NCBI GenBank assembly: GCA_049303835.1
Contig: JBAQNN010000003.1
Location: 192,769-256,768 of the forward strand
Origin: Minisyncoccia bacterium
Lineage (GTDB): Bacteria; Patescibacteriota; Minisyncoccia; Phycocordibacterales; UBA9973
DNA: 64,000 bases
Direction of reading: 5' to 3'
This document shows positions 1 through 64,000 of this stretch, piece after piece. Position 1 is the first letter of the stretch; every line of letters starts with the position of its first letter. The notes beneath the pieces are model-generated. The model was not told the DNA's origin. It ran no database searches and worked only from the letters and a program-made list of their open reading frames with translations. The translations under genes were made by a program, and so were the position numbers.

Positions 1-1057
1 TTTCGGCAAATTCCCTATCACGCTCGTCGTCTTTAGGCACAGCCATTATGGCTCCAGTGCCATAAGCCACGAGCACATAGTCCGCAATCCAGACTGGGAT
101 TTCTTCTTTAGTGGCTGGGTTTATCGCTTTCACTCCTTTCAACTCCACTCCCGTTTTTTCTTTAGACTGTTGACGACTGAGCTCGGACTTTTTCTTGGTA
201 TCTAAAATGTATTTTTCAACTTCTCCCCAATTTGTAATGTGTGATTGTAATTTTTGCAACAATTCATGTTCTGGAGCCAAGACCAAATAAGTCGCTCCGA
301 AAATAGTGTCTGGACGCGTGGTGAAAACTTTAATCCGTGATTCGTAATTCTTGATTCCAAATTCAATTTCCGCTCCTTCTGATTTCCCTATCCAATTTTT
401 CTGAGCTGTTTTTATTTCCTCCGGCCATTCTAATTTTTCAAGATCATCAATCAATCTATCTGCATATTTTGTAATACGCAACATCCATTGTTCCTGGTTA
501 CGCTGTTCAACCTGAGATCCACATCTGTCACAAAATCCATCTACCACTTGCTCATTTGCGAGAATCGTCTGGTCTTTGGGACACCAATTTACTTTTGTCA
601 CCGCGCGATATACTAAATCATTTTTTAAAAACTGACCAAACATCCACTGGGTCCATTTATAGTACTCCGGATCACAAGTAACCACTTCTCGTTTCCAATC
701 AAACATGGCTCCTATAGATTTTAATTGCACACGCATTTTTGCCATTTGTTTGTATGTCCACACCTTGGGGTCAGCCCCAAGATTAATTGCAGCATTTTCT
801 GCAGGAAGTCCGAAGGCATCAAAACCCATGGGATACAAAACATTAAAACCTTGCATCCGTTTAAAACGTGCAAAAATATCAGGGACACTAAAAGCATACC
901 AGTGCCCGACATGTAAATTGCCTGATGGATAGGAAAATTCAACTAGAGTATAAAAGTTCTTTTTCCCTTTTACCTTATCTTTGACTTGATAAATCTTCTT
1001 TTTTGCCCAAATAGTCTGCCATTTCTTTTCTATCTTTTTGTGATCATATTCACGCAT
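1..1057 (-). CDS. leuS: Leucyl-tRNA synthetase, N-terminal part (3' end runs off window)
   Basis: Minus-strand translation from ATG ~1057 gives MREYDHKKIEKKWQTIWAKKKIY...EFSYPSGNLHVGHWYAF (HIGH motif), CP1 editing-domain sequence, RPDTIFGATY. Confidence 0.9.
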   Translation of the reverse strand, partial: MREYDHKKIEKKWQTIWAKKKIYQVKDKVKGKKNFYTLVEFSYPSGNLHVGHWYAFSVPDIFARFKRMQGFNVLYPMGFDAFGLPAENAAINLGADPKVWTYKQMAKMRVQLKSIGAMFDWKREVVTCDPEYYKWTQWMFGQFLKNDLVYRAVTKVNWCPKDQTILANEQVVDGFCDRCGSQVEQRNQEQWMLRITKYADRLIDDLEKLEWPEEIKTAQKNWIGKSEGAEIEFGIKNYESRIKVFTTRPDTIFGATYLVLAPEHELLQKLQSHITNWGEVEKYILDTKKKSELSRQQSKEKTGVELKGVKAINPATKEEIPVWIADYVLVAYGTGAIMAVPKDDERDREFAE

Positions 1058-1073
1058 GTCTTACATAATAACC

Positions 1074-1107
1074 AAAAAACCGCCTTTATGCAAAGCGGTT
1101 TTTTGTT
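1074..1107. terminator. GC hairpin (AACCGC..GCGGTT) flanked by A-run and T-run between membrane-protein gene and leuS start; intrinsic terminator/attenuator-like
   Basis: Inverted repeat aaaccgcctttatgcaaagcggtttttt read directly. Confidence 0.4.
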
Positions 1108-1123
1108 CGTTTGACACAATTAA

Positions 1124-2137
1124 TTATCTCAACGGTTTTGGGTACGGAGGATAAATATCTTTATCAATGGTACGAGTAAAACAAGTGCGTCCTTCCTGGT
1201 GGTCCCAAGATTCATTCATACCTCCACCCGGATAAGGATACGACACGTTGGCGATATCTTTTTCATAAGCAACCATCGGGATTATTCCCCCTCCACTATA
1301 TTCACGCCAACCTTTTTGGATGGGTAAAGTAAAGGTAGCACATAGTTCAAAAGATAGTGGCCCTTTGACAGCGTATTCATACACCTTTCCTTTTTCAAAT
1401 TCCGGCTCTACTGGCAGAGAATAACCAGACAGAGGATTTGCAAGTTCGGTTAAATCTTTTGGTAGTTTTTCTTTTTGTTGCCAATAATTAATTACTTGAT
1501 ACTGAATACTTTGGAGGTCATTCACCCTCCTATCATCCAAGCGGAGAGATCTTTGCGTCATCGGGCTGCCAATGATTAAAAAGCTATAGCTGACAGCAGA
1601 TAAAACAAGTGCGATACTAAGTACACCAAAAATCATACCCACTTTGGCAGGAGAACTCTCTTTGTCGCGAAGCAGGAGGATGTAATAAAAACCAACCAAA
1701 CCTGCCACTACCAGCACAGTGACAACTTTCAAGATAAATCTATAAGTTATTTCTCCAGAAATAAAGTATTTTATCAAAGTCACAAGATCAATCACGACAA
1801 TAAGTGAAGACAAAAATAAAATAATATAAATAACCCATTTTTTTATAATTTCATCAATACTGCCGAGGACCCTTCTCCCATATTTTTTCCAGAGATAAGA
1901 CACCACAACAAAAATTGGAAAAAATATTATGAGTGTAGAGAGGGCCATACGAATACTCTCATACTCATAAGTAGAATATCCATATTGGTAACTTGAATTC
2001 AAAACATCCGGGAAACGTTTATTTAACGTCTCAAACACAAGGTTCAAAAACGATACGACTGAAGTTATTAATGTTATTAATACGCCCAAAGACAAGAAGA
2101 AAAAACCGATATTAAGTTTTGGTTGATTTGTTTCCAT
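1124..2137 (-). CDS. Polytopic membrane protein, function unknown (N-terminal TM helices, Gly/Pro-rich C-terminal domain; resembles DUF5671-type CPR proteins)
   Basis: Track ORF; hydrophobic helices in N-terminal two thirds; C-terminal GGG/PYPGGG motifs. Confidence 0.4.
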   Translation of the reverse strand: METNQPKLNIGFFFLSLGVLITLITSVVSFLNLVFETLNKRFPDVLNSSYQYGYSTYEYESIRMALSTLIIFFPIFVVVSYLWKKYGRRVLGSIDEIIKKWVIYIILFLSSLIVVIDLVTLIKYFISGEITYRFILKVVTVLVVAGLVGFYYILLLRDKESSPAKVGMIFGVLSIALVLSAVSYSFLIIGSPMTQRSLRLDDRRVNDLQSIQYQVINYWQQKEKLPKDLTELANPLSGYSLPVEPEFEKGKVYEYAVKGPLSFELCATFTLPIQKGWREYSGGGIIPMVAYEKDIANVSYPYPGGGMNESWDHQEGRTCFTRTIDKDIYPPYPKPLR

Positions 2138-2145
2138 AAACTATA

Positions 2146-3030
2146 TTATACGCTCCAAATAGCGGTGTTGGCAAGAGAAATTAGACGACTGTTTGATTTC
2201 TCAAACACACAAAGCTCCCCCGCCTCTACCCCGCCTTCTTTTTGCTTCATTGTCTCCAGAAGAGCATATTTGAGAGAAAGTGAAGACGAATCCGTCGCGT
2301 ATGAGGTTAGAATCACAAAAAGCGGTTTGTCACTCAAGACTTTTTTTACTTGTAAAAGAAGCTTGGGTAACATTTCTTCTATTTTCCAAACTTCTCCCTT
2401 GGGTCCCCGACCGAATTTCGGCGGATCCATAATCACCGCATCATATTTATTCCCTCTTTTTTCTTCCCGTTCTAAAAATTTTAAAACATCATCTTCTATC
2501 ACTCGCATCGGCGCCCCAGCCAGCTCGGTATTTAACTTTTGATTCTCTTTTGCCCAGTTTAAAGTTTGCTTTGAAGCATCCACATGGGTCACTTCCGCTC
2601 CGGCCCGAAGAGCAAACAAACTCGCCACCCCGGTATAACCAAATAAATTTAAAAATTTAACTTTCCGGCCAGAATCTTTGATAGAATTTTCTATAAAATC
2701 CCAATGGCTTGCCTGTTCTGGAAAAAATCCAAAATGTCGGAACGGCGTAGGCATGACAAGAAACTTTATACTTTTATATTCCATCTCCCATTTAGCTTTC
2801 ATATCAAAAGTACTCTTTGACATCTTCCATCCCGCTTTGGCGCCTACTTTGGAACTCCAAAATTTGCCCTCAGCTTCTTCCCATTCTTTTTTTGAAAGGG
2901 TTTTTGGCCAAACGGCGTTTTCATATGGCCGAACGAAAACATATTGGCCGAATTTCTCCAACTTCTCCCCGGCACCTGTGTCTAGGAGTTCGTAATCTTT
3001 CCAATCTTTGGAATAAAAAGTATTAATCAT
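2146..3030 (-). CDS. Class I SAM-dependent methyltransferase, RlmI/RlmK-like (DPPKF motif)
   Basis: GYTG...VDAS SAM-binding motif and IMDPPKF catalytic motif; 4-nt overlap with ychF. Confidence 0.6.
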
Positions 3031-3845
3031 ATTAAAAATTCTATCACGTCGCCGTCTTGTACAATATATTCTTTTCCTTCCGTTCGCACCCAGCCACGCT
3101 CTCTTGCCTTGGCGAAAGAGCCGGCTTCAATTAGTTGATCATAAGACACCACTTCCGCCCGAATAAATTTCTGTTGAAAATCCGTATGGATAGAACGACC
3201 GGCAAAAGGTGCTGTCGCCCCACGGAGAGTGGTCCAAGCCCTTGATTCATCTTCTCCAGTGGTGAAGAAAGTAATTAAATTCAATAAATCATATCCGGCC
3301 TTTATGAGATTATCCAAGCCGGTACCGAAGACTGGGTCAACTTCAATATACGGCCCGGGAAGCTTGGAAACAAAATCATTTTTTACATTTTCCGCTGCTT
3401 CTGACTTATTTAAAACATAAAGTGTCGGTTTCTTTATGCTCGCTTGTTCTAATTCAAAATTTATAACTTCAATATCAAAAAGAGGGTCTATCTTATTGTG
3501 TACGTGAAGAGTATTAGCGTCTTCAAAAATTCTTACCACTTCAATAATCGCATCCACTTCGCGAATATGAGACAGAAATTTATTTCCTAGCCCCGCTCCG
3601 TCCGATGCTCCTTTTACCAATCCGGCAATGTCCACAAATTCCACCACCGCAGGAATGGTTTTCTTTGATTTAGAAATAGCAGAAAGCTTGGTCAACCGTT
3701 CGTCAGGCACAGGCACAATTCCAACCGATGGGTCAATGGTGCAAAATGGATAATTTTCCGCCGGGACCCCTTTTTTCGTCAACGCATTAAAAAGCGTGGA
3801 CTTCCCCACGTTTGGCAACCCGACAATTCCGATTGATAGTGACAT
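3027..3845 (-). CDS. ychF: Ribosome-binding ATPase YchF (short form)
   Basis: [37 protein letters not shown]-terminal TGS-like EVRAWT...GATAP...[14 protein letters not shown]. Confidence 0.9.
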
Positions 3846-3908
3846 AGAAAAAATATAGCAAAAAACGACACAAAAGTCATTCTTGCTTTGTGATATTTGC
3901 TTGAACTT

Positions 3909-4058
3909 CTAAAGAATTTTCTCTCCTCTAATAATTCTAAGCAAAACGATTATGATGGCGACAACGAGGAGTATATGAATGAGTCCACCCACGGTGAAAG
4001 ACGTCAACATTCCTAGAAGCCACAAGATAACCAAAACTGCCACTATTGTTGTAATCAT
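3909..4058 (-). CDS. lmo0937-family small membrane protein (~49 aa), missed by ORF track
   Basis: Minus-strand ORF MITTIVAVLVILWLLGMLTSFTVGGLIHILLVVAIIIVLLRIIRGEKIL matches the lmo0937 pattern (LWLLG...GGLIHLLLVVA). Confidence 0.5.
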   Translation of the reverse strand: MITTIVAVLVILWLLGMLTSFTVGGLIHILLVVAIIIVLLRIIRGEKIL

Positions 4059-4108
4059 ATTTTTTAAAGTTAATTATTAAAGAAAACTTTTTCACGATCA
4101 CTCAAAGA

Positions 4109-4474
4109 TTAGTTGGTTCCAGTTTCCTGCTTGTTTAATTTAACTGCCGCTTCTGGAGTAGAAACCGTCTTACTCATTAGAAACATTTTGACAATCCCCC
4201 AGGCGACAATAAAGTACACCAACATAGCTAAAAGAGTAGTCCATTCAAAGATACTGCCTTCTAAGTAAGTAATCCGAAAAACACTAATAAAAGGAGCCGC
4301 AAATATATGGGTGATACCATATATTAATTTAGTAAAACCAGCACCACTATTGGCCGCAAGTAATTTCAAGACGAAACGAAACAATAATAGTATTTCTATA
4401 AAACCGAGAATATACCAGACAATTTGTGTGCCTCGATAAAGTGGCTTGGTTGTGGGTGAATTATATGAGTCCAT
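4109..4474 (-). CDS. YggT-family membrane protein
   Basis: Small 3-4 TM protein with IEILLLFRFVLKLL-type YggT motif. Confidence 0.45.
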   Translation of the reverse strand: MDSYNSPTTKPLYRGTQIVWYILGFIEILLLFRFVLKLLAANSGAGFTKLIYGITHIFAAPFISVFRITYLEGSIFEWTTLLAMLVYFIVAWGIVKMFLMSKTVSTPEAAVKLNKQETGTN

Positions 4475-4651
4475 TTTTTTTAATTTTAATTAAATTATAA
4501 GTGATAAGTTTCGACCATCATTTACTCTCTATAATATGACGTAGAGATAGACATATAATTACAACTTGCGATACAAGATCATAGAAAAACACAGCTGCGG
4601 TACAGCTCCATTGAAGACTTGAAAAATTAGAAACTAAAGATAAAGAAGTCG

Positions 4652-5050
4652 TTATACTAGACCTAGTCTCTCCTTAATTTTTTCAATAATTTCTTCTATA
4701 CTTTTGTCGGCTTTCATGAAGTAATATGTGGGTTCCAAATTTGTGATATCTCTATTGCGTTGTTCATCACTGGCGGAAAGATTGGTCAAAATAATCACAG
4801 GTACACTCTTGCCCCAGTCATTTTTCGCGCGTAATTCTTTCAACAAGCTCATTCCATCCATTTTGGGCATCAATAAATCAAGCAAAATTAGATCGGGGTG
4901 TTCAGCTAATGCCAACCTGAGGCCTTCTAATCCATCATGAGCCTTGAGTACCCCAAAACCTTCCGAGGCTAATTTCTCCCCCAGAGTATCAATCAATATT
5001 TTTTCATCTTCTACAACCAAGATTAAAATTTTTTTATCAAGTTTATTCAT
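4652..5050 (-). CDS. Stand-alone response regulator receiver (CheY-like)
   Basis: ILVVEDE...LILLDLLMPKMDG...K receiver signature. Confidence 0.85.
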   Translation of the reverse strand: MNKLDKKILILVVEDEKILIDTLGEKLASEGFGVLKAHDGLEGLRLALAEHPDLILLDLLMPKMDGMSLLKELRAKNDWGKSVPVIILTNLSASDEQRNRDITNLEPTYYFMKADKSIEEIIEKIKERLGLV

Positions 5051-5067
5051 ACTTTTGTGGATAAAAA

Positions 5068-6567
5068 TTATTTAACTACTGTTAAGTAAAATGTGGTTCC
5101 GGACTTGGTATCCGACTTAAACCAAACAGTCCCACCACTCGCCTCAATTATACTCTTAATAATATACAAACCAAGCCCTGTCCCCGCAGGTTGTCTATTT
5201 GATGCGTCAACTCCGCGGGTAAATTTTTCAAATTTTTGTATTCTTTTTAAGGAAGACGGGTTGATGATTCCATTGTTGTGCACAGAGATTAAATAATCCT
5301 TGACCCTATCGGTAACCTTTATTTTTATAAATCTTGAATTCTCTTCGCCGTAGTTAATTGCATTGATTAATAAATTTTTTAACGCTTCACTAATTAAAAA
5401 TGGATCGCAGTGAATATTTTTTAATTTGGACGGTACTATTATTTTAATAATTTTTTTCTTGTTTTCTGCTAAATCTTTGACGGCAAGACATGTAGCATCT
5501 ATCATTTTCTTAACATCAGTAATTTTCTTATTCACCACCAATTTCCCTGATTCAATTTTAGTAACATCCAATAAGTCAGTCACCAGATTGATGAGTTTCT
5601 CGTTGGAAATTATTAAATTTTGAATTTTCTCTTTCTGTTTAATGGTAAAATTTTGATCACTGTTCATGGACTCTAGCACCCATTTTGTCGCCGACAAGGG
5701 AGTACGCAATTGGTGAGATGCCATAGACAAAAATTCATTTTTGGCCTGTTCAAGTTCTTTTAGTGAAGTAATATCTTCTGTATGAGTAACAAAATAAAGT
5801 GGTTTACCCAATGGATCTCTGACCAAAGCAGTACTTATATTGACCCAAACAATTTGCCCGTTTTTATTTATATATCTTTTTTCAAACTGCGCATGATTTT
5901 TTTCTCCTGATATAATTTTCTTTATAATTCCCAGACTTTTTGACCTGTCGTCTACAAAAGTAATATCATTGAAATCGTTGCTCAAAAGTTCTTTTTTAGA
6001 ATAACCGGTAATCTTACAGAGAGCATCATTTACTTCTAGCCAACGACCAGTAGTGGATACCAAAGATACTCCCACTGCTGAATATTCAAAAATATTTCTA
6101 AAACGAGTCTCGCTTTCTTTCAATTTTTCTTCATATTTTTTATTTTCAGAAACATCTCTCCCTATAGCCTGAAGATATTTCTCATTATTAAGAACAATTT
6201 TATTGAGCGATATTTCCATATCTAAAGGTCTTTTATATTTATCTTGATGTTTCCAATAAAATCTTTGCGGTTTATTGCTAAAAGCGGCCTTAATATATTT
6301 CAAGGCTTTGGTTTTTGAATTTTGACCATCCGGCTGTTTGACAGGAGAAAAATCCATCGGAGTGTGATTGATCATGTCTTTTTTGCTTTTACATTTAAAT
6401 ATTTCTACCGTTTTTCTGTTGCAATCGATAAAAACATTTTTTCTCATTAACCAAATAGCATCATTCGCATTTTCAAAAAGAGTCCGAAATCTATTTTCCG
6501 CCTCAAGAACCTTCTCTTTGGAGTATTTCGTGGATTGTTTTTTATGTTTTAAATTATTTTTAATCAT
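5068..6567 (-). CDS. Cytoplasmic PAS-PAS sensor histidine kinase
   Basis: Two PAS-like segments, HisKA H-box SMASHQLRTPLSA, HATPase G-box GTGLGLYIIKSII. Confidence 0.85.
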   Translation of the reverse strand: MIKNNLKHKKQSTKYSKEKVLEAENRFRTLFENANDAIWLMRKNVFIDCNRKTVEIFKCKSKKDMINHTPMDFSPVKQPDGQNSKTKALKYIKAAFSNKPQRFYWKHQDKYKRPLDMEISLNKIVLNNEKYLQAIGRDVSENKKYEEKLKESETRFRNIFEYSAVGVSLVSTTGRWLEVNDALCKITGYSKKELLSNDFNDITFVDDRSKSLGIIKKIISGEKNHAQFEKRYINKNGQIVWVNISTALVRDPLGKPLYFVTHTEDITSLKELEQAKNEFLSMASHQLRTPLSATKWVLESMNSDQNFTIKQKEKIQNLIISNEKLINLVTDLLDVTKIESGKLVVNKKITDVKKMIDATCLAVKDLAENKKKIIKIIVPSKLKNIHCDPFLISEALKNLLINAINYGEENSRFIKIKVTDRVKDYLISVHNNGIINPSSLKRIQKFEKFTRGVDASNRQPAGTGLGLYIIKSIIEASGGTVWFKSDTKSGTTFYLTVVK

Positions 6568-6592
6568 AAAAAATTTTAAGCCTAAATTTGTC

Positions 6593-6808
6593 TTAAGTTA
6601 GTTTTTTTAATTCTTCTTCGTACTTTTTCATCACCTCCATAGAAGCAGTCATTTGATCCATTCCCCCATCCATTTTTGCTTTTATCTCTTCGGCAATAGC
6701 CTTGAAGAGCCCCGGATTTTTCTCCATCATACTTATAAACATATCTATTTGTGCTTCAGGCACACCTTGAGTACGAAGCATTTTTTTAAGTAAAAAATTT
6801 TTAAACAT
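6593..6808 (-). CDS. Small hypothetical protein (71 aa) between ABC ATPase and kinase
   Basis: Track ORF in tight operon spacing; no recognisable domain. Confidence 0.25.
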   Translation of the reverse strand: MFKNFLLKKMLRTQGVPEAQIDMFISMMEKNPGLFKAIAEEIKAKMDGGMDQMTASMEVMKKYEEELKKLT

Positions 6809-6822
6809 AAATATATTGTATA

Positions 6823-7497
6823 TTAAACTCTTTCCTCAGAAATAATTTGACCATTATCTAAGTGAATAATACGCTCGGCATATTTACTATATTCTACCTC
6901 ATGAGTAACCATGATTATAGTCTGCCCTTCGGAATGTAATTTTTTAAAAATATCCATAACAATACGAGAAGACTCATTGTCCAAATTTGCCGTAGGCTCA
7001 TCGGCAAAAAGAATTTTCGGCTCGTGAGCTATGGCACGCGCGATACTTACCCGCTGCTGTTCCCCTCCGGAGAGCTGGCTCGGTAAATTATTCAATCTTT
7101 CTCCGAGGCCCACCAAGGTCAAATGTTCCGCCGCTTTCGCATATGCTTTTTTCTCCGGCAAATTCTGCATCAAAAGTGGCAAAGCCACGTTCTCAAGCGC
7201 AGTCATTTCCGGAAGCAAAGCATAGTCTTGAAAGACATACCCTAATTGAGAAAGGCGAAAAGAGGTCCTCTCTGCAGTACTTAAAGCAAGCACATCTTTA
7301 CCATCAATAAAAATTTGCCCTGCCGTAGGTTCATCAAGCAGACTCATCTGATAAAGAAGAGTGCTCTTTCCAGCACCAGAACGACCCATAATAGCGACGA
7401 AGTCGCCGCTCTTGGTCGTGAAGTCTATCCCCTTCAGAACTTCTGTAGTCTTTTCGCCATCTTGAAATGATTTTTTAAGGTTTTTTACTTCTATCAT
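6823..7497 (-). CDS. ABC transporter ATP-binding protein (MacB/LolD-type)
   Basis: Walker A GRSGAGKST, signature LSGGEQQR, Walker B ILFADEPT. Confidence 0.9.
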   Translation of the reverse strand: MIEVKNLKKSFQDGEKTTEVLKGIDFTTKSGDFVAIMGRSGAGKSTLLYQMSLLDEPTAGQIFIDGKDVLALSTAERTSFRLSQLGYVFQDYALLPEMTALENVALPLLMQNLPEKKAYAKAAEHLTLVGLGERLNNLPSQLSGGEQQRVSIARAIAHEPKILFADEPTANLDNESSRIVMDIFKKLHSEGQTIIMVTHEVEYSKYAERIIHLDNGQIISEERV

Positions 7498-7509
7498 AAA
7501 TTTATATAC

Positions 7510-8766
7510 TTAATTTCTTCCTAAGATAGAATCCAGTGTATTTTTACGCACGACCAGCCTGGCGGGAATAAATCCAGCGATAATTGTCGTAACCATCAAA
7601 AGCCCTATTCGTAGCATCGTACCACCGATAGGAGCCACCAATATTCCATCACTAAAAGAAAAATCTATCGGGTGCGTGGTCATCCACGGCTCCAGAAATC
7701 CATAAAGTACCACCAGACCAATGACCGAACCACAGAGTGCGTAAAAGAAGGACTGTAGAATATATGATATTTCAATAGCTGCTTCATTTATCCCTATTCC
7801 TTTCAAAATTCCTATAAATTTCCTTCTGGTAATCGCATTAATAAAAATAACTATGAAGATGGTGATTGAAGCAACGACAAGTCCGATAGAAGAAAGCATG
7901 TTCCCTAAAAGAGAAAAAGTAGCAATCATATCTTTTATGAATTTGGGTTGGGCATCAATATAAGTTTGAACTTTAGCAACTTTGTCCACGCCATTTCTCT
8001 TTAAAATATCTCGTACAACAGCCGGGTCAGTCCCGGGTTTTAGTTTTATTGATATTTCATCAACATTATAATCATTTCTCCCGATAATACTCCTAAATTG
8101 AGAGTCAATCATAAATACCCCCATAGAAATCTGATCCACTTTTGCTTTTATTATTCCCTTAATTGTTACTTCCCGTTCTACCCCGTTGACAGTGATCCGA
8201 ACCTTCACTCCTGGTTTAATATTTTCAAGAGCAGTAAACCCTGGATAATCAAAATCCATATATTTTTTATCAAGATACGCTCCCAACAAAACTTGATCAT
8301 AATCTCCTGGAGTGAGATATTCTCCTTCCACCATAAATTTGGAAATTTCCGTCACATTATTTTCAGCCACTGGATTGATACCATAAAACGAAGCCGTAGC
8401 TATGTTCGCTTTTTCTTTATCATTGGTGCGCGTCTTATAGTTTGCCTCTACTGTTCCCCCTTCTAAATATCGCGCCGTCATATTTTCTACCTGAGGCAAT
8501 GATTTTACAATACTGATTATCTCCGGGCTATTTTCTATGTAAGTTTTATTGTTCAAGCTGGAAATAATCACATCACTAGTATAGTGAGTACGCACTGCGT
8601 TTACTGCTCCCTGCAAAAGTCCAATTAAAATTCCACTGACCACGACCAAGTTGAGAAAAGTGAAAAACATCACGAAGATTATAAGTATCGTAGTCCATAA
8701 ACTTGATCTCCTTATCTGTCGCCTGGCCAAAAAAAGGCCCATGCGTATATTTAATGAAGAAAACAT
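7510..8766 (-). CDS. ABC transporter permease, FtsX/MacB-type with large extracytoplasmic domain
   Basis: N-terminal TM, long soluble domain, three C-terminal TM helices (FtsX fold topology). Confidence 0.8.
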   Translation of the reverse strand: MFSSLNIRMGLFLARRQIRRSSLWTTILIIFVMFFTFLNLVVVSGILIGLLQGAVNAVRTHYTSDVIISSLNNKTYIENSPEIISIVKSLPQVENMTARYLEGGTVEANYKTRTNDKEKANIATASFYGINPVAENNVTEISKFMVEGEYLTPGDYDQVLLGAYLDKKYMDFDYPGFTALENIKPGVKVRITVNGVEREVTIKGIIKAKVDQISMGVFMIDSQFRSIIGRNDYNVDEISIKLKPGTDPAVVRDILKRNGVDKVAKVQTYIDAQPKFIKDMIATFSLLGNMLSSIGLVVASITIFIVIFINAITRRKFIGILKGIGINEAAIEISYILQSFFYALCGSVIGLVVLYGFLEPWMTTHPIDFSFSDGILVAPIGGTMLRIGLLMVTTIIAGFIPARLVVRKNTLDSILGRN

Positions 8767-8771
8767 AATTT

Positions 8772-10298
8772 TTATTTAATCTCTGGATTAAGAACAACTT
8801 TATCACCATCCGCAAGACCCGAAATGACCTCTACTTGGCCCAAAGAAGATGTCATGCCCAATACTACCTCTTTTTCCACCACCTCTTCATTGATTTTCAC
8901 TTGCACAAATTTTTTCCCATTTTTATCAAAGATAACTCCTCCGGGAATCACCACAACATTCGGTTTACTAAAAGTAATTATCTTAACGCTAGCTGTCATG
9001 CCTGATTTTATACGGTCATCCACGGTGTTGAACTGAAGTTTAATTTTATAAGTTGATACTCCATCTCGGATGGTTTCAGCTGGATCTATTGATATTACTT
9101 TTGCATAAAATAATACATCTTCTCCATAAGCATCTAGGGTAATACTTGCCTCATCCCCGAATTTTATTTGTGCAATATTTACTTCTGGTACATAACTCTC
9201 CACCTGAAAAGTACCAGCACTCATCATTTTTACCAAAGGAACATTGGGAGATGCTATCTCTCCGATCTTAGCATCTATCTTGGTTACTATTCCATCAAAT
9301 GGGGCTCTAATATAGTAATCTGCCAATTTATTTTTCGCGTCTTGTAGGTTATTTTCTTCTTGCCTTACCGAAAGCAAAGCATCACTTATGTCCAAACCAG
9401 TACTTGAGAAAGCATCTTTTTGGTCTTTTATGTTTGTCTGAACAGAAAGTAAGTTATCCAAGTGTCCACTGACGTCATTGGTGTATTCAGCCAGAATTGT
9501 TTTAAAAGAAGCGTAATCAGCCTCCCTGTCTGTGTCATCAGCCAAATAATCCACCAAATTCTTTGCACTTTTTACAGCGTTAGAGAAAATTTTAACCGTT
9601 TCGTAAGTTTCGCTTATGATAGATTCAATCGCTGGCTTAGGAGAATTACGATCCAATAATCTGAAATTTTTTCTATTATCTTTCAAAGCACCATCCGCTT
9701 TGTAGAAAAGTTTTTCTGCCTCATTTTTATAGTTTTGGGCTGTAGTTCCCCCATTTCGCACGATACCGTCTGCGAGATTTTCATCATTTAAAATATCCTC
9801 AAGTCCGATAATAACAATTGATAAGTCTGTGAATGAATCCAACACGGCAGTAAACCCATCACCATAAGCTTTCTCTAAATCAGCACTGAGGTTCTCATCG
9901 GAATTCTCAAGTCTAAGCTTGGACAGAGAAAGTTTTGCGCTTTCAAGCCTTATCTCAGCATCACGAACAGCTTGTTCTGCATCTTTGGCATCAAGGGTAG
10001 CGATCAAGGTTCCGGCTTTTACTATTTGACCAGCACCATCACCACTGCTTACAGAAGAAAAAATACGTGCGATGCGCCCACCGTTATTAAATCCTAAATC
10101 AACTTCCTCGGACGCCACCACCTTACCGGAGATAGAAACTTGATTGATAAAATCAGTGTGACTGATAGTGATGGTACCATTTGTAGCCTTACCGTTTTTA
10201 AAAATAATCAATCCGAGAATAATAAAAACCACCACGACGACGCCGGATAAAATCTTTTTTCTCTTTATAAAACCCAAAATCTTGTTTACAAAAGTCAT
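8772..10298 (-). CDS. HlyD/MacA-family membrane-fusion (periplasmic adaptor) protein
   Basis: N-terminal anchor, long coiled-coil region, C-terminal beta-barrel segment; directly upstream of MacB-like permease. Confidence 0.7.
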   Translation of the reverse strand: MTFVNKILGFIKRKKILSGVVVVVFIILGLIIFKNGKATNGTITISHTDFINQVSISGKVVASEEVDLGFNNGGRIARIFSSVSSGDGAGQIVKAGTLIATLDAKDAEQAVRDAEIRLESAKLSLSKLRLENSDENLSADLEKAYGDGFTAVLDSFTDLSIVIIGLEDILNDENLADGIVRNGGTTAQNYKNEAEKLFYKADGALKDNRKNFRLLDRNSPKPAIESIISETYETVKIFSNAVKSAKNLVDYLADDTDREADYASFKTILAEYTNDVSGHLDNLLSVQTNIKDQKDAFSSTGLDISDALLSVRQEENNLQDAKNKLADYYIRAPFDGIVTKIDAKIGEIASPNVPLVKMMSAGTFQVESYVPEVNIAQIKFGDEASITLDAYGEDVLFYAKVISIDPAETIRDGVSTYKIKLQFNTVDDRIKSGMTASVKIITFSKPNVVVIPGGVIFDKNGKKFVQVKINEEVVEKEVVLGMTSSLGQVEVISGLADGDKVVLNPEIK

Positions 10299-10324
10299 AA
10301 TGGGACAATTATATCACATTCGGA

Positions 10325-10708
10325 TTAGTTTTGAAAATTAACATTAAAACTATACATTCCCATCCCACACACGCCTTCTATTGGAACACCGGCTTTGGGG
10401 ATACCGATATCAATTTCTGTTTCCCCTGTTTTGGGCAGAAGTTGTTGAAATCCGACAGAACGTACTACAAGCGCAGACGAACAATCGTAAGTACCATTTG
10501 TTTTTACTATCAGTTTTGTAGGAATACCCGCCTTGGCGACAGACTCCCTCGGGAAATACCCACCCTTGGCATTTACGGTGATATACTGGATGCCATCTCT
10601 TATTTCAACATTTTCTACCGAATCAAGTTTTTTGTTCCCGCCAACAAAGATAATGCCGATAGCGACAAGGAGACCTAAGGTAATTATAATTAAAGCTGTT
10701 TTATTCAT
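10325..10708 (-). CDS. Small secreted/anchored cupredoxin-like putative metal-binding protein (Cys...CGMGM motif)
   Basis: N-terminal TM/signal, beta-rich 100-aa domain ending GVCGMGMY; position at end of copper operon. Confidence 0.35.
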   Translation of the reverse strand: MNKTALIIITLGLLVAIGIIFVGGNKKLDSVENVEIRDGIQYITVNAKGGYFPRESVAKAGIPTKLIVKTNGTYDCSSALVVRSVGFQQLLPKTGETEIDIGIPKAGVPIEGVCGMGMYSFNVNFQN

Positions 10709-10732
10709 AAATTAATTTTACCATAATTAGAT

Positions 10733-11752
10733 TTAGATATTGAATAATGGACTAATAATGCCTAATCCGGCGAGCCCCGCCAATAACGCAAATATACCCA
10801 GACCCACAACCACCACTCCTGCGGACTTAAAGAAAAGCGGAGCGTATTTTGAATGGGCAAAAGATGCTGACCCAAAGGATAACAATGATAACATCGGCAA
10901 CGTACCAAGAGCAAAAGCAAACATAATGAGTAGTCCTGACATAAATGACCCACTCCCGAGAGCAGAGACCTGCATTGATTGAGTAAAGCCACAAGGCAAA
11001 AAGAATGTCCCAAAACCGATAACAATAGGAGTCAGAGTTTTATGCTCAATTTTTCTGAAAACAGAAGAAATTTTTTGAAAAATTCCAGAAGGTAACGTAA
11101 TTTTATTTTTGGCAAACACTCCGACTAAATTTAAACCCAAGAACAACATAACTAAAGATGCTACCAATCCCAATATTGCAGTAAAAGTAAAATTAATACC
11201 GATGACATTGCCTAATGCACCCAACCCTCCGCCCAAGACAGCAAAACTAAAAAGTCTTCCAAAGTGAAAAAGTAAAAAATTCTTTTTGTCTCCCACCTCA
11301 TCTTGAGAAACCTTCGCCGAAAGCGATAAAACCAATCCACCAACAACAGCCAGGCAGCTGGAAACAGACGCGATCAATCCGATAATGAAACTCGTGACAG
11401 GAGTAGTTTGCCCACCGATACTCAGATTGAGAATCCCTGATTTTTGCAACATAAAAAATAACACGAGAAAAACGAGACCGATAGGTATCGCCTTCCAGAT
11501 GACATCATCGTCACCTTCTGCGGTAATCGTTTTTTCTACCGAGAGAATATAGCCGTTTCCTTTTATTTTACTTGTAAGGGTAGCAGCCACCTCTTCAGCA
11601 TTTTGCTCGCTGTCAGTTTCTATTTCTACAATTTCTTTTTTTAAGTCAACTTGAACATTTTTTACAAAATCTTGCTCGCCCAAAACATCTTCAATTAAGA
11701 TCTTGCATGAAGCACAATGTGTGCCGGAAACATGAAATGTATATTTTTGCAT
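10733..11752 (-). CDS. HMA (MxCxxC) domain fused to DsbD_2/TauE-like multi-TM permease; putative metal-ion transporter
   Basis: N-terminal HVSGTHCASCKILIE metal-binding motif; 6-8 TM segments with conserved Cys in TM helices (SSCLAV, FLPCGF). Confidence 0.55.
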   Translation of the reverse strand: MQKYTFHVSGTHCASCKILIEDVLGEQDFVKNVQVDLKKEIVEIETDSEQNAEEVAATLTSKIKGNGYILSVEKTITAEGDDDVIWKAIPIGLVFLVLFFMLQKSGILNLSIGGQTTPVTSFIIGLIASVSSCLAVVGGLVLSLSAKVSQDEVGDKKNFLLFHFGRLFSFAVLGGGLGALGNVIGINFTFTAILGLVASLVMLFLGLNLVGVFAKNKITLPSGIFQKISSVFRKIEHKTLTPIVIGFGTFFLPCGFTQSMQVSALGSGSFMSGLLIMFAFALGTLPMLSLLSFGSASFAHSKYAPLFFKSAGVVVVGLGIFALLAGLAGLGIISPLFNI

Positions 11753-11757
11753 AATGT

Positions 11758-14049
11758 TTATAATTTTTTACTTTTAATACGAAGTGAATTTCCGACTACT
11801 GAGACGCTAGACATGGCCATAGCAAACCCCGCAAACACGGGAGAAAGAAGCCAGCCAAATATTGGATAAAAAACTCCAGCGGCCAATGGGATACCAACTA
11901 TATTGTAGACGAAAGCCCAGAAAAGATTCTGCTTGATCCCGCGCATAGTCATCTTTGAAAGTTTTATGGCTTTTACTAATTTTGAAATATCCCCGTGCAA
12001 AAGAGTGATTCCGGCTGACTCAATCGCCACATCAGTGCCGGTACCCATGGCGATACCTACATCCGCTTGCGCGAGTGCCGGAGCATCATTTACTCCATCG
12101 CCCGCCATGGCGACGATGTCCCCTTCTTTCTGAAATTCTTTTATCTTGGACAATTTATCTGCCGGCAATACGTGCGCCACCACATCATCAATCCCGACCA
12201 ATGAGGCCATATATCTGGCCGCTTTCTCATCGTCCCCAGTAAGCATGACTACTTTGATCCCAAGCTTATGCAAGTCCATTATTGCTTTTTTTGATTCAGC
12301 TTTTATCTCATCCGCCACCGTCACAAAACCCAAAACTTTTTCTGACGTCGCTAAAAGAACAGGGGTCTTACCTTGCGCTGTGTATTGTTCCAATTTTGCA
12401 TCATCAAAAGATAGTCCCAAATCTTGTACAAGTTTCACATTTCCAACAAAATATTCTGCCCCGTTGATTGTTCCCCTTAGTCCTTTGCCTGAAATACTTT
12501 CAAAACTGGAAACATCTTCTATTTTTATATTTTTTCCCAAAGAATAATTAAGGATAGCGTGAGCAATGGGGTGTTCTGATTTTTTTTCAAGCGACGAAAG
12601 AACCGATATAAAATCTTCGTCTTTTAGATTTGAAAAATTTTGAATATCAACTAAAGTCGGTTTGCCTATAGTGATAGTCCCTGTTTTGTCCACCACGACA
12701 GTATTCACTTTATGTAATTTTTCTAAAGTAGCCGCGTCTTTGATCAAGATTCCTTCTTTCGCGCCCTTGCCTACTCCTACGATTATGGCAGTCGGGGTGG
12801 CTAATCCAAGTGCACAAGGACAAGCGATAACCAAAATGCCTACAAAGGACACAAGCCCGAACGAAAGTGCTTGTGAAAATCCGAGATATTGAGTACCTAT
12901 CAACAGCCAAGCACCGAGAGTAATAAAAGAAATTACAAGCACGATGGGCACAAAAATACTTGATATTTTATCGGCTAGAGCCTGTATCGGAGCCCGACTA
13001 CCTTGCGCTTCTTCCACCATTTTAATGATTTGCGCCAATAATGTTTCTCCGCCGACCTTCGTGGCCTTGAAGGTAAACGACCCCGTTTTGTTTAAAGTGG
13101 CTGCTACCACACTGTCCCCAATCTCTTTGCCAACCGGCATTGGTTCTCCTGTCACCATTGATTCATCAACAAATGATTTCCCTTCAACAACCACTCCGTC
13201 AACAGGAATTTTAGCCCCGGGTTTTACAATAATTAAATCACCGTGTTTTACTTCACCTACTGGAATTTCTATTTCTTTTCCATCACGGATCACTAGAGCG
13301 GTCTTGGCTTGAAGATTTAAAAGTTTTTCAATAGCATCACCAGTTTTTAACTTTGAACGTGCTTCTAAATATTTTCCAAGCGCAATAAAAGTGATGACTA
13401 TAATTGTCACATCATAGTAGGTAGCATCTACGTTTACAAAAGGCTTGAGCACGTCTTCAAAGGCAGTAACTGCAAAACTATATAAAAAAGCAGACAAGGT
13501 TCCTATCCCTATCAAAGTATCCATATTGGCTTTCCCATAACGAAGAAAGCGATAGAAACCGAGCAAATAAGGTTTGCCAACTACAAAAAGCACATAAGTG
13601 GCAAATAAGGGCATTAGGTGATGAAAAAATTCTTCAACAGTAAAACTCATAGTCGGGACTACACTATATTTTCCCAAAATTTCCCAACCCATCACAAAGA
13701 CGCTTATTACAGACAACGGAATGGCTGAAATCACTTTCGTCCGCATTTCCGATATTTCTGTAAGTTTTTCTTTTTTTGATTGATTCAATCCCAGATGTTC
13801 GGCATGTTCATTTTCGCTCATCCCCATTTCACCGGCAGTGGGTAATACCAAAGAGTATCCAAAAGGTTCTATCCCTTGAGATAATTTTTCAGGACTTGTC
13901 TTGGTGGCATCAAAACTTACTTTTACAGATTCATTCCCATAGTTCGCTTCCGCTACTTCAACACCATCAACCTTTTTAAAAGTTTTTTCTATTATGTTCG
14001 CACAGGAAGCGCAGTGCATTCCCTTTATTTTGTAAGTCTTGGTTTGCAT
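11758..14049 (-). CDS. copA: Copper-translocating P1B-type ATPase
   Basis: N-terminal [16 protein letters not shown] motif, CPC motif ([11 protein letters not shown]), DKTGTIT phosphorylation site, [10 protein letters not shown] hinge. Confidence 0.9.
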
Positions 14050-14054
14050 AAGTT

Positions 14055-14321
14055 TTATTTTCTCTTTAATTTATAAACTTTCAAAATCTCGGTTATCGCC
14101 TTGCCGGTTTCTCCCATTTTTATCTGATGAATGGCATGGGTAGAAAGATGGTTTTCTAAAATCAGATCCTCCACACCTGAAAGCGCTTTTTTCACCGCGC
14201 CGGTTTGGGTGATGATATCAATACAATATTTTTCTTTTTCCACCATTTCTTGCAGTCCCCTGATTTGGCCCTCAATAATCTTGAGACGTCTCAAGGACTT
14301 ACTTTTTATTTCATGTTTCAT
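14055..14321 (-). CDS. csoR: CsoR/RcnR-family metal-sensing transcriptional repressor
   Basis: 88 aa; conserved Cys (YCIDII) and H...H positions of the CsoR W-X-Y-Z fingerprint; first gene of copper operon. Confidence 0.8.
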
Positions 14322-14330
14322 ATCTAAAGT

Positions 14331-14351
14331 ATATACCCCTGGGGGGTATAT
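14331..14351. promoter_or_regulatory. CsoR-type operator: palindrome ATATACCCC-T-GGGGGGTATAT about 10 nt upstream of csoR start
   Basis: Perfect GC-core inverted repeat read directly; matches the known CsoR operator architecture (TACCC...GGGTA). Confidence 0.7.
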
Positions 14352-14402
14352 GTCAAGCAGGGAGTTATCCCCCCCAAAAAAACAGGTTTAGAAGCAAAAG
14401 AA

Positions 14403-15815
14403 CTACTCGTCTAGGATATCAAAATCATCTGCCGGTGTTTTAGACACATTTTTATGTCGTCTTATAAAATAAACACCGCCCGCTGAAATTCCTATAAAAA
14501 CAAGGAAAATAATAGGAACAACCAATGACCGAGGGCTAGAATCATCCTTATTCTCTCCAAATATTGGGGTAGCCACTAAATTTTCCGAAAAAGAATCATC
14601 AACAGCGACATCAACTCTCTTCGCCACCGAAGAGGGTTCCTTCTTTGTGACAACTTTAACCGGAGCAACAAGATACGAATAACTAGAAACCAACTCCCTC
14701 TGTGGGGTCATCAATTTCAAAGTGTTTTTATCTTCAATAGAAAAACCACTGACTTTTGGCGAGATAATCATCTTTTTATTTGACAACAAAGTTGTATTTC
14801 TTGGTAAAGTAAAAACTTTGTAGTCACTTAAAAGTACCCAATTTGAAAGATCAGCTTCGTGCTCTGTCGCGTTTGTTATCTCTATAAAAAAATCGTTTGC
14901 TTCCCCCACTTTAGAAATTAAAATTTTGGGTTCAAGTACTTTGATCGTAATTTCAGTTGTTGCATCTGGGACATCCGCAAAACTATCTGGGTAATATTCA
15001 AAAGTTACAGTGTAATCACCTGGATAAAAATAAGTATGGGTAAATTTCTCATTATTGGTTACTTTTACTTCCCTAAAGTCCCCGTCTCCAAAATTCCAAT
15101 AATATCTTCCATGAGACAGCTTTTCCCCTAATGTCCCAGTACCTGTTCCTTGAATTGCAAAAGGAACACCGATATGAGCAAGTTTAGTGGAAATTATTTG
15201 AATTTTTGGTCTTTGAAGTTTTTGAGATACTCGTTTTTCCGATTCAGGTTCTTCTTCGTCATTTTCACCTGCAGCATCATTTTCATCAGCAGCATCATTT
15301 TCATCTTCATTATTTGATCCTCCTGAAGAAAGTTGGTTGACAGTTCCTCGCGTTGGGCCAGACACAACCCAGGAATTTCCATTTTTTTGTATACTTTTTC
15401 CTTCTGCTGGATTTGATACTGTGCTACAATTTTCCCCCCAACAAACTAAATCTACTATTTCCCCGGCTGTATTTTTTATCTGTATTGTGTTTGATTCAGT
15501 GAGAGTAAGTGTTTCCAAAACAATATCAGAATTACTAAAAGAAGTCCTAGAAATTATAAAATAACCCTGTGCAGCAATCGTCTTCCCCTCAAAATTTGGT
15601 TTTGAAACCAATGAACTAAAAGTAGCTCCCTCCAAAGTTTTTCTTTGAATGTACCAACCAGTCAATTCAACTGCTTCAGTTGAAGTATTATAAAGTTCTA
15701 AAAATCTTTCTCCTGTGGGAGACAATTGAACCTCATTTATGATGACTTCCGCTTGTGCTAAATTAAAACTGGACAAAAAGATCAACACCAAAATCAAAGT
15801 TAGTTTTTTAGACAT
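14403..15815 (-). CDS. Cell-surface protein with two lamin-tail (LTD) domains, acidic ENDA repeat linker and C-terminal TM anchor
   Basis: Signal peptide; VIINEV...ELYN...LTGW LTD signature twice; NNEDENDAADENDAAGENDEEE linker; C-terminal hydrophobic helix + RRHK. Confidence 0.55.
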   Translation of the reverse strand: MSKKLTLILVLIFLSSFNLAQAEVIINEVQLSPTGERFLELYNTSTEAVELTGWYIQRKTLEGATFSSLVSKPNFEGKTIAAQGYFIISRTSFSNSDIVLETLTLTESNTIQIKNTAGEIVDLVCWGENCSTVSNPAEGKSIQKNGNSWVVSGPTRGTVNQLSSGGSNNEDENDAADENDAAGENDEEEPESEKRVSQKLQRPKIQIISTKLAHIGVPFAIQGTGTGTLGEKLSHGRYYWNFGDGDFREVKVTNNEKFTHTYFYPGDYTVTFEYYPDSFADVPDATTEITIKVLEPKILISKVGEANDFFIEITNATEHEADLSNWVLLSDYKVFTLPRNTTLLSNKKMIISPKVSGFSIEDKNTLKLMTPQRELVSSYSYLVAPVKVVTKKEPSSVAKRVDVAVDDSFSENLVATPIFGENKDDSSPRSLVVPIIFLVFIGISAGGVYFIRRHKNVSKTPADDFDILDE

Positions 15816-15859
15816 AAATTAATTTTATATTTTAAAAGATAATATGTTATAATATTAAC

Positions 15860-16861
15860 ATGGATAAAAATGATAACACAATAGATTTCTTGTCAATTGG
15901 AGACATCGTCACAGATGCTTTTATAAAATTAAAACAAGCAAAAGTCCAAGGGGCTCCTGATAGTGAAAGTTATGAAATATGCGTACCCTTTGCTGACAAA
16001 ATACCTTACGAAGAAGTAATTGTGGTTCCGGCAGTGGGAAATGCCGCCAACGCCGCAGTCTCCGCATCACTACTCGGACTTAAATCTGCGTTACTCTCAA
16101 ATATTGGAGACGATAAAGAGGGAGAAGATTGTTTGAACGCTCTTAAAAAAGCGGGAATAAACACGGACCTAATAAAAATCAATCCTGGAATAAAAACAAA
16201 TTATCACTATGTTTTATGGTATGGATCCGATAGAACTATTTTAATCAAACATGAATCTTACCCATACATTCTTCCGGAAATAAACAATCCAAAATGGATT
16301 TATTTCAGTTCAGTAAGCGAGTCTGCTTTCCCTTTCCACTACACCGTAGCAGATTATCTTGATGATCATCCGAATACAAAATTAGCTTTCCAGCCAGGGA
16401 AAAATGAGATTAAACTGGGAAAGGAAAAGCTACAGAGATTGTATAAACATGCAAAAATATTCTTCTGCAATGTAGAAGAAGCAAAAAAGATATTGGGGCT
16501 AGATAGTCTGGAAATAAAAGATTTACTTACAAAAGTTCATGATCTGGGCCCGGAGATTGTAGTGGTCACGGATGGACCAAAGGGTGCCTATGCTTACGAT
16601 GGCAATGAATATTTGTTTATACCTCCTTATCCGGATTCCAACCCCCCTTACGACCGCACAGGAGCCGGAGACGCTTTCGCCTCTACGGTGGTCTCTGCAA
16701 TTATTTCAGGAAAAACTCTTCCAGAAGCTCTCGCTTGGGCCGGAATCAATTCTATGTCCGTAGTTCAAGAAATCGGCGCCCAAAAAGGTCTCCTCCCTCG
16801 CGAGAAAATAGAAGAGTATTTGTCCCAAGCTCCGGAGAGTTATAAAGTAAAACAAATTTAA
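15860..16861 (+). CDS. PfkB-family carbohydrate kinase (ribokinase-like)
   Basis: N-terminal GD..D motif and C-terminal DRTGAGDAF anion-hole motif. Confidence 0.75.
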   Translation: MDKNDNTIDFLSIGDIVTDAFIKLKQAKVQGAPDSESYEICVPFADKIPYEEVIVVPAVGNAANAAVSASLLGLKSALLSNIGDDKEGEDCLNALKKAGINTDLIKINPGIKTNYHYVLWYGSDRTILIKHESYPYILPEINNPKWIYFSSVSESAFPFHYTVADYLDDHPNTKLAFQPGKNEIKLGKEKLQRLYKHAKIFFCNVEEAKKILGLDSLEIKDLLTKVHDLGPEIVVVTDGPKGAYAYDGNEYLFIPPYPDSNPPYDRTGAGDAFASTVVSAIISGKTLPEALAWAGINSMSVVQEIGAQKGLLPREKIEEYLSQAPESYKVKQI

Positions 16862-17856
16862 ATTTTTCTTTTTAAAACTTTTTTTACCGCCTCTTTGATG
16901 GCATCTTTTCCCATACCGTAATGTTCTATTAGTTCATCCGGTGTGCCTGATTGGCCAAATTTATCTTTCACTCCGATAAATTCTATCGGCACCGGAAAAT
17001 TTTGCGCCAACACTTCCGCCACAGCCGAACCCATACCCCCGGCAATTTGGTGTTCTTCTACGGTCACTATCGCTTTGGTTTCTTTTGCTAAAGCCAAAAT
17101 CGCTTCGGTATCTAGTGGTTTTATGGAAGCCAGATTCATTACTTTTGTTTTAACACCCTCAGCTTCTAGCTCTTTCGCCACGAGCAGAGCGCGATACATT
17201 AGTCCTCCGGTTACGATTATTCCAACTTGTGCCATGCCTACATCCGGCATCCAAAAAATTTCTGCTTTATTTATATCAAAAGGAGTTTCTTCGGTGGTAA
17301 TGATAGGAGTCTTTTCACGAACAAGTCTCAGGTAAGCTGGTCTTTTTGTATCAACTAAAGCCTGCGTTGCCTTTTTTGCTTCTATCGCGTCACAAGGAGA
17401 AACCACGTCCATGTTTGGCATTACCCTCATCAGCGCAATGTCTTCAAGAGCCTGATGCGTTCCGCCATCAGGGCCGACAGAAATACCAGAATGCGAACCG
17501 ACTATCACCACCTTGCGATCATTATAGGCAATTGTCGTTCTGATTTGTTCCCAATTTCTCCCCGGAGAGAACATGGCATAAGATGAACAAAAAGGAATCT
17601 TGCCCATAGCACTCATTCCAGACGCCACTGTCACTAAATTTTGTTCAGCGACTCCAATCTGTACAAATCTATCCGGAAATTTATTTGCAAATAAATTCAT
17701 TTGGGTGCTTTCCGTTAAATCCGCACAGAGTCCCACTACTTTTTCATTTTTCTCTCCCGCTAGCAACAAGCCTTGTCCAAAACCTTTTCGGATCGGTACC
17801 TGCTCCACATCTGGGTTAAAAATTTTGGGGTTTAATTTTAATTTTGGGTTTAACAT
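16858..17856 (-). CDS. Transketolase, C-terminal (pyrimidine-binding) subunit; start reassigned to MLNPKLKL
   Basis: Track ORF has a 16-aa N-terminal extension overlapping the upstream gene; body matches Tkt Pyr/C-terminal domains. Confidence 0.85.
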   Translation of the reverse strand: MLNPKLKLNPKIFNPDVEQVPIRKGFGQGLLLAGEKNEKVVGLCADLTESTQMNLFANKFPDRFVQIGVAEQNLVTVASGMSAMGKIPFCSSYAMFSPGRNWEQIRTTIAYNDRKVVIVGSHSGISVGPDGGTHQALEDIALMRVMPNMDVVSPCDAIEAKKATQALVDTKRPAYLRLVREKTPIITTEETPFDINKAEIFWMPDVGMAQVGIIVTGGLMYRALLVAKELEAEGVKTKVMNLASIKPLDTEAILALAKETKAIVTVEEHQIAGGMGSAVAEVLAQNFPVPIEFIGVKDKFGQSGTPDELIEHYGMGKDAIKEAVKKVLKRKI

Positions 17857-17857
17857 T

Positions 17858-18721
17858 TTATTTTCCTTCGCTTTTAATTTTACCACCCAGGGTGCGCAGT
17901 TCATCTAGCGCCATTTTGGCTTCTTCTTTACTTGGCGGTTTACCGTGCCATTTGTAATCTCTCTCAAATTCTTTTACTCCTTTACCCGGTATCGTATGTG
18001 CGATAATCACAGTCGGCTTTTCATATATAGCTTGTGCTTCTTCTACCACTTCATTCAAAGACCTAAAATCATGCCCAGAAACTTCTATCACATGCCAATT
18101 GAAGGCTTTCCATTTTGAATGAAACGGTTCAAGTGGCATCACATCTTCGGTGTATCCCTCAATCTGAATATTGTTTCTATCTACTACGGCAATCAAATTT
18201 CTTAATTTGTGTTTCCCGGCAAGCATCATTGCTTCCCAAGTATTGCCTTCGTTCATTTCTCCATCAGACATAAAGCAATACACAAATCGTGTTTTGTCTT
18301 TTTTATCAATCTTGTCCGCCAAGGCCATACCAACTCCCTGTGAAAGCCCGGAACCAAGTGGGCCAGAACTATTCTCAAGCCAAGGCATATATTCCCGATG
18401 CGGGTGACCTTGGAGCCTCGTGCCGAACTTTCGCAAGGTTTTTAATTCTTTCACCGGAAAATATCCCGCATGCGCCATGGTTGCATAAAGTACTGGACAG
18501 ATATGTCCATTGCTAAGCACCACCCTGTCTCTGTCTTCTAAAGTCGGATTTTTGGGATCATGTTTTAAAATATGAAAATAAAAAAGCGCGAAAATATCCG
18601 CCATACCAAGCGGTCCGGCCGTGTGTCCGCTTCCCGCCTCTACTAACATTTCAATAATACTCTCCCTGATATCGTTCGCTTTGATTTCAAGCTCTTTTAT
18701 TTTTTCTTCAGTTAAACGCAT
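17858..18721 (-). CDS. Transketolase, N-terminal (TPP-binding) subunit; start reassigned to MRLTEEKIKEL
   Basis: GSGHTAGPLGMAD, GHPHRE, SDGEMNEGNTWEA TPP-binding motifs; split tkt is typical of archaea/CPR. Confidence 0.85.
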   Translation of the reverse strand: MRLTEEKIKELEIKANDIRESIIEMLVEAGSGHTAGPLGMADIFALFYFHILKHDPKNPTLEDRDRVVLSNGHICPVLYATMAHAGYFPVKELKTLRKFGTRLQGHPHREYMPWLENSSGPLGSGLSQGVGMALADKIDKKDKTRFVYCFMSDGEMNEGNTWEAMMLAGKHKLRNLIAVVDRNNIQIEGYTEDVMPLEPFHSKWKAFNWHVIEVSGHDFRSLNEVVEEAQAIYEKPTVIIAHTIPGKGVKEFERDYKWHGKPPSKEEAKMALDELRTLGGKIKSEGK

Positions 18722-18729
18722 TAGTATAA

Positions 18730-19428
18730 TTATACCAAACTTTGAAAAGTTTGGAGAGCTCCGACAGGATCTCCGTTCTTCCAAATACCCGAACCCACAG
18801 CAATTCTATCAACCCCAGCTTCCAACAACTCTTCAATATTTTCCAAAGTGACCCCGCCATCTACCGCTACAACTACTCCCGGTAAATTATTTTTTAGGTA
18901 TTTTATATTATCAATTACTTTTAGATCAAAGCTCTGCCCCTGAAAACCTATTTTTTCTATTCCCATACATTGTAAGAAATCAACCTTTTCTGCCAGTCGT
19001 AAGATTGCCGCCAGATCCTCACTTGGCTTAAAAGCCAGTCCTATTTCTACATTATCCCTGGTGTACATATCTAGCCCATCTAAAAAATGCTCAAAATCTT
19101 TGATACTCCTCTCTGCCCCTAGATGGAAAATGATTCTCTTTGGCCCCAATTTCATATAAATATCAAAATTTTCCACCGCATTTTCCGCCATTAAATCAAA
19201 TTCAAAGTCAAATTCATCCCAAAATGGTAAGCCTTCTTCTTCATTTAAAATTTTACTGAAGTCATAATCATTCCACCCGCCGGTTGCAAAAGGCCAAGTC
19301 TGATTGTGTACAAAATTACCGTCGCAAAAATCCAACTGCACACATTTCGTCCGTCCACGCAGAAAAGTAAGTTTATTTTTTATTTCACTATAATTTTTTT
19401 CTAAAATTGCGGGAACTATTTCAGCCAT
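18730..19428 (-). CDS. rpe: Ribulose-phosphate 3-epimerase-like (TIM barrel)
   Basis: RPE-family length and VDGGV...motif; operon context rpiB-rpe-tkt. Confidence 0.7.
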   Translation of the reverse strand: MAEIVPAILEKNYSEIKNKLTFLRGRTKCVQLDFCDGNFVHNQTWPFATGGWNDYDFSKILNEEEGLPFWDEFDFEFDLMAENAVENFDIYMKLGPKRIIFHLGAERSIKDFEHFLDGLDMYTRDNVEIGLAFKPSEDLAAILRLAEKVDFLQCMGIEKIGFQGQSFDLKVIDNIKYLKNNLPGVVVAVDGGVTLENIEELLEAGVDRIAVGSGIWKNGDPVGALQTFQSLV

Positions 19429-19440
19429 ATTATTAATAAA

Positions 19441-19929
19441 TTAGAATTTATTAAGTCTTCTAACATGCCTTTCTTCATTTTTAAATTTGGTTTTAAGAAA
19501 AAGCTCCACAGCAAATTTAATCTGATCATCCGATAAAAATCTAACACCCAGAGACAAAACATTTGCATTATTATGCAAACGAGCTAGTTTGACCATCTCA
19601 AAAGAGTCCACACTATTGTGGCCTTTTATATCTACCGCTTCATCCGGCAATGCTTCTCCATAGAATACAGCTGCCCGTACTCCTTCCGTCCTATTTGCAC
19701 ACATCGCCTCCCCTTGCCCGGAACCTCCTAAAACAATCCCCATACTCTCTTCATTTTGAGCCACAGCTTCTGCCACTCCTTTCACAAAATCTGGATAATC
19801 ATCGTCCGCATCGTATTTTAAAGCACCCCTATCCTCTACCTCATATCCAAGTTCTAGCTCGGTCAAATATTTTTTTAATTTTTCTTTTATTTCATATCCC
19901 GTATGATCCGAACCAATGTAAATTTTCAT
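19441..19929 (-). CDS. rpiB: Ribose-5-phosphate isomerase B
   Basis: MKIYIGSDHTGYE...GIVLGGSGQGEAMCANR RpiB/LacAB signature. Confidence 0.9.
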   Translation of the reverse strand: MKIYIGSDHTGYEIKEKLKKYLTELELGYEVEDRGALKYDADDDYPDFVKGVAEAVAQNEESMGIVLGGSGQGEAMCANRTEGVRAAVFYGEALPDEAVDIKGHNSVDSFEMVKLARLHNNANVLSLGVRFLSDDQIKFAVELFLKTKFKNEERHVRRLNKF

Positions 19930-19972
19930 ATAGTATTATTATACAACATTTTTTAAAAATAGAGCATGAGTT

Positions 19973-20632
19973 TTATTCTTTATTTGTTTTTCTGTGTAAA
20001 TCTGAAAATAGAGCTACCGTCTCGGCAAAGTCTTTTTCCGCTACTATAAAAATAAGCTCAGTGGGAGTAGAAACCAACTCTTCTATATTGATACTTGCGC
20101 GAGCGGTGACGGAAAGTAAAGAAAAGAATACATTCGGGGTGCCGAAAACTTCGGGACCATAAGAGACACCGACAGCGGCAAAATTGTGGTTAATAATTTT
20201 TGGTTTTATTTTAAAATGTTTTAACACTTTATTTTCTAGATTAGAAGAGCAAATAATATCTATCTCTCTTGTGCCGATGGTCGTCGTAAAAAAATCATCT
20301 TGCGACACAGAAATATTTTGATAAAGAGAGTCCAGTTTTTTTATAAATTTATCACTGTTTTCATAAATTATTTCAGAAAGAGGAAGTTTGGTAGTAATAT
20401 TTTTTATCACCACATCATGGATGAGAGGTTTTTCTTTTTTAAATTCTTTTCGTAAACGAGACAGAGACACCACCAAGCTCGTAATGGTCACTTGTTTTTT
20501 AGTAAGTACCTCAACGGCAGGACGTATACGATGCGCATAGCTACTCATATTCATATAGTTATTAGTTAAGGCAAAATATGCTTCTAGCTCACCCATTACT
20601 ATTTCCCGTACGATTGGCTGTATTTTAATCAT
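19973..20632 (-). CDS. Hypothetical protein with two ACT-like regulatory folds
   Basis: C-terminal NFAAVGVSYGPEVFGTPNVFFSLL...INIEEL...LH resembles aspartokinase ACT pattern; weak. Confidence 0.3.
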   Translation of the reverse strand: MIKIQPIVREIVMGELEAYFALTNNYMNMSSYAHRIRPAVEVLTKKQVTITSLVVSLSRLRKEFKKEKPLIHDVVIKNITTKLPLSEIIYENSDKFIKKLDSLYQNISVSQDDFFTTTIGTREIDIICSSNLENKVLKHFKIKPKIINHNFAAVGVSYGPEVFGTPNVFFSLLSVTARASINIEELVSTPTELIFIVAEKDFAETVALFSDLHRKTNKE

Positions 20633-20741
20633 TTTAATATTCTAACAGATTTTACAAAAAGTCCAAATTATTACATTAATGTTAAAAAAGTTAACTTCAA
20701 AAAAACAAAAAGATATGATTAAGGAGAAAGGAGTACCCGCG

Positions 20742-20888
20742 ATGTGTAACCCGATGCCAAAAGAGTGCCCGGAGGAGCTTCGACCCATCGTCGAAGAGAT
20801 TAAGATGAAAACGGGAGAACTGACCAGGGTTCAAACCCAAAACCTGGTCAAGAAACTCCGACAAAACAATCCCTCGACTAACAAATAA
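20742..20888 (+). CDS. GC-rich mini-ORF (48 aa from MCNPMPKECPEE...; track gives longer 20679 start) behind a perfect SD
   Basis: AAGGAGAAAGGAG 8 nt upstream of ATG; codons GC-ending unlike neighbours; followed by poly-C and hairpin. Confidence 0.35.
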   Translation: MCNPMPKECPEELRPIVEEIKMKTGELTRVQTQNLVKKLRQNNPSTNK

Positions 20889-20919
20889 CCCCCCCCCCCG
20901 ACACTCCCATCGATCCCAA

Positions 20920-20948
20920 GCCGTCGCTCCGAGCGTCGGCTTTTAACT
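20920..20948 (+). terminator. GC hairpin (GCCGTCGC..GCGTCGGC) + TTTT after the mini-ORF; terminator/attenuator 11 nt before the cysteine-synthase-like ATG
   Basis: Inverted repeat and T-run read directly. Confidence 0.45.
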
Positions 20949-20958
20949 TAAATAGTAT

Positions 20959-21963
20959 ATGAATAATATAAAAAACAATCTTCGTGATCTAATTGGAGAC
21001 ACTCCAATGTTAGAAATAAAAACCAATAGGCCTGATTGGAGAATATTTTTAAAGTTAGAATATTTTAACCCTGGTGGAAGTTTTAAAGACCGCACAGGCA
21101 GAGCCTTGATAGAAGCGGCAGAGAAATCCGGAAAATTAAAAAAGGGAATGACTATCTATGAATCTTCTTCGGGCAATACTGCCAAGGCTTTAGCCATGCT
21201 TTCCGCAGAGAGAGGATATAAATTTGTGGCAATCGTTGACAAACACGCCCCGGCAGACAAACTCAACTCTATTTTAGCTTATGGGGGCAAACTTCATTTT
21301 TGCGCTGAAAACGAAGGCGATAAAAGTGGTCACTTAGTAGATGTTCGTCGTAATAAAGCTAAAGAATTAGCCGAAAAAAATAACGGCATCAATCTAGATC
21401 AATACGACAACCCGGAAAATCCTCTTGGCTTTTATAAAACTTTAGGCAAAGAAATTTTTAACCAAGTACCTGATATTGATTATCTTATAGGGACCATCGG
21501 CACAGGTAGTTCCCTCTCCGGAACAGGTAAATATCTCAAGGAAAATGGTGATACAAAAATAATCGCCTTAGAGCCAAAAGGCTCTAGTCATTTCTCCCCT
21601 TTGGGTCACGGATATTTTATATCCGGTCCCGGATACCCCGCCGGAGCTGTTCTGCCTAAAAATATTGACCCATTAATTTTTGATTTACACGACTATGTAT
21701 CTGATACTGAAACTTTTAATACCATGCGATTTTTTGCCCACCATAAAGGGTTACTTTTTGGAGATTCAAGCGGTATGGCGCTCTACTATGCTATGAAATT
21801 TATTAGAAATAGCCCGCAAAACTCCGAAACAAAAACAATGGTTCTCTTGATTGGAGATAGTGGAGAAAGTTATTTAACTCATGCTTTTTCAGATACTTGG
21901 ATGATAGAAAATGAACTTTTAGACGATAAAGTCGCAGAGAAATTATCTGATTTTTATATTTAA
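20959..21963 (+). CDS. PLP-dependent cysteine synthase-family enzyme (CysK/CysM/CBS fold type II)
   Basis: PLP-lysine motif GGSFKDR, SSGNTAKALA, glycine loop GTIGTGSSLSGT. Confidence 0.8.
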   Translation: MNNIKNNLRDLIGDTPMLEIKTNRPDWRIFLKLEYFNPGGSFKDRTGRALIEAAEKSGKLKKGMTIYESSSGNTAKALAMLSAERGYKFVAIVDKHAPADKLNSILAYGGKLHFCAENEGDKSGHLVDVRRNKAKELAEKNNGINLDQYDNPENPLGFYKTLGKEIFNQVPDIDYLIGTIGTGSSLSGTGKYLKENGDTKIIALEPKGSSHFSPLGHGYFISGPGYPAGAVLPKNIDPLIFDLHDYVSDTETFNTMRFFAHHKGLLFGDSSGMALYYAMKFIRNSPQNSETKTMVLLIGDSGESYLTHAFSDTWMIENELLDDKVAEKLSDFYI

Positions 21964-22985
21964 TTTATTGTATTCCCTGTTTTAATAACATGATCTACTA
22001 AGGTATAGGTATACCCCATTTCGTTGTCATACCAACCCATAACTTTTATCAAGTTTCCACCAACTACGCGAGTCATCTTAAGATCGGCAATAGATGCATA
22101 TTTACTTCCTAAAATGTCGCTAGAAACAAGCTCTTCTTCCGTAACGCTAAAAATATTTTCCCATCTTTTTTCTTGCGCCGCTTTTTTGAGAATTTCATTT
22201 ACTTCTTCTGCTGTGGTGTTTTTCTTGGAAAGAAAAGTCACATCTACCATTGACCCGGCGGGCACAGGGACACGCATTGATATCCCATCAAAAAGTCCTT
22301 CTAACTTTGTAAAAGCTTTTGTAACAGCCATCGCTGCTCCAGTAGAGCTAGGTACGATATTTTGCGCAGCGGCACGACCTTCTCTTAAATCTTTTTTACT
22401 AGGCCCATCCACTAAGGCCTGAGAAGCGGTGTATCCATGCACGGTATTTAAAATTGCTTTTTCTATACCTAAAGCTTCATCCAAAATAGCGATAAGTGGT
22501 GAAGCTGCATTTGTGGTACAAGATGCATTTGAAGTAATATCACAAGTGCCAAATTTTTCTTCATTTACACCAAGTAAAATAGTCTCACCCATCACACTAC
22601 CGTCTCCCTCCTTGGCGGGGGCAGAAATTACCACTTTTTTTGCCCCTGCACCCAAGTGCATTTTTGATTTTTCATATGAAGTGAAAAGTCCGGTGGATTC
22701 CACTACTACATCCACCTCCAAATCTTTCCAGGGAAGCAGACTCGGATCTTTTTCTGCCAAAACTTTTACCTTCTTGCCGTCAATTACCAGGCTATCCCCA
22801 TCAACTTTTATATCATGTCCCCATCCTCTATAAACCGTATCGTATTTAAGTAAATAGGCCATATTGGCAATGTCTCCCAAATCATTCATCGCCACAACTT
22901 CAATCTCCGGACGTTCCCATGCAAGTTTCAAAAAAGCTCTACCGATCCTGCCAAAACCATTAATGCCAACTTTAATTTTTTTCAT
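21960..22985 (-). CDS. gap: Glyceraldehyde-3-phosphate dehydrogenase; start reassigned to MKKIKVGINGFGRIGR
   Basis: NAD-binding GINGFGRIGR, catalytic ASCTTN; track ORF carries a 29-aa spurious extension. Confidence 0.9.
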   Translation of the reverse strand: MKKIKVGINGFGRIGRAFLKLAWERPEIEVVAMNDLGDIANMAYLLKYDTVYRGWGHDIKVDGDSLVIDGKKVKVLAEKDPSLLPWKDLEVDVVVESTGLFTSYEKSKMHLGAGAKKVVISAPAKEGDGSVMGETILLGVNEEKFGTCDITSNASCTTNAASPLIAILDEALGIEKAILNTVHGYTASQALVDGPSKKDLREGRAAAQNIVPSSTGAAMAVTKAFTKLEGLFDGISMRVPVPAGSMVDVTFLSKKNTTAEEVNEILKKAAQEKRWENIFSVTEEELVSSDILGSKYASIADLKMTRVVGGNLIKVMGWYDNEMGYTYTLVDHVIKTGNTIN

Positions 22986-23046
22986 AATTATTTGCCTAAA
23001 TTTTAATACATACAGTATATCAAAAAAATAACTAAAATGTGCTATT

Positions 23047-26000
23047 ATGGTGGAAATGGAAAAAGAAACCAAAGAAAATGAGCCAAAATTCGTACATCTC
23101 CATACTCATTCACACTATTCTCTTTTGGACGGGCTTTCCAAGCTTGAAGATTTAATTGCTTTAGCTAAAAAATTTAAAATGCCGGCGATAGCTATCACTG
23201 ACCACGGCAACATGTATGGAGCTATTGAATTTTATAAACTGGCGAAAAAAGCCGGGATTAAGCCCATTATTGGAGTAGAGGCTTATATGACTGCCGGGTC
23301 AAGATTAGACAGAACAGCGGAAGAAGGAGGAACCAAGCGTTATTATCATTTGACATTGCTCGCAAAAAATCTGGAAGGATATAAAAATTTAATTAAACTG
23401 GTAAGCCTGGCAAACCTAGAAGGATATTATTATAAACCGAGAATGGATAAAGAAATCTTGAGAAAATATTCCTCCGGCATCATTGCTCTTTCCGGATGTC
23501 TGGGTGGAGAATTGTCTCAAAGCATTGTTCGAGATGACATAAAAAAAGCGGAAGAAATAATTTACGAATATCAAGATATTTTTGGAAAAGAAAATTATTT
23601 TATAGAAATTCAATCTCACCCATCTGTTGAAAATGACAAAAAAGTCCGTGAAGCGCTCGTGGAACTTGCCCAAAAACACAACATCACCGTGGTTGCGACC
23701 CAAGACTCACATTATCCATGCACGGAAGATCATGAAGCACATCACACCTTACTCCAAATAAACACCCAGGGAGATGGCAAAGAAAATGGCAAATTTGAAT
23801 TTTCCGAAGATGATTTTTCTTTTATGAGTACGGAAATGGCACTTCAGGTTTTTAAAGATATACCGGAGGCTGTGACTAATACGGCAAAAGTGGCGGAGAT
23901 GTGTAACCTGGATTTGGAATTGGGAAAATGGGTTTTCCCTGATTTTAAAATTGAACCAGGTAAAACTTATGACGAGAAATTACGTGAATTGGCTTACGCT
24001 GGGTTTGAACGCCTAGGACTGAGAGAAACTCCTGAAATTAAAGAACGAGTAGAGTATGAATTAAAAATTATTTTTGATAAGGGATATTCGCCGTATTTCT
24101 TGGTAGTCGGAGATCTTTTAAAATTTGCCAAGGAAAACGGAATTCTGACGACCATCAGAGGATCGGTCGCCGGATCTATGGTCACTTACCTTCTCGGTAT
24201 TACCAATGTGGATCCAATCGCCTACAAACTCCCCTTTGAAAGATTCCTAAACCCTTATCGTCCCTCGGCGCCGGATATAGATATGGACTATGCCGACAAT
24301 CGCCGAGATGAAATGATTGAATATGCAAAGAAAAAATATGGTGAAGAAAAAGTGGCCCAAATAGGAACATTTGGCACGATGATGGCCCGCGGGGCCGTAC
24401 GAGATGTCGCCAGATCGCTCGGGTACGAATACAGTATCGGAGACAGACTTTCAAAAATGATTCCCCTTGGCTCTCAAGGGATGCCTATGACCATAGACCA
24501 CGCCATGGAGATAGTCCCAGAATTAAAAGAGGCATATAAAAAAGAAAAGGATACAAAAAAAATCCTGGACCTGGCCAAAAAACTGGAAGGCTGTGTTCGC
24601 CACATCTCGGTACACGCCGCCGGAGTCGTCATCTCTCCAAAGCCACTTTCAGAATATACTCCGACTCAATTTGACCCCAAAGGAGGCAAGGTAATAACCC
24701 AGTACGACATGTACAGCATTGAAGAAGCAGGACTTTTAAAATTTGATTTCTTGGGAATACGAAACCTGGCAATCTTGGCGGACGCAATTAATCTGGTAAA
24801 AAGATTTTACAATGTAAACATAGACATTGAACGTATCCCCCTTGATGATAAAAAAACTTTTGAACTTTTAGCAAAAGGCCAGACGGAAGGATTATTCCAA
24901 CTAAACGGTTCCGGCATGACAAGATATTTAAAAGAATTAAAACCGACTTCTATTCACGACATCAATGCCATGGTCGCCCTATATCGTCCCGGACCCATGG
25001 AATCAATCCCTGAATATATCAAACGAAAACACAACCCGAGCCTGGTAAAATATCTGGATCCTAGAATGAAAAAATTCTTAGGACAATCATATGGACTGAT
25101 CGTTTATCAGGACGACTTACTCTTCTCTGCCATAGAACTGGCCGGGTACAATTGGGAAGAAGCGGATAAATTCCGCAAGGCCGTAGGTAAAAAAATTCCC
25201 GCGGAAATGGCGGCTCAGAGAGAGAAATTTACCAAAGGCATCATAGACAACGGACAGACACCAGAATTTGCCGAGAAGCTCTGGAGACTCTTTGAACCAT
25301 TTCAGGCTTATGGTTTCAACAAGGCGCACGCGGCTTCCTACGGCAAGGTCGCCTATCAGACCGCTTATATGAAAGCACACTATCCAGTAGAATACATGGC
25401 GGCTATTTTGACTGCTGAATCAGGCGACGTAGAAAAAATTGCAGAAATTATTGAAGAGTGCAAACACATGAAAATTCCGGTCTTGCCTCCCCACATTAAC
25501 GAAAGCTTTGGTGGGTTTACTTGCCTATCTTCCAAAACAGGACTAGATGTAAACAAAGAAAATGAGAGCGAGAAGATCAGATTCGGGTTTTATACCATCA
25601 AAAACTTGGGTACTGATATTTCAGATAATATTATCGCTGAAAGAAAATTAAACGGAAAATTTAAATCTGTCAGCGACTTTTTAGATAGAATCAAACATAA
25701 AAACTTAAACAAGAAATCTATGGATGCCTTGATCAAATCCGGATGCATGGACGACTGGGGAGACCGCGGAGTATTACTCTCAAATTTGGAAGCAATGCTT
25801 GCTTACAACCACGAAAGTGTCAAACAAAACGGAAACCAGGTTTCTCTTTTTGGCGGGATAACAAAAGTGCAAGCTCCAGAATTCAAAATGCAAAGTGGAA
25901 AAGAAGCAGAACAGGCAGAAAAACTACTTTGGGAAAAAGAACTCTTGGGGCTTTACATCTCCGGTCATCCACTTGACCGTCTGCGCGACAAACTGGAGAA

Positions 26001-26289
26001 AAGAAATATAAATATAAAAAAAATAAAAGGAGAATTTGGCAATGGTATGCAAGTCACTATCGCCGGGATAATAGAAAATGCCAGGCAAGTGGTGACAAAG
26101 AAAAACGAACGTATGGCCTTCTTGAAAATCGCGGATTTTTCCGATTCCATAGAGGCTGTCTGCTTCCCCTCTATCTTCAAAGAATCAATAGACATTCTTG
26201 TGGCAGAAAAATGCATTGCCCTATCTGGTAAAGTATCAAATCGCAACGGCGAAAAGAGCATCATCATTGAAGCTGTAAAAGAAATATAG
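23047..26289 (+). CDS. dnaE: DNA polymerase III alpha subunit
   Basis: PHP domain [13 protein letters not shown], polymerase core, OB fold; 1080 aa. Confidence 0.9.
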
Positions 26290-26292
26290 AAA

Positions 26293-26820
26293 TTAGTTAT
26301 ACAAGCTCATCGCTTTTTCTTTACTCTCGGTAAAAATAGTTTCCACTGCTTCAGCGACTTTTTTGGATAATTTTTTGAGAATTTCCAATTCTGGTTTTTT
26401 GAATTCTCCAAGTAAAAACTTTAATACTTCTTTTTCGCCTGATGCCTTTTTTAATTTTCCTCCGGGCGTTGTGGGTGTGATGCCGACTCTAATTCGTAAA
26501 AATTCCTGACTTTTGAGAGACTTGATTACTGAATTAAGTCCGTTGTGTCCTCCAGATGATCGATTAAACGAAATTTTCATTTTTCCAAGCGGTAAATCAA
26601 TATCGTCATAAATCACCACTAAATTTTCTAAATCCTTTTTTGTTTTTACCAAGGGAGCTACGGCTTTTCCGGAATTATTCATAAAAGTATCCGGGGTTAG
26701 AAATTTTATTTTTTTACCTTCCAACTTTTCCTCAATCATGCCGACTAAAATACGGCCAGTATTGTGCCTGGTATTTTCATATTCTTTGCCTGGATTTCCC
26801 AAGCCAACGACTAATTTCAT
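26293..26820 (-). CDS. pth: Peptidyl-tRNA hydrolase
   Basis: MKLVVGLGNPG...YENTRHN signature. Confidence 0.9.
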   Translation of the reverse strand: MKLVVGLGNPGKEYENTRHNTGRILVGMIEEKLEGKKIKFLTPDTFMNNSGKAVAPLVKTKKDLENLVVIYDDIDLPLGKMKISFNRSSGGHNGLNSVIKSLKSQEFLRIRVGITPTTPGGKLKKASGEKEVLKFLLGEFKKPELEILKKLSKKVAEAVETIFTESKEKAMSLYN

Positions 26821-26940
26821 ATTCCTATAATACCATAACCCAAAAAAGTTATCCCCACCCCAAACCTAGTTTGGGGGTGAAAAATATTAGAATATATCGT
26901 TTACCACAATGTCAAGGATTCTTTGTGCTATATTATATGA

Positions 26941-27501
26941 ATGGAACCAACAAAAACTAAGTGGCAATCGTTTTGGGAGCTTGTGCGCTTCGCGCTCATA
27001 GCTCTTATTATAGTTATCCCCATCCGTGTGTTTATCGCTGAACCATTTATCGTTTCAGGCTCCTCCATGGTGCCGACATTTGAAAATGGAGATTATCTGA
27101 TAATAGACAAAGTATCATACGTGTTAGGTAGCCCAAAAAGAGACGACGTAGTGGTTTTCAGATATCCTGGTGATACTTCAAAATTTTTTATTAAAAGAAT
27201 AATCGGTCTTCCTAATGAGACAGTAGACATCAAAGGTAATGAGGTTACAATCACCAATGAAGGAAAGAAGGAAGGTTTCAAACTAGAACAACCTTTTGTA
27301 AAAAATATTTCAAACAATGACACACATTTTGAATTAAAAAATGATGAATATTTCGTAATGGGAGACAATAGAAGTGCCAGCTCTGACTCAAGGTATTGGG
27401 GTGCGGTGGAAAAAGATCTTCTCACGGGAAAAGCGCTCTTACGTTTACTTCCTGTAAATAAAGTGGACTTCTGGCCGGGAAGTTATAGCCAAGAAAACTA
27501 A
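26941..27501 (+). CDS. lepB: Signal peptidase I
   Basis: TM anchor, catalytic SGSSMVPT Ser box, KR box, GDNR...SxDSR boxes. Confidence 0.85.
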   Translation: MEPTKTKWQSFWELVRFALIALIIVIPIRVFIAEPFIVSGSSMVPTFENGDYLIIDKVSYVLGSPKRDDVVVFRYPGDTSKFFIKRIIGLPNETVDIKGNEVTITNEGKKEGFKLEQPFVKNISNNDTHFELKNDEYFVMGDNRSASSDSRYWGAVEKDLLTGKALLRLLPVNKVDFWPGSYSQEN

Positions 27502-27504
27502 TTT

Positions 27505-28812
27505 ATGAAAAAAACAACACATACGGGGAAAAACAAATCCACCGAAGTAGCTTCACCAAAAGGAATGCGAGACTTGATGAATGAAGAGTATTATGGGTTT
27601 CAAGGCTTCTTTGAAAAAGCGCAAGAAGTAGCTGTGTATTTTGGGTTTAAACCTATTGACACCCCTATTTTGGAACACGAAGAAGTATTTACTGGTGGTA
27701 TTGGAGAAGGTACAGATATTGTAGACAAAGAAATGTACACTTTGAAGACAAAGGGTGGAGACCACTTGGCTTTGAGGCCCGAACACACCGCTTCTTTGAT
27801 GCGAGCTTATATAGAACACGGAATGCAGTCCATGCCTCAACCTGTGATGTTTTATCAATACGGCCCAGTCTTTAGACACGACAAACCACAACGTGGACGC
27901 TATCGCCAATTTTGGCAATTTGATTTGGATTGTCTAGGAAATGACAAAAGTATAATGGACGCATTGGTAATCAAAGCTGGAATCAGCATCTTGGAAGAAG
28001 CAGGGGCGACAAATCTGACGGTTGATATAAATTCAATCGGTGATAAAGAGTGCCGAAATGGTTATATAAAAGAATTAACCAATTATTACCGCAAAAATTT
28101 GAGCAGCTTACCTGCTGTTGACCGAGAAAGATTAAAGACCAATCCCCTCCGCATCCTGGATTCCAAAGAAGAAAAAACAAAAGAACTAAATGACAATGCG
28201 CCAGATTCAGTTTCCTTTCTTTGCGCCTCTTGCAAAAAACATTTCAAGGAAGTTTTGGAATATTTAGAAGAAATGGGAATTAATTACAATATAAACAAAA
28301 ATTTAGTGCGAGGACTTTCTTATTATACTCGTACTGTTTTTGAGGTAATAGAAGAAGGCGGAGCGGAAGATGGTTCCCCGCTCGCGCTCGGAGGTGGCGG
28401 ACGATATGATTACTTGGCAAAACAAGTCGGCGGGAAAAAAGATGTACCGGCTGTCGGCTTTTCTATCGGAGTAGATAGAATAGTGGAAGCAAAATGGTAC
28501 AAAAAACTTTCTCCTCGCATATTAAAAAAACCAAAGATCTATTTCATTCAATTGGGTTCCGAGGCAAAATTGAAAAGTTTAAATATAATTGAAATATTGC
28601 GCAAGGCGCATATACCCATCGCTCAGTCCCTATCTAAAGATAGCTTGGGTTCTCAGTTGGGAATCGCAGAGAAGCTTTCCATTCCCTATGCTATAATATT
28701 TGGAGTAAAAGAAGCAATAGATGACTCAGTTATCGTACGAGACATGTCCAACAGATCTCAGGACACAGTAAAATTGAGCAAGCTTTTGGAATATCTAAAA
28801 GAACTTAAATAA
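27505..28812 (+). CDS. hisS: Histidyl-tRNA synthetase
   Basis: Class II motifs, HisRS-specific GGGGRYDYL, C-terminal anticodon-binding domain. Confidence 0.9.
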   Translation: MKKTTHTGKNKSTEVASPKGMRDLMNEEYYGFQGFFEKAQEVAVYFGFKPIDTPILEHEEVFTGGIGEGTDIVDKEMYTLKTKGGDHLALRPEHTASLMRAYIEHGMQSMPQPVMFYQYGPVFRHDKPQRGRYRQFWQFDLDCLGNDKSIMDALVIKAGISILEEAGATNLTVDINSIGDKECRNGYIKELTNYYRKNLSSLPAVDRERLKTNPLRILDSKEEKTKELNDNAPDSVSFLCASCKKHFKEVLEYLEEMGINYNINKNLVRGLSYYTRTVFEVIEEGGAEDGSPLALGGGGRYDYLAKQVGGKKDVPAVGFSIGVDRIVEAKWYKKLSPRILKKPKIYFIQLGSEAKLKSLNIIEILRKAHIPIAQSLSKDSLGSQLGIAEKLSIPYAIIFGVKEAIDDSVIVRDMSNRSQDTVKLSKLLEYLKELK

Positions 28813-28820
28813 AAACGAAA

Positions 28821-29387
28821 ATGAAGAAAATTCTTCAACAAAAAGAAAAGGTCTTGCGCCAGATTGCTCACGAGATTCCTATTTCAGATATTAAAACGAA
28901 AAAAATCCAGAATATCCTAAGAGAAATGTCCGAAGCGCTCTTGAGTCAGGATGACGGCGTCGCCATCGCCGCGCCTCAGATAGGATATTCTCTGCGCATC
29001 TTCGTCGTATCGGGAAAAATTTTTTCTGATTATTTTGTCAAAAGTCGGGAAGAAAAATTACTCAAAAAAAAGGACAACATAATAAAATCCACAGAAAACG
29101 AAGAAAAGATAAAAGATCTAGTTTTTATTAATCCAAAAATATCCAAACTCTCCAGAGAAAAAGAATGGGTGCCGGAAGGTTGCTTGTCTGTTAGATGGCT
29201 TTATGGAAATACTTTCAGATCAAAAAAGGCCACCGTCACTGCTTATGACGAAAATGGGAAGAAATTTACAAGGGGGGCCTCTGGCTTATTGGCCCAAATA
29301 TTTCAACACGAAACTGATCATTTAGCTGGAACTCTCTTTATTGACCACGCCAAGGATATAAAAGAAGAGCTCCCCGCTAAAAAATAA
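28821..29387 (+). CDS. def: Peptide deformylase
   Basis: GVAIAAPQIG, EGCLSV, QHETDHLAG motifs. Confidence 0.9.
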   Translation: MKKILQQKEKVLRQIAHEIPISDIKTKKIQNILREMSEALLSQDDGVAIAAPQIGYSLRIFVVSGKIFSDYFVKSREEKLLKKKDNIIKSTENEEKIKDLVFINPKISKLSREKEWVPEGCLSVRWLYGNTFRSKKATVTAYDENGKKFTRGASGLLAQIFQHETDHLAGTLFIDHAKDIKEELPAKK

Positions 29388-30242
29388 ATGAAAAACGACA
29401 CGGGACAAAAATTGAATTTTGTATTTTGGGGTACTCCAGAGGTAGCCAGTGAAACTTTAGAGATTTTAAAGGAAAGTGGCTATATACCATCTCTTATCGT
29501 CACTTCTCCGGACAAACCACAGGGACGAAGAATGCTCATCACTCCCCCTCCTGTAAAAGTCTGGGCCATACAAAACAACATACCCTGCGTACAACCAGAA
29601 AAACTAGATGAGGAATTTTCTAACAAGCTAAAAGCTATAAGTCACAAGCTATCCATCGTAGTAGCTTATGGCAAGATAATACCAGAAGAAATAATAAACA
29701 TGCCCAAGTTGGGCTCCATAAACATTCACTATTCATTACTTCCGAAATATCGCGGAGCTTCCCCGGTAGAATCGACAATCTTAAATGGTGATATTGAGAC
29801 AGGTATATCAATACAAAAAATGGTGTACAAAATGGATGCCGGGCCAATTATTACAGAGGAAAAGATTAATATACATCCGGATGAAAAAGCTTTAGAATTG
29901 AAAAACCGTCTGATAAAAATAGGTGGGGATCTTTTGGTAAAAATTTTACCGGATTTAATTGAAGGAAAAACTAAAGAGGTTGCGCAAAATGAATCACAAG
30001 TAACTTTTTGTAAAAAAATCAAGAAAGAAGATGGCCTTATTGATTTGAATGACAATGCCACAAAAAACTATAATAAATTCAGAGCGTTTGCTTCTTGGCC
30101 AAGGATTTTCTTTTTTCAGAATAATAAGAGAATTATTATCACCGATGCAACACTAGAAAATAACGAATTTAAAATCAAAAAAGTATTGCCTGAGGGTAGA
30201 AAAGAAATCAAGTATGAAGATTTTTTAAAAACTAGTATTTAG
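29388..30242 (+). CDS. fmt: Methionyl-tRNA formyltransferase
   Basis: Formyltransferase N-domain with INIHYSLLPKYRGASPV, C-terminal domain. Confidence 0.9.
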   Translation: MKNDTGQKLNFVFWGTPEVASETLEILKESGYIPSLIVTSPDKPQGRRMLITPPPVKVWAIQNNIPCVQPEKLDEEFSNKLKAISHKLSIVVAYGKIIPEEIINMPKLGSINIHYSLLPKYRGASPVESTILNGDIETGISIQKMVYKMDAGPIITEEKINIHPDEKALELKNRLIKIGGDLLVKILPDLIEGKTKEVAQNESQVTFCKKIKKEDGLIDLNDNATKNYNKFRAFASWPRIFFFQNNKRIIITDATLENNEFKIKKVLPEGRKEIKYEDFLKTSI

Positions 30243-30630
30243 AGGTAAACGGATTCCTGTCAGATAGGCCTTTCAACATTTTTTTAACACTGGCAGCCCC
30301 ACGTTTGAACAAAGTTTGTTTGCGTTCTTTGTTTCTTCTTATCTCTTCATAAAGTCTTTCTTTTACCTCATCAATTGAGCCATAGAGGTTTTCCTTATCG
30401 GTACTATAATAAAACTTTTTGCCATCTATATTAATCAAACAATCAGAATGAAAAACTTCACCTGCCTTGTGATGCTTCGTACTCTGCCCAACCTCAAAAT
30501 TGACCTTTATTTCTCCCCCATTCTCCTCAATAGAGGAAAGAAGTTTTTCCAAATTAGTCACTCTTTTTAAAACATAATCCTTAATAGCTTCAGTCAACTC
30601 TATATTTTTACTTTGTAAATTTATTTGCAT
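30232..30630 (-). CDS. hpf: Ribosome hibernation promoting factor (HPF/RaiA family)
   Basis: MQINLQSKNIELTEAIKDYVLKRV N-terminal fold typical of HPF. Confidence 0.75.
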   Translation of the reverse strand: MQINLQSKNIELTEAIKDYVLKRVTNLEKLLSSIEENGGEIKVNFEVGQSTKHHKAGEVFHSDCLINIDGKKFYYSTDKENLYGSIDEVKERLYEEIRRNKERKQTLFKRGAASVKKMLKGLSDRNPFTSKY

Positions 30631-30642
30631 ATATTAATTATA

Positions 30643-31272
30643 TCATAAATTTTTTTCCTTAATAATTTCCTCCTCTTCCCTGGTAAAGACTTTTTTAAGC
30701 CAAATTTGCGCCATGACGATAATTAAAAGAATTAAAACGACAAAACCCACTCCGGCATATACGTTCTTTAAAATACGAGAAAGGTAAGCAAAACCGAGAC
30801 CGGACAGAAAACCTATAGAGGTGAGTGTCGTAAGCCAGATTAAGATAGCCGCTAGGTCGTTGCATATGAATCTCTTAAAAGCGATGCCTGTTTTACTGAC
30901 ATAAAAAATCACAACCACTCTGGTACCAACGAGAAATTTTGCAAAGATAAAGGCAAATAAATGATTTCCCCTACTTAGACGCTGTATCGCTTCAAAGATG
31001 ACGGTAATTGTTTTGGCGGTGTAACGGTGGCCGACTATTCTTCCTGCCATTTTTGTTTTACCAAGCAAAAACCACAAAGTATCCGAGGATAAAGTACCAA
31101 AAAAACTGACAATAAAAAATGGAGTCAGGGGAAAAGCGTTCTGAGCGGCAAGAAAAGACAGAAAAATAATTGCTGACTCTCCACCGAAAGCTGCACCAAA
31201 AAATATTATTACGTATTTCAATAATGGATAACTGAGGATAAAAGCAGAAACCCATTCCACAAAAGAAGTCAT
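30643..31272 (-). CDS. DedA/TVP38-family membrane protein
   Basis: ~200 aa, 5-6 TM, FGAAFGGESAII and LWFLLGK motifs. Confidence 0.65.
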   Translation of the reverse strand: MTSFVEWVSAFILSYPLLKYVIIFFGAAFGGESAIIFLSFLAAQNAFPLTPFFIVSFFGTLSSDTLWFLLGKTKMAGRIVGHRYTAKTITVIFEAIQRLSRGNHLFAFIFAKFLVGTRVVVIFYVSKTGIAFKRFICNDLAAILIWLTTLTSIGFLSGLGFAYLSRILKNVYAGVGFVVLILLIIVMAQIWLKKVFTREEEEIIKEKNL

Positions 31273-31311
31273 AGGAGTATTCTAACAGTTTTAAAAAGAA
31301 AAAATAGAGCC

Positions 31312-33264
31312 TTATTTCTTCTTGCCCTTATGTGTAGATTTTATATCTCGGGTCAAAGCTTTTAGAATAACATCTAGCTCCATGGTCGCTACTCCTACTA
31401 CTGTATCCGCTCCCCCATAATAAATATAAAGCAGGCCATCTTTTACCACCATACCACACGGGAAAACGACATTATTTACTATGCCATTTTTTTCGTAAGG
31501 TTCTTCCGGTTCAAATATCGGATCAGTGGTACGTGAGAGCACAAGAGCTGGATCTTTAAGATCAAGCAAGGCTGCCCCTATACGATACGTATGATGGTTT
31601 GTAGAAATACCGTGGTAAAGAAGTAACCAGCCGTGCTTGGTTTTTATTGGTGGCGCAGAAATACCGACCTTCAGACTGTCCCATGCATTTATTCTTGGTC
31701 CGATAATCCTAATACATTTTTTTACTGTTTCAGTTTTAAAACTAAGAGATTTTAGATAGTCCCCGCATATTTCACTACCGACTCTGTGCAGAATAAAATA
31801 TTTTCCATTAATTTTCTCCGACAAAATACAAGTATCTTTATCATCAAAACCTGCCGGGGTAATCAGAGCCGGTTTTGTCCACTTCCAATTTTTTTTGAGA
31901 AAATCTTTTTCCGTAATAGAAGACACCGCTACCCTCGGGGGGCCAACACCATCAAAGGCCGTATAACACATATATATCTTCCCTCCTATCTTCGTCAATC
32001 GCGGATCCTCACAACCAGAATTTCCGCCAGCCACTTTTTTTAATTCAAAACTTTCTCTAGGAACATACACTGGCTCTGTATCTCTCTCGTCTATAGAAAA
32101 TCCATCCTTGGTATTCGCATAACCAACAGTGGACGTATTGTCCATGGATAAAGCACGGTATAAGAGATGTGTTATGTTGTTTATTTTTAACGCAGCCGGA
32201 TTGAACACAGCTTGAGCTTCCCATGGGTGTGTCTTGTCTGGTGTGATAATCGGGTTTTCGGGAAAACGTTTGAAATGCCATCGCATGCTTGTTTCCGGAC
32301 GCATAGTCCCTATCAAATCATCAATATTTACATGTGCCATGCAGACAGTCATATCCGTCGCTCCATAATATATATAGAGAGTATCTTTTTCTAAAATTGC
32401 ACCCGAGGGGAAGATCACATCAGGAACATGGCCTAAAAGTTCATACGGCTCCCGTGGGACTAAAACAGGACCTCTGGTATGCCCAACAACGCTGAGTGGA
32501 TTATCTAAATCAAGAAGTGCCGCTTCAATCCCGAAGATACGTGGCAAATTGTCTCCTCCAGGAAAATAATTTTGGATGTGAGAATACAAAATGAGCCACC
32601 CATGTGGGGTTTTGATAGGGGTAGTCCCGACCTCGGTATGATCGGATTCCGTTCTTTTTAATGAGATCGTGTGTTCGTCCAAACTTGCATACCATTTTTC
32701 CCAAAAACGGGGATTCCACAATTCCTCTATTTTATCCACTTGAGCAATAGCGATTTTTGATGGGGGCATATCTGTATTTACCGTCAGTATTACTGTGATT
32801 TTTCCGTTGATGCGTTTAGGAAAAAGAGTCATTGCTTTGGCATTGAAAGGTGTGACCAAGTGTCGTTCGTCAATTTTTTTTAAATCTTTTGAGACAGCCA
32901 CCGCCACCTTGATTCCCTCTGCGCCAAATGGATACCTGGAAAGTGCGGTATAAAAAGTATAATAATTTCCTTCAAAATAAGTTATGCGCGGATCTTCACA
33001 GCCATATTTTTCCCATTCTTCTTCTGGGGTAATAAAAGGAGCACAGTCTTCAAAATGCACTCTATCTTTACCCTTACCGATTCCAATAATTGATATTCTC
33101 TCAGGAACTCGCAATTTGTCTTCCGCTCCTATCGCCCGATACACGCCATAATAAGTTTTCCCTTTTTTTACGACACTCATATTAAACGCAGCAAAAGCCT
33201 CCCAGTAATGGTCTTTAAACGGAATTAAAATTGGATTATGGTGGGATCTTTTTACTACGTACAT
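31312..33264 (-). CDS. Tandem double GH130-family (beta-mannoside phosphorylase-like) protein
   Basis: Two repeats of the GH130 core (NPIL/IT-P...WEA.A.FN, YYG.YRA, GCEDPRIT/LT, YYG(G)A); no signal peptide. Confidence 0.7.
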   Translation of the reverse strand: MYVVKRSHHNPILIPFKDHYWEAFAAFNMSVVKKGKTYYGVYRAIGAEDKLRVPERISIIGIGKGKDRVHFEDCAPFITPEEEWEKYGCEDPRITYFEGNYYTFYTALSRYPFGAEGIKVAVAVSKDLKKIDERHLVTPFNAKAMTLFPKRINGKITVILTVNTDMPPSKIAIAQVDKIEELWNPRFWEKWYASLDEHTISLKRTESDHTEVGTTPIKTPHGWLILYSHIQNYFPGGDNLPRIFGIEAALLDLDNPLSVVGHTRGPVLVPREPYELLGHVPDVIFPSGAILEKDTLYIYYGATDMTVCMAHVNIDDLIGTMRPETSMRWHFKRFPENPIITPDKTHPWEAQAVFNPAALKINNITHLLYRALSMDNTSTVGYANTKDGFSIDERDTEPVYVPRESFELKKVAGGNSGCEDPRLTKIGGKIYMCYTAFDGVGPPRVAVSSITEKDFLKKNWKWTKPALITPAGFDDKDTCILSEKINGKYFILHRVGSEICGDYLKSLSFKTETVKKCIRIIGPRINAWDSLKVGISAPPIKTKHGWLLLYHGISTNHHTYRIGAALLDLKDPALVLSRTTDPIFEPEEPYEKNGIVNNVVFPCGMVVKDGLLYIYYGGADTVVGVATMELDVILKALTRDIKSTHKGKKK

Positions 33265-33271
33265 AAAATAA

Positions 33272-34474
33272 TCAGGCTCTTCCTTTTTTGCTTTTTACTT
33301 TCGTTGCGTTGGAATGTATCAATTCCTCTAAAAATTTATCCAAATTGGCAGTCGCCACGCAGGAAACCTTATCAGCTCCGCCATAATATACAAACAATTC
33401 ATTATTCTTAACTATCGCCCCGCAAGAATATACCACGCCAGCCTTATACCCTTCATTTTCATACCATTCGTCCGGTTCCAAAATCGGTTGATTAGAATTA
33501 TATAAAATTTTCGTAGGGTCTTTTGTATCCAAAATCATCGCCCATAGTTTGTATCTGTGCATTTCACCCTTATCCATTTTATGATATAACACCAGCCATC
33601 CGTATTTCGTCTTGATAGGAGTAGGACCCACACCCCTTATGAGTCTGTCGCGAGCCCCCCACAAAGGACTCCCTTGGTGAACACTATGTATAAAATTACT
33701 TCCATTGAGTTCCTTTAAATCTTTCAAATAATCTATCATCACGTGTGGAGAAATACTGTGTAGAATTGCGTATTTATTATTTATTTTTTCCGGAAAAAGA
33801 ACCCAATTTTTGTGGATTTGGCCTGGGGGAGAAATCAAAACAGGTTTTTCCCAGTTCCAACGTCTTTGGATAAAATCATCCAGACTGATAGAAGTGAGGG
33901 CTATCCTTACAGATCCCCAACCATCAAAAGCTGTGTAAATCAAATACACCCTATCATCAAAAAGAGTCAGTCTGGGATCTTCACAGCCCCCTCCCCAACC
34001 GCCTCCGGAACAATAAGATATCTGCGGCACTATTTTTGATACAGGCTCTACCACTTTGTGATAATAAGCGAGTTCTTTTGAATTTTTTTCTATATTAAAA
34101 CCATTAAAACTTTTTGCGTAGCCTAATACTGAAATATCGTTTTCCCCAATGGCTCTGTAAATTATGTGAACTTTCCCATCGTGATAAAGAGCGGCAGGGT
34201 TAAAACTAGCTTTGGACTCCCAATACAAATTGCTTTCTGGTTCAATAATTGGATTTTTGTTTGATCTTTTTAAATCAAGCGAAGTCTTCTTTCGGGCTAA
34301 GGTCTTTGGCAGAATTTTCTTTATAATCTTTTTTTTCTTAACGAGAACTTTCTTGGTAGTTTTTTTAACCACCCTTTTAACTGCTTTTTTCGCGCTGCGC
34401 AATGTAGGCTTTTTTGTTAAAACTTTTTTTATTTTCTTCCCGCCGTGGCGGACAATCTTTTTAAGCGCGACCAT
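33272..34474 (-). CDS. GH130-family protein with ~75-aa Lys-rich N-terminal extension
   Basis: N-terminus KKIKKVLTKKPTLRSAKKAVKRVVKKTTKKVLVKKKKIIKK then GH130 core (NPIIEP...FNPAAL, GGCEDPRLT, VYYGGAD). Confidence 0.7.
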   Translation of the reverse strand: MVALKKIVRHGGKKIKKVLTKKPTLRSAKKAVKRVVKKTTKKVLVKKKKIIKKILPKTLARKKTSLDLKRSNKNPIIEPESNLYWESKASFNPAALYHDGKVHIIYRAIGENDISVLGYAKSFNGFNIEKNSKELAYYHKVVEPVSKIVPQISYCSGGGWGGGCEDPRLTLFDDRVYLIYTAFDGWGSVRIALTSISLDDFIQRRWNWEKPVLISPPGQIHKNWVLFPEKINNKYAILHSISPHVMIDYLKDLKELNGSNFIHSVHQGSPLWGARDRLIRGVGPTPIKTKYGWLVLYHKMDKGEMHRYKLWAMILDTKDPTKILYNSNQPILEPDEWYENEGYKAGVVYSCGAIVKNNELFVYYGGADKVSCVATANLDKFLEELIHSNATKVKSKKGRA

Positions 34475-34802
34475 ATTTATCTTTTATTCTTACAATATCT
34501 TCCTCATCAAAATTTCCAAAAGCTATCTCCAGGACTTGCACATCATCATCTTGAGCCTCAAGCTGATGGAGCTCTAACTTCTCTATTATAAACTCTTCTC
34601 CTGGATTTGCACTTTTTTTAGTTTCTCCAATAGTGATGAGGGGATGACCGGAAATAACTCGCCAAAATTCTGTTCGGTCGTTGTGATATTGCAAACTTAA
34701 AGATGAATTAGAATTAACGGAAAGAATTTTTACTGTACTTATCTCATTGTGGGTAAATTGATCAAACTGCCCCCAGGGTTTTTTTACCGTGAACGTCTTC
34801 AT
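34461..34802 (-). CDS. Cupin, type II phosphomannose-isomerase-like
   Basis: KPWGQF...LSLQYH..R.E.W cupin motifs as in ManC C-terminal PMI domain. Confidence 0.55.
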   Translation of the reverse strand: MKTFTVKKPWGQFDQFTHNEISTVKILSVNSNSSLSLQYHNDRTEFWRVISGHPLITIGETKKSANPGEEFIIEKLELHQLEAQDDDVQVLEIAFGNFDEEDIVRIKDKYGRA

Positions 34803-34832
34803 ATTATATATATTATATAACTAAATAGATTT

Positions 34833-35600
34833 TTAGCTAATCCATTTTCTTATAATTTCTCCGGTTTCTTCCGGACCTTTGACTGCAATGGTTTCCATCC
34901 CTGCCTCTTGCACTGAATAATCGTTTCCGCCAGGGAAAAGAGCGTCTCCGACGAATAATAAGTCCGATTTTTCAAGCCCAATTTTATTAAGCAATCGTGT
35001 AAGTCCTACCGCTTTGTTAAATCCCTTAGACAAAATATCAATACTGGAACTACCGTTGATCAAAATATCAACTTCCGGTAATTTAGGAGCGAGGACTGCT
35101 TTGATTTTTTCTCTTTTTTTTCTATCCGGATCCCAAAGTCTTTTTATTTCAATCGGGGCTTGTTGTCCATTTGGAGTAAAAGTAATTTGAGTATCTCTGT
35201 CTTCTATGATATGCCCTATGGGGTTCGGCGGTATCCCATAGTCAGGATCAGCGATGATGCCTTCTAATAATTTTATCGCCCGTTCTTTAACCTCATCATC
35301 TAGTGGTTCTTTATCTGTCAATTCCCAATCTTTTTTTATTTCATCATACTCATATTTTTGACTACCGCTGGTAGGTAACAATGTAAGGTTTCGGATAAAC
35401 GAAGCCATAGTATCATCACTACGGAATGGAGGGAAAAATTGGGTTTGAAATTGTTTAAAACTTCCACCACTGATTATTACTACCATTCTTTTTTTGACAA
35501 GTTCTTTTACCAGAGAAGCCATCTCTTTTGTTATGGGTGATTTGCTGACCGTAAGTGTTCCATCAAGATCAAAAGCTATAATTTTATTAGGAGGCAACAT
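34833..35600 (-). CDS. Eukaryote-type phosphomannomutase (HAD-IIB PMM family)
   Basis: FDLDGTLT, ISGGSFKQF, LFVGDALFPGGNDYS match PMM1/2 signature motifs. Confidence 0.75.
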   Translation of the reverse strand: MLPPNKIIAFDLDGTLTVSKSPITKEMASLVKELVKKRMVVIISGGSFKQFQTQFFPPFRSDDTMASFIRNLTLLPTSGSQKYEYDEIKKDWELTDKEPLDDEVKERAIKLLEGIIADPDYGIPPNPIGHIIEDRDTQITFTPNGQQAPIEIKRLWDPDRKKREKIKAVLAPKLPEVDILINGSSSIDILSKGFNKAVGLTRLLNKIGLEKSDLLFVGDALFPGGNDYSVQEAGMETIAVKGPEETGEIIRKWIS

Positions 35601-35601
35601 T

Positions 35602-36081
35602 TTATTTTTTATGTTTTTTTGTTTTTTCTTTTGCTTTTTTGACCAACTCAGATGAACTTTGGACTTTACCGCCCCAACCGACGTCGTTGACTATGACACA
35701 TCCCACTTCATTGCAAACCGCTACTTCGGGGATGTTGCCGGAATGTCTGTCTCCTCCTTTGGCAAAAATATGAGGACGAAGAGCTCGGATATCTTCAGTA
35801 ACACTAATATCTTTTGTATTTTTCTTATGACTACTTAGAACAACTCTATCAACAAAATGAAAGGCCTCAATAATTTCTTTACGTTCGTGTTCCGCCATAA
35901 AAACAAATCCTTTTTTTAATCTTAACCAATGGTCATTGTTGAGCAACACTACAAGCTCATCACCCAACTTTTTTGCTTCTTGCAACAACCTCACATGCCC
36001 GATATGTATCGGATCAAATCCCCCACTGACCATCACCACTTTCTTTTTTTTAGATGAAGGTTTTTTGCTCATAAAACTCAA
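35602..36081 (-). CDS. HIGH-motif cytidylyl/adenylyltransferase-like nucleotidyltransferase (TagD / RfaE domain II family)
   Basis: GGFDPIHIGHVRLL; ~140-aa core with Lys-rich termini. Confidence 0.6.
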   Translation of the reverse strand: MSFMSKKPSSKKKKVVMVSGGFDPIHIGHVRLLQEAKKLGDELVVLLNNDHWLRLKKGFVFMAEHERKEIIEAFHFVDRVVLSSHKKNTKDISVTEDIRALRPHIFAKGGDRHSGNIPEVAVCNEVGCVIVNDVGWGGKVQSSSELVKKAKEKTKKHKK

Positions 36082-36093
36082 ACTAACAAGAAT

Positions 36094-36768
36094 TTATTTT
36101 AATAGAAATCTCAAGGTGGAAACTACGCGAATCTTTTTATATTCAGGAGAACCCGGATCTTTATCGGTAATATCAAATACCCCTTGATTTCCACGAGAGA
36201 CACTGCCCAAACGAGAACCGGACTCTTGCGCAAACTGTAAAGCTGAAGTTCTGGCGTTTTTAATGGCTTCGGCAAGCATCTCTGGTTTGATGCTATTGAT
36301 ATCTGAGAATTGAAAATCTATTGAGTTCTGGCTCAGGGTTACTCCCTTTTTAACCAAAGCTAAAGTTTCTTTGGATGTAGCTCGTACTAAGTCAACTTTT
36401 TTAGTGTAAACAGATAATTGAATATAAGCATTATACCTAAATAAAGCATCTTTATAGGTATCTTGGTAAATATTCACAGGAGCAACATTTATTTCTGATG
36501 CCTCAAATCCTTTTTCTGTTAAAAACGACTTTATGGTCAAAGTATTTCTCTCAATATCAGCGTAAAGAGAGTCTATATTGTTTGACTTTACATCAAAATT
36601 GATGGACCAGATGGCCACATCCGCCTTCACTATTTTTTCCGACAAACCTTTGACCTCTACATAGGATCCTTGTTTTGAAAAATTCTGAGCAGAAAGAAAA
36701 AACACAAAACTAAAAACTAGTAATACCGCACTGATAATCCACACACTATAATTTTTTATATTTTCCAT
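36094..36768 (-). CDS. SIMPL-domain (DUF541) secreted/anchored protein
   Basis: N-terminal TM, SIMPL-like AIKNARTSALQFAQESGSRLG segment. Confidence 0.6.
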   Translation of the reverse strand: MENIKNYSVWIISAVLLVFSFVFFLSAQNFSKQGSYVEVKGLSEKIVKADVAIWSINFDVKSNNIDSLYADIERNTLTIKSFLTEKGFEASEINVAPVNIYQDTYKDALFRYNAYIQLSVYTKKVDLVRATSKETLALVKKGVTLSQNSIDFQFSDINSIKPEMLAEAIKNARTSALQFAQESGSRLGSVSRGNQGVFDITDKDPGSPEYKKIRVVSTLRFLLK

Positions 36769-36792
36769 AGCAATATTATAACATAAAATAAA

Positions 36793-37974
36793 CTAAACAA
36801 AATCTACCCTATGTTTCCTAAAAAGCATGACAAACACTCCTATCGCTACTAGAGCCATAAAAGCTGCAAAAATAAAGGCATAAATAGGATTAAACATCCA
36901 AAGCCCACCCGCAATCAATGAGGCAAGCAGGTAAATCAACCCCACAACCAGATTATACGCCCCCATGGCCGTAGCTCTCCTCTCTTTCTCCAGGTCAGCG
37001 ATAAATGCTCTGCCTTGCGCTGCATCTATGCTGTAGAAAATTCCGTACAAAATAAACAAAATTATAATTTCCCATTTTTCTTTGGCAAAAATAAACCCAA
37101 GGGACATAACAAGATAGGTCAGATATCCGAGAACAACGATATATTTTCGGCCAATTAAATCACCGAGCTTGCCGACCGGGACAGAGACAACGACAAAAGA
37201 AATATTGAAAAGAGCATAAAGTAAAACTACGTCTTTTATGACAAAACCAATGTCATAAGCTCTCAATAATAAAAATCCAAAACTAAAATAAGCGACGGAA
37301 AAGATACCCGATGGAATCAGAAATTTTTTGAATGATGGATTTAAAGTTTTCCAAGCTTCAAAAAGATTTTCTCTTTCATGCGGAATCCCCGGACGATCTT
37401 TCATCATAGAGAGCACGGCCACAGATATGGCCGCCGTGATTACCGCCATAATAAAAATTATATTAAAAGTATTTTTCTCTTGTCCCAGGAAAAGAAATAA
37501 AACATACACAATAAGCGGACCCAAGATGGCTCCCGCTTTATCCATAGCCTTGTGCACTGCGAAAGCATATCCCCTGGTGGGGCCTTCCGCTACTTCCGAA
37601 AGCCACGCATCTCTGGGTGGACCACGAAAACTTTTTCCCATACGTTCAATAATTCTAAAAGAAGCGAGCGCCACGACCGAAGAAGGAACCAAGAGCATCC
37701 CTTTTGCTAAGGTAGAAAAACCATACCCCAAAATAGTATATTTTTTTCTTTTTCCTGATCTGTCTGACAACCATCCAGAAAAATAATCCAAGGAAGAAGC
37801 GGAAAAATCTGCAAAGCCTTCCACTAGACCCAAAAGAGTGGCTGGAGCTCCCACAATCACCGTGAAAAACATAGAAAAAACAGAAAAAACAGCCTCCGAA
37901 CTGACATCCGTCAGGAAACTAACAATTCCTAATTTAAAAACATCAGGATGAACATTGAATGGCCTCTTTTCCAT
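36793..37974 (-). CDS. MFS transporter
   Basis: 12 predicted TM helices, loop 2-3 motif GWLSDRSGKRK. Confidence 0.75.
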   Translation of the reverse strand: MEKRPFNVHPDVFKLGIVSFLTDVSSEAVFSVFSMFFTVIVGAPATLLGLVEGFADFSASSLDYFSGWLSDRSGKRKKYTILGYGFSTLAKGMLLVPSSVVALASFRIIERMGKSFRGPPRDAWLSEVAEGPTRGYAFAVHKAMDKAGAILGPLIVYVLFLFLGQEKNTFNIIFIMAVITAAISVAVLSMMKDRPGIPHERENLFEAWKTLNPSFKKFLIPSGIFSVAYFSFGFLLLRAYDIGFVIKDVVLLYALFNISFVVVSVPVGKLGDLIGRKYIVVLGYLTYLVMSLGFIFAKEKWEIIILFILYGIFYSIDAAQGRAFIADLEKERRATAMGAYNLVVGLIYLLASLIAGGLWMFNPIYAFIFAAFMALVAIGVFVMLFRKHRVDFV

Positions 37975-38005
37975 AAATTTTTTTAAGTTATCTCAGAAAC
38001 CCTTT

Positions 38006-38137
38006 TTATCCTTTATTTTCAGTTTTTCTCAGGGCTCTTTTAGCAAGCATCGTCCTCTTCACTGCTAGACGTTTCGCTGTCTTATGAGAACGTCTTGATT
38101 TCTTTTTTGGACTAAGCGTAGTTCCTCTTTTTGCCAT
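38006..38137 (-). CDS. rpmH: 50S ribosomal protein bL34 (43 aa), missed by ORF track
   Basis: MAKRGTTLSPKKKSRRSHKTAKRLAVKRTMLAKRALRKTENKG aligns to the bL34 pattern (KR.R.H...GR.VLA.RR.KGR). Confidence 0.5.
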   Translation of the reverse strand: MAKRGTTLSPKKKSRRSHKTAKRLAVKRTMLAKRALRKTENKG

Positions 38138-38223
38138 ATTGTTACCCGCCTATGGCGGTATTTAAATCTAACTAATAATAAACTAGTCTATAGTATATCC
38201 TAAAACTAGAGATACCCCAAATT

Positions 38224-38724
38224 TTATTTTAAAATTGCACCCACCACGACACCCAATCCTATGGCAATTCCTCCAATAATAACCATCCTTAAAGCATTTT
38301 TTAGAATCCTAGTCTTTAAAATTTCCGCACTTACAAACCCTAAAACAATTAAAGACAATAAGCTCCCCGCGACAGACCACCACAGAGCCCACGGAACGGT
38401 AATGAAAAAGTATGGAAGTAATGGAATCAAGCCACAAAGTAGATAAGATACAAACATTATAAATGCTGCCATCAGGGAATTACTTTTTTGTATTTCGTAA
38501 CCTGGAGATGATTCTTCGGTGGTACGCTCGGACAAGAAACTACCGACAAACATGGAAAATGCCTCCACACAAATCAAAACCGTACCTGAGATAATTATTT
38601 CTTTTTGCACCATCCCCGCAGAAGCTACCCCTGCCAGCAAGCCCACGGTAGACACCAAACTATCTTCAGCCCCAAAAATAAAATTTCTGGTAAACAAAAG
38701 AAGGGTTTTGTTATTTAAAGTCAT
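38224..38724 (-). CDS. VIT1/CCC1-family (iron/manganese) transporter
   Basis: FGAEDSLVSTVGLLAGV motif and 5 TM topology. Confidence 0.7.
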   Translation of the reverse strand: MTLNNKTLLLFTRNFIFGAEDSLVSTVGLLAGVASAGMVQKEIIISGTVLICVEAFSMFVGSFLSERTTEESSPGYEIQKSNSLMAAFIMFVSYLLCGLIPLLPYFFITVPWALWWSVAGSLLSLIVLGFVSAEILKTRILKNALRMVIIGGIAIGLGVVVGAILK

Positions 38725-38734
38725 CTAGTAAGGA

Positions 38735-39136
38735 TTATGGCATTAATACTTGAGTACAAAACGAACAACGCTTGGCTCCTAGCGGAATTTCGCTCAAGCA
38801 TTCTACACATTTCTTAGTTGTGGGATCAGCAGGAGGCTCTTTGTGAGATCGTGAGACCAGGATGTTCATCGGCTTCACTACAAAGAAAAAGATAGTAGCT
38901 GCAACCAAAATAAAAGAAATTAAAGCATTCACAAAATGTCCATACATAAAATTACTGCCATTTATACTGAAGAAAAGTCTGGAGAAATCCGGGACCTTTG
39001 CAATAGCTGCAATCAATGGAGTAATCAAATCAGAAACCAAAGCAGACACGACGGTACCAAAAGCCGCACCGATGACGACGCCTACCGCAAGATCAACCAC
39101 ATTACCTCTAAGTAAAAATTGTTTGAATTCCTTTAA
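38735..39136 (-). CDS. mscL: Large-conductance mechanosensitive channel MscL with C-terminal CxxC...CxxC zinc-ribbon extension; start reassigned to MLKEFKQF
   Basis: FKQFLLRGNVVDLAVGVVIGAAFG signature; C-terminal KKCVECLSEIPLGAKRCSFC. Confidence 0.85.
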   Translation of the reverse strand, partial: LKEFKQFLLRGNVVDLAVGVVIGAAFGTVVSALVSDLITPLIAAIAKVPDFSRLFFSINGSNFMYGHFVNALISFILVAATIFFFVVKPMNILVSRSHKEPPADPTTKKCVECLSEIPLGAKRCSFCTQVLMP

Positions 39137-39149
39137 CATAAATAAAAAG

Positions 39150-39506
39150 TTAGAAAGAAAAATAATGAGAGAATTGCCCGACAAAAGGAAGTTCTTTTTC
39201 GCGTCCTTCTACGACATTTACAATACCGATAATAGCCAGGATCAACACAGCCAGATTAATTAAATTCATAAACATAAAAAGCGACCACATCATAGAACCG
39301 AGGACCCACACTATCACCTCAATCACGACCAAAACCAGACCTTGCTTGATGTGAAATTTTACGAAAGGATCATCTTTGGCAACCAAATAAGAAACGATAA
39401 CAAGTGGACCAAGATACGCCAAAACTCCCATCACGGTTTTGTTGTCTTTTTTGTTAATAATATTTGTACCCCCTCCCGAACTTTCGTTTTTATTATTAGG
39501 ATCCAT
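39150..39506 (-). CDS. DUF4870-like small membrane protein
   Basis: YLGPLVIV...KDDPFVKFHIKQGLVL motif. Confidence 0.5.
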   Translation of the reverse strand: MDPNNKNESSGGGTNIINKKDNKTVMGVLAYLGPLVIVSYLVAKDDPFVKFHIKQGLVLVVIEVIVWVLGSMMWSLFMFMNLINLAVLILAIIGIVNVVEGREKELPFVGQFSHYFSF

Positions 39507-39604
39507 AAATATTTAAAGCACTAAATTAATAATTAATATCGCCTCTTAAATTATAGCATGAATCTTTCTTTTCCTTCCACCTCCTTATTTGCTATACTTG
39601 TCTA

Positions 39605-40156
39605 ATGGAATTTAAACTTGAAAAACCCTCTTTGGAAACCGAAAATCCCAATGAAAATAGGGATAAAATAATGGAAAAAGCTCAAGAAGAACGTCTAAAA
39701 CTAAAATTTGATGTCTTTTTAAAAACAGTAAAATTAGCCATACACTTCCTAGAAGTCACCACCCCTATCGGAAATTTTAAAATGGGGGCAGAAGCAATGC
39801 TAGGTAAAAGATTTTTGACAGGTGAAGAATTAAGTAAAAAGGATAGAATTATGTATGGTCTGATAGTTTTACATAGCTCAATCTATGCCACCTTGCTGGG
39901 ATATGGACTCATCAAAGGAGACCCGAACGCAATCATGTTGTCTGCTCCAGTGTATGCAATTACAGTCGGGCTCACCATCGCGGGGAAAAGACAACAAGTA
40001 AAAGAAGACATACCTGAATCTGTAAAAAAATACGGAGATTCATTGAATGAACAACTCATAGCATCTAAAAAAGCAATAGAAGAATACGGCCAGGAAAATG
40101 TAAAAAAATTAATAGAAAAAATAAAACAAAACAAAAAACCAGATGACAACGAGTAA
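39605..40156 (+). CDS. Hypothetical membrane-associated protein
   Basis: Track ORF, two hydrophobic helices, no recognised domain. Confidence 0.4.
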   Translation: MEFKLEKPSLETENPNENRDKIMEKAQEERLKLKFDVFLKTVKLAIHFLEVTTPIGNFKMGAEAMLGKRFLTGEELSKKDRIMYGLIVLHSSIYATLLGYGLIKGDPNAIMLSAPVYAITVGLTIAGKRQQVKEDIPESVKKYGDSLNEQLIASKKAIEEYGQENVKKLIEKIKQNKKPDDNE

Positions 40157-40325
40157 CACAACAAAAGAGTACCTACAAAAACTAATCACCGACTTGGTTA
40201 AAAATGGCGAAGATAAAGAAGAACTTTCCGTCTGGCTTGATTTGTATGATTTACTCTCACCCGAGGAACGCACCACCCTCGTCGGCAATCTTGAAAAGGA
40301 GTTGAAAGACTTGCAAGAATTATAA
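40143..40325 (+). CDS. Small hypothetical acidic protein (60 aa), overlaps upstream gene by 14 nt
   Basis: Track ORF; translationally coupled arrangement. Confidence 0.3.
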   Translation: MTTSNTTKEYLQKLITDLVKNGEDKEELSVWLDLYDLLSPEERTTLVGNLEKELKDLQEL

Positions 40326-40512
40326 AAAATAATATTTGTTTAAGTATAGGTCTTTAATTTCATCCTATATCTAAATAGCCACTTGGCTATTTTACTAAAA
40401 AATATAACCAGTATATCTAAACAAACAAAAAAGATAGAACGCACAGTTTCTATCTTCATAATTTTTTTATTATTAGACCACATATTTCTTGTCACTGAGG
40501 CGATTGTATTAC

Positions 40513-40597
40513 GGCAAATGTATATCAGGATAAATGGGTCGATTATTTTTCTAATTATCAAAATAACTATTAAAAACCTAATAAAAAATAAAACCCT
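40513..40597 (+). promoter_or_regulatory. Conserved ~80-bp upstream leader, copy A (paralogue of 46962-47040)
   Basis: cggcaaatgtatatcaggataaatgggtcgattat...aaaataactattaaaaac is ~88% identical to copy B. Confidence 0.6.
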
Positions 40598-41803
40598 ATG
40601 AAAAAATTAACCCTAATCAAAAAATCTCTGCCCGTATTTGCCCTTTTGGCTTTGGCGGTCGGTTCGTTCGGCATAACGCCACAAATAGTATACGCTGTTG
40701 CCATACCACCGTTAGTTGACCTCGGGACAGCCGGTGACTATACAATCTTAACAAAAACAGGAATTTCAACCACTGGCCCTACTAGTGTTGTTGGAGACAT
40801 GGGAGTAAGTCCCTCTGAAGCAACTTCTATAACAGGATTTGCATTAAGTCTTACAGAAGGAAGTCCCTTTTCCACCTCTGCACTTGTAGCTGGAAAAATA
40901 TATGCTCCGGGTTATGCAGCCCCTACCCCTACTAATCTAACTACAGCCATAAGCGACATGGAAACTGCTTACACGACAGCGAACGGCCTAGCTCCAGGAG
41001 TTACTGAACTCGGTGCTGGAAATATTGGCGGACTGACGATTGTTCCGGGAGTCTATAAATGGACTACCGGTGTCATAATACCAGCCGACGTTACTCTTTC
41101 TGGAAACGCAGACGATGTTTGGGTATTTCAAATAGCTCAAAATCTTGACATAAGTTCTGCTACACAGGTGCTTCTCAGTGGTGGTGCCCAAGCAAAAAAT
41201 ATTTTCTGGATAGTCGCCGGCCAAACAACTATTGGTACTACAGCTGTCTTTATTGGAAACATCTTGGACAAAACAGCAATCGTGTTAAATACTGGAGCAA
41301 CATTAAATGGCCGAGCATTGGCACAGACTGCAGTCACTTTGGATTCTAATTACGTTTCCAATGTGGGCAATAAAACAATTGGAACAATCACTGGAACAGT
41401 CGGCGGATTTGGAGTTTTGAAAGTGGACTCAATTGAAACGATAGACAATACAGCCATCGCTGATGGCACATTCGCAAGTGGCTGGGAATATATCTTCAAC
41501 ATAACAATTCCGTCCAATGAAACAAATCTTGCAATGAAATTCGCAGACTGGGTGCAAACCGGTGGCCCTGGAATAATTGCAACAGCTAATAACATCAGAA
41601 TCTCTTCTCTCCAAGCAGACAACGGAGGAACGACCGTCTTGTTGACTGGGGCAAATCTTTATTCATCCCCTACTCTTCACATGATTACCGACTTAAACCC
41701 TGCTACAGATGGAATTCAGATAAAGGTTAAAGTAGAAGTAGCTGTTCCAACAGGCTCTCTAAATGGTGCCTATACTACGAGCTACGGAGTAAAGACAAAT
41801 TAA
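40598..41803 (+). CDS. Secreted protein with DUF3494 (ice-binding-protein-like beta-helix) domain plus shared C-terminal beta domain
   Basis: Signal peptide; LGTAGDYTILTKTGISTTGPTSVVGDMGVSPSEATSITGF is the DUF3494 N-terminal signature; C-terminal 120 aa ~60% identical to 47041 gene. Confidence 0.7.
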   Translation: MKKLTLIKKSLPVFALLALAVGSFGITPQIVYAVAIPPLVDLGTAGDYTILTKTGISTTGPTSVVGDMGVSPSEATSITGFALSLTEGSPFSTSALVAGKIYAPGYAAPTPTNLTTAISDMETAYTTANGLAPGVTELGAGNIGGLTIVPGVYKWTTGVIIPADVTLSGNADDVWVFQIAQNLDISSATQVLLSGGAQAKNIFWIVAGQTTIGTTAVFIGNILDKTAIVLNTGATLNGRALAQTAVTLDSNYVSNVGNKTIGTITGTVGGFGVLKVDSIETIDNTAIADGTFASGWEYIFNITIPSNETNLAMKFADWVQTGGPGIIATANNIRISSLQADNGGTTVLLTGANLYSSPTLHMITDLNPATDGIQIKVKVEVAVPTGSLNGAYTTSYGVKTN

Positions 41804-41827
41804 AGAATAATTTAACTTTACAAATCT

Positions 41828-42166
41828 ATGAAACGCGAAATATTATTAAAATCTTTCTTGATACTCATTTTGATGGTTATTTTTGCTTCTTTCGCGCAAG
41901 CTTCTGAGACCAGAAATAATTTCTCTTCCGATGGCACGGCCCTTGGACCTGAGGTCAACGACCTGGCTATTGAAAATGATGTTCCAACTTCAACAACAAT
42001 AAGTCCTGTAAAGTCACCGAGCCTAACCGCCACAGTACTAGATGAGCTTGGTGACCTTGGCGCCAGTTCTTCGTTCTGGGTAGTCTTTATTCTTTTGATT
42101 CTATTTGTTTTCTTCATCTATCTATATAGACGACCGTTGGAAAATAGCAAAACTATACGAGTCTAA
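41828..42166 (+). CDS. Small secreted protein with C-terminal TM anchor and basic tail (paralogue of 48288 gene)
   Basis: MKREILLKSFLILILMV signal peptide shared with 48288 ORF; C-terminal hydrophobic helix + RRPLENSKTIRV. Confidence 0.45.
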   Translation: MKREILLKSFLILILMVIFASFAQASETRNNFSSDGTALGPEVNDLAIENDVPTSTTISPVKSPSLTATVLDELGDLGASSSFWVVFILLILFVFFIYLYRRPLENSKTIRV

Positions 42167-42185
42167 CCACCAACCCAAAAACAAA

Positions 42186-42228
42186 GCAACCCAGCCGCCC
42201 GAGGGCGACGGGGTTTTGTTTTTTTAGA
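42186..42228. terminator. Bidirectional intrinsic terminator between convergent genes
   Basis: cccagccgccc-gag-gggcgacgggg hairpin flanked by caaaaacaaa and ttttgttttttt. Confidence 0.6.
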
Positions 42229-42742
42229 CAGTTACTGTCTTTTTATATAAAGCTTTAATTTGCTCAAGCCCTCTATGCGCTTGCACAGAAATAGTATTTT
42301 TTGATTGTCCGGTTATCAAAGACATTTCTTTAAGCGTCAGATCTTGGACATAGCGCATTCGCATAATTTTTTGATATTTTTTTGGAATACGCGCGATCAA
42401 AAGAAGCGCTTTCTTTCCATCCAGAAGATTAATGAGATGTTCTTCTTCAGCTACTGGTTCAAAACCTTTTTCCATAAGAAGTTCAAGCGAACTTGTCTTA
42501 TGTTTCCGATATTGATCCACAATAAGATTATCCAAGACGTGATAAAGAAAAGCCTTCATGATATCAATCTTTCCTCCCTTTAAGAGGTAACTCCAAGTTT
42601 TTATGAAAGTATTTTGGACTAAATCTTGGCTAGCCGCTCTATCACTAACTTTAAAAAATGCCCGAGCGTTTAAGCCCTTTTCATAGTCATGATGGGCTAA
42701 GGTTAAAATATCCTTTATTTTTACCTCTTGTTTCTTGTTCAT
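42224..42742 (-). CDS. ECF-type sigma-70 family RNA polymerase sigma factor; start reassigned to MNKKQEV
   Basis: Region 2 (FIKTWSYLLKG...LYHVLDNLIVDQYRK) and region 4 HTH (TLKEMSLITGQSKNTISVQAHRGL). Confidence 0.8.
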   Translation of the reverse strand: MNKKQEVKIKDILTLAHHDYEKGLNARAFFKVSDRAASQDLVQNTFIKTWSYLLKGGKIDIMKAFLYHVLDNLIVDQYRKHKTSSLELLMEKGFEPVAEEEHLINLLDGKKALLLIARIPKKYQKIMRMRYVQDLTLKEMSLITGQSKNTISVQAHRGLEQIKALYKKTVTV

Positions 42743-42855
42743 GGCTTTGTTAACCAATAGAATATAGCCGTATGAGAGGGTTTTATATGACAGGACGTCT
42801 AGGTCCGAGAGAAAATACAACTTGCACATTATAGCACATCAAACCCCAAAAGCAC

Positions 42856-42884
42856 TGTAATCGTTTTAATAAAAGTACGTCATA
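42856..42884 (+). promoter_or_regulatory. ECF-like promoter motif TGTAAT-N16-CGTCAT ending 8 nt before the PAS gene ATG (leaderless-type)
   Basis: Resembles Bacillus sigma-W/X/M group consensus (TGAAAC-N16-CGTA); read directly. Confidence 0.3.
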
Positions 42885-42891
42885 TGGTTAT

Positions 42892-43452
42892 ATGAAAGAA
42901 AAAACAATAACAAATTTAAAAATTGCTCCTTCTGATTTTGTAAAAAGTTTCTGGGAAGAAAGTTGGACGTATATTAAAACTGTTGTGGACGTAGTACGAG
43001 AACCGATTTTGATTTTAGATAAAGATCTCCGGGTAATGGCAGCCAATGATTCTTTCTACAGAACTTTCCAGGTAGAAGTAAAAGATACGGAAAAAAAGAT
43101 TGTATATGATTTAGGAAATGGCCAATGGGATATCCCCGCCTTACGGAAACTACTGGAAGATATTTTACCCAAAAATACCTTTTTTAAGGGTTTTGAAGTG
43201 GCGCATGACTTTCCTTTGATTGGGCACAAGATAATGATCTTAAATGCCCGACGTATTCATTTCAAGGAAGATTTGTATTTCCAGCCCATCATCCTCCTTG
43301 CGATGGAAGATATCACTGAAATGATGGCCGTAGCTGAAATGCTCGCCCTGCACACCAATCAATTTGAGAAAGAAACGGCAAAAAAGACAGAAAAACTAGA
43401 ATCTAGTATTAAAGAAATGGAGAAAGAGATTAATAAACTAAAAAATAACTAG
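42892..43452 (+). CDS. PAS-domain protein divergent from the ECF sigma factor (possible regulator/anti-sigma partner)
   Basis: PAS core ILILDKDLRVMAANDSFYRTF...; coiled-coil C-terminus. Confidence 0.55.
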   Translation: MKEKTITNLKIAPSDFVKSFWEESWTYIKTVVDVVREPILILDKDLRVMAANDSFYRTFQVEVKDTEKKIVYDLGNGQWDIPALRKLLEDILPKNTFFKGFEVAHDFPLIGHKIMILNARRIHFKEDLYFQPIILLAMEDITEMMAVAEMLALHTNQFEKETAKKTEKLESSIKEMEKEINKLKNN

Positions 43453-43462
43453 AATCAGAAAT

Positions 43463-43771
43463 TTATTTTTTATCCTCTACCCTTTTTACCAGTCCATAAT
43501 CATCTCCAAAATCTTTTAATTCTTGATGCATGGCTGCCAAACCTTTTTTAAACCTTTCTTTATCATCGGCACAATCAATTTTTAGCCTTTCAATATCTTT
43601 GACTAGCCTGAGCCTGGTTTCCGGTAAAAATTTGGCTGCGAAGGTCAAAAAACCCCCAAGTTCCCGATCTCTGGCTTCTACTTCAGAAACACGATTGTTT
43701 AGTTTATCCATTGAAGACATATATCTATTTGTGGATAATAACACGTAATTTAAGGGTTTCCTAACGGACAT
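43463..43771 (-). CDS. Hypothetical protein (102 aa)
   Basis: Track ORF, no domain recognised. Confidence 0.3.
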   Translation of the reverse strand: MSVRKPLNYVLLSTNRYMSSMDKLNNRVSEVEARDRELGGFLTFAAKFLPETRLRLVKDIERLKIDCADDKERFKKGLAAMHQELKDFGDDYGLVKRVEDKK

Positions 43772-43937
43772 ACCAAATGTCCTTTAGAATATGGGTAGAA
43801 AGAGATGCATTTTACCGATTCGCGTTCTTGGTTATTCACTTTTTATACACTTTAATCTATTGACTTGTCAGTAAAGAGTTGTAAGGTGGGATAAATAGAT
43901 CGATTTTTATCAATTATTATTAGGGTTTTTAAAATAT

Positions 43938-45764
43938 ATGAGAAAATATCTTTTATATAGTTTGTTGGTTTTGACTTTCGGTTTTATGGTAGCAGGGACA
44001 ACGCAAGCTCAAGCTGTTCCGACATTATCCGCCCAAGACTTTGGGGTCATGGATTTTAGCGGGGTCATGGGATATTCTGCCGGTTTTCACCTAACTAACG
44101 GAGACTTAACGGGAGCTAGTATGGTAGTAAAATTGTACTCTGGAGACGCTTTACTACAAACTAATACTGCCTTGCCAGGTAAATTTACTGGTACTGATTT
44201 TTCTGGGCCGTTTGATGTCACAGGCACGTTTGACTATGTAGCTGATGGTTACTGGCAAAACGAAAGAGAAAGTGAATTCGGAGCAAACCTTGTTCCTACA
44301 AAAGTAGTCGCCACTGTTATATTAACAGATTCCACAATTCTGACAGCAGAAAACAATGTTTTAACCGGCGATCCATCTACTGTAATGCCAGCAGGATCTT
44401 TGGCTGCTGAAAATTTCAACGTAGTAGATTCTGATACAGGATTGGGAATACTTAAAGGTTTCACTTCCGGTTTTGCTTTAACTGGAGATACATGGAATCA
44501 CGCTACATCTGTAGTGGTTGAACTGTATGCAGGTTCAGAACTCCTTCAGACCGACACCGCGATTTTCCCTCAGTTTGGAACTATCGGTGGAACTCAAATT
44601 TCCGCACCGTTTGATGTGCTCGGAAATTTTGATTATGTTACCGACGGATACTGGACAAACGAGAGAGAGAGCGAGTACGGCAAGAACATAGCACCCACTA
44701 AAGTAAAAGCCACAGTAATACTTGAAAGTGGAAAAATACTTACAGCAGAAAACACCAATCTAACAGGAGTAATAACCACAATAATTCCACCTGGCATTCT
44801 TACAGCAGAAAATTTTAATGTAGTAGTAAATTCTAATACTGGCCCTACTACAGGAATCCTTACTGGTTATTCCACAGGGTTTGCGTTAACCGAGGCAACA
44901 TGGGCGGAAGTGGCTTCTGTCGTAGTAAAATTGTATGCAGGTACTAACCTATTGCAGACGGACACAGCAAATTTCCCTTTGTTCGGCACCATTGCCGGAA
45001 CTCAAATTTCCGCACCGTTTGATGTGTCTGGAACATTTAACTATGTAATAGATGGATATTGGACTAATACTCGAGAAAATGAGTACGGACAAACTGCCGC
45101 TCCTACAAAAGTTATAGCAATAGCTACTTTGATTAACGGCAAGATGATGACAGCTCAAAACACCCTACTTACTGGAGGAAATGCTGAGGAGGTAATGCCA
45201 GTTACTTTTGAAGTAAATTATATCGCGGGAGACAACGGAACTATTACTGGGTATACAAATCAAAATGTTCCTACTGGAGGCAACGCATCTTCTGTCACCG
45301 CGGTCGCTAACGATGGCTATCGTTTTAATGGCTGGAGCGACGGAGTAACCACTGAGGTCAGAACTGATACCAACGTCACCGCCGACCTTACCGTCACTGC
45401 AAACTTTGAAAGAAACCGATCTTCCAGTGGAGGAAGTAGAAGAGCTACTCCTGCTACCCCCGCTACTCCAGCAGTTCCCGGAGTAAGCCCAGCCATTCCT
45501 GCGACTCCCGCTACCCCTGGAGAAGTGCTCGGTGCTGAAAACTTTACTTTCACTCTTTTCTTGAAGATGGGGCCTCCCTACCTCAATAAACCGGAAGTAA
45601 TGGAACTTCAGAAATTCTTAAATACAGCCGGCTATGGCCCGCTCGTAGTTGATGGAAAATTTGGAGTGCTTACTAAAGCGGCTCTCGTTAAATTCCAAAT
45701 CGCAAATGGATTAGTAGGCGATGGCATAGTAGGACCTCTTACTAGAGCAGTCTTAAATAAATAA
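43938..45764 (+). CDS. Secreted cell-wall protein: three ~130-aa tandem repeats, Flg_new/InlB-B-like repeat, PATP linker, C-terminal peptidoglycan-binding (PG_binding_1) domain
   Basis: Signal peptide; triplicated FDV.G.FDYV.DGYW.NERESE...PTKV module; YRFNGWSDG; ATPATPATPAVPG; LQKFLNTAGYGPLVVDGKFG..T..A...FQ. Confidence 0.6.
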   Translation: MRKYLLYSLLVLTFGFMVAGTTQAQAVPTLSAQDFGVMDFSGVMGYSAGFHLTNGDLTGASMVVKLYSGDALLQTNTALPGKFTGTDFSGPFDVTGTFDYVADGYWQNERESEFGANLVPTKVVATVILTDSTILTAENNVLTGDPSTVMPAGSLAAENFNVVDSDTGLGILKGFTSGFALTGDTWNHATSVVVELYAGSELLQTDTAIFPQFGTIGGTQISAPFDVLGNFDYVTDGYWTNERESEYGKNIAPTKVKATVILESGKILTAENTNLTGVITTIIPPGILTAENFNVVVNSNTGPTTGILTGYSTGFALTEATWAEVASVVVKLYAGTNLLQTDTANFPLFGTIAGTQISAPFDVSGTFNYVIDGYWTNTRENEYGQTAAPTKVIAIATLINGKMMTAQNTLLTGGNAEEVMPVTFEVNYIAGDNGTITGYTNQNVPTGGNASSVTAVANDGYRFNGWSDGVTTEVRTDTNVTADLTVTANFERNRSSSGGSRRATPATPATPAVPGVSPAIPATPATPGEVLGAENFTFTLFLKMGPPYLNKPEVMELQKFLNTAGYGPLVVDGKFGVLTKAALVKFQIANGLVGDGIVGPLTRAVLNK

Positions 45765-45788
45765 TCTAAATAAAGATTTTTACTCACA

Positions 45789-45822
45789 AAGCCCTACCTT
45801 TACAGGTAGGGCTTTGTTTGTT
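45789..45822 (+). terminator. Intrinsic terminator
   Basis: aagccctacc-tttaca-ggtagggctt perfect 10-bp stem followed by tgtttgtt. Confidence 0.7.
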
Positions 45823-45833
45823 ATAATAGTCCA

Positions 45834-46844
45834 ATGTTTTCATGGCTAAAAAAACATTTTATTCCACATCCTGAAAATGATCACCGCCCTCATATTTTGC
45901 GAGACCAAAGCACTCGGAACATTATCGCCATCATTCTATTTTTAGAATTATTTTCTTTTGTCCTTCCAACTGTCTCAAATATAAATATGCTAGATGGCAT
46001 GGCGGCAGTGTTGCCTTCAGTTTTAAGTGACCTGACCAACGTAGAGAGACAATCACAAAGATTACCCATCCTTTCTGTAAACTCTCTTTTGAACAAAGCA
46101 GCGGAGATGAAGGCGCAGGACATGGCTTTAAAAGGATATTTTGCTCACACCAGCCCCGAAGGACTTACTCCGTGGTATTGGATATTGCTTTCCGGATATA
46201 AATATCAATACGCCGGAGAGAACCTCGCAGTTAATTTTCAAGATTCAAAAGACGTGACCGAAGCCTGGCTCAATAGCCCCACCCACAAAGCAAATATCGT
46301 CAAAGGAAATTATACAGAAATGGGTACGGGGATTGCGAATGGTATGTACAAAGGAAGAGAGGCTGTGTTTGTAGCCCAAGTGTATGCAAACCCGATGCCT
46401 AAAACTTTTCCTAAGGCAGTTGTAGTTGAAACAAAGCCATCCCCGACACCTAAGATTGTCGCAGTTTCTGAACCTACCAAAGAAACGGAAAATGTCTTGG
46501 GCGCAGAAGTTTCTACGACCGCCTCCTTGGCAGTCAATCCAGATGTTCAAATTCTCAACATAGAAAATAAAAATTACACCGAAACACAACCGACTTTCTG
46601 GCAGAAACTTTTGGCTTCACCCAGAAACACCACCAATGTGCTTATGGCTATAATCTTTAGCATTGTTGCCTTGGCCCTGCTTCTCTATATCATAATAAAA
46701 ATCAGAAGCCATCATGTAGATCTGCTCACAAATGGATTGGCGATGCTCGCTATCATCGGTGCAATTTTTATCGCGAACTATCAGTATAGTTACAGAAGTA
46801 TGGTGATAACCCAGGGTCTGGATTATTCCGTAGAGAGTAAATAA
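45834..46844 (+). CDS. CAP/SCP/PR-1 superfamily domain protein with N- and C-terminal TM segments
   Basis: GYFAHTSPEG...GENLA...EAWLNSPTHKANI CAP motifs. Confidence 0.6.
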   Translation: MFSWLKKHFIPHPENDHRPHILRDQSTRNIIAIILFLELFSFVLPTVSNINMLDGMAAVLPSVLSDLTNVERQSQRLPILSVNSLLNKAAEMKAQDMALKGYFAHTSPEGLTPWYWILLSGYKYQYAGENLAVNFQDSKDVTEAWLNSPTHKANIVKGNYTEMGTGIANGMYKGREAVFVAQVYANPMPKTFPKAVVVETKPSPTPKIVAVSEPTKETENVLGAEVSTTASLAVNPDVQILNIENKNYTETQPTFWQKLLASPRNTTNVLMAIIFSIVALALLLYIIIKIRSHHVDLLTNGLAMLAIIGAIFIANYQYSYRSMVITQGLDYSVESK

Positions 46845-46961
46845 TTTTCGTATAAAAAATAAAAATCACTTGTTTTAAACTTGGGACCTCCAGGGGCTAT
46901 TTATCTCTTTTTATATTTTGTATTACACCACACATTCCCTGTCATCAAACCTCCCCTATTT

Positions 46962-47040
46962 CGGCAAATATATATCAGGATAAACTGGTCGATTATCTAT
47001 CTAATTATTAAAATAACTATTAAAAACTAACAAAAAAATT
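46962..47040 (+). promoter_or_regulatory. Conserved ~80-bp upstream leader, copy B
   Basis: cggcaaatatatatcaggataaactggtcgattat...aaaataactattaaaaac; ~88% identical to 40513-40597. Confidence 0.6.
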
Positions 47041-48270
47041 ATGAAAACAATATCAAAAATAGTTAAAAAATCTACGGCTGGTCTTATGCTTTTGGCATTT
47101 GCAGTGGGCTCTTTTGGTCTCTCTCCAAATAAATTTGCACTGGCAGCCACCACATGGGACACGACAGGCGCTTACGTTATAAACATGAATTATCTTGGAA
47201 CAGATCATCCTCATGATATGTCTTTAGTTCAAGATATTTCAGACAATCTTACTGGTAACGGCGGGAGTCCAGCCGGAGCCAATGTATATACTTGGACAAT
47301 AACTTCTGGTGGAGTAGTGGGTGATACCATTGATTTCTTGGCTGACTACACAGCGACCCCAGATGCAGTGACACCCCAAACAACTCTGCACATCGTCGGA
47401 ACAATTGCCCCGGATGGGACGATGTCCGGCACATGGTCCGACAACTTCCAAGCAGAAGCTAGAACAGGCACATTTTCTACAGCAAGTGGGGCAGTAGTAG
47501 CGGATCCAATTATAGTTGAAGGAAATGTCATCACCAATCCCGCAACCGCAATCACCATTACTGATGCGACCCTAAATGGCACAAATGGTGCAAGTGACGC
47601 TCTCGGACACTCTTTCTGGGCTTCGCTAAACACATTTAGTACTGCTAGTCCATCAATCCCGGTTGGTGTTTACTCAACTCCTGATTTGGGAGTGATTGCA
47701 GCCAATACCCCCTTCTCTGCTCTTCTTTCTTCTACTGGCATAACAGTAACTCCAGATACTACGTATTACTTCTCAGCTTGGTCTAATGTTGCAGGTGTAT
47801 GGTATCCTGGTGAAGTTTTGAGTTTCACTACTTTAGGAACAGGAGGAGAAATCGGAGGTGAAGTGGTACCAGGTAACGGAATCCTTGAAGTTACCTCTAT
47901 TGAAATGACAGACACTACAGCCACAGCAAACAATTCGTTTGAAGATGGTTGGGAATATGTATTCAACATCACCGTCCCTACAGATGAGGCAAACCTCTCA
48001 ATGAAATTCGCAGACTGGGTAAGAACTGGCGGAAGTGAAATTATTCCTGCAGGTGGCAACATGAGAATCTCTTCTCCACAAGCAAACAATAGTGGAGCAA
48101 CAGTTCCGATCACCACAGCTAATACTTATTCTACTCCAGCACTTGTCATGACTACTGATCTTAACCCATCACTAGATGGCATACAGGTCAAAGTTATTGT
48201 AGAGGTAAAAATACCTACCGGCACAATGAGTGGCTCTTACACGACAAATTATGGTGTTAAGTCAGAATAA
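47041..48270 (+). CDS. Secreted beta-rich protein, paralogue of the 40598 gene (shared C-terminal domain, different N-terminal domain)
   Basis: Signal peptide AGLMLLAFAVGSFGLSP ~ LALAVGSFGITP; C-terminal W-E-Y-V/IFNIT...MKFADWV.TGG...GIQ.KV.VEV segment conserved. Confidence 0.6.
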   Translation: MKTISKIVKKSTAGLMLLAFAVGSFGLSPNKFALAATTWDTTGAYVINMNYLGTDHPHDMSLVQDISDNLTGNGGSPAGANVYTWTITSGGVVGDTIDFLADYTATPDAVTPQTTLHIVGTIAPDGTMSGTWSDNFQAEARTGTFSTASGAVVADPIIVEGNVITNPATAITITDATLNGTNGASDALGHSFWASLNTFSTASPSIPVGVYSTPDLGVIAANTPFSALLSSTGITVTPDTTYYFSAWSNVAGVWYPGEVLSFTTLGTGGEIGGEVVPGNGILEVTSIEMTDTTATANNSFEDGWEYVFNITVPTDEANLSMKFADWVRTGGSEIIPAGGNMRISSPQANNSGATVPITTANTYSTPALVMTTDLNPSLDGIQVKVIVEVKIPTGTMSGSYTTNYGVKSE

Positions 48271-48287
48271 TAATATAGACAAAAATT

Positions 48288-48707
48288 ATGAAACAAAAAA
48301 TATTATTAAAATCCTTCCTAATGCTCACCTTGATGGTGGCCTTTGGGGCGCAAGTATATGCATCGGAAGTGACAGGAACCCTCTCTTCAAGTACCCAAAA
48401 TGAAGGAGGTGGATCCGGATCAGAAATTACTGGCACACTAGACAACGGAAATATAGCCGGTACTGTCGGTAGTGGTGGAAGTTCTGGCGGAAGCAGTAGC
48501 GGAAGTAGTCGTCGTACGGGAGGGCAAGTATTAGGAGCATCGGATGACAATACCGGAGAAGTACTCGGAGCAACATACACCCCGGGCTTTCCTACTACTG
48601 GTCTCGGAAACAAAGCTACTCCTGATTCCACAAACCTTATGGCCTTGATTCTAGTTGTCGCCACTCTGACGATGTACGCTTATCACAAGATGAAGATAAA
48701 TGCATAA
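48288..48707 (+). CDS. Small secreted Gly/Ser-rich protein with FPTTG motif, C-terminal TM helix and basic tail (candidate sortase substrate)
   Basis: MKQKILLKSFLMLTLMV signal peptide; GGSGS repeats; ...PGFPTTGLGNKATPDSTN-LMALILVVATLTMYAY-HKMKINA. Confidence 0.45.
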   Translation: MKQKILLKSFLMLTLMVAFGAQVYASEVTGTLSSSTQNEGGGSGSEITGTLDNGNIAGTVGSGGSSGGSSSGSSRRTGGQVLGASDDNTGEVLGATYTPGFPTTGLGNKATPDSTNLMALILVVATLTMYAYHKMKINA

Positions 48708-49278
48708 AAGGCTTAATTCCAGAATATTGCTTTTTATCCTAGTGCCCACATGTCTAGTCTTTCTTTTCTTGGGCTTCTTCATCACCAATTCCAAAAATCC
48801 AAACGATAATATTGCTCCCTTGTTTGCCTCTCCGGAAAAGATAATTCCTATACGAATTACAATTCCGAGTATAAAAGTAGAGGCTCTGATAAAACCCGTA
48901 GGACTGACAAAACTAAAAACAATGGAGTCTCCAGAAGAACCCCTAGATACTGCTTGGTTTAAATTAGGAGCAAGCCCCGGAGAAAAAGGCAGCTCCGTAA
49001 TTGCTGGACATAGGGGTTGGAAAACTGGGAGAGCAATCTTTGATGATTTGGACGAAATTCAACTTGGCGATAAAGTGTACGTAGAGAATGAGAAAGGAGA
49101 CATACTAGTTTTTGTTGTGCGCGAAATGCGCGTATATGGTGCTCTTGAAATAGTGCCAGAAGTTTGGAACAAAAATGATGCCGCTTATTTGAACCTCATC
49201 ACCTGCTCAGGTGACTGGAATGCATCAACCGGAACTTCCGACAAACGCTTAGTCGTGTTTACAGACTTAGCTACTTAA
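48700..49278 (+). CDS. Sortase-family transpeptidase (class E/F-like)
   Basis: N-terminal TM anchor, catalytic His (IAGHRGW), LNLITCSGDW TLXTC Cys motif, downstream Arg. Confidence 0.65.
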   Translation: MHKRLNSRILLFILVPTCLVFLFLGFFITNSKNPNDNIAPLFASPEKIIPIRITIPSIKVEALIKPVGLTKLKTMESPEEPLDTAWFKLGASPGEKGSSVIAGHRGWKTGRAIFDDLDEIQLGDKVYVENEKGDILVFVVREMRVYGALEIVPEVWNKNDAAYLNLITCSGDWNASTGTSDKRLVVFTDLAT

Positions 49279-49280
49279 AA

Positions 49281-49311
49281 AAATAAACCTCCCAAGGAGG
49301 TTTATTTTTTT
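49281..49311. terminator. Bidirectional intrinsic terminator
   Basis: aaacctcc-caa-ggaggttt perfect 8-bp stem with A-run before and T-run after. Confidence 0.75.
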
Positions 49312-49343
49312 ATCTGTTTTATTAACAAAGCTACAAATTTTTT

Positions 49344-52007
49344 TTACTTATTATTTAATTTTGCTCGGGTAAGAGGCCCTACTATACCGTCGCCTACTAA
49401 TCCGTTTGCGATTTGGAATTTGATAATCGCAGCTTTTGTCATGGGGCCAAATTTTCCATCAACTACAAGCAGGCCATAGCCAGCTGTGTTTAAGAATTTT
49501 TGCAGTTCTTCAGCTTCAGAATCTACCATTCCAGATTTAAGGATCTTCGTGAATATAAATTTGAGTGCAGTTGAAGCAAGATTTATCCCACATGGTCTGC
49601 CTGTTGCCGGACTGAATAAAAATCCTTCTTTGCATCCAGCATTTAAATGAGTTGGCAAGTATGAACCAGAGGATTGTCGCCTAGTTGGTTCTGGTTCTGG
49701 AGCACCACAGACACCTCCTATGTCTATCCCCGTCTCATCTTGATTTTGAATTCCATCAGAACAAGTCGGATCTACTGGTGGAGCTTCCTCTTCAAAAATA
49801 GCGAGGGCGGTCATGTAGTCTAAGGCAGAATCTTTACCTCCTACTGTAGTCACGACTCCAGTAGTAATATCTATCGTCACTAGATCAGTAGAAGAACCAA
49901 AATCATTTCTTGTGGCAAAAAGGATACCATTCGGATCAAATTTAGCGGAAGAGATAACTTCCCCATTGTCCACAGCATACGCAGATGATTCTATTATTAC
50001 ACCAGTGTCAGGATTAACTTTGAAAAATCCCGAACTTTCCTCATCAAAAATATACAGATTATCTTCAGAGTCAAAAGCTATGCCGCCACCTCCGCCTGCT
50101 CCAATATCAGATTGACCTTGGCCCACGAGAGTGGCCGTGCAATCTTCAGTATTAATAGTATAAAGAGAATTAGAGTTTTCATTCCATCCTGATCTAGCAT
50201 ATAGACGACCATCAGACCTAAAAGCGATATCAGCAAATCCAAAACCGATTGAACACTTTAAGGTGGCTATTCCTGTAGTCGTATCTATTGTAAAAAGACT
50301 TTTAGCTGCACCGCCATCGGGATCAGTATTGGAAGTTACTCCATAAAGATTTCCAGATATTGGATCAAAATCCATACCGTTTATGTTGTACTCCATTAGA
50401 CCAATAGTGCTAGCCACTTCTCCTGTGTTTGGGTCAAGCGTAAACAAATTTGTCTCTGTGTTTTGCCCAGCCCCATTCGCGCCGTACAACACAATTGTAC
50501 CTTCAAAAGAACCTGGTGGTGAAAAATTAATTGTTCCGTTGCTGTCTATATAATTATTTACATTGCTGGCCGTGGCATTATTAGTAAATGCTCCGTCTAG
50601 GAAAGTGATAGTTAAATTGTTTACATCATCAATATCTGCATGAGCTGTGGCATTTCCTGTAAACGTCAACGTAGCTGTTTCTCCGGCCCCATCTACCGTC
50701 ATGACAGCAGTAAGTCCCGCCGGTTTATTTGTTAACGCGTAATGAATACCTTCAGATAGAGTGCCCCCTGCGTTGACGAAAGTATCATTAAATAGGGAGG
50801 CCGTTCTACTTCCAGAGAGTGAGCCATCGTTCACATATGGCTCATGGAAATTCCCAGCATATAACAAATCCAACTTTCCCAATAAAATTGAAACATTATC
50901 ACTAAAAGCTTTATTCGTCACAGCCAAATCTAAATAAGCATCATTGTTGAATAGTCCGGTGGTTATGGAAAATGCGCTACCAAAAGGATTTCCAGACATT
51001 GTATAATCTACTGCCGCACCAAATGTGCCATCACCTACTCCAAAAAGGATTGAGACAACATCTTCTCCGATATCACTTACTACTGCTAAATCTAAATAAG
51101 CATCATGATTGAATAGCCCGGTGATCATGGAAGTAGGATTTCCATTTATTCCAGTTTCACTGATTACATAACTGACTGCTGTCCCAAATGTGCCATCACC
51201 TGCCCCGAGGAGAATTGAGACATTTTTTTCATAAAAACTCGTCACCGCCAGATCAAAAAATGTATCACCATTAAAATCACCAGAAATAACAAAAGAAGGA
51301 TTGTCTCCAGCTCTATAATTTGCCGGATTGGCAAACGTACCATCACCTACCCCTAAGAGAACTGAAACGTTGTTAAGAAAAGAATTTTCTTTTACTACTA
51401 CTAAATCAAGAAAAGAATCACCATTAAAGTCGCGAGTGGTGACAGAAGCTGGATCAGTTCCAACTGCATAATTGACCGCTGCACCAAATGTGCCATCACC
51501 TGCCCCGAGAAGAATTGAGAGGCCACCTACCCAACTCGTCACCGCCAGATCTAAAAAGGCATCGTTGTTAAATAATCCAGTGATTACGGTGTTAGGACCA
51601 TCCCCAACCGCATAATTAACCGCCGTGCCAAATGTGCCATCACCTGCCCCGAGAAGAATTGAAACATTGTCACTGGCATTATTTGTCACCGCTAAATCTA
51701 AAAAGGCATCATCGTTGAATAGTCCGGCGATTATGGAGGTAGGATTATCTCCAGCTCCATAATTAACCGCCGTGCCAAATGTGCCATCACCTGCCCCGAG
51801 AAGAATTGAAACGTTGTCACTGAGGTTATTCGCCACTGCCAAATCTAAAAAGGCATCGTTATTAAATAATCCAGTGATTATGGAGGCAGGATTATCTCCA
51901 ACTCCGTAATTGACCGCTGGTAAAAAAAACCTCTCCGCCGATACAGTAGGAGCAAAAGAGAAAGTTAACATAAAAACAAAAACAATTATAATAAAATATT
52001 TTTTCAT
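49344..52007 (-). CDS. Large secreted FG-GAP/VCBS-repeat (beta-propeller) surface protein with C-terminal peptidoglycan-binding domain
   Basis: Signal peptide; ~9 repeats of NYxxGDNPxSIITGLFNNDAFLDLAV...SILLGAGDGTFG; C-terminal PG_binding_1 module ~80% identical in DNA to that of the 43938 gene. Confidence 0.65.
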   Translation of the reverse strand: MKKYFIIIVFVFMLTFSFAPTVSAERFFLPAVNYGVGDNPASIITGLFNNDAFLDLAVANNLSDNVSILLGAGDGTFGTAVNYGAGDNPTSIIAGLFNDDAFLDLAVTNNASDNVSILLGAGDGTFGTAVNYAVGDGPNTVITGLFNNDAFLDLAVTSWVGGLSILLGAGDGTFGAAVNYAVGTDPASVTTRDFNGDSFLDLVVVKENSFLNNVSVLLGVGDGTFANPANYRAGDNPSFVISGDFNGDTFFDLAVTSFYEKNVSILLGAGDGTFGTAVSYVISETGINGNPTSMITGLFNHDAYLDLAVVSDIGEDVVSILFGVGDGTFGAAVDYTMSGNPFGSAFSITTGLFNNDAYLDLAVTNKAFSDNVSILLGKLDLLYAGNFHEPYVNDGSLSGSRTASLFNDTFVNAGGTLSEGIHYALTNKPAGLTAVMTVDGAGETATLTFTGNATAHADIDDVNNLTITFLDGAFTNNATASNVNNYIDSNGTINFSPPGSFEGTIVLYGANGAGQNTETNLFTLDPNTGEVASTIGLMEYNINGMDFDPISGNLYGVTSNTDPDGGAAKSLFTIDTTTGIATLKCSIGFGFADIAFRSDGRLYARSGWNENSNSLYTINTEDCTATLVGQGQSDIGAGGGGGIAFDSEDNLYIFDEESSGFFKVNPDTGVIIESSAYAVDNGEVISSAKFDPNGILFATRNDFGSSTDLVTIDITTGVVTTVGGKDSALDYMTALAIFEEEAPPVDPTCSDGIQNQDETGIDIGGVCGAPEPEPTRRQSSGSYLPTHLNAGCKEGFLFSPATGRPCGINLASTALKFIFTKILKSGMVDSEAEELQKFLNTAGYGLLVVDGKFGPMTKAAIIKFQIANGLVGDGIVGPLTRAKLNNK

Positions 52008-52095
52008 TTATATTGATTATCAATTAATATAAATAAATATTAACACAAAAAAATTCTTTAAGGAAGATAAATACAACAGTCCTCGTTCTAAATTA

Positions 52096-52476
52096 TTAAG
52101 CCTCAACGATTGGCTTGAATCCTCCAGATGCGAAACGCTTCATATCAACCGGCATAGTGGATGGATCAAAATCTTTCATACTTGGATCATTCATTACTTT
52201 TTTGTTTACTTGGTCTCTGTGAGCGCGAGATTTATATACGATCCAAGAGAAAACAACAATTTCATCGGCTTTAAGGCCCGCAAGCTTCAAAAAGCCTTTC
52301 TGGGGCATGCCTTTTTTAATTTTTAAATCATCTCCCACGCATTCAAAATACTCTAACGCGCCATTCTTTTTCCACATCCTGGCTCCCCATTCTGCCATTT
52401 TTTTATAAGCAGCCAAGTCTTTCTTCTTTATAGGTATTACAAATCCGTCCACATATTTTTTACTTTTTGTGTTCAT
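52096..52476 (-). CDS. DUF1428-family protein
   Basis: YVDGFVIPIKKKDLAAYKKMA...EYFECVGDD...VVFSWIVYKSRAHRD pattern. Confidence 0.65.
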   Translation of the reverse strand: MNTKSKKYVDGFVIPIKKKDLAAYKKMAEWGARMWKKNGALEYFECVGDDLKIKKGMPQKGFLKLAGLKADEIVVFSWIVYKSRAHRDQVNKKVMNDPSMKDFDPSTMPVDMKRFASGGFKPIVEA

Positions 52477-52536
52477 ATATTTTATTAGACGATTAAGCTT
52501 TTAATATATTACCAATACAATAGCATAAATCACCAC

Positions 52537-52611
52537 TGGCTCCGGGGGTAGGGATCGAACCTACGACCAATCGCTTAACAGGCGACCGCTCTACCGCTGA
52601 GCTACCCCGGA
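52537..52611 (-). tRNA. tRNA-Asn (anticodon GTT)
   Basis: Hand-folded cloverleaf: acceptor UCCGGGG/CCCCGGA, D-arm GCUC..GAGC, anticodon stem GUCGC/GCGAU with loop CUGUUAA, T-arm GUAGG-UUCGAUC-CCUAC, CCA end. Confidence 0.85.
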
Positions 52612-52669
52612 ATGTGTTTAAACTTTAAAGAACTCCTAACATCTTAACAGAAATTTGAGAAAAAACAAA

Positions 52670-53734
52670 CTAGAAAATCTTGGCAAAAAGACTAATAATT
52701 GGAGACAGAATATAGTCCAAAATTTTCGGCTTATGATAACGAAAATCAAAAAGAACCGCTCCTCTCTTCCACTCTGTCGCGATATCTGAAAGCCTTCGTA
52801 CCGCACTCAAATCTTTAAAGAAAATTCCCACTTCGGAATTTAATTCAAATGATAAAAAGTCCAGATTGTTGGAACCCACTATCCCTTCTTTATCATCTAT
52901 GATGGTGACTTTGGCATGGTTCATGCGCGGTTGTAGATAGAAATTAATACCAAGCTTGGACAACTTAAACATGTAAAAATAATTCACCCTGTCAGTCAGA
53001 AAAATATCTGTGTGCTTTGGAACCAATATATCCACCCGTACTCCGCGAAGGACGGCTTGATGCAATACTCCCGTGAGCCAACGCTTTGGCATAAAATACG
53101 GAGTGATGAGAATAATTTCTTTTTGGGCCTCATTTAAATGTTTTTTGTAGATTTTCTTCAAATTAAATTTTTTCTCAATAGGGAAATGTTCCACTAGCCA
53201 AGTGCGCGTCTTGTCTAAAATAATCGGTTCTCTTTTTACTAAAACCATTTTATCTTTTCCCCCACCCTCACCATACACTCTCGCGAAGGATCTGATGAGG
53301 TGACGTACCAGACCCCTATTACCTCTGACTTCTACCACTAAATCATTCCAGAGCTTAAATTTCTGACTTATATTTACTCCTCCGACAAAAGCTCTCTTTT
53401 CATCCACAATTAAAATCTTTCTATGAGTACGATGCAAAAAATGACTTAAAAATATCAATTCCGCTCCGCTACTTCGTAATTCCATGATAGCCTCTTTGCT
53501 CAATTCTCTACTACCCAAAGAATCTAAAATTATTTTTACCCGTATACCCTTCTTGGCTTTTTCTCTCAATAATTGGAGAAAATTGTATTGAGTCATATCA
53601 TTCGTAAAAATATACATCTCAAGATAGACCGACTCTTCGGCATTTCTGATAGCCTCAAACATGGCCTGCCAAGCCCTTTCCGAATTGGTAAAAAATTTAT
53701 AGATCATACGATGATTGTACACTAAAATTTGCAT
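52670..53734 (-). CDS. Phospholipase D-family enzyme, cardiolipin synthase-like (two HKD motifs, no TM)
   Basis: HRKILIVDE...GGVN and HAKVTIIDDKEGIVGSNNLD HKD motifs. Confidence 0.8.
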   Translation of the reverse strand: MQILVYNHRMIYKFFTNSERAWQAMFEAIRNAEESVYLEMYIFTNDMTQYNFLQLLREKAKKGIRVKIILDSLGSRELSKEAIMELRSSGAELIFLSHFLHRTHRKILIVDEKRAFVGGVNISQKFKLWNDLVVEVRGNRGLVRHLIRSFARVYGEGGGKDKMVLVKREPIILDKTRTWLVEHFPIEKKFNLKKIYKKHLNEAQKEIILITPYFMPKRWLTGVLHQAVLRGVRVDILVPKHTDIFLTDRVNYFYMFKLSKLGINFYLQPRMNHAKVTIIDDKEGIVGSNNLDFLSFELNSEVGIFFKDLSAVRRLSDIATEWKRGAVLFDFRYHKPKILDYILSPIISLFAKIF

Positions 53735-53783
53735 TATTGAGAAAATAAGATAGAATATCTTTGTGCAAATAGCACCGTCGCAA

Positions 53784-53859
53784 GGGCCCTTAGCTCATCT
53801 GGTAGAGCGCCTCTTTTGCAAAGAGGAGGTAAGGAGTTCGAGTCTCCTAGGGTCCACCA
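53784..53859 (+). tRNA. tRNA-Ala (anticodon TGC) with G3:U70 identity pair
   Basis: GGGCCCUUAGCUCAUCUGGUAGAGCGCCUCUUUUGCAAAGAGGAGGUAAGGAGUUCGAGUCUCCUAGGGUCCACCA folds as a canonical cloverleaf. Confidence 0.9.
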
Positions 53860-53902
53860 TATTTAAAGTCGCTTTTATAAGCAAAAAATAGAAAATAAAT
53901 TT

Positions 53903-54274
53903 ATGGGTAAAAACGAAGGATTTTCTCCTCTATATGTCAAAAAGGAACAAGAGGAAAAAGAAAGAAAAGCAGCTGTATTAGAAAGAAAAAAAATTCGTGA
54001 AGCAAACAGAGACGAAGCTCTGTTGGCGGCGGCAGACAGCGCTGCTTTAGAATTAGCCTTGGAGAAAATCGGGGGTGAAATAAATTATAGAAACGAATTT
54101 GAGTATCAAACAGCTCGCCGAAACATTCAAAAAGAAATTAATGATTTTTTGGCAAAGAGTTCAGAATTAAAAGATTTGCTTTATGATTCTGTCGTCGGCA
54201 AGAAAGACCTCAGTGAGATTTTGACTAAAAGTCTGATGACAGTTTACAAAAACTCTATCACTCAAAAAGCTTAA
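53903..54274 (+). CDS. Hypothetical coiled-coil protein
   Basis: Track ORF; charged, helical; no domain recognised. Confidence 0.4.
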   Translation: MGKNEGFSPLYVKKEQEEKERKAAVLERKKIREANRDEALLAAADSAALELALEKIGGEINYRNEFEYQTARRNIQKEINDFLAKSSELKDLLYDSVVGKKDLSEILTKSLMTVYKNSITQKA

Positions 54275-54361
54275 ATTTTATTTCTCTCCATAAAAGCTAA
54301 ACCCCGAGCACCTGGCCCGGGGAGGAAGCGCAAGCGCCCCCTTGAAACGATTTTTTGTACA

Positions 54362-54754
54362 CTATACGCTACAACGAACGAAATGGACGGCAGGAAGCTC
54401 CACGCCCCAGTCGTGAGTCACCCACGACCAGCGGATCACAGCCCGTTGGCGAGAGATTATCACATAGGGAACATACATGCTCCCCCTGCGTGACACGACC
54501 GAGGAAAAGAGGAACAGCCTCCGCTCTCTGAAAAGAGACCTGAAGAGATTCCCCCCGTCTCTCTTGGCGATCGCCTCTCCGTCCTGGAGGTTGAGAGGGC
54601 GATCTATCTTTCGCAGGTCAAACTCTGCGGGCCCCGAGCATTCAAGCTCGGGATGAATGACCCTAGTCACCCACACGGGATACTTGGGCCGGATGCTTCT
54701 GTCTACCCGGATCATATAGTACTCTGATTCAGGTACCAGATGGACGTCGCCCAT
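54362..54754 (-). CDS. Anomalously GC-rich hypothetical ORF (130 aa from MGDVHLVPESEYY; track ORF extends further upstream to 54787) behind a 13-nt perfect anti-16S SD
   Basis: AGAAAGGAGGTGA 6 nt before ATG; ~55% GC against ~35% genomic background; GC hairpin + T-run downstream (54300-54330). Confidence 0.4.
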   Translation of the reverse strand: MGDVHLVPESEYYMIRVDRSIRPKYPVWVTRVIHPELECSGPAEFDLRKIDRPLNLQDGEAIAKRDGGNLFRSLFRERRLFLFSSVVSRRGSMYVPYVIISRQRAVIRWSWVTHDWGVELPAVHFVRCSV

Positions 54755-54838
54755 ATTCTCACCTCCTTTCTTTGAGAAGTACTTCAACTAAATAAAACCA
54801 CATTCTTCGTATTTTAGCAAGTATTAAAAAGAGCAAAT

Positions 54839-55303
54839 TTATTTTTTTGTCTCCAGCTCTTCCAATATTATTTCTCCTAATTTCTTGGAATCCTTTTCCC
54901 CCAGTTTTTTATATTCTAAAATAGCCCTTCCCAAAATTTTGGGAGATTTTTCTCCCCTTTCTATCACCGCGATGAGTATCTCTGATATTCCCCTGTCAGA
55001 ACGTATTTCCCGTAAAACTGTTTTTTTGATTTCTCCCGCCATCCTTTCTCGTTTTTGTTCAGAAATAATCTGGTTTGCTGGCACTTGGTGCATTTCATTT
55101 ATATAACCAAAATCTATTATTTGCCCGGCTTCTTTTCTTATGATGCTTTCCGCCAAAGACCTGGCTGCTTCTACTGCCGCTTCGTCAATCAATTCTTGGC
55201 ACTCAAGTCTATGCTCATCACGAGTCTTTCTTCCATTTCTATTTTTATTTTCTAAAGAAGAAGGAATACTGACAGAGTTTTTTCTTAAAAATTCAAATGC
55301 CAT
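54839..55303 (-). CDS. Hypothetical protein (154 aa)
   Basis: Track ORF. Confidence 0.4.
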   Translation of the reverse strand: MAFEFLRKNSVSIPSSLENKNRNGRKTRDEHRLECQELIDEAAVEAARSLAESIIRKEAGQIIDFGYINEMHQVPANQIISEQKRERMAGEIKKTVLREIRSDRGISEILIAVIERGEKSPKILGRAILEYKKLGEKDSKKLGEIILEELETKK

Positions 55304-55320
55304 AAATTTGTTCTTTACTT

Positions 55321-55560
55321 TTAGTTTGTCTCCAAGTTATCTTCTTCAATAATTTCAGGCTCTTCTATCCCCCTTTTTAAGAGCTCATCAATTAAAGCAT
55401 CTGTCTCTTCTCTTAATTCTTTTATCCTTTTTTTTATTTCAATTATATTTTTTACTTTTTCTATCCCCTTTACTGCCAGAGGGTTTTTTTCTTCTCCAGG
55501 AAGAACACTAAAATGCCTTTCTGTCGGGTCTATCCTACCTTTTCCAATATTTTCATTCAT
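55321..55560 (-). CDS. Small hypothetical coiled-coil protein; start reassigned to MNENIGKG because the longer track ORF would read through a terminator hairpin
   Basis: Internal Met preceded by candidate promoter TTGTAT-N17-ATTATA. Confidence 0.35.
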   Translation of the reverse strand: MNENIGKGRIDPTERHFSVLPGEEKNPLAVKGIEKVKNIIEIKKRIKELREETDALIDELLKRGIEEPEIIEEDNLETN

Positions 55561-55624
55561 AATTTTATCTTTTGTAATAATCCTTATAATAAGCGACTTT
55601 ATTAATAATACAACACTCAAAGGC

Positions 55625-55710
55625 CAAAAACAAAACCCCCGCCTTACGGCGGGGGTTTTGCGGCACTTATGTTGTCTATATAAAAATGTGAGAAACAACC
55701 TCACACTCAC
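55625..55710 (-). ncRNA. Candidate ~85-nt small RNA or leader: sigma-70 promoter (TTGCAT-N17-TATACT), 5' hairpin UGUGAG/CUCACA, and strong intrinsic terminator (CCCCCGCC-UUAC-GGCGGGGG + U-run)
   Basis: Promoter hexamers at 55740-55745 and 55717-55722 (minus strand) with 17-nt spacer; terminator 55627-55660; all read directly. Confidence 0.35.
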
Positions 55711-55763
55711 AATATAAGTATAGCATACTTCTAAAAAGAATGCAAGTTTTGGGACTGTGTAAC

Positions 55764-55795
55764 AGAAAAATCCTCTCTTGCGAGAGGATTTTTCA
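55764..55795. terminator. Intrinsic terminator immediately after the rnpB 3' end
   Basis: aaaaatcctctc-ttgc-gagaggattttt perfect 7-bp stem, bidirectional flanks. Confidence 0.6.
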
Positions 55796-55800
55796 TGTTT

Positions 55801-56154
55801 TTGTCTTGCGCCTATAAGCCGAATTTTGTACTTTGGCCGAAACCAAAGGATAGCAATTTATCTAGGCCTAAAATTACTTTCAGGCTCAAGCGATTCTCTC
55901 CGACCTAAGTCGGAGCACGATCTTGCACAGAGGTAAGGATTTAGCCGTTTCACTCTGATGTCTCCATCAGATTACCCCCGAAGGGGCCCTAGCCTTTCGG
56001 CATCGGCGTCTCTGCTCGCACCTATGCATTACTGCACACGGGAGTTACCCGCTACCATTTTTTCGCCCCGCATAAATACGGGGTAAACTGTGTTCGGACT
56101 TTCCTCCCTACAGCTTTCACCATAGAGTAGCTATCCAACGCAGGACTAGAGACA
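55801..56154 (-). ncRNA. rnpB: RNase P RNA (bacterial type A-like)
   Basis: Minus-strand sequence contains the P4 strand GGGAGGAAAGUCCGAACAC, GGGUAACUCC, and the 3' P4 strand ACAAAAUUCGGCUUAUAGGCGC; 5'/3' ends pair (UUGUCU...AGACAA); GC-rich. Confidence 0.75.
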
Positions 56155-56170
56155 ATTATACTATAAATTT

Positions 56171-56626
56171 TTAGTAAGTAAATAGCACCTCATCCCCTGC
56201 TTTCAAATTATTTTTGCCAGAAAAACCAGCTTCAACTTCCAGGACATACTTTGCGTCCATCTCTGGTCCGAATGTTTTAGGAAATGTTTCTGGTTGTGTA
56301 TCCTGAGCGACATATACTACTTTCATTTCTTCTGATATCCAGATAATATCAATTGAAAATTTCATATCTTTCATCCAAAAACTATATTTCTCTGGTTTAT
56401 CAAAAACAAAAAGCATCCCAGAATTTTCCATCAAATTACTTCGTCCACTAAGTCCTTTGTTTTGTTCTACTTCCGTCAAAGCCAATTCCACTTTAATTTC
56501 TTTTCCTGCGATCTTTACATATTTTATATCTTCCGGTTTAAAATTTTTTGGAGCAGAACCAACCAAAAACACTCCCACTCCTAGGAACATAATGACTACG
56601 AGAAAATTGATAAATTTATTTTTCAT
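56171..56626 (-). CDS. DUF192-domain protein
   Basis: N-terminal anchor; RSNLMENSGMLFVFDKPEKYSFWMKDMKFSIDIIWI matches DUF192 core. Confidence 0.65.
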   Translation of the reverse strand: MKNKFINFLVVIMFLGVGVFLVGSAPKNFKPEDIKYVKIAGKEIKVELALTEVEQNKGLSGRSNLMENSGMLFVFDKPEKYSFWMKDMKFSIDIIWISEEMKVVYVAQDTQPETFPKTFGPEMDAKYVLEVEAGFSGKNNLKAGDEVLFTY

Positions 56627-58017
56627 TTACTATCTCCGTTCCAACCAAAAAGCTTGCCGATGGTATCCGCATTTTCACGCTTACGAGCTATTTTTATCAT
56701 TCCATCTTGAGCAATAATTTTCATTGGAGCAGAGAGCAAACAATGGTGTGAAGCTAGCCCATCCTGATAGGCCCCAGTATCTAAAATAGCCATCAATTGG
56801 TCTTCACTTCCATGAAGTTTCGGCATCAAAATATAATTTCCGCCCGCCGTATATTTATCATCGGAGTCACAGGTGCTTCCAGCTAGCCATACGGTCTTGA
56901 GTGCGCCGTGCATATTATTAGCCGGGATGATATGCCATTTTTGGTGGATGGCCCAAGTATCTTTGAGATCGTTCATAAAACTACCGTCTATGATGTACCA
57001 CGCTTTTGCATTTGCTTTCGGGATAAACTTTTTAGAAAGTACTTTGTATACGGTAATCTGGGATGGAGCCACAATGTACTGCCCCCACTCTACCGCCAGA
57101 TTGGGATGCTTGATCCCCGCTTTGTCCGATAAATTTTTTAATACTTTGATAATTTTACTGGAGACACCCTTGGCAGTGTAAAATTTCTTTTTTTCATAAG
57201 GAATTCCAAAACCTCCGCCAATATCCAAAGTATCAAGCGAAGGGTGAATTTTTTGCAATTGAGCATAGATGCTGAAAGCATGCTTTACCCCGTCCAAAAT
57301 ACTTTTCTGTGTTTTTATTTGGGAACCAAGATGATAATGCATTATCTTTAAGTTTTTTATTTTACTCAAATCCAGGACATCTCTCTCTGAAAGACCAAAA
57401 CGGTCAAATTTCTTATCCCAATGAGTATCCGCTTTTATATCCAAGTCCACCCGTACACCCACATCACCCTTATACTTCAAAATTCTTTCCACCTCTTCCA
57501 AGGATTCAATGATAGGCACGATATTCATTCCCTTGGCTCGTAATTCTTCCACTAAATCCAGATATTGGTCGGTCTTTGGACCATTACAAAGTACCCGGAT
57601 TTTGCTGTTAAACTTTTCTCCTTCCCAGAGTTTTTTTACTATCCAAAGTTCATTAGCTGAGGTTACTTCCAGATTCGCTCCCTCAGATAAAATAGGAAGA
57701 ATAAATTCTTTGTTTTGATTTACTTTCATCGGGTAGTGATAAAAAAACTTACCCTTATAACCATAAATTTTTATGTAAGCTTGAAAATAACCAATCAAGT
57801 CTTTGAGTCTGTCTTCTATAATAAATGGGAAAATCACCTGTAGAGGTGTGCCATATTTATGAGCCAAATCATTAATGTTATAAACGTGATGACCTTCGGT
57901 AGCCGTCAGTTCACCATCTTTATTTACATCAAAAAACTGAGTGTTGAATTCATCTGCTCCGAGCTTCCAAAATTTTCTCCAATTTTTCCCTTGCTTTTTT
58001 ATTTTTTTGTTTGGCAT
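56623..58017 (-). CDS. Fold-type III PLP-dependent decarboxylase, biosynthetic arginine decarboxylase (SpeA)-like, short form
   Basis: GTPLQVIFPFIIEDRL...YGYKGKFFYHYPMKVNQ matches the SpeA N-terminal/PLP-lysine motifs; GGGFGIPY glycine motif. Confidence 0.65.
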   Translation of the reverse strand: MPNKKIKKQGKNWRKFWKLGADEFNTQFFDVNKDGELTATEGHHVYNINDLAHKYGTPLQVIFPFIIEDRLKDLIGYFQAYIKIYGYKGKFFYHYPMKVNQNKEFILPILSEGANLEVTSANELWIVKKLWEGEKFNSKIRVLCNGPKTDQYLDLVEELRAKGMNIVPIIESLEEVERILKYKGDVGVRVDLDIKADTHWDKKFDRFGLSERDVLDLSKIKNLKIMHYHLGSQIKTQKSILDGVKHAFSIYAQLQKIHPSLDTLDIGGGFGIPYEKKKFYTAKGVSSKIIKVLKNLSDKAGIKHPNLAVEWGQYIVAPSQITVYKVLSKKFIPKANAKAWYIIDGSFMNDLKDTWAIHQKWHIIPANNMHGALKTVWLAGSTCDSDDKYTAGGNYILMPKLHGSEDQLMAILDTGAYQDGLASHHCLLSAPMKIIAQDGMIKIARKRENADTIGKLFGWNGDSK

Positions 58018-58069
58018 CTAAGTAAAAATAAGTATAACAACCTGTCAATAAAATGCAATTAAATTAAGT

Positions 58070-58360
58070 GTATAAAAAGGGTGGCCCCGAGTGTGCTGTA
58101 GGCAACATTCGGGGCCGGATAGCTACGCGAACTCGTCATCATCCTCCGGCGGCGGACCGAAGGAGGAGTCTGCGGCATGAAGGACAGGTTCCTGTCCGAG
58201 GAACCGACGGACGTCCCCCTCAAACGGGGAATCGGTGTGAAGAAAAATGTCGGGAAGACCGACCCCGGCGCATCCGACACCACGCTCGGAACCTTCGGGA
58301 CCATTTGACGTTCTGGTCTCATCATTTTTTGTGCTCACCTCAAGCTCCTTTCTGTTCAAA
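58070..58360 (-). other. GC-rich promoter-to-terminator cassette upstream of the decarboxylase gene: either a ~70-aa acidic GC-rich ORF or a structured leader RNA
   Basis: Promoter TTGATT-N16-TATAGT at 58372-58399 (minus), SD AAAGGAG + GTG/TTG start, ORF ...GPPPEDDDEFA, then hairpin GGCCCCGA(20-nt loop)UCGGGGCC + U-run at 58078-58113. Confidence 0.35.
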
Positions 58361-58371
58361 ACTATACCAGA

Positions 58372-60397
<2,026 letters not shown>

Positions 60398-60417
<20 letters not shown>

Positions 60418-61444
60418 CTTGATTACCTATCAAAACATCTTTATAAAGCGGAATGTCATCCAGGATCACTCCTGTTCCCCGAGCTACCGCCGAGAGAGGG
60501 TCTTCCACTACATAGACTGGAATTTTGAGAACTTTTTGCAAAAGTTGATCAAGCCCTGGCAGCAGAGCTCCGCCCCCAGATAAAGTGATACCTCTTTGCA
60601 TAATATCAGACAATATTTCCGGCGGAGTAGTTTCCAACATATCTTTGACTCCATCCACCAATCCTCTTACTGAAGACGCTAGTGCCTCCCTAATATCAGA
60701 ATCTGTAACTACTACTTCTCTCGGCAACCCAGTCAAAAGATCGCGTCCATGAACTTCCGTCTCCATATACTCTCCTGGAATAGCAGAACCGATAGCAATT
60801 TTTATCATTTCAGCTGTTCTTTCTCCGATTAAAATCTTAAACTCATCACGCATATAAGTGATGATATCGTTGTTCAACTGATCACCCGCAATTTTCAAGT
60901 TTCTTGATTTAACAATTCCACCTAAAGAAATCACTGCCACGTCCGTAGTGCCACCACCTATATCTATAATCATAGATCCGACAGGATCATTAATAGGAAG
61001 CCGTATGCCGATAGCAGCTGCCATAGGCTCCTCCACCAAGAAAACTTCCCTGGCGCCGGCAGACCTCGCCGCATCATATACTGCGCGCGTCTCAACGTTT
61101 GTCGTGCCGGAAGGGACCCCGACCAAAACTCTCGGTCGGGCAATTTTTTTAGAAATTTTATCCGCTTTGTTTATCAAATAAGAAAGCATTTCCTCGGTAA
61201 CTTCAAAGTCAGAAATAACCCCCTCCACCAAAGGGCGAACAGCCTTGATGTGTCCTGGGGTACGCCCAAGCATCTCCTTGGCTTGTGTGCCGACAGCCAA
61301 AATTTGATTGGTTTTGACATTGACAGCAACGACCGAAGGCTCGTTTATCACGATGCCATGTCCTTTCAAATATACCAGGGTATTTGAGGTCCCCAAGTCT
61401 ATGCCTATGTCATTGCTAATTAATCTGTATAATTTTTCAAGCAT
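60398..61444 (-). CDS. mreB: Rod shape-determining protein MreB
   Basis: Actin-fold motifs IGIDLGTSNTLVY, DIGGGTTDVAVIS. Confidence 0.9.
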
Positions 61445-62694
61445 GTCAATAATTCATCAAGCGTTACAATTTTGCCTTTTTCTTCGGTGCGCTTTTTTAA
61501 TTCTATCCCTCCTTCCTTGATGCTCCTTGGGGAAACTACGGCCCGGTAAGGCATCCCGAGCAAATCCGCATCGGAAAACTTTTCTCCGGCGGACATCCCA
61601 GCGCGGTCATCAAACAAAACTTCCACTCCCGCTTGAGAGAGACTCTCGTAAACTTTATTTGCTTCTTTCATAACCGCTTCATCGTCACCCAGGGCAAGCA
61701 AGTGAATAGTAAACGGCGCAATAGCTTCCGGCCAGACTATACCTTTATCGTCAGATGAAACCTCCACCACTGTGCCCATCAATCGTCCCAGACCAATGCC
61801 ATAGGAACCCATAAAAACAGGGGTTTTTTCTCCATTTTTATCTACATAGGAGAGCCCCAATGCTTCAGATTTGCTGGTTCCTAAGGTAAAAATATTACCC
61901 ACCTCAATCGCTTTGTGTTCTACCAACTTATCTTTCTCCAAACCTAAACTTATTAACACCTCTTCCTCCATTACTTCTTTGTTTACTGCCATAGCCTTGT
62001 CTTCGCTTACATATATAGTATCTTCACCGGCAGAAGTAAGGGTTTGGAATTCATGAGAGTATTTTGAAAAAGCGCCACCGGAAGCAAAAGTTAAATAAGT
62101 CACATGCCCAATGCCCGTTCTCTTAAAAATATTCTGATAAACTGCCTTCATTTTTTCGTAAAAAATATTATGTTCTTCCTCATTTTTAGAAAAGGAATAA
62201 AGCGCCTTCCAATAAAATTCTCTACCTCTTAAAATTCCCGATTTGCTTCTGGTTTCATTTCGTAAAATATCTTTAAAATCATAAAGGTGTAGGGGTAAAT
62301 CCTTATAAGAACTAACGTACTGTTTTAAAATGTTGGCAAAATTTTCTTCATTACTCCACGACAAACCAACTTCTCCGCCATTTTTGAGTTTTGTTTTAAA
62401 CCAAATATCTACTTCATTATCATCCCACCGATTGGTTTTCTCCCAAATTTCTCTATCTTGAAGAATGGATGTTTTCATTTCTATGCCACCCACTTTATTC
62501 ATTTCATCTCTAATGATGCCTTCAATCTTTTTAATAACACGCAAACCAAGTGGTAAAAAGCTATACACCCCGGCCATTTCTTTGTGAATAAAACCGCCCC
62601 GAGTCAAAAGCTCGGCATTCCTGGATGTCTCATCTGCCGGCGCTTCTTTCCTGGTTTTAGTGAAAAGTTTAGATTGCTTCATACTATTATTCAT
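61420..62694 (-). CDS. proS: Prolyl-tRNA synthetase (short, archaeal/eukaryote-like form lacking the INS editing domain)
   Basis: Class II motifs, TRGGFIHKEMAGVYSFLPLGLRVIKKIE N-terminus typical of ProRS; 424 aa. Confidence 0.8.
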   Translation of the reverse strand: MNNSMKQSKLFTKTRKEAPADETSRNAELLTRGGFIHKEMAGVYSFLPLGLRVIKKIEGIIRDEMNKVGGIEMKTSILQDREIWEKTNRWDDNEVDIWFKTKLKNGGEVGLSWSNEENFANILKQYVSSYKDLPLHLYDFKDILRNETRSKSGILRGREFYWKALYSFSKNEEEHNIFYEKMKAVYQNIFKRTGIGHVTYLTFASGGAFSKYSHEFQTLTSAGEDTIYVSEDKAMAVNKEVMEEEVLISLGLEKDKLVEHKAIEVGNIFTLGTSKSEALGLSYVDKNGEKTPVFMGSYGIGLGRLMGTVVEVSSDDKGIVWPEAIAPFTIHLLALGDDEAVMKEANKVYESLSQAGVEVLFDDRAGMSAGEKFSDADLLGMPYRAVVSPRSIKEGGIELKKRTEEKGKIVTLDELLTCLKNYTD

Positions 62695-62766
62695 ACTTGC
62701 ATCTTACCCGAAAAAAGTCTTTTGCGCAATTTGCAAAGAGGGTAAGTTTCTGCTATATTAATTCAT

Positions 62767-63495
62767 ATGCAAAAAGTAAAAAACACGCAGGAAAGTAACG
62801 ATACAATCGTTGAAAAGATGTTTCAGGCCGGGGCGCATTACGGCTACAGCAAGACCAGAAGACACCCCTCTGTCTCAAAGTACATATACACTACCAAAAA
62901 TAAAGTAGATATAATCAACCTGGAAAAGACCAACATCATGCTGGAAACCGCTCTTCTGTTTGTAAAAAATCTCGGAGCCCAAAACAAAACCGTTCTTTTT
63001 GTAGGCACCAAACCGGAAGCGAAAGTAGCCACCAAAGGCATGGCAGAATCTTTGAATATGCCTTACGTTACAGAGAGATGGATCGGGGGTACACTTTCTA
63101 ATTTCACTGAAATAAAAAAGAGGATAACCGAACTGGAAAATTATCGCAAGGATAGCGCTACTGGTGGATTGGACAAGTATACTAAAAAGGAACGCGTAGT
63201 AATGGCCAAAAAAATGGAGAAACTCACCAGATATTATTCTGGATTGATCGGCCTGAAAAAAGCTCCGGATGCATTACTCATCATAGATGCGAGAAATGAA
63301 CACATTGCAGCCACTGAAGCCAGAAAGTCCGGCATCCCGGTAATCGCTTTGGTAAATTCCGACTCAAACATCAAGGGCCTTGACTACCCTATCGTAGGAA
63401 ACGATGCCGGAATACCTTCAATCAAATTCTTCATTGCCGCGATCGGTAATGCTTACAAAGAAGGCCAAACCACTTTACCAGAAAAAAAATCTTAA
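62767..63495 (+). CDS. rpsB: 30S ribosomal protein S2
   Basis: MFQAGAHYGYSKTRRHPSVSKYIY, ALLIIDARNEHIAATEARKSGIPVIALVNSDSN. Confidence 0.95.
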   Translation: MQKVKNTQESNDTIVEKMFQAGAHYGYSKTRRHPSVSKYIYTTKNKVDIINLEKTNIMLETALLFVKNLGAQNKTVLFVGTKPEAKVATKGMAESLNMPYVTERWIGGTLSNFTEIKKRITELENYRKDSATGGLDKYTKKERVVMAKKMEKLTRYYSGLIGLKKAPDALLIIDARNEHIAATEARKSGIPVIALVNSDSNIKGLDYPIVGNDAGIPSIKFFIAAIGNAYKEGQTTLPEKKS

Positions 63496-63501
63496 ATATC
63501 T

Positions 63502-64000
63502 ATGTCTAATCAAATAACCACAGAACAAGTTAAAGAACTTCGTGATGCAACTGGTATTTCCGTAATGCAATGCAAACGTGCCCTAGAAGAAGCAGGTGGT
63601 GATATGAATAAGGCCCTTGCTATTTTAAAGAAAACCAGTTCAGATATCGCTTTGAAAAAAGTAAGTCGTGAAGTAAAAGACGGCAGAGTCTCTATCAAGA
63701 CAGATGAAAACAGAGCTGTCTTAGTATCTTTGCATTGCGAAACAGATTTTGTTGCGAGAAATGAAGATTTTGCAAAACTACTTAACGAATTAACGGAAAA
63801 AGCTTTCAGAGATGGTGTAGAAAAGATGAAAAATGAGGCAAAAGACTTGATAGATCCTATAATTCAGAAAACTGGAGAAAATATCCAGCTGGGAGAAGTT
63901 TTTGAATTAACCGGGGAAGTCTTGGGTAATTATGTTCACAACAACAAAACAGGCGTCATCGTAAGTCTGACTGGTGGCTCCACAGAGCTCGCTAAAGATA
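63502..64000 (+). CDS. tsf: Elongation factor Ts, N-terminal part (runs off window)
   Basis: MSNQITTEQVKELRDATGISVMQCKRALEEAGGDMNKALAILKK UBA-like N-terminus; classic rpsB-tsf pair. Confidence 0.9.
   Translation, partial: MSNQITTEQVKELRDATGISVMQCKRALEEAGGDMNKALAILKKTSSDIALKKVSREVKDGRVSIKTDENRAVLVSLHCETDFVARNEDFAKLLNELTEKAFRDGVEKMKNEAKDLIDPIIQKTGENIQLGEVFELTGEVLGNYVHNNKTGVIVSLTGGSTELAKD

Follow-up and report, generated by a model that had tools for sequence, protein, structure and literature searches.

The locus studied here raises the question of whether a small open reading frame directly upstream of a cysteine-synthase-family gene serves that gene or is a gene in its own right. It lies in a 64,000-nt stretch of DNA, called the window below, within a 326-nt gap between a divergent gene for a 219-aa protein and a gene for a PALP-fold enzyme. 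A sequence-only reading had described a mini-ORF with a poly-C tract and a hairpin, and had proposed for the enzyme either a leader-peptide or attenuator arrangement or a small partner protein. Our analysis leads to a reading that we consider reasonably probable: the element would be an independent, lineage-restricted small-protein gene, located in a hypervariable slot just downstream of the transcription start site (TSS) of a conserved bidirectional promoter, with the PALP gene expressed by read-through. The feature is ordinary in kind, as a small orphan gene, and unusual in its hypervariable slot.

Control region and reading frame of the small gene

The genome is tiny, AT-rich and Nomurabacteria-like, and is largely leaderless and SD-less. 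In 30 of the 61 long genes of the window, the ATG lies 5-9 nt past a -10 hexamer, which is the leaderless layout; an SD-like core is found in two of the 61. The divergent 219-aa gene (19973-20632, minus strand) belongs to no Pfam family and its product has weak similarity to ACT / aspartokinase regulatory domains. The segment at 20639-20666 on the same strand would function as its promoter. An extended -10 element, TGTTAGAAT (20639-20647), is placed there 6 nt from the ATG in a leaderless layout, together with a -35 element TTGGAC (20661-20666). The motif TAACAGATTTWACAAAWAGT recurs ~11 nt upstream of the 219-aa homologue in ~85 loci.

On the plus strand, a promoter scan located a second promoter at 20681-20719, consisting of an A-tract, the -35 hexamer TTAACT (20691-20696), a 17-nt spacer and the -10 hexamer TATGAT (20714-20719). 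From this geometry, transcription is expected to start near 20726, giving a predicted 5' UTR of 16 nt (20726-20741) that carries the SD AAAGGAG (20727-20733), 8 nt before the ATG. Within AAGGAGAAAGGAG (20721-20733), only GAAAGGAG (20726-20733) is conserved; the upstream AAGGAG, past the -10 hexamer but ahead of the predicted TSS, is not conserved. In relatives without a mini-ORF (short-gap loci), the next gene has a leaderless layout, its ATG lying ~6 nt past the same -35 and -10 hexamers. The genes served by this promoter at short-gap loci are a PALP paralogue, dapB or an aspartokinase gene.

The 48-aa ORF behind a strong SD is indeed present. It extends from the ATG at 20742 to the stop at 20888 (plus strand) and encodes an orphan, fast-evolving small protein (MCNPMPKECPEELRPIVEEIKMKTGELTRVQTQNLVKKLRQNNPSTNK; example peptide, CNPMPKECPEELRPIVEEIK). 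The SD AAAGGAG and the start codon are conserved in the window and in L003, L087, L006, L008 and L150, the start being GTG in L008. The extent first given for the element, 20679-20958, needs correction at its 5' end, as 20679 is only the ATG that opens a longer, 69-aa version in the same frame, which overlaps the promoter elements. This version and a 57-aa one starting at 20715 were both rejected: the extension has a stop in L008, lacks its ATG in L003 and runs over the -35/-10 region. Gene callers give the mini-ORF as 57, 71 or 46 aa.

The preference for GC-ending codons, described as atypical for this genome, was confirmed on the genes of the window: GC3 is 0.59 in the mini-ORF and 0.35 on average (sd 0.05) in the 62 long ORFs. 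The label "Cys/Pro-rich" is overstated, with two Cys and five Pro in 48 residues. The Cys are residues 2 and 9; Cys2 is the only one conserved in the family, and Cys9 is absent from L006 and L008. An AlphaFold2 model based on a three-sequence alignment (pLDDT 79, pTM 0.40) predicts a two-helix hairpin, with helices at residues 11-24 and 29-42.

Comparative evidence indicates that the mini-ORF is protein-coding. The reading frame is intact in six relatives, and no indel shifts it (6 nt in L003, three codons in L008); with synonymous sites near saturation, this is more than chance would give. Between the window and L087, 48 codons align without gaps, with a pS of 0.64, a pN of 0.25 and a dN/dS of 0.21. 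The pN/pS ratio is 0.18-0.43 across all informative family pairs, as expected for purifying selection on the peptide. For the mini-ORF, dN is 0.30-0.72, in the same genome pairs in which the 219-aa gene has 0.03 and the PALP gene 0.07. The small protein thus evolves at about ten times the rate of its neighbours, while still under purifying selection.

The status of the SD depends on the host ribosome. The anti-SD motif is reportedly missing from about half of Parcubacteria (PMC9297842), and no 16S 3' end was present among the 151 sequences searched. If the host 16S rRNA has kept its anti-SD, the SD-led cassette genes would be privileged users of it; otherwise, the "SD" of the mini-ORF, with its conserved GGAG, needs another explanation.

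The mini-ORF family is an orphan one. It forms two clusters among 5.8 billion proteins, with one further representative (P0003) among 1.84 billion, which has the same rpiB / 219-aa / mini-ORF / PALP arrangement, and its homologues are restricted to a narrow clade. Neither the mini-ORF product nor any of eight other slot proteins had a significant match in Pfam, PHROG or NCBIfam, and the mini-ORF product of the window had none in a PDB sequence search or with Foldseek against the PDB. Calbindin-like matches (E of at least 0.15) were judged to be chance. As for other kinds of element, ARAGORN placed no tmRNA or tRNA in the mini-ORF region, and a repeat or mobile element was rejected, as blastn and tblastn found no second copy of the 326-nt gap in the window.

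A variable slot beside the 219-aa gene

The only constant genomic companion of the mini-ORF is the divergent 219-aa ACT-like gene, the product of which is 94-96% identical in relatives with the same mini-ORF family. The slot lies next to the promoter of this gene, whatever is found downstream. A scan requiring an SD-like motif upstream identified 37 slot loci with 28 distinct proteins in 18 BLAST families, mostly GC-rich (mean GC3 0.55). All these ORFs begin 93-134 nt past the conserved motif, and pN is lower than pS in other slot families too. In four loci (L078, L049, L044, L086), a convergent gene follows the cassette, which is then a standalone gene; in four others (L005, L011, L013, L018), unrelated mini-ORF families precede the same PALP orthologue. 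Residue 2 is a Cys in 13 of the 28 distinct slot proteins, and many begin with Met-Cys(-Asn).

The window itself holds two more cassettes, at 54362-54754 and 58123-58338, both on the minus strand, each with an extended -10, a AGAAAGGAG leader, a GC-rich ORF and a GC hairpin. They bear out the recurring pattern that had been pointed out in this DNA. Based on these observations, we propose tentatively that the mini-ORF is one allele of an undescribed Nomurabacteria hypervariable slot right at the TSS of a strongly conserved bidirectional promoter, in which SD-led, mostly GC-rich orphans of ~45-80 codons are born, diverge ~10 times faster than their neighbours and are swapped between lineages. 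If this is true, the slot would hold a separately translated class of fast-evolving effectors or modulators, or would act as a nursery of de novo genes. No direct description was found in the literature on leaderless or SD usage, or on hypervariable small genes, in Patescibacteria.

The fixed position of the slot could also mean that the small protein is a modulator acting in trans on the divergent 219-aa ACT-like protein, as a regulator-target pair with a shared control region, any polarity on the PALP gene being a side effect. The slot is always found beside the promoter of the 219-aa gene, regardless of the downstream gene, and the shared control region of ~100 bp retains 87-96% identity even where synonymous sites have reached saturation. 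However, many genomes with the 219-aa gene have an empty slot, and the diversity of unrelated families among its occupants speaks against a single specific partnership with the 219-aa protein. Such a dedicated pairing is therefore considered unlikely. For the independent small gene that we favour, action in trans may be assumed in a more general sense.

The hairpin and the expression of the PALP gene

The mini-ORF is followed by a C-rich, G-poor 3' spacer (20889-20917, plus strand). The C-homopolymer, first estimated at ~10-11 nt, is 11 nt long (20889-20899) and is the sole run of at least eight C or G in the 64 kb; six C are found at its position in L002-L004. C-richness of the spacer is conserved in the mini-ORF family, while its sequence and length are not, and a C-rich composition is conserved in two families only. 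A pairing of the spacer with the SD (self-sequestration or anti-SD mimicry) was also considered. In six of six members, the duplex energies are no better than those of composition-matched shuffles, and the pairing was therefore rejected as a specific feature.

The GC hairpin (AAGCCGTCGCT-CCG-AGCGTCGGCTT), with its UUUU, occupies 20918-20944 (plus strand). Its stem (20918-20942) has a predicted energy of -14.8 kcal/mol, and five relatives fall within -14.8 to -18.6 kcal/mol. All six sequences share ten pairs, with one compensatory change, so that covariation is minimal. A GC hairpin with TTTT ahead of the CysK-like gene is thus present as described, at a distance of 14 nt from the TTTT end (20944) to the ATG at 20959 and not of ~11 nt. 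As a Rho-independent terminator, the site combines a stable stem kept in 6/6 sequences with a short U-run of 3-4 nt (four U, and three in L150), and it is not called by a consensus scanner. The short U-run and the missing call are compatible with a weak, leaky terminator; the hairpin may act as such a terminator or as a 3'-end stabiliser of the mini-gene. In cassettes of other families, 0-2 T follow the hairpin when a co-directional gene comes next; in standalone cassettes, 4-6 T do.

The PALP gene (20959-21963, plus strand) encodes an enzyme of the CysK/CysM/CBS/SbnA family (Pfam PALP, 2.5e-59), which scores under every NCBIfam equivalog cut-off. The AT-rich junction in front of it (AACTTAAATAGTAT, 20945-20958) has no canonical -10 hexamer and no SD. 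PALP orthologues without a mini-ORF have a canonical TGnTAnAAT-N5-7-ATG leaderless promoter (L007, L009, L010, L014, L015, L032, L019-L028). Those behind a mini-ORF, including that of the window, have only the AT-rich junction. The PALP gene thus appears to have lost its own leaderless promoter here, a loss that points to transcription mainly by read-through, probably across the short-U hairpin. The claim that transcription of the enzyme gene passes through the element is probably right in this sense, since the promoter of the orthologues is missing and only 3-4 U follow the hairpin; regulated attenuation is the part that did not stand. An independent promoter at 20945-20958 would at most be weak. 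A -10-like TAACTT located 9 nt before the PALP ATG has three of six matches and no TG, with a GC-rich stem at the would-be -35, and TAAAT/TAAAAT, 3-4 nt from the ATG, lies outside the 6-9 nt spacing of the other genes.

The proposed model of an independent gene can be outlined as follows. The plus-strand promoter (TTAACT/TATGAT), from which relatives would transcribe the next gene as a leaderless mRNA, would here produce a short-leader mRNA starting at ~20726, on which the AAAGGAG SD would drive translation of a charged two-helix protein of 48 aa. The conserved GC hairpin, with its 3-4 U, would end or stabilise most mini-gene transcripts but leak. The PALP mRNA would then arise mainly from read-through and be translated as an SD-less internal cistron, like the other operon-internal genes of the genome. 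Against this model, the GC-richness kept through rapid divergence is not explained.

A leader-peptide attenuator, in which translation of the mini-ORF senses cysteine or charged tRNA-Cys and sets read-through of the hairpin into the PALP gene, would make use of the same layout. It is favoured by a PALP gene without a canonical promoter of its own, 14 nt past a hairpin with a short U-run, and by Cys2, conserved in the family and recurring in the 13 slot proteins mentioned above. There is a precedent in polycysteine leaderless sORF attenuators, which precede cysteine-metabolism operons in mycobacteria (bioRxiv 10.1101/834739). We nevertheless consider it improbable. There are just two, non-adjacent Cys codons, the second of which is lost in L006 and L008; the hairpin lies ~175 nt from Cys2 and ~30 nt past the stop codon. 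Purifying selection acts along the entire peptide. Folding predicted no alternative terminator/antiterminator pair: the terminator is kept in both minimum-free-energy and centroid folds, and no alternative helix is conserved because the ORF nucleotides are saturated between relatives. No mini-ORF precedes the 84-88%-identical PALP orthologues of L007, L009, L010, L014 and L015, which have a promoter of their own, and PALP orthologues in other contexts are without any leader. The expectation that the mini-ORF is conserved with cysK-like genes was thus contradicted. Conversely, Met-Cys cassettes occur without a downstream PALP gene (L078, L049). The slot goes with the promoter upstream of the 219-aa gene and not with the PALP gene, which counts against any leader or partner role, and Rfam gave no leader match.

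Very unlikely is a structured RNA without coding function, either an sRNA or a folded 5' leader of the PALP mRNA, with the ORF incidental to GC-rich sequence. The locus is a GC-rich island in an AT-rich genome, its folding z-score is -2.2 on the plus strand, and the mini-ORF core is 95-98% identical in nucleotides between the window and L003, above the identity of the flanking genes. This high identity is, however, better explained by recent exchange of a shared allele: pS is 0.10 between the two, compared with 0.45-0.53 in the flanking genes, and synonymous sites are saturated in other pairs. ORF-internal hairpins (~20772-20790 and 20823-20850) were rejected as conserved RNA elements, being lost in L087, L006 and L008, where nucleotide divergence is near saturation. 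The pN/pS of 0.2-0.4, the in-frame indels and the conserved start and SD speak for a peptide. Rfam 15 gave nothing at gathering score in the whole window, and between 20600 and 21000, up to E = 10, only chance-level hits (E of at least 3), with no leader, riboswitch or sRNA.

Hardly credible is a dedicated partner of the PLP enzyme (a CysO/ThiS-like sulfur carrier, a RiPP-like precursor or a CysK-binding peptide), which draws its sole support from adjacency on the same strand as the CysK-family gene: the C-termini vary within the family (STNK, PASK, EPKS, KPKG, TESK; ...PSTNK in the window) and have no terminal Gly-Gly or Ile, the AlphaFold2 fold is helical and not a beta-grasp, in other contexts, PALP orthologues occur without the mini-ORF, and the same orthologue can be preceded by unrelated mini-ORFs, as in the four loci noted above.

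Significance and comparison with known systems

These results remove an attractive but wrong annotation, that of a leader that senses cysteine or of a sulfur carrier serving a CysK-like enzyme. The operon model that takes its place can be tested: an orphan small gene would have been inserted at a leaderless promoter, with the enzyme gene reached by read-through. In this CPR/Patescibacteria genome, about half of the genes are of leaderless type and SD sites are almost missing, yet a few SD-led, GC-rich, fast-evolving orphans occupy fixed slots. The slot thus provides a natural system for the study of small-gene turnover and of coexisting initiation modes in ultra-small bacteria.

Like the polycysteine sORFs of mycobacteria (bioRxiv 10.1101/834739), the mini-ORF is a Cys-containing small ORF upstream of a promoterless cysteine-synthase-family gene in a leaderless-rich organism. 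Unlike them, it has no run of Cys codons, it is SD-led and not leaderless, its peptide is conserved at the amino-acid level, it has no alternative RNA structure, and it is not tied to the orthologous enzyme gene in other genomes. In the trp, his and phe attenuators, terminator and antiterminator helices exclude each other and the first segment overlaps the leader stop or the regulatory codons, an arrangement not seen at the mini-ORF. With the CysO/ThiS/MoaD-CysM pairs, it shares the position of a small gene beside a CysK/CysM-family gene. Those carriers are beta-grasp proteins of ~66-90 aa, whereas the mini-ORF product has 48 aa, is predicted to be helical, has no C-terminal Gly-Gly and does not co-occur with the enzyme.

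Phage morons and integron-like promoter-proximal cassettes are compact units of an ORF and a terminator, with deviant base composition, located between conserved genes. As in those systems, a single site behind an unchanging promoter holds different occupants. Unlike morons, the mini-ORF has no prophage context, its neighbours being rpe, rpiB, gap and dnaE; unlike integron cassettes, no attC-like site or integrase was recognised, although no systematic search was made. The mini-ORF family also differs from both in that it appears to be vertically inherited in the clade and exchanged by homologous recombination.

The mini-ORF also resembles the genes of sORF-encoded small proteins (50 codons or fewer) of E. 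coli and mycobacteria (PMC4633059). Like the mini-ORF, these have their own ribosome-binding site, are under purifying selection, have no known domain and are often missed or mis-started by gene callers. The mini-ORF differs from them in being SD-led in a nearly SD-free genome and in a GC3 far exceeding the genome average. It also occupies a fixed slot, the occupant of which differs among close relatives and evolves at ~10 times the rate of its neighbours.

Initiation signals and the mini-ORF

The window has a GC content of 39% and carries, among others, rpe, rpiB, a split transketolase, gap and dnaE; its relatives are metagenome-assembled genomes of Candidatus Nomurabacteria / Paceibacterota. 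An SD-like core precedes only two of its 61 long genes. A TAnnnT hexamer ends 5-9 nt before the ATG of 30 of the 61, and 16 of these 30 are TGn-extended. A -10 hexamer this close to the start codon would imply a leaderless-mRNA layout. With SD cores so rare and this layout so common, a strong SD is exceptional in this genome.

Such an SD, AAGGAGAAAGGAG (20721-20733, plus strand), lies in the 326-nt gap (20633-20958) between the gene of a conserved 219-aa protein (19973-20632, minus strand) and a PALP-fold gene of the CysK/CysM/CBS family (20959-21963, plus strand). It is followed on the plus strand by a mini-ORF of 48 codons (ATG at 20742, TAA at 20886-20888), a tract of 11 C (20889-20899) and a GC hairpin of -14.8 kcal/mol (20918-20942). 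The TTTT after the hairpin ends at 20944, 14 nt upstream of the PALP ATG. The mini-ORF has a GC3 of 0.59 vs 0.35±0.05 in the long ORFs of the window, and the C tract is the sole run of C or G of at least eight across the 64 kb. The SD, ORF, poly-C, hairpin and base composition listed by the sequence-only reading were all found at the locus. A longer in-frame extension starting at 20679 is not conserved and is interrupted by a stop codon in the related locus L008; an intermediate start, ATG 20715, is absent in L003. The spacer 3' of the mini-ORF is C-rich and G-poor, with a poly-C of variable length. Its pairing with the SD was no stronger than in shuffled controls.

Homologues of the mini-ORF are present in L002-L004, L006, L008, L087 and L150 (protein P0003). 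They share the start position and the SD, each has an unbroken frame of 48-54 codons, and their indels are in frame. Between the window and L087, pS is 0.64 and pN 0.25; over all pairs, pN/pS lies between 0.18 and 0.43. The mini-ORF is, to judge by this pattern, a protein-coding gene. Between sub-lineages its nucleotide divergence approaches saturation, so that the two internal hairpins of the window are not retained and any conserved antiterminator is precluded. AlphaFold2 models a two-helix hairpin (helices 11-24 and 29-42, pLDDT 79). No match was found in Pfam, PHROGs, NCBIfam, PDB sequences, Rfam or by Foldseek against the PDB, and an exhaustive HMMER search of 1.84 billion representatives added one family member. 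By these searches, the mini-ORF is an orphan confined to a narrow clade, that of genomes with a 219-aa protein at least 93% identical.

A variable slot behind a conserved putative promoter

A search with a 20-nt motif of the gap, TAACAGATTTWACAAAWAGT, gave 115 loci from metagenomes. Among these and the genome loci compared earlier, about 85 carry a homologue of the 219-aa protein with its ATG at ~11 nt from the motif. Read on the minus strand, this is TTGGAC-N16-TGTTAGAAT-N6-ATG, a putative leaderless promoter of the 219-aa gene. A second conserved block comes after it and consists of AATGTTAAAAAAnTTAAC, 17 nt and a -10 hexamer. The next gene's ATG in many genomes lies ~6 nt after this block, and the entire gap is only ~95 nt; these next genes (a PALP paralogue, 35-40% identical, dapB, aspartokinase or other) would be leaderless too.

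In 37 loci, obtained by a scan that demanded an SD-like motif upstream of the ORF, an SD-preceded ORF instead starts 93-134 nt after the motif. These ORFs encode 28 distinct proteins in 18 BLAST families, and a GC hairpin lies 3' of every one. Their mean GC3 is 0.55 vs a locus GC of 0.39, and this GC-richness persists although they diverge fast and the genome is AT-rich. A pN below pS and in-frame indels are also found in other slot families. Downstream of the cassette (the SD-led ORF with its hairpin) lies a convergent gene in L078, L049, L044 and L086, which makes these cassettes standalone genes, not leaders. The mini-ORF thus appears to go with the 219-aa gene's promoter rather than with the PALP gene. 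On a bolder but defensible reading, it may be an allele of a mini-gene slot that is hypervariable and SD-led and that lies, in Nomurabacteria, at a conserved leaderless promoter.

Over the same pairs of genomes, dN is 0.30-0.72 in the mini-ORF, 0.03 in the 219-aa gene and 0.07 in PALP. Against L087 and L006, the mini-ORF is an identity trough (38-76%, flanks 80-90%). Against L003, its core (20731-20820) is an identity peak (95-98%, flanking genes 80-90%), with a pS of 0.10 vs 0.45-0.53 in the flanks. The shared control region (20636-20741) is 87-96% identical throughout. Since other pairs show no constraint on synonymous sites, the peak is best explained by recombination, and the mosaic suggests that lineages have recently exchanged the slot allele.

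Residue 2 is Cys in 13 of the 28 slot proteins, from at least seven families, at an overall Cys content of 2.4% (Met-Cys starts noted among slot ORFs of L001-L008, L078, L080, L097, L124, L134, L142, L049 and L070). The start MCN repeats in otherwise unrelated ORFs, as MCNP (window), MCNK, MCNS (L124) and MCNY (L070, another site), and a vestigial ATGTGTAAT stands upstream of the present start in L005. This recurrence may mean that a homologous 5' end outlasted replacement of the rest of the ORF, or that the N-terminal Cys is functional.

Some relatives carry a ParB/Srx-like gene of ~140-160 aa (...DGHHRCYVANRLGLKNIPCYLV...) directly upstream of the PALP orthologue (L018, ~2557-2979, there downstream of a slot mini-ORF; L012, 2509-2997), a further sign of an insertion hotspot. 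The 219-aa protein weakly resembles the regulatory ACT region of aspartokinases. The divergent neighbour of its gene is dapB in some relatives and aspartokinase-like in several others (~290-300 aa in complete copies, which seem to lack ACT domains; pairing noted in L148, L139, L106 and L131). A split aspartokinase is conceivable, with the 219-aa protein as its separate regulatory subunit.

Relation to the PALP gene

The sequence-only reading had tied the mini-ORF to the enzyme and proposed looking for their conservation together, absence being a refutation. PALP orthologues at 84-88% identity, whether they adjoin rpiB (L009, L010, L014) or lie in other contexts (L007, L015, L032, L019-L028), have no upstream mini-ORF; a canonical TGnTAnAAT stands 5-7 nt ahead of their ATG instead. 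Conservation thus does not tie the mini-ORF to the enzyme.

Behind a mini-ORF, of this family or another, the PALP orthologue is without a canonical -10 in every case (window, L003, L006, L008, L087, L005, L011, L013). The junction is only AT-rich and SD-less, as before operon-internal genes of this genome. The hairpin is kept in six of six family members, with just 3-4 U after the stem; in other families, 0-2 T follow the stem before a co-directional gene vs 4-6 T in standalone cassettes. On the best reading, the cassette would have taken the place of a former leaderless start and captured its promoter, with a putative TSS near 20726, leaving PALP reliant on read-through past the hairpin.

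Co-transcription of the enzyme gene with the mini-ORF, as first proposed, is thus plausible given the missing -10. The accompanying argument that there is no room for a promoter is unsafe here, as promoters in this genome normally abut the start codon. A -10-like TAACTT lies 9 nt upstream of the PALP ATG; this hexamer, itself a weak match, is a weak candidate for a -10 of the enzyme gene. A leader peptide or attenuator is not supported: against it stand the absence at orthologues, the conservation of Cys2 only and a stop codon ~30 nt before the stem. A sulfur carrier or partner of the PLP enzyme is not supported either, in view of the same absence and of a C-terminus without Gly-Gly.

Further cassettes and comparison with known systems

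The recurrence of SD, GC-rich mini-ORF and GC hairpin claimed for the window is borne out by two further cassettes, both on the minus strand. One, of the same architecture (58059-58394, chiefly 58123-58338), has an extended -10 TGGTATAGT, the leader AGAAAGGAG, a GTG start, a 71-aa ORF (GC 0.59) and the terminator GGCCCCGA...TCGGGGCC with a T-run. Its opposite strand holds an SD-led 43-aa ORF (58177-58308, GC3 0.77), and either strand is a candidate; there was no Rfam or Pfam match. The other (54275-54800) has the -10 TGCTAAAAT, the leader AAGAAAGGAGGTGA and a 130-aa ORF (54362-54754, GC 0.56, GC3 0.67), and ends in GC hairpins and a T-run. This ORF is an orphan: among 5.8 billion proteins there are three clusters of homologues, and it matches no family in Pfam or PHROGs.

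A class A bacterial RNase P RNA lies at 55799-56146 (minus strand; E = 1.5e-28), which explains why a segment of the 55711-56170 gap is GC-rich. At 91.5 bits, just under the gathering threshold of 100, it was missed by the default Rfam scan.

A 16S rRNA, which bears on anti-SD status, was looked for in all sequences compared, and none was present. The element itself is judged to be an orphan gene for a small protein, with a putative weak terminator, and small-protein genes as such are already known. The apparently leaderless, SD-poor architecture of the whole window is unusual and fits the anti-SD loss reported for part of the Parcubacteria; a survey found the motif undetectable in about half of the Parcubacteria (PMC9297842).

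Follow-up and report, generated by a model that had tools for sequence, protein, structure and literature searches.

The question raised by this locus, a block of five genes on the minus strand of a 64,000-nt stretch of DNA (the window) from a Nomurabacteria/Paceibacterota bacterium (CPR; Patescibacteria), is whether it specifies a catabolic route with three GH130 phosphorylases, as the original prediction held, or a different kind of mannoside metabolism. The five ORFs of the block (31312-36081) were found at the coordinates predicted, and all five family assignments were borne out by profile matches. They encode a tandem GH130 fusion of 650 aa (31312-33264; two PF04041 Glyco_hydro_130 stretches, 8e-92), a stand-alone GH130 protein of 400 aa (33272-34474; PF04041, 1.8e-39), a cupin phosphomannose isomerase (PMI) of 113 aa (34461-34802; PF01050 MannoseP_isomer, 6e-17), a HAD-IIB mutase of the PMM/PgmH type with 255 aa (34833-35600; TIGR01484, PF03332), and a HIGH-motif nucleotidyltransferase of 159 aa (35602-36081; PF01467 CTP_transf_like, 2.3e-13). 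Intergenic spacing ranges from -14 to +30 nt, the cupin gene and the adjoining gene of the stand-alone GH130 protein overlapping by 14 nt, and no terminator-like sites were found between the genes of the block. A sequence check revealed neither signal peptides nor hydrophobic N-termini in the GH130, PMI, mutase and nucleotidyltransferase proteins. The glycolytic and PPP genes, which had been taken for neighbours, are actually located at 15.8-23.1 kb, 8-15 kb from the block (PfkB kinase, split transketolase, Rpe, RpiB, GAPDH), and genes for DnaE, Pth, signal peptidase, HisRS, Def, Fmt, HPF and a VTT protein lie in between.

Criteria for GH130 enzymes are available (Li et al. 2020, PMC7660257): D104 is the proton donor, R168 and H231 bind phosphate, and R59, E103, K150 and D304 constitute the +1 subsite. 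In the following, the two halves of the fusion are designated N and C, and the stand-alone protein S. Proton donor and determinants of the beta-1,2 linkage (R, E-D, K, D) are retained in N, C and S, and from the E/K pair the linkage is predicted to be specifically beta-1,2, narrower than the generic beta-mannoside proposed before. The phosphate-binding Arg, Lys and His are retained only in C. Expressed as signatures, C domains read REDK-R-K-H-D (21/21 orthologues), S domains REDK-[S/N/G]-[hydrophobic]-H-D (20/20), and N domains REDK-[T/S]-H-S-D (21/21). None of the 41 S and N orthologues has Arg at the R168 position, and neither class retains K212, while an equivalent of this Arg is present in every characterised GH130 phosphorylase (PMC12814180). 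The active-site check suggested along with the original prediction thus found phosphate-site residues missing from two of the three domains, N and S, and a phosphorylase remains predicted for C. Such signature-based activity calls can mislead, since in GT108 phosphorylase and transferase activity cannot be told apart by active-site residues alone (PMC10913872).

The C domain (aa 323-650 of the fusion; 31315..32298, minus strand) carries a complete beta-1,2-mannoside phosphorylase signature. Its residues R370, E419, D420, K476, R494, K532, H551 and D620 are the same as in Teth514_1788/1789 (21/21 orthologues), its best structure matches are 7FIP (6e-61) and 9FJ8 (9e-60), and it is predicted to be the sole phosphorylase among the three GH130 domains. 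An AlphaFold2 model of the fusion (pLDDT 87.7, pTM 0.84) displays two beta-propellers which, together with the two PF04041 stretches, confirm the proposed double-domain architecture. Foldseek matched this model to one Teth514_1788 propeller at a TM of 0.89, and for the C domain the TM values are 0.86-0.89, all target-normalised.

In the N domain (aa 1-322; 32299..33264, minus strand; 4e-35 to 9FJ8), sugar-binding residues and proton donor are kept (R43, E90, D91, K143, D304), but the phosphate ligands are replaced by T161 (at R168), H209 (at K212) and S228 (at H231), and equivalents of R168 and H231 are absent from 21/21 orthologues. E211 is invariant, as is E247 in the 19-genome set. By coordinate arithmetic with an offset of +4 from the anchors N74 and D363, which leaves the second BT3780 base, Glu227, unplaced, E211 probably matches Glu268, a hydrolase base of BT3780 (for its chemistry, see PMC4599007), and the N domain site looks hydrolase-like. 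The S domain (aa 68-400; 33275..34273, minus strand; 3.7e-45 to 9FJ8) also keeps sugar site and proton donor (R107, E165, D166, K222, H298, D368) and has lost the phosphate Arg and Lys, with S240 at R168 (S, N or G in 20/20 orthologues) and I279 at K212. Each class has its own conserved set of phosphate-site changes, and E211 does not vary, which indicates divergence under selection rather than decay. Two conserved GH130 variants accompany a single phosphorylase-like domain. The S protein starts with a polybasic tail (aa 1-67; 34274..34474, minus strand) consisting of 42% K+R and 1% D+E. Comparable tails, 39-83 aa long with 31-54% K+R, are present at 18 of 20 loci with a complete gene; a TM-like helix replaces the tail in L015, and such a helix is found at the N-terminus of S in 5 of 150 family representatives.

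The GH130 pair, S plus the N-C fusion, was detected in at least 25 species-level genomes and on many metagenome contigs, and it travels with the mutase, PMI and nucleotidyltransferase genes despite differing gene order and flanks. Recurrence of the same gene set to this extent places the arrangement far beyond chance. The pair is accompanied by mutase and PMI in divergent genomes (L012, L014, L015, L020; 48-66% identity) and in unrelated flanks (L031/L032 and the P0342 contig), and in P0121 S, N and C are joined in a triple GH130 fusion of 971 aa. That the cluster genes stay together at rearranged loci speaks for a functional link among them, and the proposed interconversion of Man1P, Man6P and Fru6P was judged reasonable. 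The MFS transporter (36793-37974), suggested as mannoside importer, is not supported by this comparison: it is a generic MFS_1 protein, syntenic in close relatives only and missing from rearranged copies of the cluster, with best NCBIfam matches to efflux families far under their cutoffs.

The cupin exceeds the PF01050 cutoff clearly (62.3 bits versus 23.6). It corresponds to the C-terminal domain type of type II phosphomannose isomerases, aligns with the C-terminal end of TIGR01479 GMP_PMI, contains the motifs KPWG (residue 8) and LQYH (37) as well as E45 and H79, and has its best PDB matches in small cupins of Thermococcus that carry a PMI annotation (7ZVY, 7ZVM). The nucleotidyltransferase, with HIGH at residue 26 and SSS at residue 142, probably starts at an ATG three codons within the TTG ORF, as judged from orthologue N-termini. 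Its best NCBIfam match is TIGR02199 rfaE_dom_II (84.7 bits over the full length, under the cutoff of 181.5), and its best PDB matches are 3ELB, 3GLV and TagD 1COZ. In this lineage it is the most persistent neighbour of GH130, which it adjoins in three contexts with different gene arrangements. In another lineage, the gene directly before the GH130 triple fusion encodes a ManC-type guanylyltransferase (GMP), and a GT2 glycosyltransferase gene lies just upstream of that gene. The HIGH motif noted originally is present, but with this persistent linkage and the ManC analogue elsewhere the enzyme is more than the incidental side branch proposed. It is a putative sugar-1-phosphate (Man1P) nucleotidyltransferase, although HIGH-family nucleotidyltransferases are not known to accept alpha-Man1P as substrate.

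The block is best explained as a Man1P-centred module for beta-1,2-mannosides, not a set of three phosphorylases. That it operates in the cytoplasm by the following steps is considered fairly probable. The C propeller, as a GH130_6-like phosphorylase, would reversibly convert beta-1,2-mannooligosaccharide and Pi to alpha-Man1P and a shortened chain, an activity suggested by its complete signature. From family and context, the mutase would interconvert Man1P and Man6P, and the cupin PMI Man6P and Fru6P, both together joining the pool to glycolysis. The nucleotidyltransferase, taking the position of ManC in related clusters, may channel Man1P into an NDP-mannose pool, as its context suggests. 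N and S would bind the same beta-1,2-mannosyl substrate in the -1/+1 subsites and retain the proton donor, without canonical binding of free phosphate. For N, the likeliest role is that of a hydrolase resembling exo-beta-1,2-mannosidases, in which Glu211 would project into what was the phosphate pocket, and the fusion of N to the phosphorylase would represent a covalent heterodimer. The polybasic tail of S, or the TM helix in other lineages, may anchor this protein to the inner side of the membrane, where S would catalyse a step other than phosphorolysis on a mannoside close to the membrane. The net direction would be salvage or turnover, between which the sequence does not decide; no source of beta-1,2-mannosides is known for these organisms. 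The cluster would thereby link breakdown or synthesis of beta-1,2-mannosides to central sugar metabolism in tiny uncultured bacteria.

A possible, though rather unlikely, alternative is an endogenous reserve or turnover cycle resembling that of Leishmania mannogen. Here, PMI, mutase and nucleotidyltransferase would lead from Fru6P via Man6P and Man1P to NDP-Man, one or both altered GH130 paralogs would use NDP-Man or Man1P to form a beta-1,2-mannan inside the cell or associated with the membrane, and the C phosphorylase would remobilise Man1P without ATP. The three enzymes would together constitute a full NDP-mannose biosynthetic set co-moving with the GH130 genes, the position of GMP and GT2 at the triple fusion fits as well, the enzymes are cytoplasmic, and no conserved importer was found in the cluster neighbourhoods across the compared loci. 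Furthermore, weak GDP-Man transferase activity occurs in all characterised beta-1,2-specific GH130 phosphorylases (PMC12814180), and strict transferases and dual enzymes of GT108 differ at exactly the Arg missing from S and N, R-to-H abolishing phosphorylase activity (PMC10913872). However, GT108 transferases retain His at this position, and S and N are devoid of two basic residues proposed for the diphosphate of GDP-Man, the equivalents of Uhgb_MS R202 and, by spacing, R242. Beta-1,2-mannan is also not known to have been reported from CPR bacteria.

It is unlikely that S and N are catalytically dead, lectin-like or regulatory propellers which bind sugar and serve the one active phosphorylase domain by supplying it with substrate or by positioning it. 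Non-catalytic propellers exist in this clade, as an N-terminal GH130-like domain devoid even of the catalytic Asp is found in many related CPR proteins of about 610 aa; the tail of S suggests a localising role, and GH130 enzymes function as oligomers (PMC12814180). Unlike in these degenerate relatives, proton donor Asp, adjacent Glu and all -1/+1 ligands are invariant in S and N, and the former phosphate pocket of N now contains an invariant Glu.

The module as proposed also depends on the mutase being a phosphomannomutase. Matches to TIGR01484 (HAD-IIB; 72.5 bits, cutoff 41.8) and PF03332 PMM (35.2 bits, cutoff 22.4), the DxDxT motif (D11, D13) found in the suggested DxDx[TV] check, the PMM-type motif IV GDx3PGGND (G-D219...GGND227) and K196 place it in the PMM/PgmH clade of HAD-IIB. 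Its designation as eukaryote-type has to be modified, because Lactococcus lactis PgmH, a bacterial alpha-phosphoglucomutase (4BND; E 4e-33, 31% identity), is nearer than eukaryotic PMMs (E about 1e-12; PMM matches span 1e-12 to 1e-7), and mannose specificity consequently rests on context, not sequence. PgmH is reportedly specific for glucose phosphate (Neves et al. 2006). The protein could accordingly be an alpha-phosphoglucomutase or sugar phosphatase, its adjacency to GH130 reflecting general sugar-phosphate housekeeping: PMM2 R21, R134 and R141 correspond to K20, Q146 and K153 in this protein, as in PgmH, and in five close relatives a Cof-like, not PMM-like, HAD protein occupies its slot. 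This appears quite improbable, because a PMM-like HAD gene adjoins GH130 in unrelated flanks (L031/L032, L015, L020), in L007 and L009 the mutase is replaced in its slot by a classic 4-domain PGM/PMM of the bifunctional type, the PMM-like 'S-x-D' is retained (S186, D188; T-x-N in PgmH), and PMI adjoins the mutase. The HAD-IIB protein is regarded as a putative phosphomannomutase.

The purely catabolic model, in which three phosphorylases and the mutase and PMI convert MFS-imported beta-mannosides to Fru6P, is very improbable: all three domains match PF04041 with proton donor and -1 subsite kept, S retains His298, a Tyr and the neighbouring Arg280, and H-to-Y is tolerated in some predicted GH130 phosphorylases (PMC7660257), but both the loss of R168 and K212 equivalents from S and N and the generic, poorly conserved transporter speak against it.

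Comparison of the Man1P-centred module with known systems revealed partial similarities. The structures closest to all three GH130 domains are those of Teth514 enzymes from Thermoanaerobacter sp. X-514 (GH130_6), where the characterised 1,2-beta-oligomannan phosphorylase Teth514_1788 and beta-1,2-mannobiose phosphorylase Teth514_1789 share a gene cluster with the Man1P guanylyltransferase (GMP) Teth514_1787 (PMC4264767). Catalytic, phosphate-binding and beta-1,2 signatures of C are identical to theirs, and both clusters combine side-by-side GH130 paralogs with a sugar-1-phosphate nucleotidyltransferase. The cluster of the CPR host differs in several respects: the phosphate site is missing from two of its three paralogs, two paralogs form a tandem fusion, its nucleotidyltransferase adopts the HIGH/cytidylyltransferase fold instead of the ManC fold, and it includes PMI and a HAD-type mutase but no ABC importer, GH5 or GT4. 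Bacteroides GH130_3 beta-1,2-mannosidases (BT3780, BACOVA_03624) resemble N in the loss of basic phosphate ligands and in keeping Asp, adjacent Glu and the beta-1,2 Lys, and E211 probably aligns with Glu268. Yet N has no signal peptide, is fused to a phosphorylase domain, and is more similar in sequence to GH130_6 than to BT3780-type GH130_3; the NCBIfam BT3780 model scores 188 against the whole 650-aa fusion (cutoff 550).

RfaE domain II/HldC, a D-glycero-beta-D-manno-heptose-1-phosphate adenylyltransferase, is the top-scoring NCBIfam subfamily for the nucleotidyltransferase, matching over the full length with HxGH and the C-terminal SSS motif, and acts on a manno-configured sugar-1-phosphate, like Man1P. 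Besides the score below cutoff, its substrate is the beta-heptose-1-phosphate while the pathway here would supply alpha-Man1P, and ethanolamine-phosphate and glycerol-3-phosphate cytidylyltransferases are about equally similar. The mutase shares nucleophile motif, PMM-type cap, motif IV and full-length alignment with PgmH and PMM1/PMM2, but identity to the PMMs is even lower than to PgmH and its sugar-site residues are mixed. Finally, the GT108 mannogen enzymes of Leishmania, of which MTP1/2 are strict GDP-Man transferases and MTP3/4/6/7 phosphorylases, have the same five-bladed propeller fold (Foldseek 6Q50, 6Q4X; E about 1e-9), include beta-1,2-mannan-acting paralogs differing at the phosphate-pocket Arg (PMC10913872), and are likewise tied to NDP-mannose supply. 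Identity is only 13-15%, the proteins described here belong to GH130, and the Arg is replaced by Ser, Asn, Gly or Thr instead of His.

The GH130 genes lie in a run of nine co-directional minus-strand genes (37974-30232) separated by gaps of -14 to +39 nt. In the direction of transcription, these genes encode an MFS transporter (36793-37974), a SIMPL/DUF541 protein (36094-36768), a HIGH-motif nucleotidyltransferase (35602-36081; PF01467, HxGH), a HAD-IIB protein (34833-35600; TIGR01484, PF03332), a cupin of 113 aa (34461-34802; PF01050), a stand-alone GH130 protein of 400 aa designated S (33272-34474; PF04041), a tandem GH130 protein of 650 aa with N- and C-terminal domains designated N and C (31312-33264; PF04041), a weakly VTT/DedA-like membrane protein (30643-31272; PF09335, 27.3 bits, below the gathering score) and, as the last gene, the ribosome hibernation factor HPF. 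The family names given in the original prediction were all borne out by Pfam and NCBIfam; its interpretation as a beta-mannoside pathway with three phosphorylases is partly supported. Signal peptides or hydrophobic N-termini were absent from the GH130, PMI, mutase and nucleotidyltransferase proteins, which are thus cytoplasmic. Scans for promoters and terminators gave counts no higher than in shuffled sequence and no intergenic terminators, and are uninformative on operon limits. The annotated TTG start of the nucleotidyltransferase gene is probably wrong, as orthologues start at an internal ATG three codons downstream (MSKKPSS...). The VTT/DedA-like gene follows the tandem GH130 gene after 39 nt and occupies the same place in three related loci (L001, L021, L022). 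A role in recycling polyprenyl phosphate has been suggested for members of the DedA family.

A search for relatives of the tandem protein identified 25 species-representative genomes. All are from Patescibacteria and most are labelled Nomurabacteria, Paceibacterota or Parcubacteria, with Lloydbacteria and Levyibacteriota also represented. A large protein database contains at least 120 clusters of tandem proteins of 640-665 aa with 75-93% identity, mostly named 'hypothetical' or 'GH43/DUF377'. In close relatives the entire neighbourhood is syntenic including the housekeeping genes for HPF, Fmt, Def, HisRS and signal peptidase, and synteny at this distance is therefore uninformative on its own. 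More divergent loci were indicative. At 48-66% identity, L012, L014, L015 and L020 retain S and N-C together with the HAD-IIB gene, the cupin gene or both. On the 488-kb contig encoding the family representative P0342, the order cupin-NTase-HAD(PMM)-GH130-GH130x2 is flanked by CTP synthase/SpoU and a helicase. In L033 and L034 the nucleotidyltransferase gene is directly beside the GH130 genes and the other members vary, and in L031 and L032 a double GH130 gene is paired with a PMM-like HAD gene between unrelated flanks. In L026, S, N and C are fused in the gene order of the window to a protein of 971 aa (P0121, L026:8001-10916), which is immediately preceded by a gene for a ManC-type mannose-1-phosphate guanylyltransferase. 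From this recurrence in divergent and rearranged loci it follows that S and N-C form the core functional unit. It is repeatedly accompanied by genes for a phosphohexomutase, a PMI and a sugar-1-phosphate nucleotidyltransferase, and the MFS and SIMPL genes lie outside it.

The MFS protein had been proposed as a mannoside importer. This candidate was rejected, since its gene is syntenic in close relatives only and missing from the P0342 contig and from L033. The SIMPL/DUF541 protein was rejected as a cluster member on the same pattern; its gene recurs in L034. The close relatives in question share the flanking housekeeping genes too. The glycolytic and pentose phosphate pathway genes, which the original prediction described as adjacent, are actually 8-15 kb away, belong to other transcription units and are separated from the cluster by unrelated genes; their proximity was discarded as pathway evidence. 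Among them, transketolase is encoded by two overlapping ORFs (16858-18784, minus strand), one for the N-terminal TPP-binding part and one for the Pyr/C-terminal part. Genes for Rpe, RpiB and a divergently oriented PfkB-family sugar kinase adjoin this split transketolase, and GAPDH is encoded at 21960-23072.

All three GH130 domains belong to the family according to PF04041, which matched the tandem protein in two stretches (8e-92) and S (1.8e-39). The AlphaFold2 model of the 650-aa protein (pLDDT 87.7, pTM 0.84) consists of two beta-propellers, and Foldseek placed one propeller on Teth514_1788/1789 with target-normalised TM scores of 0.86-0.89, the best being 0.89 against 9FJ8. In the numbering of the characterised enzyme UhgbMP, D104 is the proton donor and R168 and H231 bind phosphate; the +1 subsite is formed by R59, Y/E103, R/K150 and D304, the combination of E and K denoting beta-1,2 linkage (Li et al. 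2020, PMC7660257; further criteria in Cuskin et al. 2015, PMC4599007, and Ladeveze et al. 2025, PMC12814180). A third basic phosphate-site residue, K212, was assigned by alignment. The domains of the window and their orthologues from 24 loci were aligned with UhgbMP and Teth514_1788/1789, using reference sequences rebuilt from HMMER alignments with numbering checked against published residues.

In this alignment, the proton donor (D91 in N, D420 in C, D166 in S) is invariant among orthologues, and the E/K pair specifying beta-1,2 linkage is found in all of them (E90/K143, E419/K476 and E165/K222, respectively). The remaining +1 residues correspond to R43 and D304 in N, R370 and D620 in C, and R107 and D368 in S. 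Differences are confined to the phosphate site. The C-domain carries R494 and H551 at the positions of R168 and H231, plus K532 at that of K212, in 21/21 orthologues, and its signature is identical to that of characterised beta-1,2-mannoside phosphorylases. Of the three phosphorylases originally proposed, only this one is upheld by its residues. In N all three phosphate ligands are replaced, by T161 (T/S), H209 and S228, again in 21/21 orthologues. In S all sugar ligands and the proton donor are retained but the phosphate Arg and Lys are gone: S240 (S/N/G, 20/20 orthologues) stands at the R168 position and I279 (V/I/L/M in the wider family) at the K212 position, yet the His is kept as H298. 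Because the substitutions are conserved within each class and the active site is otherwise invariant, S and N are considered functional variants rather than copies in decay. Genuinely degenerate GH130-like domains, in which the catalytic Asp is lost, do occur at the N-terminus of many related CPR proteins about 610 aa long and are unlike S and N. Predictions from such signatures can fail on this fold, since in GT108 distal mutations toggle phosphorylase activity (PMC10913872).

The N-domain has also gained two acidic residues. Glu211 is invariant in both orthologue sets, and Glu247 is invariant in the set of 19 genomes and at least 90% conserved in that of 34 sequences. By alignment, H209 occupies the Lys/Arg column and E211 follows two residues later; as both are on the same beta-strand of the model (209-212), Glu211 should face the phosphate pocket. 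In GH130_3 beta-1,2-mannosidases of the BT3780 type, which usually have a signal peptide, one or more carboxylate bases replace the basic phosphate ligands, and Glu268 and Glu227 are the two candidate catalytic bases (PMC4599007). The chain numbering of 5A7V is native +4, according to two independent anchors (BT3780 N74 and D363), and the alignment of N to this structure begins at residue 206, chain position 267. By this coordinate arithmetic Glu211 would coincide with BT3780 Glu268, which points indirectly to an equivalence of the two residues. When a 61-aa fragment around E211 was searched against the PDB, 5A7V was not retrieved, and the NCBIfam model for the BT3780 type (NF058598) scored far below its cutoff. 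N has no signal peptide, and in S a Gly is present where BT3780 has Glu268.

A further peculiarity of S is its N-terminal extension. In the window, residues 1-67 (34274-34474) contain 42% K+R and 1% D+E. Among the 20 loci whose S gene is complete, 18 encode comparable tails of 39-83 aa (31-54% K+R, with hardly any acidic residues). L015 (9839-10963) and the family representatives P0122, P0166, P0171, P0264 and P0268 instead have one TM-like helix, after which basic residues follow. Stand-alone GH130 proteins that lack the phosphate Arg thus always bear some extension, polybasic in most Paceibacterota and TM-like in other lineages. This alternation of anchor and polybasic tail suggests that S may act at the cytoplasmic face of the membrane.

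For the HAD-IIB protein, a match to the PMM family over its full length was obtained, with TIGR01484 and PF03332 both above cutoff. The DxDx[TV] motif expected of a PMM is present (D11-L-D13-G-T), as is motif IV, GDx3PGGND (G-D219...G-G-N-D227), which places the protein in the PMM/PgmH clade. Its nearest characterised relative is PgmH, an atypical alpha-phosphoglucomutase from Lactococcus lactis (4BND; 4e-33, 31% identity); the matches to eukaryotic PMMs are at about 1e-12. PgmH was reportedly found by Neves in 2006 to be specific for glucose phosphates. The positions of R21, R134 and R141 of PMM2 are occupied by K20, Q146 and K153, the same as in PgmH, and the PMM-like S186-x-D188 is kept where PgmH has T-x-N. 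With sugar-site residues mixed in this way, specificity is not readable from the sequence, and the assignment of the putative mutase to mannose is inferred from genomic context only. The slot between the nucleotidyltransferase and cupin genes is filled by three unrelated proteins across genomes, namely HAD-IIB in the window, a Cof-like HAD, or PGM/PMM. A classic four-domain PGM/PMM in L007 (2037-3680) and L009 (6272-7876) supports the mutase role. The presence in five close relatives of a Cof-like HAD of 251-252 aa which is not PMM-like (L001:5758-6516, L002, L019, L021, L022) is a caveat to it.

The cupin resembles the PMI domain of type II PMI-GMP enzymes (PF01050, 62.3 bits against a cutoff of 23.6) and contains KPWG at residue 8, Q-x-H at 37-39, E45 and H79; it is thus a predicted type II PMI. 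The nucleotidyltransferase has H-I-G-H at residues 26-29 and matches PF01467 with 50.9 bits (cutoff 21). Its best subfamily match, below cutoff, was RfaE domain II, a heptose-1-phosphate adenylyltransferase, and PF00483, the NTP_transferase family of ManC/GMP enzymes, did not match it. The protein is 70-93% identical over many clusters, and its gene tracks the GH130 genes. No enzyme of the HIGH family is known to use alpha-Man1P. A putative action on Man1P is proposed by analogy with the ManC gene beside the triple fusion P0121 and with the ManC-type sugar-1-phosphate nucleotidyltransferase in the Teth514_1788/1789 cluster (PMC4264767).

From its complete signature, the C-domain is predicted to be a beta-1,2-mannoside phosphorylase making or using alpha-Man1P. 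Family membership and genomic setting suggest that Man1P would be linked to Fru6P through the mutase and the PMI, and to NDP-mannose through the nucleotidyltransferase. The altered pockets suggest that N may be hydrolase-like and S a membrane-proximal, non-phosphorolytic paralog. The evidence fits both a salvage or catabolic role as proposed for Thermoanaerobacter and the turnover of an endogenous beta-1,2-mannan resembling Leishmania mannogen, in whose metabolism that Arg also varies among paralogs sharing the fold (PMC10913872). Two points lean toward an endogenous rather than an imported substrate: a conserved importer was not found in the compared loci, and PMI, mutase and nucleotidyltransferase make up a complete set for NDP-mannose synthesis. 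A more specific version of the endogenous reading is speculative and, in our estimate, rather improbable: Paceibacterota and other CPR bacteria would maintain a beta-1,2-mannan or a membrane-linked beta-mannoside pool through a division of labour among three GH130 members, a canonical phosphorylase, a fused hydrolase-like propeller and a membrane-tethered paralog whose remodelled pocket (Arg to Ser/Asn/Gly, Lys to hydrophobic) uses a non-phosphate nucleophile or donor. For the tethered S, a lipid phosphate might serve, or NDP-mannose supplied by the neighbouring HIGH-type enzyme. If true, GH130 would gain at least one new catalytic activity, and CPR biology a new pathway for carbon storage or the envelope. 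That S or N is a simple NDP-Man transferase is disfavoured, as both have lost residues also proposed to bind the GDP-Man diphosphate (PMC12814180).

An exhaustive search with the S domain yielded 3203 cluster representatives, 396 of them at E <= 1e-30. Among the best 150 of the 3203, 106 contain two GH130 domains and two contain three (108/150 multi-propeller). According to Li et al. (2020, PMC7660257), single-module proteins make up more than 99% of the GH130 phosphorylases known or predicted. Multi-propeller proteins are common in CPR, as in L016 (8115-9989), L027 and L028 besides P0121, and two double-GH130 genes are found side by side in some loci. On GH130 in CPR/Patescibacteria, literature searches turned up no more than a brief reference to two such genes in one Microgenomates genome.

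Elsewhere in the window, GC skew across 1-64000 is strongly negative (-0.1 to -0.3) under minus-strand genes, and around zero or positive in the stretch of plus-strand genes at 20-30 kb; a comparable strand composition disparity is seen in some Microgenomates genomes (PMC7143001). A cell-surface gene block (43938-52007) encodes large proteins of the PG_binding_1, InlB B-repeat-like or FG-GAP type, a CAP-domain protein and a sortase (48700-49278), and a Lamin-tail/PKD protein is encoded at 14403-15815. A 401-aa protein (40598-41803, plus strand) has a strong ice-binding-like domain (PF11999/DUF3494, 1.4e-72), and a 183-aa protein (39605-40156, plus strand) with a PT-TG pre-toxin match (PF14449, 2.4e-5) may be a polymorphic-toxin remnant.

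CPR bacteria have a minimal metabolism with few assignable carbohydrate pathways. The occurrence of a conserved operon-like module across 25 species genomes and at least 120 clusters of proteins would make beta-1,2-mannosides a significant CPR metabolite, which might be salvaged, stored as a reserve or built into the envelope. The two conserved classes represented by S and N, with the pocket rebuilt and the catalytic acid and sugar subsites kept, are targets in the search for new GH130 chemistries and bear on the interconversion of phosphorylase, hydrolase and transferase on this fold. The cluster also suggests a possible non-ManC route to NDP-mannose. The nearest known system is the Teth514_1785-1796 cluster. 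Compared with it, the present cluster has a conserved trio including two paralogs with altered phosphate sites, tandem and triple GH130 fusions, a HAD-type mutase, a stand-alone cupin PMI and a nucleotidyltransferase which is not of the ManC type.

Follow-up and report, generated by a model that had tools for sequence, protein, structure and literature searches.

The window, that is, the whole 64-kb stretch of DNA that was analysed, comes from a tiny uncultured bacterium (Patescibacteria) and holds two cassettes, A and B, each consisting of a gene for a large secreted protein followed by a gene for a small protein. Genes for an ECF sigma factor and a divergently encoded PAS protein lie between the two cassettes (Table 1), an arrangement that a preliminary description of this DNA had reported and that the coordinates confirm. 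The sigma factor matches TIGR02937 (56 bits, cut-off 43), and no equivalog or named ECF group for it was found above the NCBIfam cut-off. Its longest open reading frame, starting at 42829, is probably too long, with the ATG at 42742 the likely start; the gene call on an independent contig from that organism has this 172-aa form.

Table 1. Genes and predicted signals of the two cassettes and of the genes around them, in window positions
Feature	Position	Strand	Description
Cassette A upstream box	40471..40486	+	TATTAGACCACATATT; about -60 to -45 from the inferred start site; kept in both leaders and 7 other genomes
Cassette A ECF-type promoter	40489..40515	+	-35-like TTGTCA 40489-40494, 17-nt spacer, -10-like CGGC 40512-40515; alignment columns invariant
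Cassette A conserved leader, inferred ~76-nt 5' UTR	40516..40597	+	invariant GGTCG box 40537-40541
Large A	40598..41803	+	401 aa; Sec signal peptide, DUF3494/Ice_binding beta-helix, linker GTITGTVGG, C-terminal beta-sandwich C-domain
Small A	41828..42166	+	112 aa; signal peptide, degenerate signature, C-terminal FWVVFILLILFVFFIYLY helix and basic tail
ECF sigma factor	42224..42742	-	172 aa; likely start ATG at 42742
Sigma-gene ECF-type promoter	42767..42792	-	TGTCAT-N16-CGGC, ends 24 nt before ATG
Sigma-gene sigma-70-like promoter	42828..42860	-	TTACAG-N18-TGcTATAAT (extended -10); consensus match only
PAS-gene ECF-type promoter	42856..42881	+	TGTAAT-N16-CGTC, ends 10 nt before ATG
PAS protein	42892..43452	+	stand-alone PAS, C-terminal coiled coil; divergent from sigma gene
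Cassette B upstream box	46921..46936	+	TATTACACCACACATT; kept in both leaders and 7 other genomes
Cassette B ECF-type promoter	46939..46965	+	CTGTCA (TGTCA 46940-46944), 17-nt spacer, CGGC 46962-46965
Cassette B conserved leader, inferred 5' UTR	46966..47040	+	GGTCG box 46987-46991
Large B	47041..48270	+	409 aa; signal peptide, beta-rich N-terminal region, linker GEIGGEVVPG, C-domain
Small B	48288..48707	+	139 aa; signal peptide, SEVTGTLSS, G/S-rich spacer, two G.VLGA motifs, PGFPTTG, helix, basic tail HKMKINA
Sortase	48700..49278	+	PF04203, E=5e-22; N-terminal membrane helix; His104, Cys169, Arg183
Intrinsic terminator	49276..49312	+	strong; 17-bp stem and T-run; closes the large B-small B-sortase operon

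The likeness of the two large proteins is limited to the final 134 aa (60% identity, E=1e-52), at aa 268-401 of large A (nt 41399-41800) and aa 276-409 of large B (nt 47866-48267), somewhat longer than the shared domain of about 120 aa originally proposed. In front of this C-domain, large A carries the DUF3494 region that had been suspected from its sequence (PF11999 Ice_binding/DUF3494, aa 50-253, nt 40745-41356, E=1.4e-72). Large B has no match in Pfam or NCBIfam, and its beta-rich N-terminal region recurs in other Paceibacteria. The C-domain has no sequence relative in Pfam, NCBIfam or the PDB; its structure model is a confident beta-sandwich (pLDDT 93.5), by which it is an unannotated beta-sandwich family, with 750 representative clusters. 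It ends at the protein C-terminus in about 147 of the best 150 members, and all of its loci in reference genomes (48/48) fall in Patescibacteria/Paceibacteria. The parts preceding it vary across loci, with DUF3494 in large A and Ig, TIG or beta-helix modules elsewhere, which bears out the idea of N-terminal swapping on a constant C-terminal scaffold. A strand of the form (I)GG(E/T)V(T)GG, modelled as a short strand, stands just before the C-domain, and no sorting signal was found within the large proteins. In three loci of other Patescibacteria (L022, L055 and L058), DUF3494 is fused directly to an LPxTG sorting signal (LPxTGF), which shows that such a cargo can also be anchored as a single polypeptide, a simpler form of the connection of DUF3494 with sortases.

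In the small proteins, the likeness is confined to the signal peptide and its surroundings (47% over 47 aa, E=6e-10; 80% over 56 nt of DNA), in line with the paralogous signal peptides first noticed, and each ends in a hydrophobic helix and a basic tail. Both had been described as sorting-signal-like, which is right for the helix and tail of either protein and for the motif of small B. Small A is ruled out as a sorting-signal protein because it belongs to a motif-less membrane-helix subtype with a degenerate N-terminal signature, SETRNNFSS in place of SEVTGTLSS, a departure that counts against the scheme developed below. It matches the NCBIfam EF2685/EF0750 family of sortase-dependent small proteins weakly (22.7 bits against a cut-off of 47). 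Small B is the only open reading frame of the window with the full sorting-signal architecture; its mature N-terminus SEVTGTLSS is encoded at nt 48363-48389 and FPTTG (aa 101-105) at nt 48588-48602, and, as previously stated, the sortase gene follows directly, overlapping the end of small B by 8 nt. The score of this sortase against NCBIfam class F (110 bits) lies below the cut-off of 166, which also counts against that scheme.

Across loci, the gene directly downstream of the large gene encodes a signature small protein in 45 of 55 cases, with large-to-small gaps of 7-30 nt; the ten large genes that lack such a neighbour weigh against the pairing. AxA followed by SEVTGTLSS occurs in 39 of 41 small proteins, which end either in a PGFPxTG sorting signal, with the consensus PGFP(N/x)(A/T)G, or in a plain membrane helix. 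The sorting motif goes together with a sortase gene within 3 kb (15/19 versus 1/24, p=3.5e-7). The window holds one cassette of each kind, A with the membrane-helix anchor and B with the sorting-signal anchor, and sortase linkage, judged by motif and gene order, would apply only to cassette B. The regulated surface module originally envisaged is supported, and processing by sortase would be confined to one cassette.

From these observations we infer that the large protein is attached to the small one. It is conceivable, if rather unlikely, that the C-domain is instead a cell-wall- or glycan-binding module (a CBM-like or non-covalent wall anchor) and the small proteins an independent stalk or spacer merely located in the operon; this would leave unaccounted for the near-universal adjacency of large and small genes at such short gaps, the invariant SEVTGTLSS tip on a low-complexity small protein, and the single small gene that follows two tandem large genes in loci L016 and L024. 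A pilus-like fibre, with subunits joined by donor-strand exchange or by a sortase-linked small protein and the large protein as tip adhesin, appears distinctly improbable. Donor-strand-complemented pilins and subunits of the archaeal cannula/DUF1102 kind are over-represented in the fold lists of the C-domain, the N-terminal strand of the small protein shows a V-x-G-x-L pattern resembling the strand motif before the C-domain, and a sortase is present, but the structural scores are modest and the likeness to chaperone-usher pilins and cannulae is at the level of the fold only (7-17% identity). Moreover, the C-domain lacks an invariant lysine as a pilin-type acceptor, the small protein has no folded domain able to take a strand, and half of the small proteins have no sorting motif and are far from any sortase. 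Unlike in donor-strand fibres, an outer membrane, a chaperone and an usher are all absent here, and strand insertion enters the attachment of large to small protein hypothetically.

The leaders of the two cassettes (40507-40589 and 46957-47039) are 87% identical over 83 nt without a gap, close to the 80 bp and 88% given earlier, and are the only two copies in the window, where shuffles expect 0. The likeness reaches about 35 nt further upstream than first noted, adding a box TATTAsACCACAyATT and TGTCA, and in at least 7 other genomes nhmmer finds the leader in front of orthologues of the large genes. Its sequence is that of an ECF-type promoter, TGT(C/A)A-N16-17-CG(G/T)C, with a seemingly unstructured 5' UTR of about 76 nt. 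The window contains three strict matches to the motif, one each in front of large A, large B and the sigma gene, and the PAS-gene promoter is picked up with a relaxed motif. Across loci, the motif precedes 60% of PAS genes, 47% of sigma genes and 37% of large genes, compared with 2.2% of 690 other genes (p=7e-27; positional enrichment p=5e-28), although a strict match is absent from about 40-60% of the large, sigma and PAS genes, which counts against a common promoter. Because sigma gene, PAS gene and both cassettes have this promoter in common, one signal would switch on regulators and cassettes together, as had been supposed for the two cassettes. The sigma gene would be autoregulated; in loci L007, L008, L009 and L040 a design like its second promoter (TTGACT-N17-TATAAT) precedes the sigma gene as its only promoter, a point against. 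A display system does not account for the GGTCG box or for the TATTAsACCACA box further upstream, and both likewise count against it.

It is very improbable that the leader acts as a structured RNA regulator (riboswitch or attenuator). The roughly 76 nt that separate the -10-like box from the start codon are conserved, including the invariant GGTCG, but the leader has no Rfam match, its folding energies are no better than those of shuffles (z -0.3 and -0.55), a consensus fold of 12 sequences gives 4 pairs, 0 with compensatory change, and inspection of the alignment reveals no conserved leader-peptide reading frame; no signal of RNA structure was found in the leader or 5' UTR. It is hardly credible that the likeness is a leftover of a recent local duplication or gene conversion beside coincidental sigma, PAS and sortase genes, even though just two copies, 6.45 kb apart, lie in the window. 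The coding sequences of the two C-domains agree at 28% of their four-fold synonymous sites, which is saturation, so both gene pairs are old and the leader is kept by selection. This reading is further contradicted by the recurrence of leader and boxes before orthologous genes in other genomes, by the enrichment of promoter boxes that the sigma and PAS genes also carry, and by the separate orthologues of each cassette type (the ice-binding type with a membrane-type small protein in L016 and L024, the B type with a sortase in L006 and L011).

Taken together, a mechanism can be proposed in which the reading of the promoter by the sigma factor, the role of the PAS protein, the sortase cleavage and above all the docking of cargo on anchor are what we infer. 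The ECF sigma factor would recognise TGT(C/A)A(T)-N16-17-CG(G/T)C in front of its own gene, the PAS gene and both cassettes. The PAS product is a candidate sensor or anti-sigma partner; its family is very widespread in Patescibacteria (>3,000 clusters), far broader than the module, which counts against a module-specific part and points to a general regulator. The first product of each operon would be a Sec-secreted cargo with an interchangeable N-terminal part and the constant beta-sandwich in its last ~135 aa, and the second a small anchor on which signal-peptide cleavage bares the near-invariant tip at the end of a flexible Gly/Ser/Thr stalk. The anchor would be held by the membrane helix (A type), or its sorting signal would be cleaved by the co-transcribed sortase, joining it to the cell wall (B type). 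Having no anchor of its own, the cargo may dock through its sandwich on the anchor tip, probably by beta-strand addition, an idea in keeping with the (I)GG(E/T)V(T)GG strand that stands before the C-domain.

The closest known analogue, by architecture, is the Csc/WxL clusters (CscA-D) of Firmicutes, operons solely of secreted proteins, in which the large CscC proteins combine a variable N-terminus with a constant C-terminal domain and lack a covalent anchor, and CscD is an unusually small LPxTG protein of 90-140 aa that was suggested to serve as wall anchor for the rest (Siezen et al. 2006, PMC1534035). The secreted-only operon and the adjoining variable-N, constant-C large protein and small anchor-type protein are common to both. 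Unlike in Csc clusters, no WxL domain or DUF916 partner is found here by Pfam, the C-domain is an unrelated, unnamed beta-sandwich, half of the anchors use a membrane helix, the phylum is another, and regulation runs through an ECF sigma factor, not catabolite control; CscD proteins share no sequence, whereas the small proteins here share an invariant mature N-terminus. As in classical Gram-positive LPXTG systems, signal peptide, xPxTG motif, hydrophobic helix and basic tail accompany a neighbouring sortase with a His/Cys/Arg triad, but functional domain and sorting signal are on two polypeptides and Phe replaces Leu in the motif. In cellulosomes, interchangeable cargo carries a constant docking module that binds a wall-anchored scaffoldin, itself a sortase substrate. 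Swappable cargo with one constant terminal module, here of presumed docking function, is a feature in common with cohesin-dockerin display, but no cohesin or dockerin homology is found by Pfam and the anchored partner is not a folded cohesin but a short, disordered stalk whose conserved tip spans 9 residues.

The regulation resembles that of the autoregulated group IV factors SigX, SigM and SigW of Bacillus subtilis, with a two-domain sigma factor, envelope proteins in the regulon, an A(A/C)-like end of the -35, a CGxC -10, 16-17 nt spacing, and tandem sigma-70 and ECF promoters on the sigma factor's own gene; the promoter resembles TGTAAC-N17-CGAC. Unlike in those regulons, no membrane anti-sigma gene adjoins the sigma gene; the neighbour that shares its regulation is instead a cytoplasmic PAS/coiled-coil protein.

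The full gene set is found again in many Paceibacteria genomes; sequence and comparative statistics back the architecture, its conservation, the sharing of the promoter and the coupling of sorting motif and sortase. On this basis we consider it reasonably probable that the system is a two-part surface display specific to the Paceibacteria/Minisyncoccia lineage and controlled by an ECF sigma factor. The module points to a widespread, undescribed way in which Patescibacteria may decorate their surface.

Every element that the preliminary description had reported for this region is present in the sequence: a repeated leader, two pairs of a large and a small gene, a sortase, an ECF sigma factor and a PAS protein. 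Its interpretation as a surface module is supported, with qualifications concerning the anchor of cassette A and the regulator. The large proteins A and B have only their last 134 residues in common (60% identity, E=1e-52), a part referred to here as the C-domain, and the small proteins share the signal-peptide region only. The DUF3494 domain claimed for one large protein is found in large A, where the Pfam family DUF3494/Ice_binding (PF11999) matches at E=1.4e-72, with 244 bits against a gathering score of 28.7, and aa 50-253 correspond to profile positions 1-207 of 208. Large A scores 225 bits against the equivalog IBP_CFB (NF045625), under the cut-off of 400, so that ice binding is not implied. 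Large B and small B have no match in Pfam or NCBIfam. Small B and the sortase gene have 8 nt in common, and a strong terminator comes after the latter; large B, small B and the sortase therefore constitute one operon.

Coordinates of the cassettes and of other features discussed in the window
Feature	Position	Strand	Remark
ORF near relaxed promoter match	4109-4474		121-aa membrane protein
Relaxed three-box match	4512-4563	-	TGTAAT-N16-CGTC ... GGTCG
Response regulator	4652-5050		
PAS histidine kinase	5068-6567		
Lamin Tail Domain protein	14403-15815	-	
GH130 gene	31312-34474	-	
GH130 gene	36793-37974	-	
Leader repeat, cassette A	40507-40589		83 nt
GGTCG box, cassette A	40537-40541		
Large A	40598-41803		401 aa
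Small A	41828-42166		
ECF sigma gene	42224-42742	-	172 aa
Upstream extension of longest sigma ORF	42743-42829	-	87 nt
PAS gene	42892-43452	+	
608-aa protein	43938-45764		
x-V-L-G-A-(E/S) motifs	45522, 46491, 48525, 48558	+	
Leader repeat, cassette B	46957-47039		83 nt
GGTCG box, cassette B	46987-46991		
Large B	47041-48270		409 aa
Small B	48288-48707		139 aa
Sortase gene	48700-49278	+	
FG-GAP protein	49344-52007		887 aa

A repeat search recovers the leader as a direct repeat with 87% identity, together with a second repeat of 56 nt (80% identity) that spans the starts of both small genes. Pattern searches allowing up to 3 mismatches find just these two leader copies in the 64 kb, with zero expected by chance, and a gapped alignment extends the similarity to a second block about 20 nt further 5', TATTAsACCACAyATT..yTGTCA. 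A reading of the leader as the mere remnant of a recent duplication is contradicted by the coding DNA and by the recurrence of the leader in other genomes. The C-domain coding DNA of the two cassettes is 64% identical, and the four-fold sites of conserved codons are 28% identical, which is essentially random, compared with 87% for the leader. Orthologues in other genomes form a separate set for each cassette type. The cassettes are therefore old paralogues whose leader has been kept by selection.

With the two leaders as query, nhmmer locates the leader directly 5' of a large gene in homologous loci of other Patescibacteria (L007, L009, L016, L022, L019, L008, and L040); the upstream region of L001 has no full-length leader and shares the promoter-type boxes alone. 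The aligned leaders (A4) display the terminator hairpins of the upstream genes, an invariant TTGTCA, 17 nt, CG(G/T)C, about 21 nt, and a GGTCG that is invariant in every large-gene leader. The pattern TGTCA-N16-18-CGNC occurs at three sites in the window: one 5' of each large gene (A and B) and one on the minus strand, 24 nt 5' of the likely start codon of the sigma gene; relaxing the -35 element to TGT(C/A)A yields a fourth site, whose end lies 10 nt 5' of the start codon of the PAS gene. Of the 101 motif matches across all loci, 28 fall within the 1.4% of sequence lying 5' of large or sigma genes (p=5e-28). A gene-level control places the motif 5' of 9/15 PAS, 8/17 sigma, and 19/52 large genes versus 15/690 other genes (p=7e-27). 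In L055 and L058, which were chosen only via PAS homology, PAS, ECF sigma, sortase, and DUF3494 surface proteins are again present, with the motif 5' of PAS, of sigma and of one DUF3494 gene. The earlier proposal that both cassettes answer to one signal is thus upheld at the level of a common promoter, with the sigma factor that reads it assigned by inference.

Other readings of the leader were considered. A riboswitch reading was dropped, since Rfam has nothing in the leader (its window matches are 2 tRNAs only), RNA folding gives z-scores of -0.3 and -0.55, and alignment folding yields no compensatory pairs. A leader peptide, ATG GGT CGA TTA TTT TTC TAA in cassette A, is rejected because its start codon is not kept in cassette B or in other genomes. 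TTGTCA is not read as a sigma-70 element, as no TATAAT-like hexamer lies 16-18 nt 3', and a pairing of CGGCA as -35 with GGTCG as -10 is ruled out by a spacer of about 23 nt. A generic promoter scan finds promoter-like sites no commoner than in shuffles. From its sequence features, we read the leader as a common promoter followed by an unstructured 5' UTR. The GGTCG box is limited to large-gene leaders, is missing from the sigma and PAS promoters, and lies outside any supported RNA structure or conserved reading frame; it may be the binding site of a second regulator. The sigma-PAS intergenic region of L055 (5708-6003) holds two copies of TTTTATTACAC(A/T)(A/G)ACATTACA, resembling the TATTAsACCACAyATT box of the large-gene promoters in the window, which hints at an operator conserved across distant Patescibacteria. 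A relaxed three-box match also lies about 38 nt 5' of the ORF for a 121-aa membrane protein that adjoins a response regulator and a PAS histidine kinase; this ORF could be a further regulon member or a match by chance, relaxed two-box matches occurring about once per 17 kb of single strand.

The sigma factor scores 56.4 bits against TIGR02937 (cut-off 42.9), and in Pfam 34.8 against 25.7 for r4_2 and a borderline 23.3 against 24 for r2. With the superfamily model over its cut-off and regions 2 and 4 only, it belongs to the ECF (group IV) class. The longest ORF has 87 nt in excess at its 5' end and takes in the gene's ECF-type promoter; ATG 42742 is the likely start, as on the independent contig L054. 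Further 5' of the sigma gene in the window stands a consensus extended -10 sigma-70 promoter, and in some genomes the gene has a sigma-70-type promoter only. Its autoregulation-like placement and its co-location with the cassettes argue, with moderate strength, that the adjacent sigma factor reads the TGT(C/A)A-N16-17-CGxC promoter, a form that resembles Bacillus ECF promoters. The PAS protein, 100% identical to an NCBI protein of a 'Minisyncoccia bacterium' MAG, might be the partner of the sigma factor, an assignment of weak to moderate strength; a PDB sequence search with it returned nothing useful. We found no literature describing an ECF sigma regulon in Patescibacteria.

For the C-domain, profile searches identify no known family and instead reveal an unannotated one. 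A profile built from the two copies finds relatives in metagenomes only, none of them Pfam-annotated, and a HMMER search of 1.84 billion representatives returns 750 proteins at E<=1e-3, of which 371 reach E<=1e-30. Among the best 150 matches, about 147 have the domain at their extreme C-terminus, in proteins of 112-1550 aa. In a scan of one genome per species, all 48 loci (48/48) belong to Patescibacteria (Paceibacteria/Parcubacteria group). The N-terminal parts include DUF3494, the large B module, TIG, right-handed beta-helix, Ig/cadherin-like domains and repeats like those of the 608-aa protein in the window, and many are without any family. An AlphaFold model from the alignment is all-beta and confident (pLDDT 93.5), with weak agreement from Foldseek; this is the only usable structure, the single-sequence prediction of large B having a pLDDT of 32. 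No relative was found by PDB sequence search, and no account of the domain in the literature. A pilin-type Lys acceptor is ruled out, as no Lys is invariant. Judged by its sequences, the C-domain is a real family without a name. In L001 the orthologous large gene is broken by a run of N at about 7830-7935, a scaffold gap that makes the database protein P0013 (214 aa) a fragment, and many short 'stand-alone' C-domain matches are likely such fragments from short contigs. The ~130-aa repeats of the 608-aa protein are N-terminal modules of C-domain proteins in L007, L008, L014, L017, L018, L034, and L053 (phmmer E 1e-29 to 1e-48). In the window this protein ends in PG_binding_1, as does the 887-aa FG-GAP protein; the same repeats thus precede PG_binding_1 here and the C-domain elsewhere, which indicates that surface modules are shuffled between anchoring domains in this lineage.

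The two-gene architecture is conserved: a small protein with the signature follows on the same strand after 45 of 55 non-redundant large genes in a census by N-terminal signature, usually after a gap of 7-30 nt. Behind the signal peptide, these proteins (107-217 aa) have a low-complexity region rich in Gly, Ser and Thr, and they end in a helix with a basic tail. An earlier, hydrophobicity-filtered census of 41 proteins, without six sortase-type anchors, finds AxA|SEVTGTLSS in 39, SEVTGTLSS being the tip, or mature N-terminus. We found no account of such anchors in the literature. An anti-sigma role is ruled out by the cleavable signal peptide and a cytoplasmic tail of just 5-10 residues. Departures from the usual arrangement are seen in L016 and L024, where two tandem large genes precede a single small gene; in L022, L055, and L058, where DUF3494 proteins carry a sorting signal directly; and in L002, the most distant branch, where a small sortase substrate without the tip lies between two sortases and adjoins a C-domain gene.

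The tails fall into two classes, one with PGFP(N/x)(A/T)G before the helix and the other with a very hydrophobic helix of the WFWIILLLL type without the motif. A sortase gene lies within 3 kb in 15/19 loci of the motif class versus 1/24 of the motif-less class (Fisher p=3.5e-7, three miscalls having been curated by eye beforehand), and motif and sortase are thereby coupled. The window holds one of each. Sorting-signal-like tails had been attributed to both small proteins; this stands for small B, the sole ORF in the window with the complete architecture (N-terminal signal peptide, FPTTG at aa 101-105, helix at aa 117-132, tail HKMKINA), and fails for small A, which has no xPxTG motif, a degenerate tip (SETRNNFSS) and the WFW-type membrane helix typical of loci without sortase. 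A short motif, x-V-L-G-A-(E/S), is confined to secreted proteins of the island that holds the cassettes, namely the 608-aa PG_binding_1 protein, a CAP/YkwD-like protein and, twice, small B. In small B and the 608-aa protein it comes after an S-R-R-x-T stretch, and in other genomes nearly all small proteins of the sortase type have it about 10-20 residues N-terminal of the sorting motif. It could be a processing or wall-spanning element.

The sortase domain (PF04203) is matched with 78.4 bits against a cut-off of 26.6 (E=5e-22), and the catalytic residues IAGH104, LITC169, and KR183 align with the solved sortases 4d70 and 2kw8. The best class is class F (NF033748), yet at 109.8 bits, under the cut-off of 166, so that we assign the sortase to no class. 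By strong analogy, this sortase would cleave the sorting signal of small B. An enrichment of sortases in CPR is known, as are surface proteins bearing sortase motifs (PMC6744442, PMC5220378); no earlier description of DUF3494 with sortase was found. The DUF3494 proteins adjoining PAS, sigma and sortase in L055 (8133-10022) and L058 (6605-8479) combine a beta-helix, DUF7507 domains (CLIPPER_2 in the precomputed table) and a SpaA-like prealbumin fold with C-terminal sorting signals LPNTGF or LPTTGF.

Elsewhere in the window, an MFS transporter is found close to a pair of adjacent GH130 genes (mannoside phosphorylase-type), one of which encodes a protein extended by ~330 aa at its N-terminus; this represents a notable sugar-salvage capacity for a small-genome bacterium. 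A secreted-looking protein with two Lamin Tail Domains and a PKD domain is a surface protein outside the island.

In the mechanism that we propose, both cassettes would be switched on by the ECF sigma factor, partnered by the co-regulated PAS protein, and each cassette would deliver an exported cargo protein and an anchor, held by sortase (B) or by its own helix (A). The C-terminal sandwich of the cargo would bind the conserved tip of the anchor. Such docking is proposed with moderate strength; in the strongest competing explanation, the C-domain would attach to glycans of the wall unaided. We consider it doubtful, though conceivable, that Paceibacteria rely on a novel attachment principle, in which a dedicated beta-sandwich at the end of interchangeable cargo proteins captures the invariant N-terminal SEVTGTLSS strand of a small stalk, held in the wall by sortase or in the membrane, under an ECF sigma/PAS switch.

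Among described systems, the Csc/WxL clusters of Firmicutes come closest; in them, variable N-termini are joined to a constant C-terminal WxL domain and a tiny LPxTG protein is the proposed anchor (PMC1534035). Both systems have a very small protein with a sortase signal, small B having 139 aa and CscD 90-140 aa (PMC1534035). In contrast, large A, large B and 10 homologues have no Pfam match to WxL or DUF916 (CscA), and the module is therefore an analogue of these clusters, not a member. It represents a form of sortase-linked surface display that combines two protein families lacking annotation with a putative ECF regulon.

Patescibacteria (CPR) are ultra-small, mostly uncultured, and thought to live attached to other cells, and to our knowledge the construction of their surface and its regulation are largely unknown. 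The locus defines a sizeable domain family without annotation, of about 750 clusters at 50% identity, that marks modular surface proteins, and a partner family of tiny anchors, which have an invariant tip and are held in either of two ways. For an ECF sigma factor of Patescibacteria it also yields a promoter motif and a regulon, both inferred, with a very conserved PAS protein as likely partner. The sequence signatures provide a route to surface-display and regulon genes in thousands of MAGs, and DUF3494 'ice-binding-like' domains now appear in a sortase-linked surface setting unconnected with cold. If the strand-capture reading is true, this attachment would combine features of donor-strand complementation with sortase anchoring, and, switched by a phylum-specific pair of ECF sigma factor and cytoplasmic PAS protein, it could be a regulated 'grappling' surface of episymbionts.
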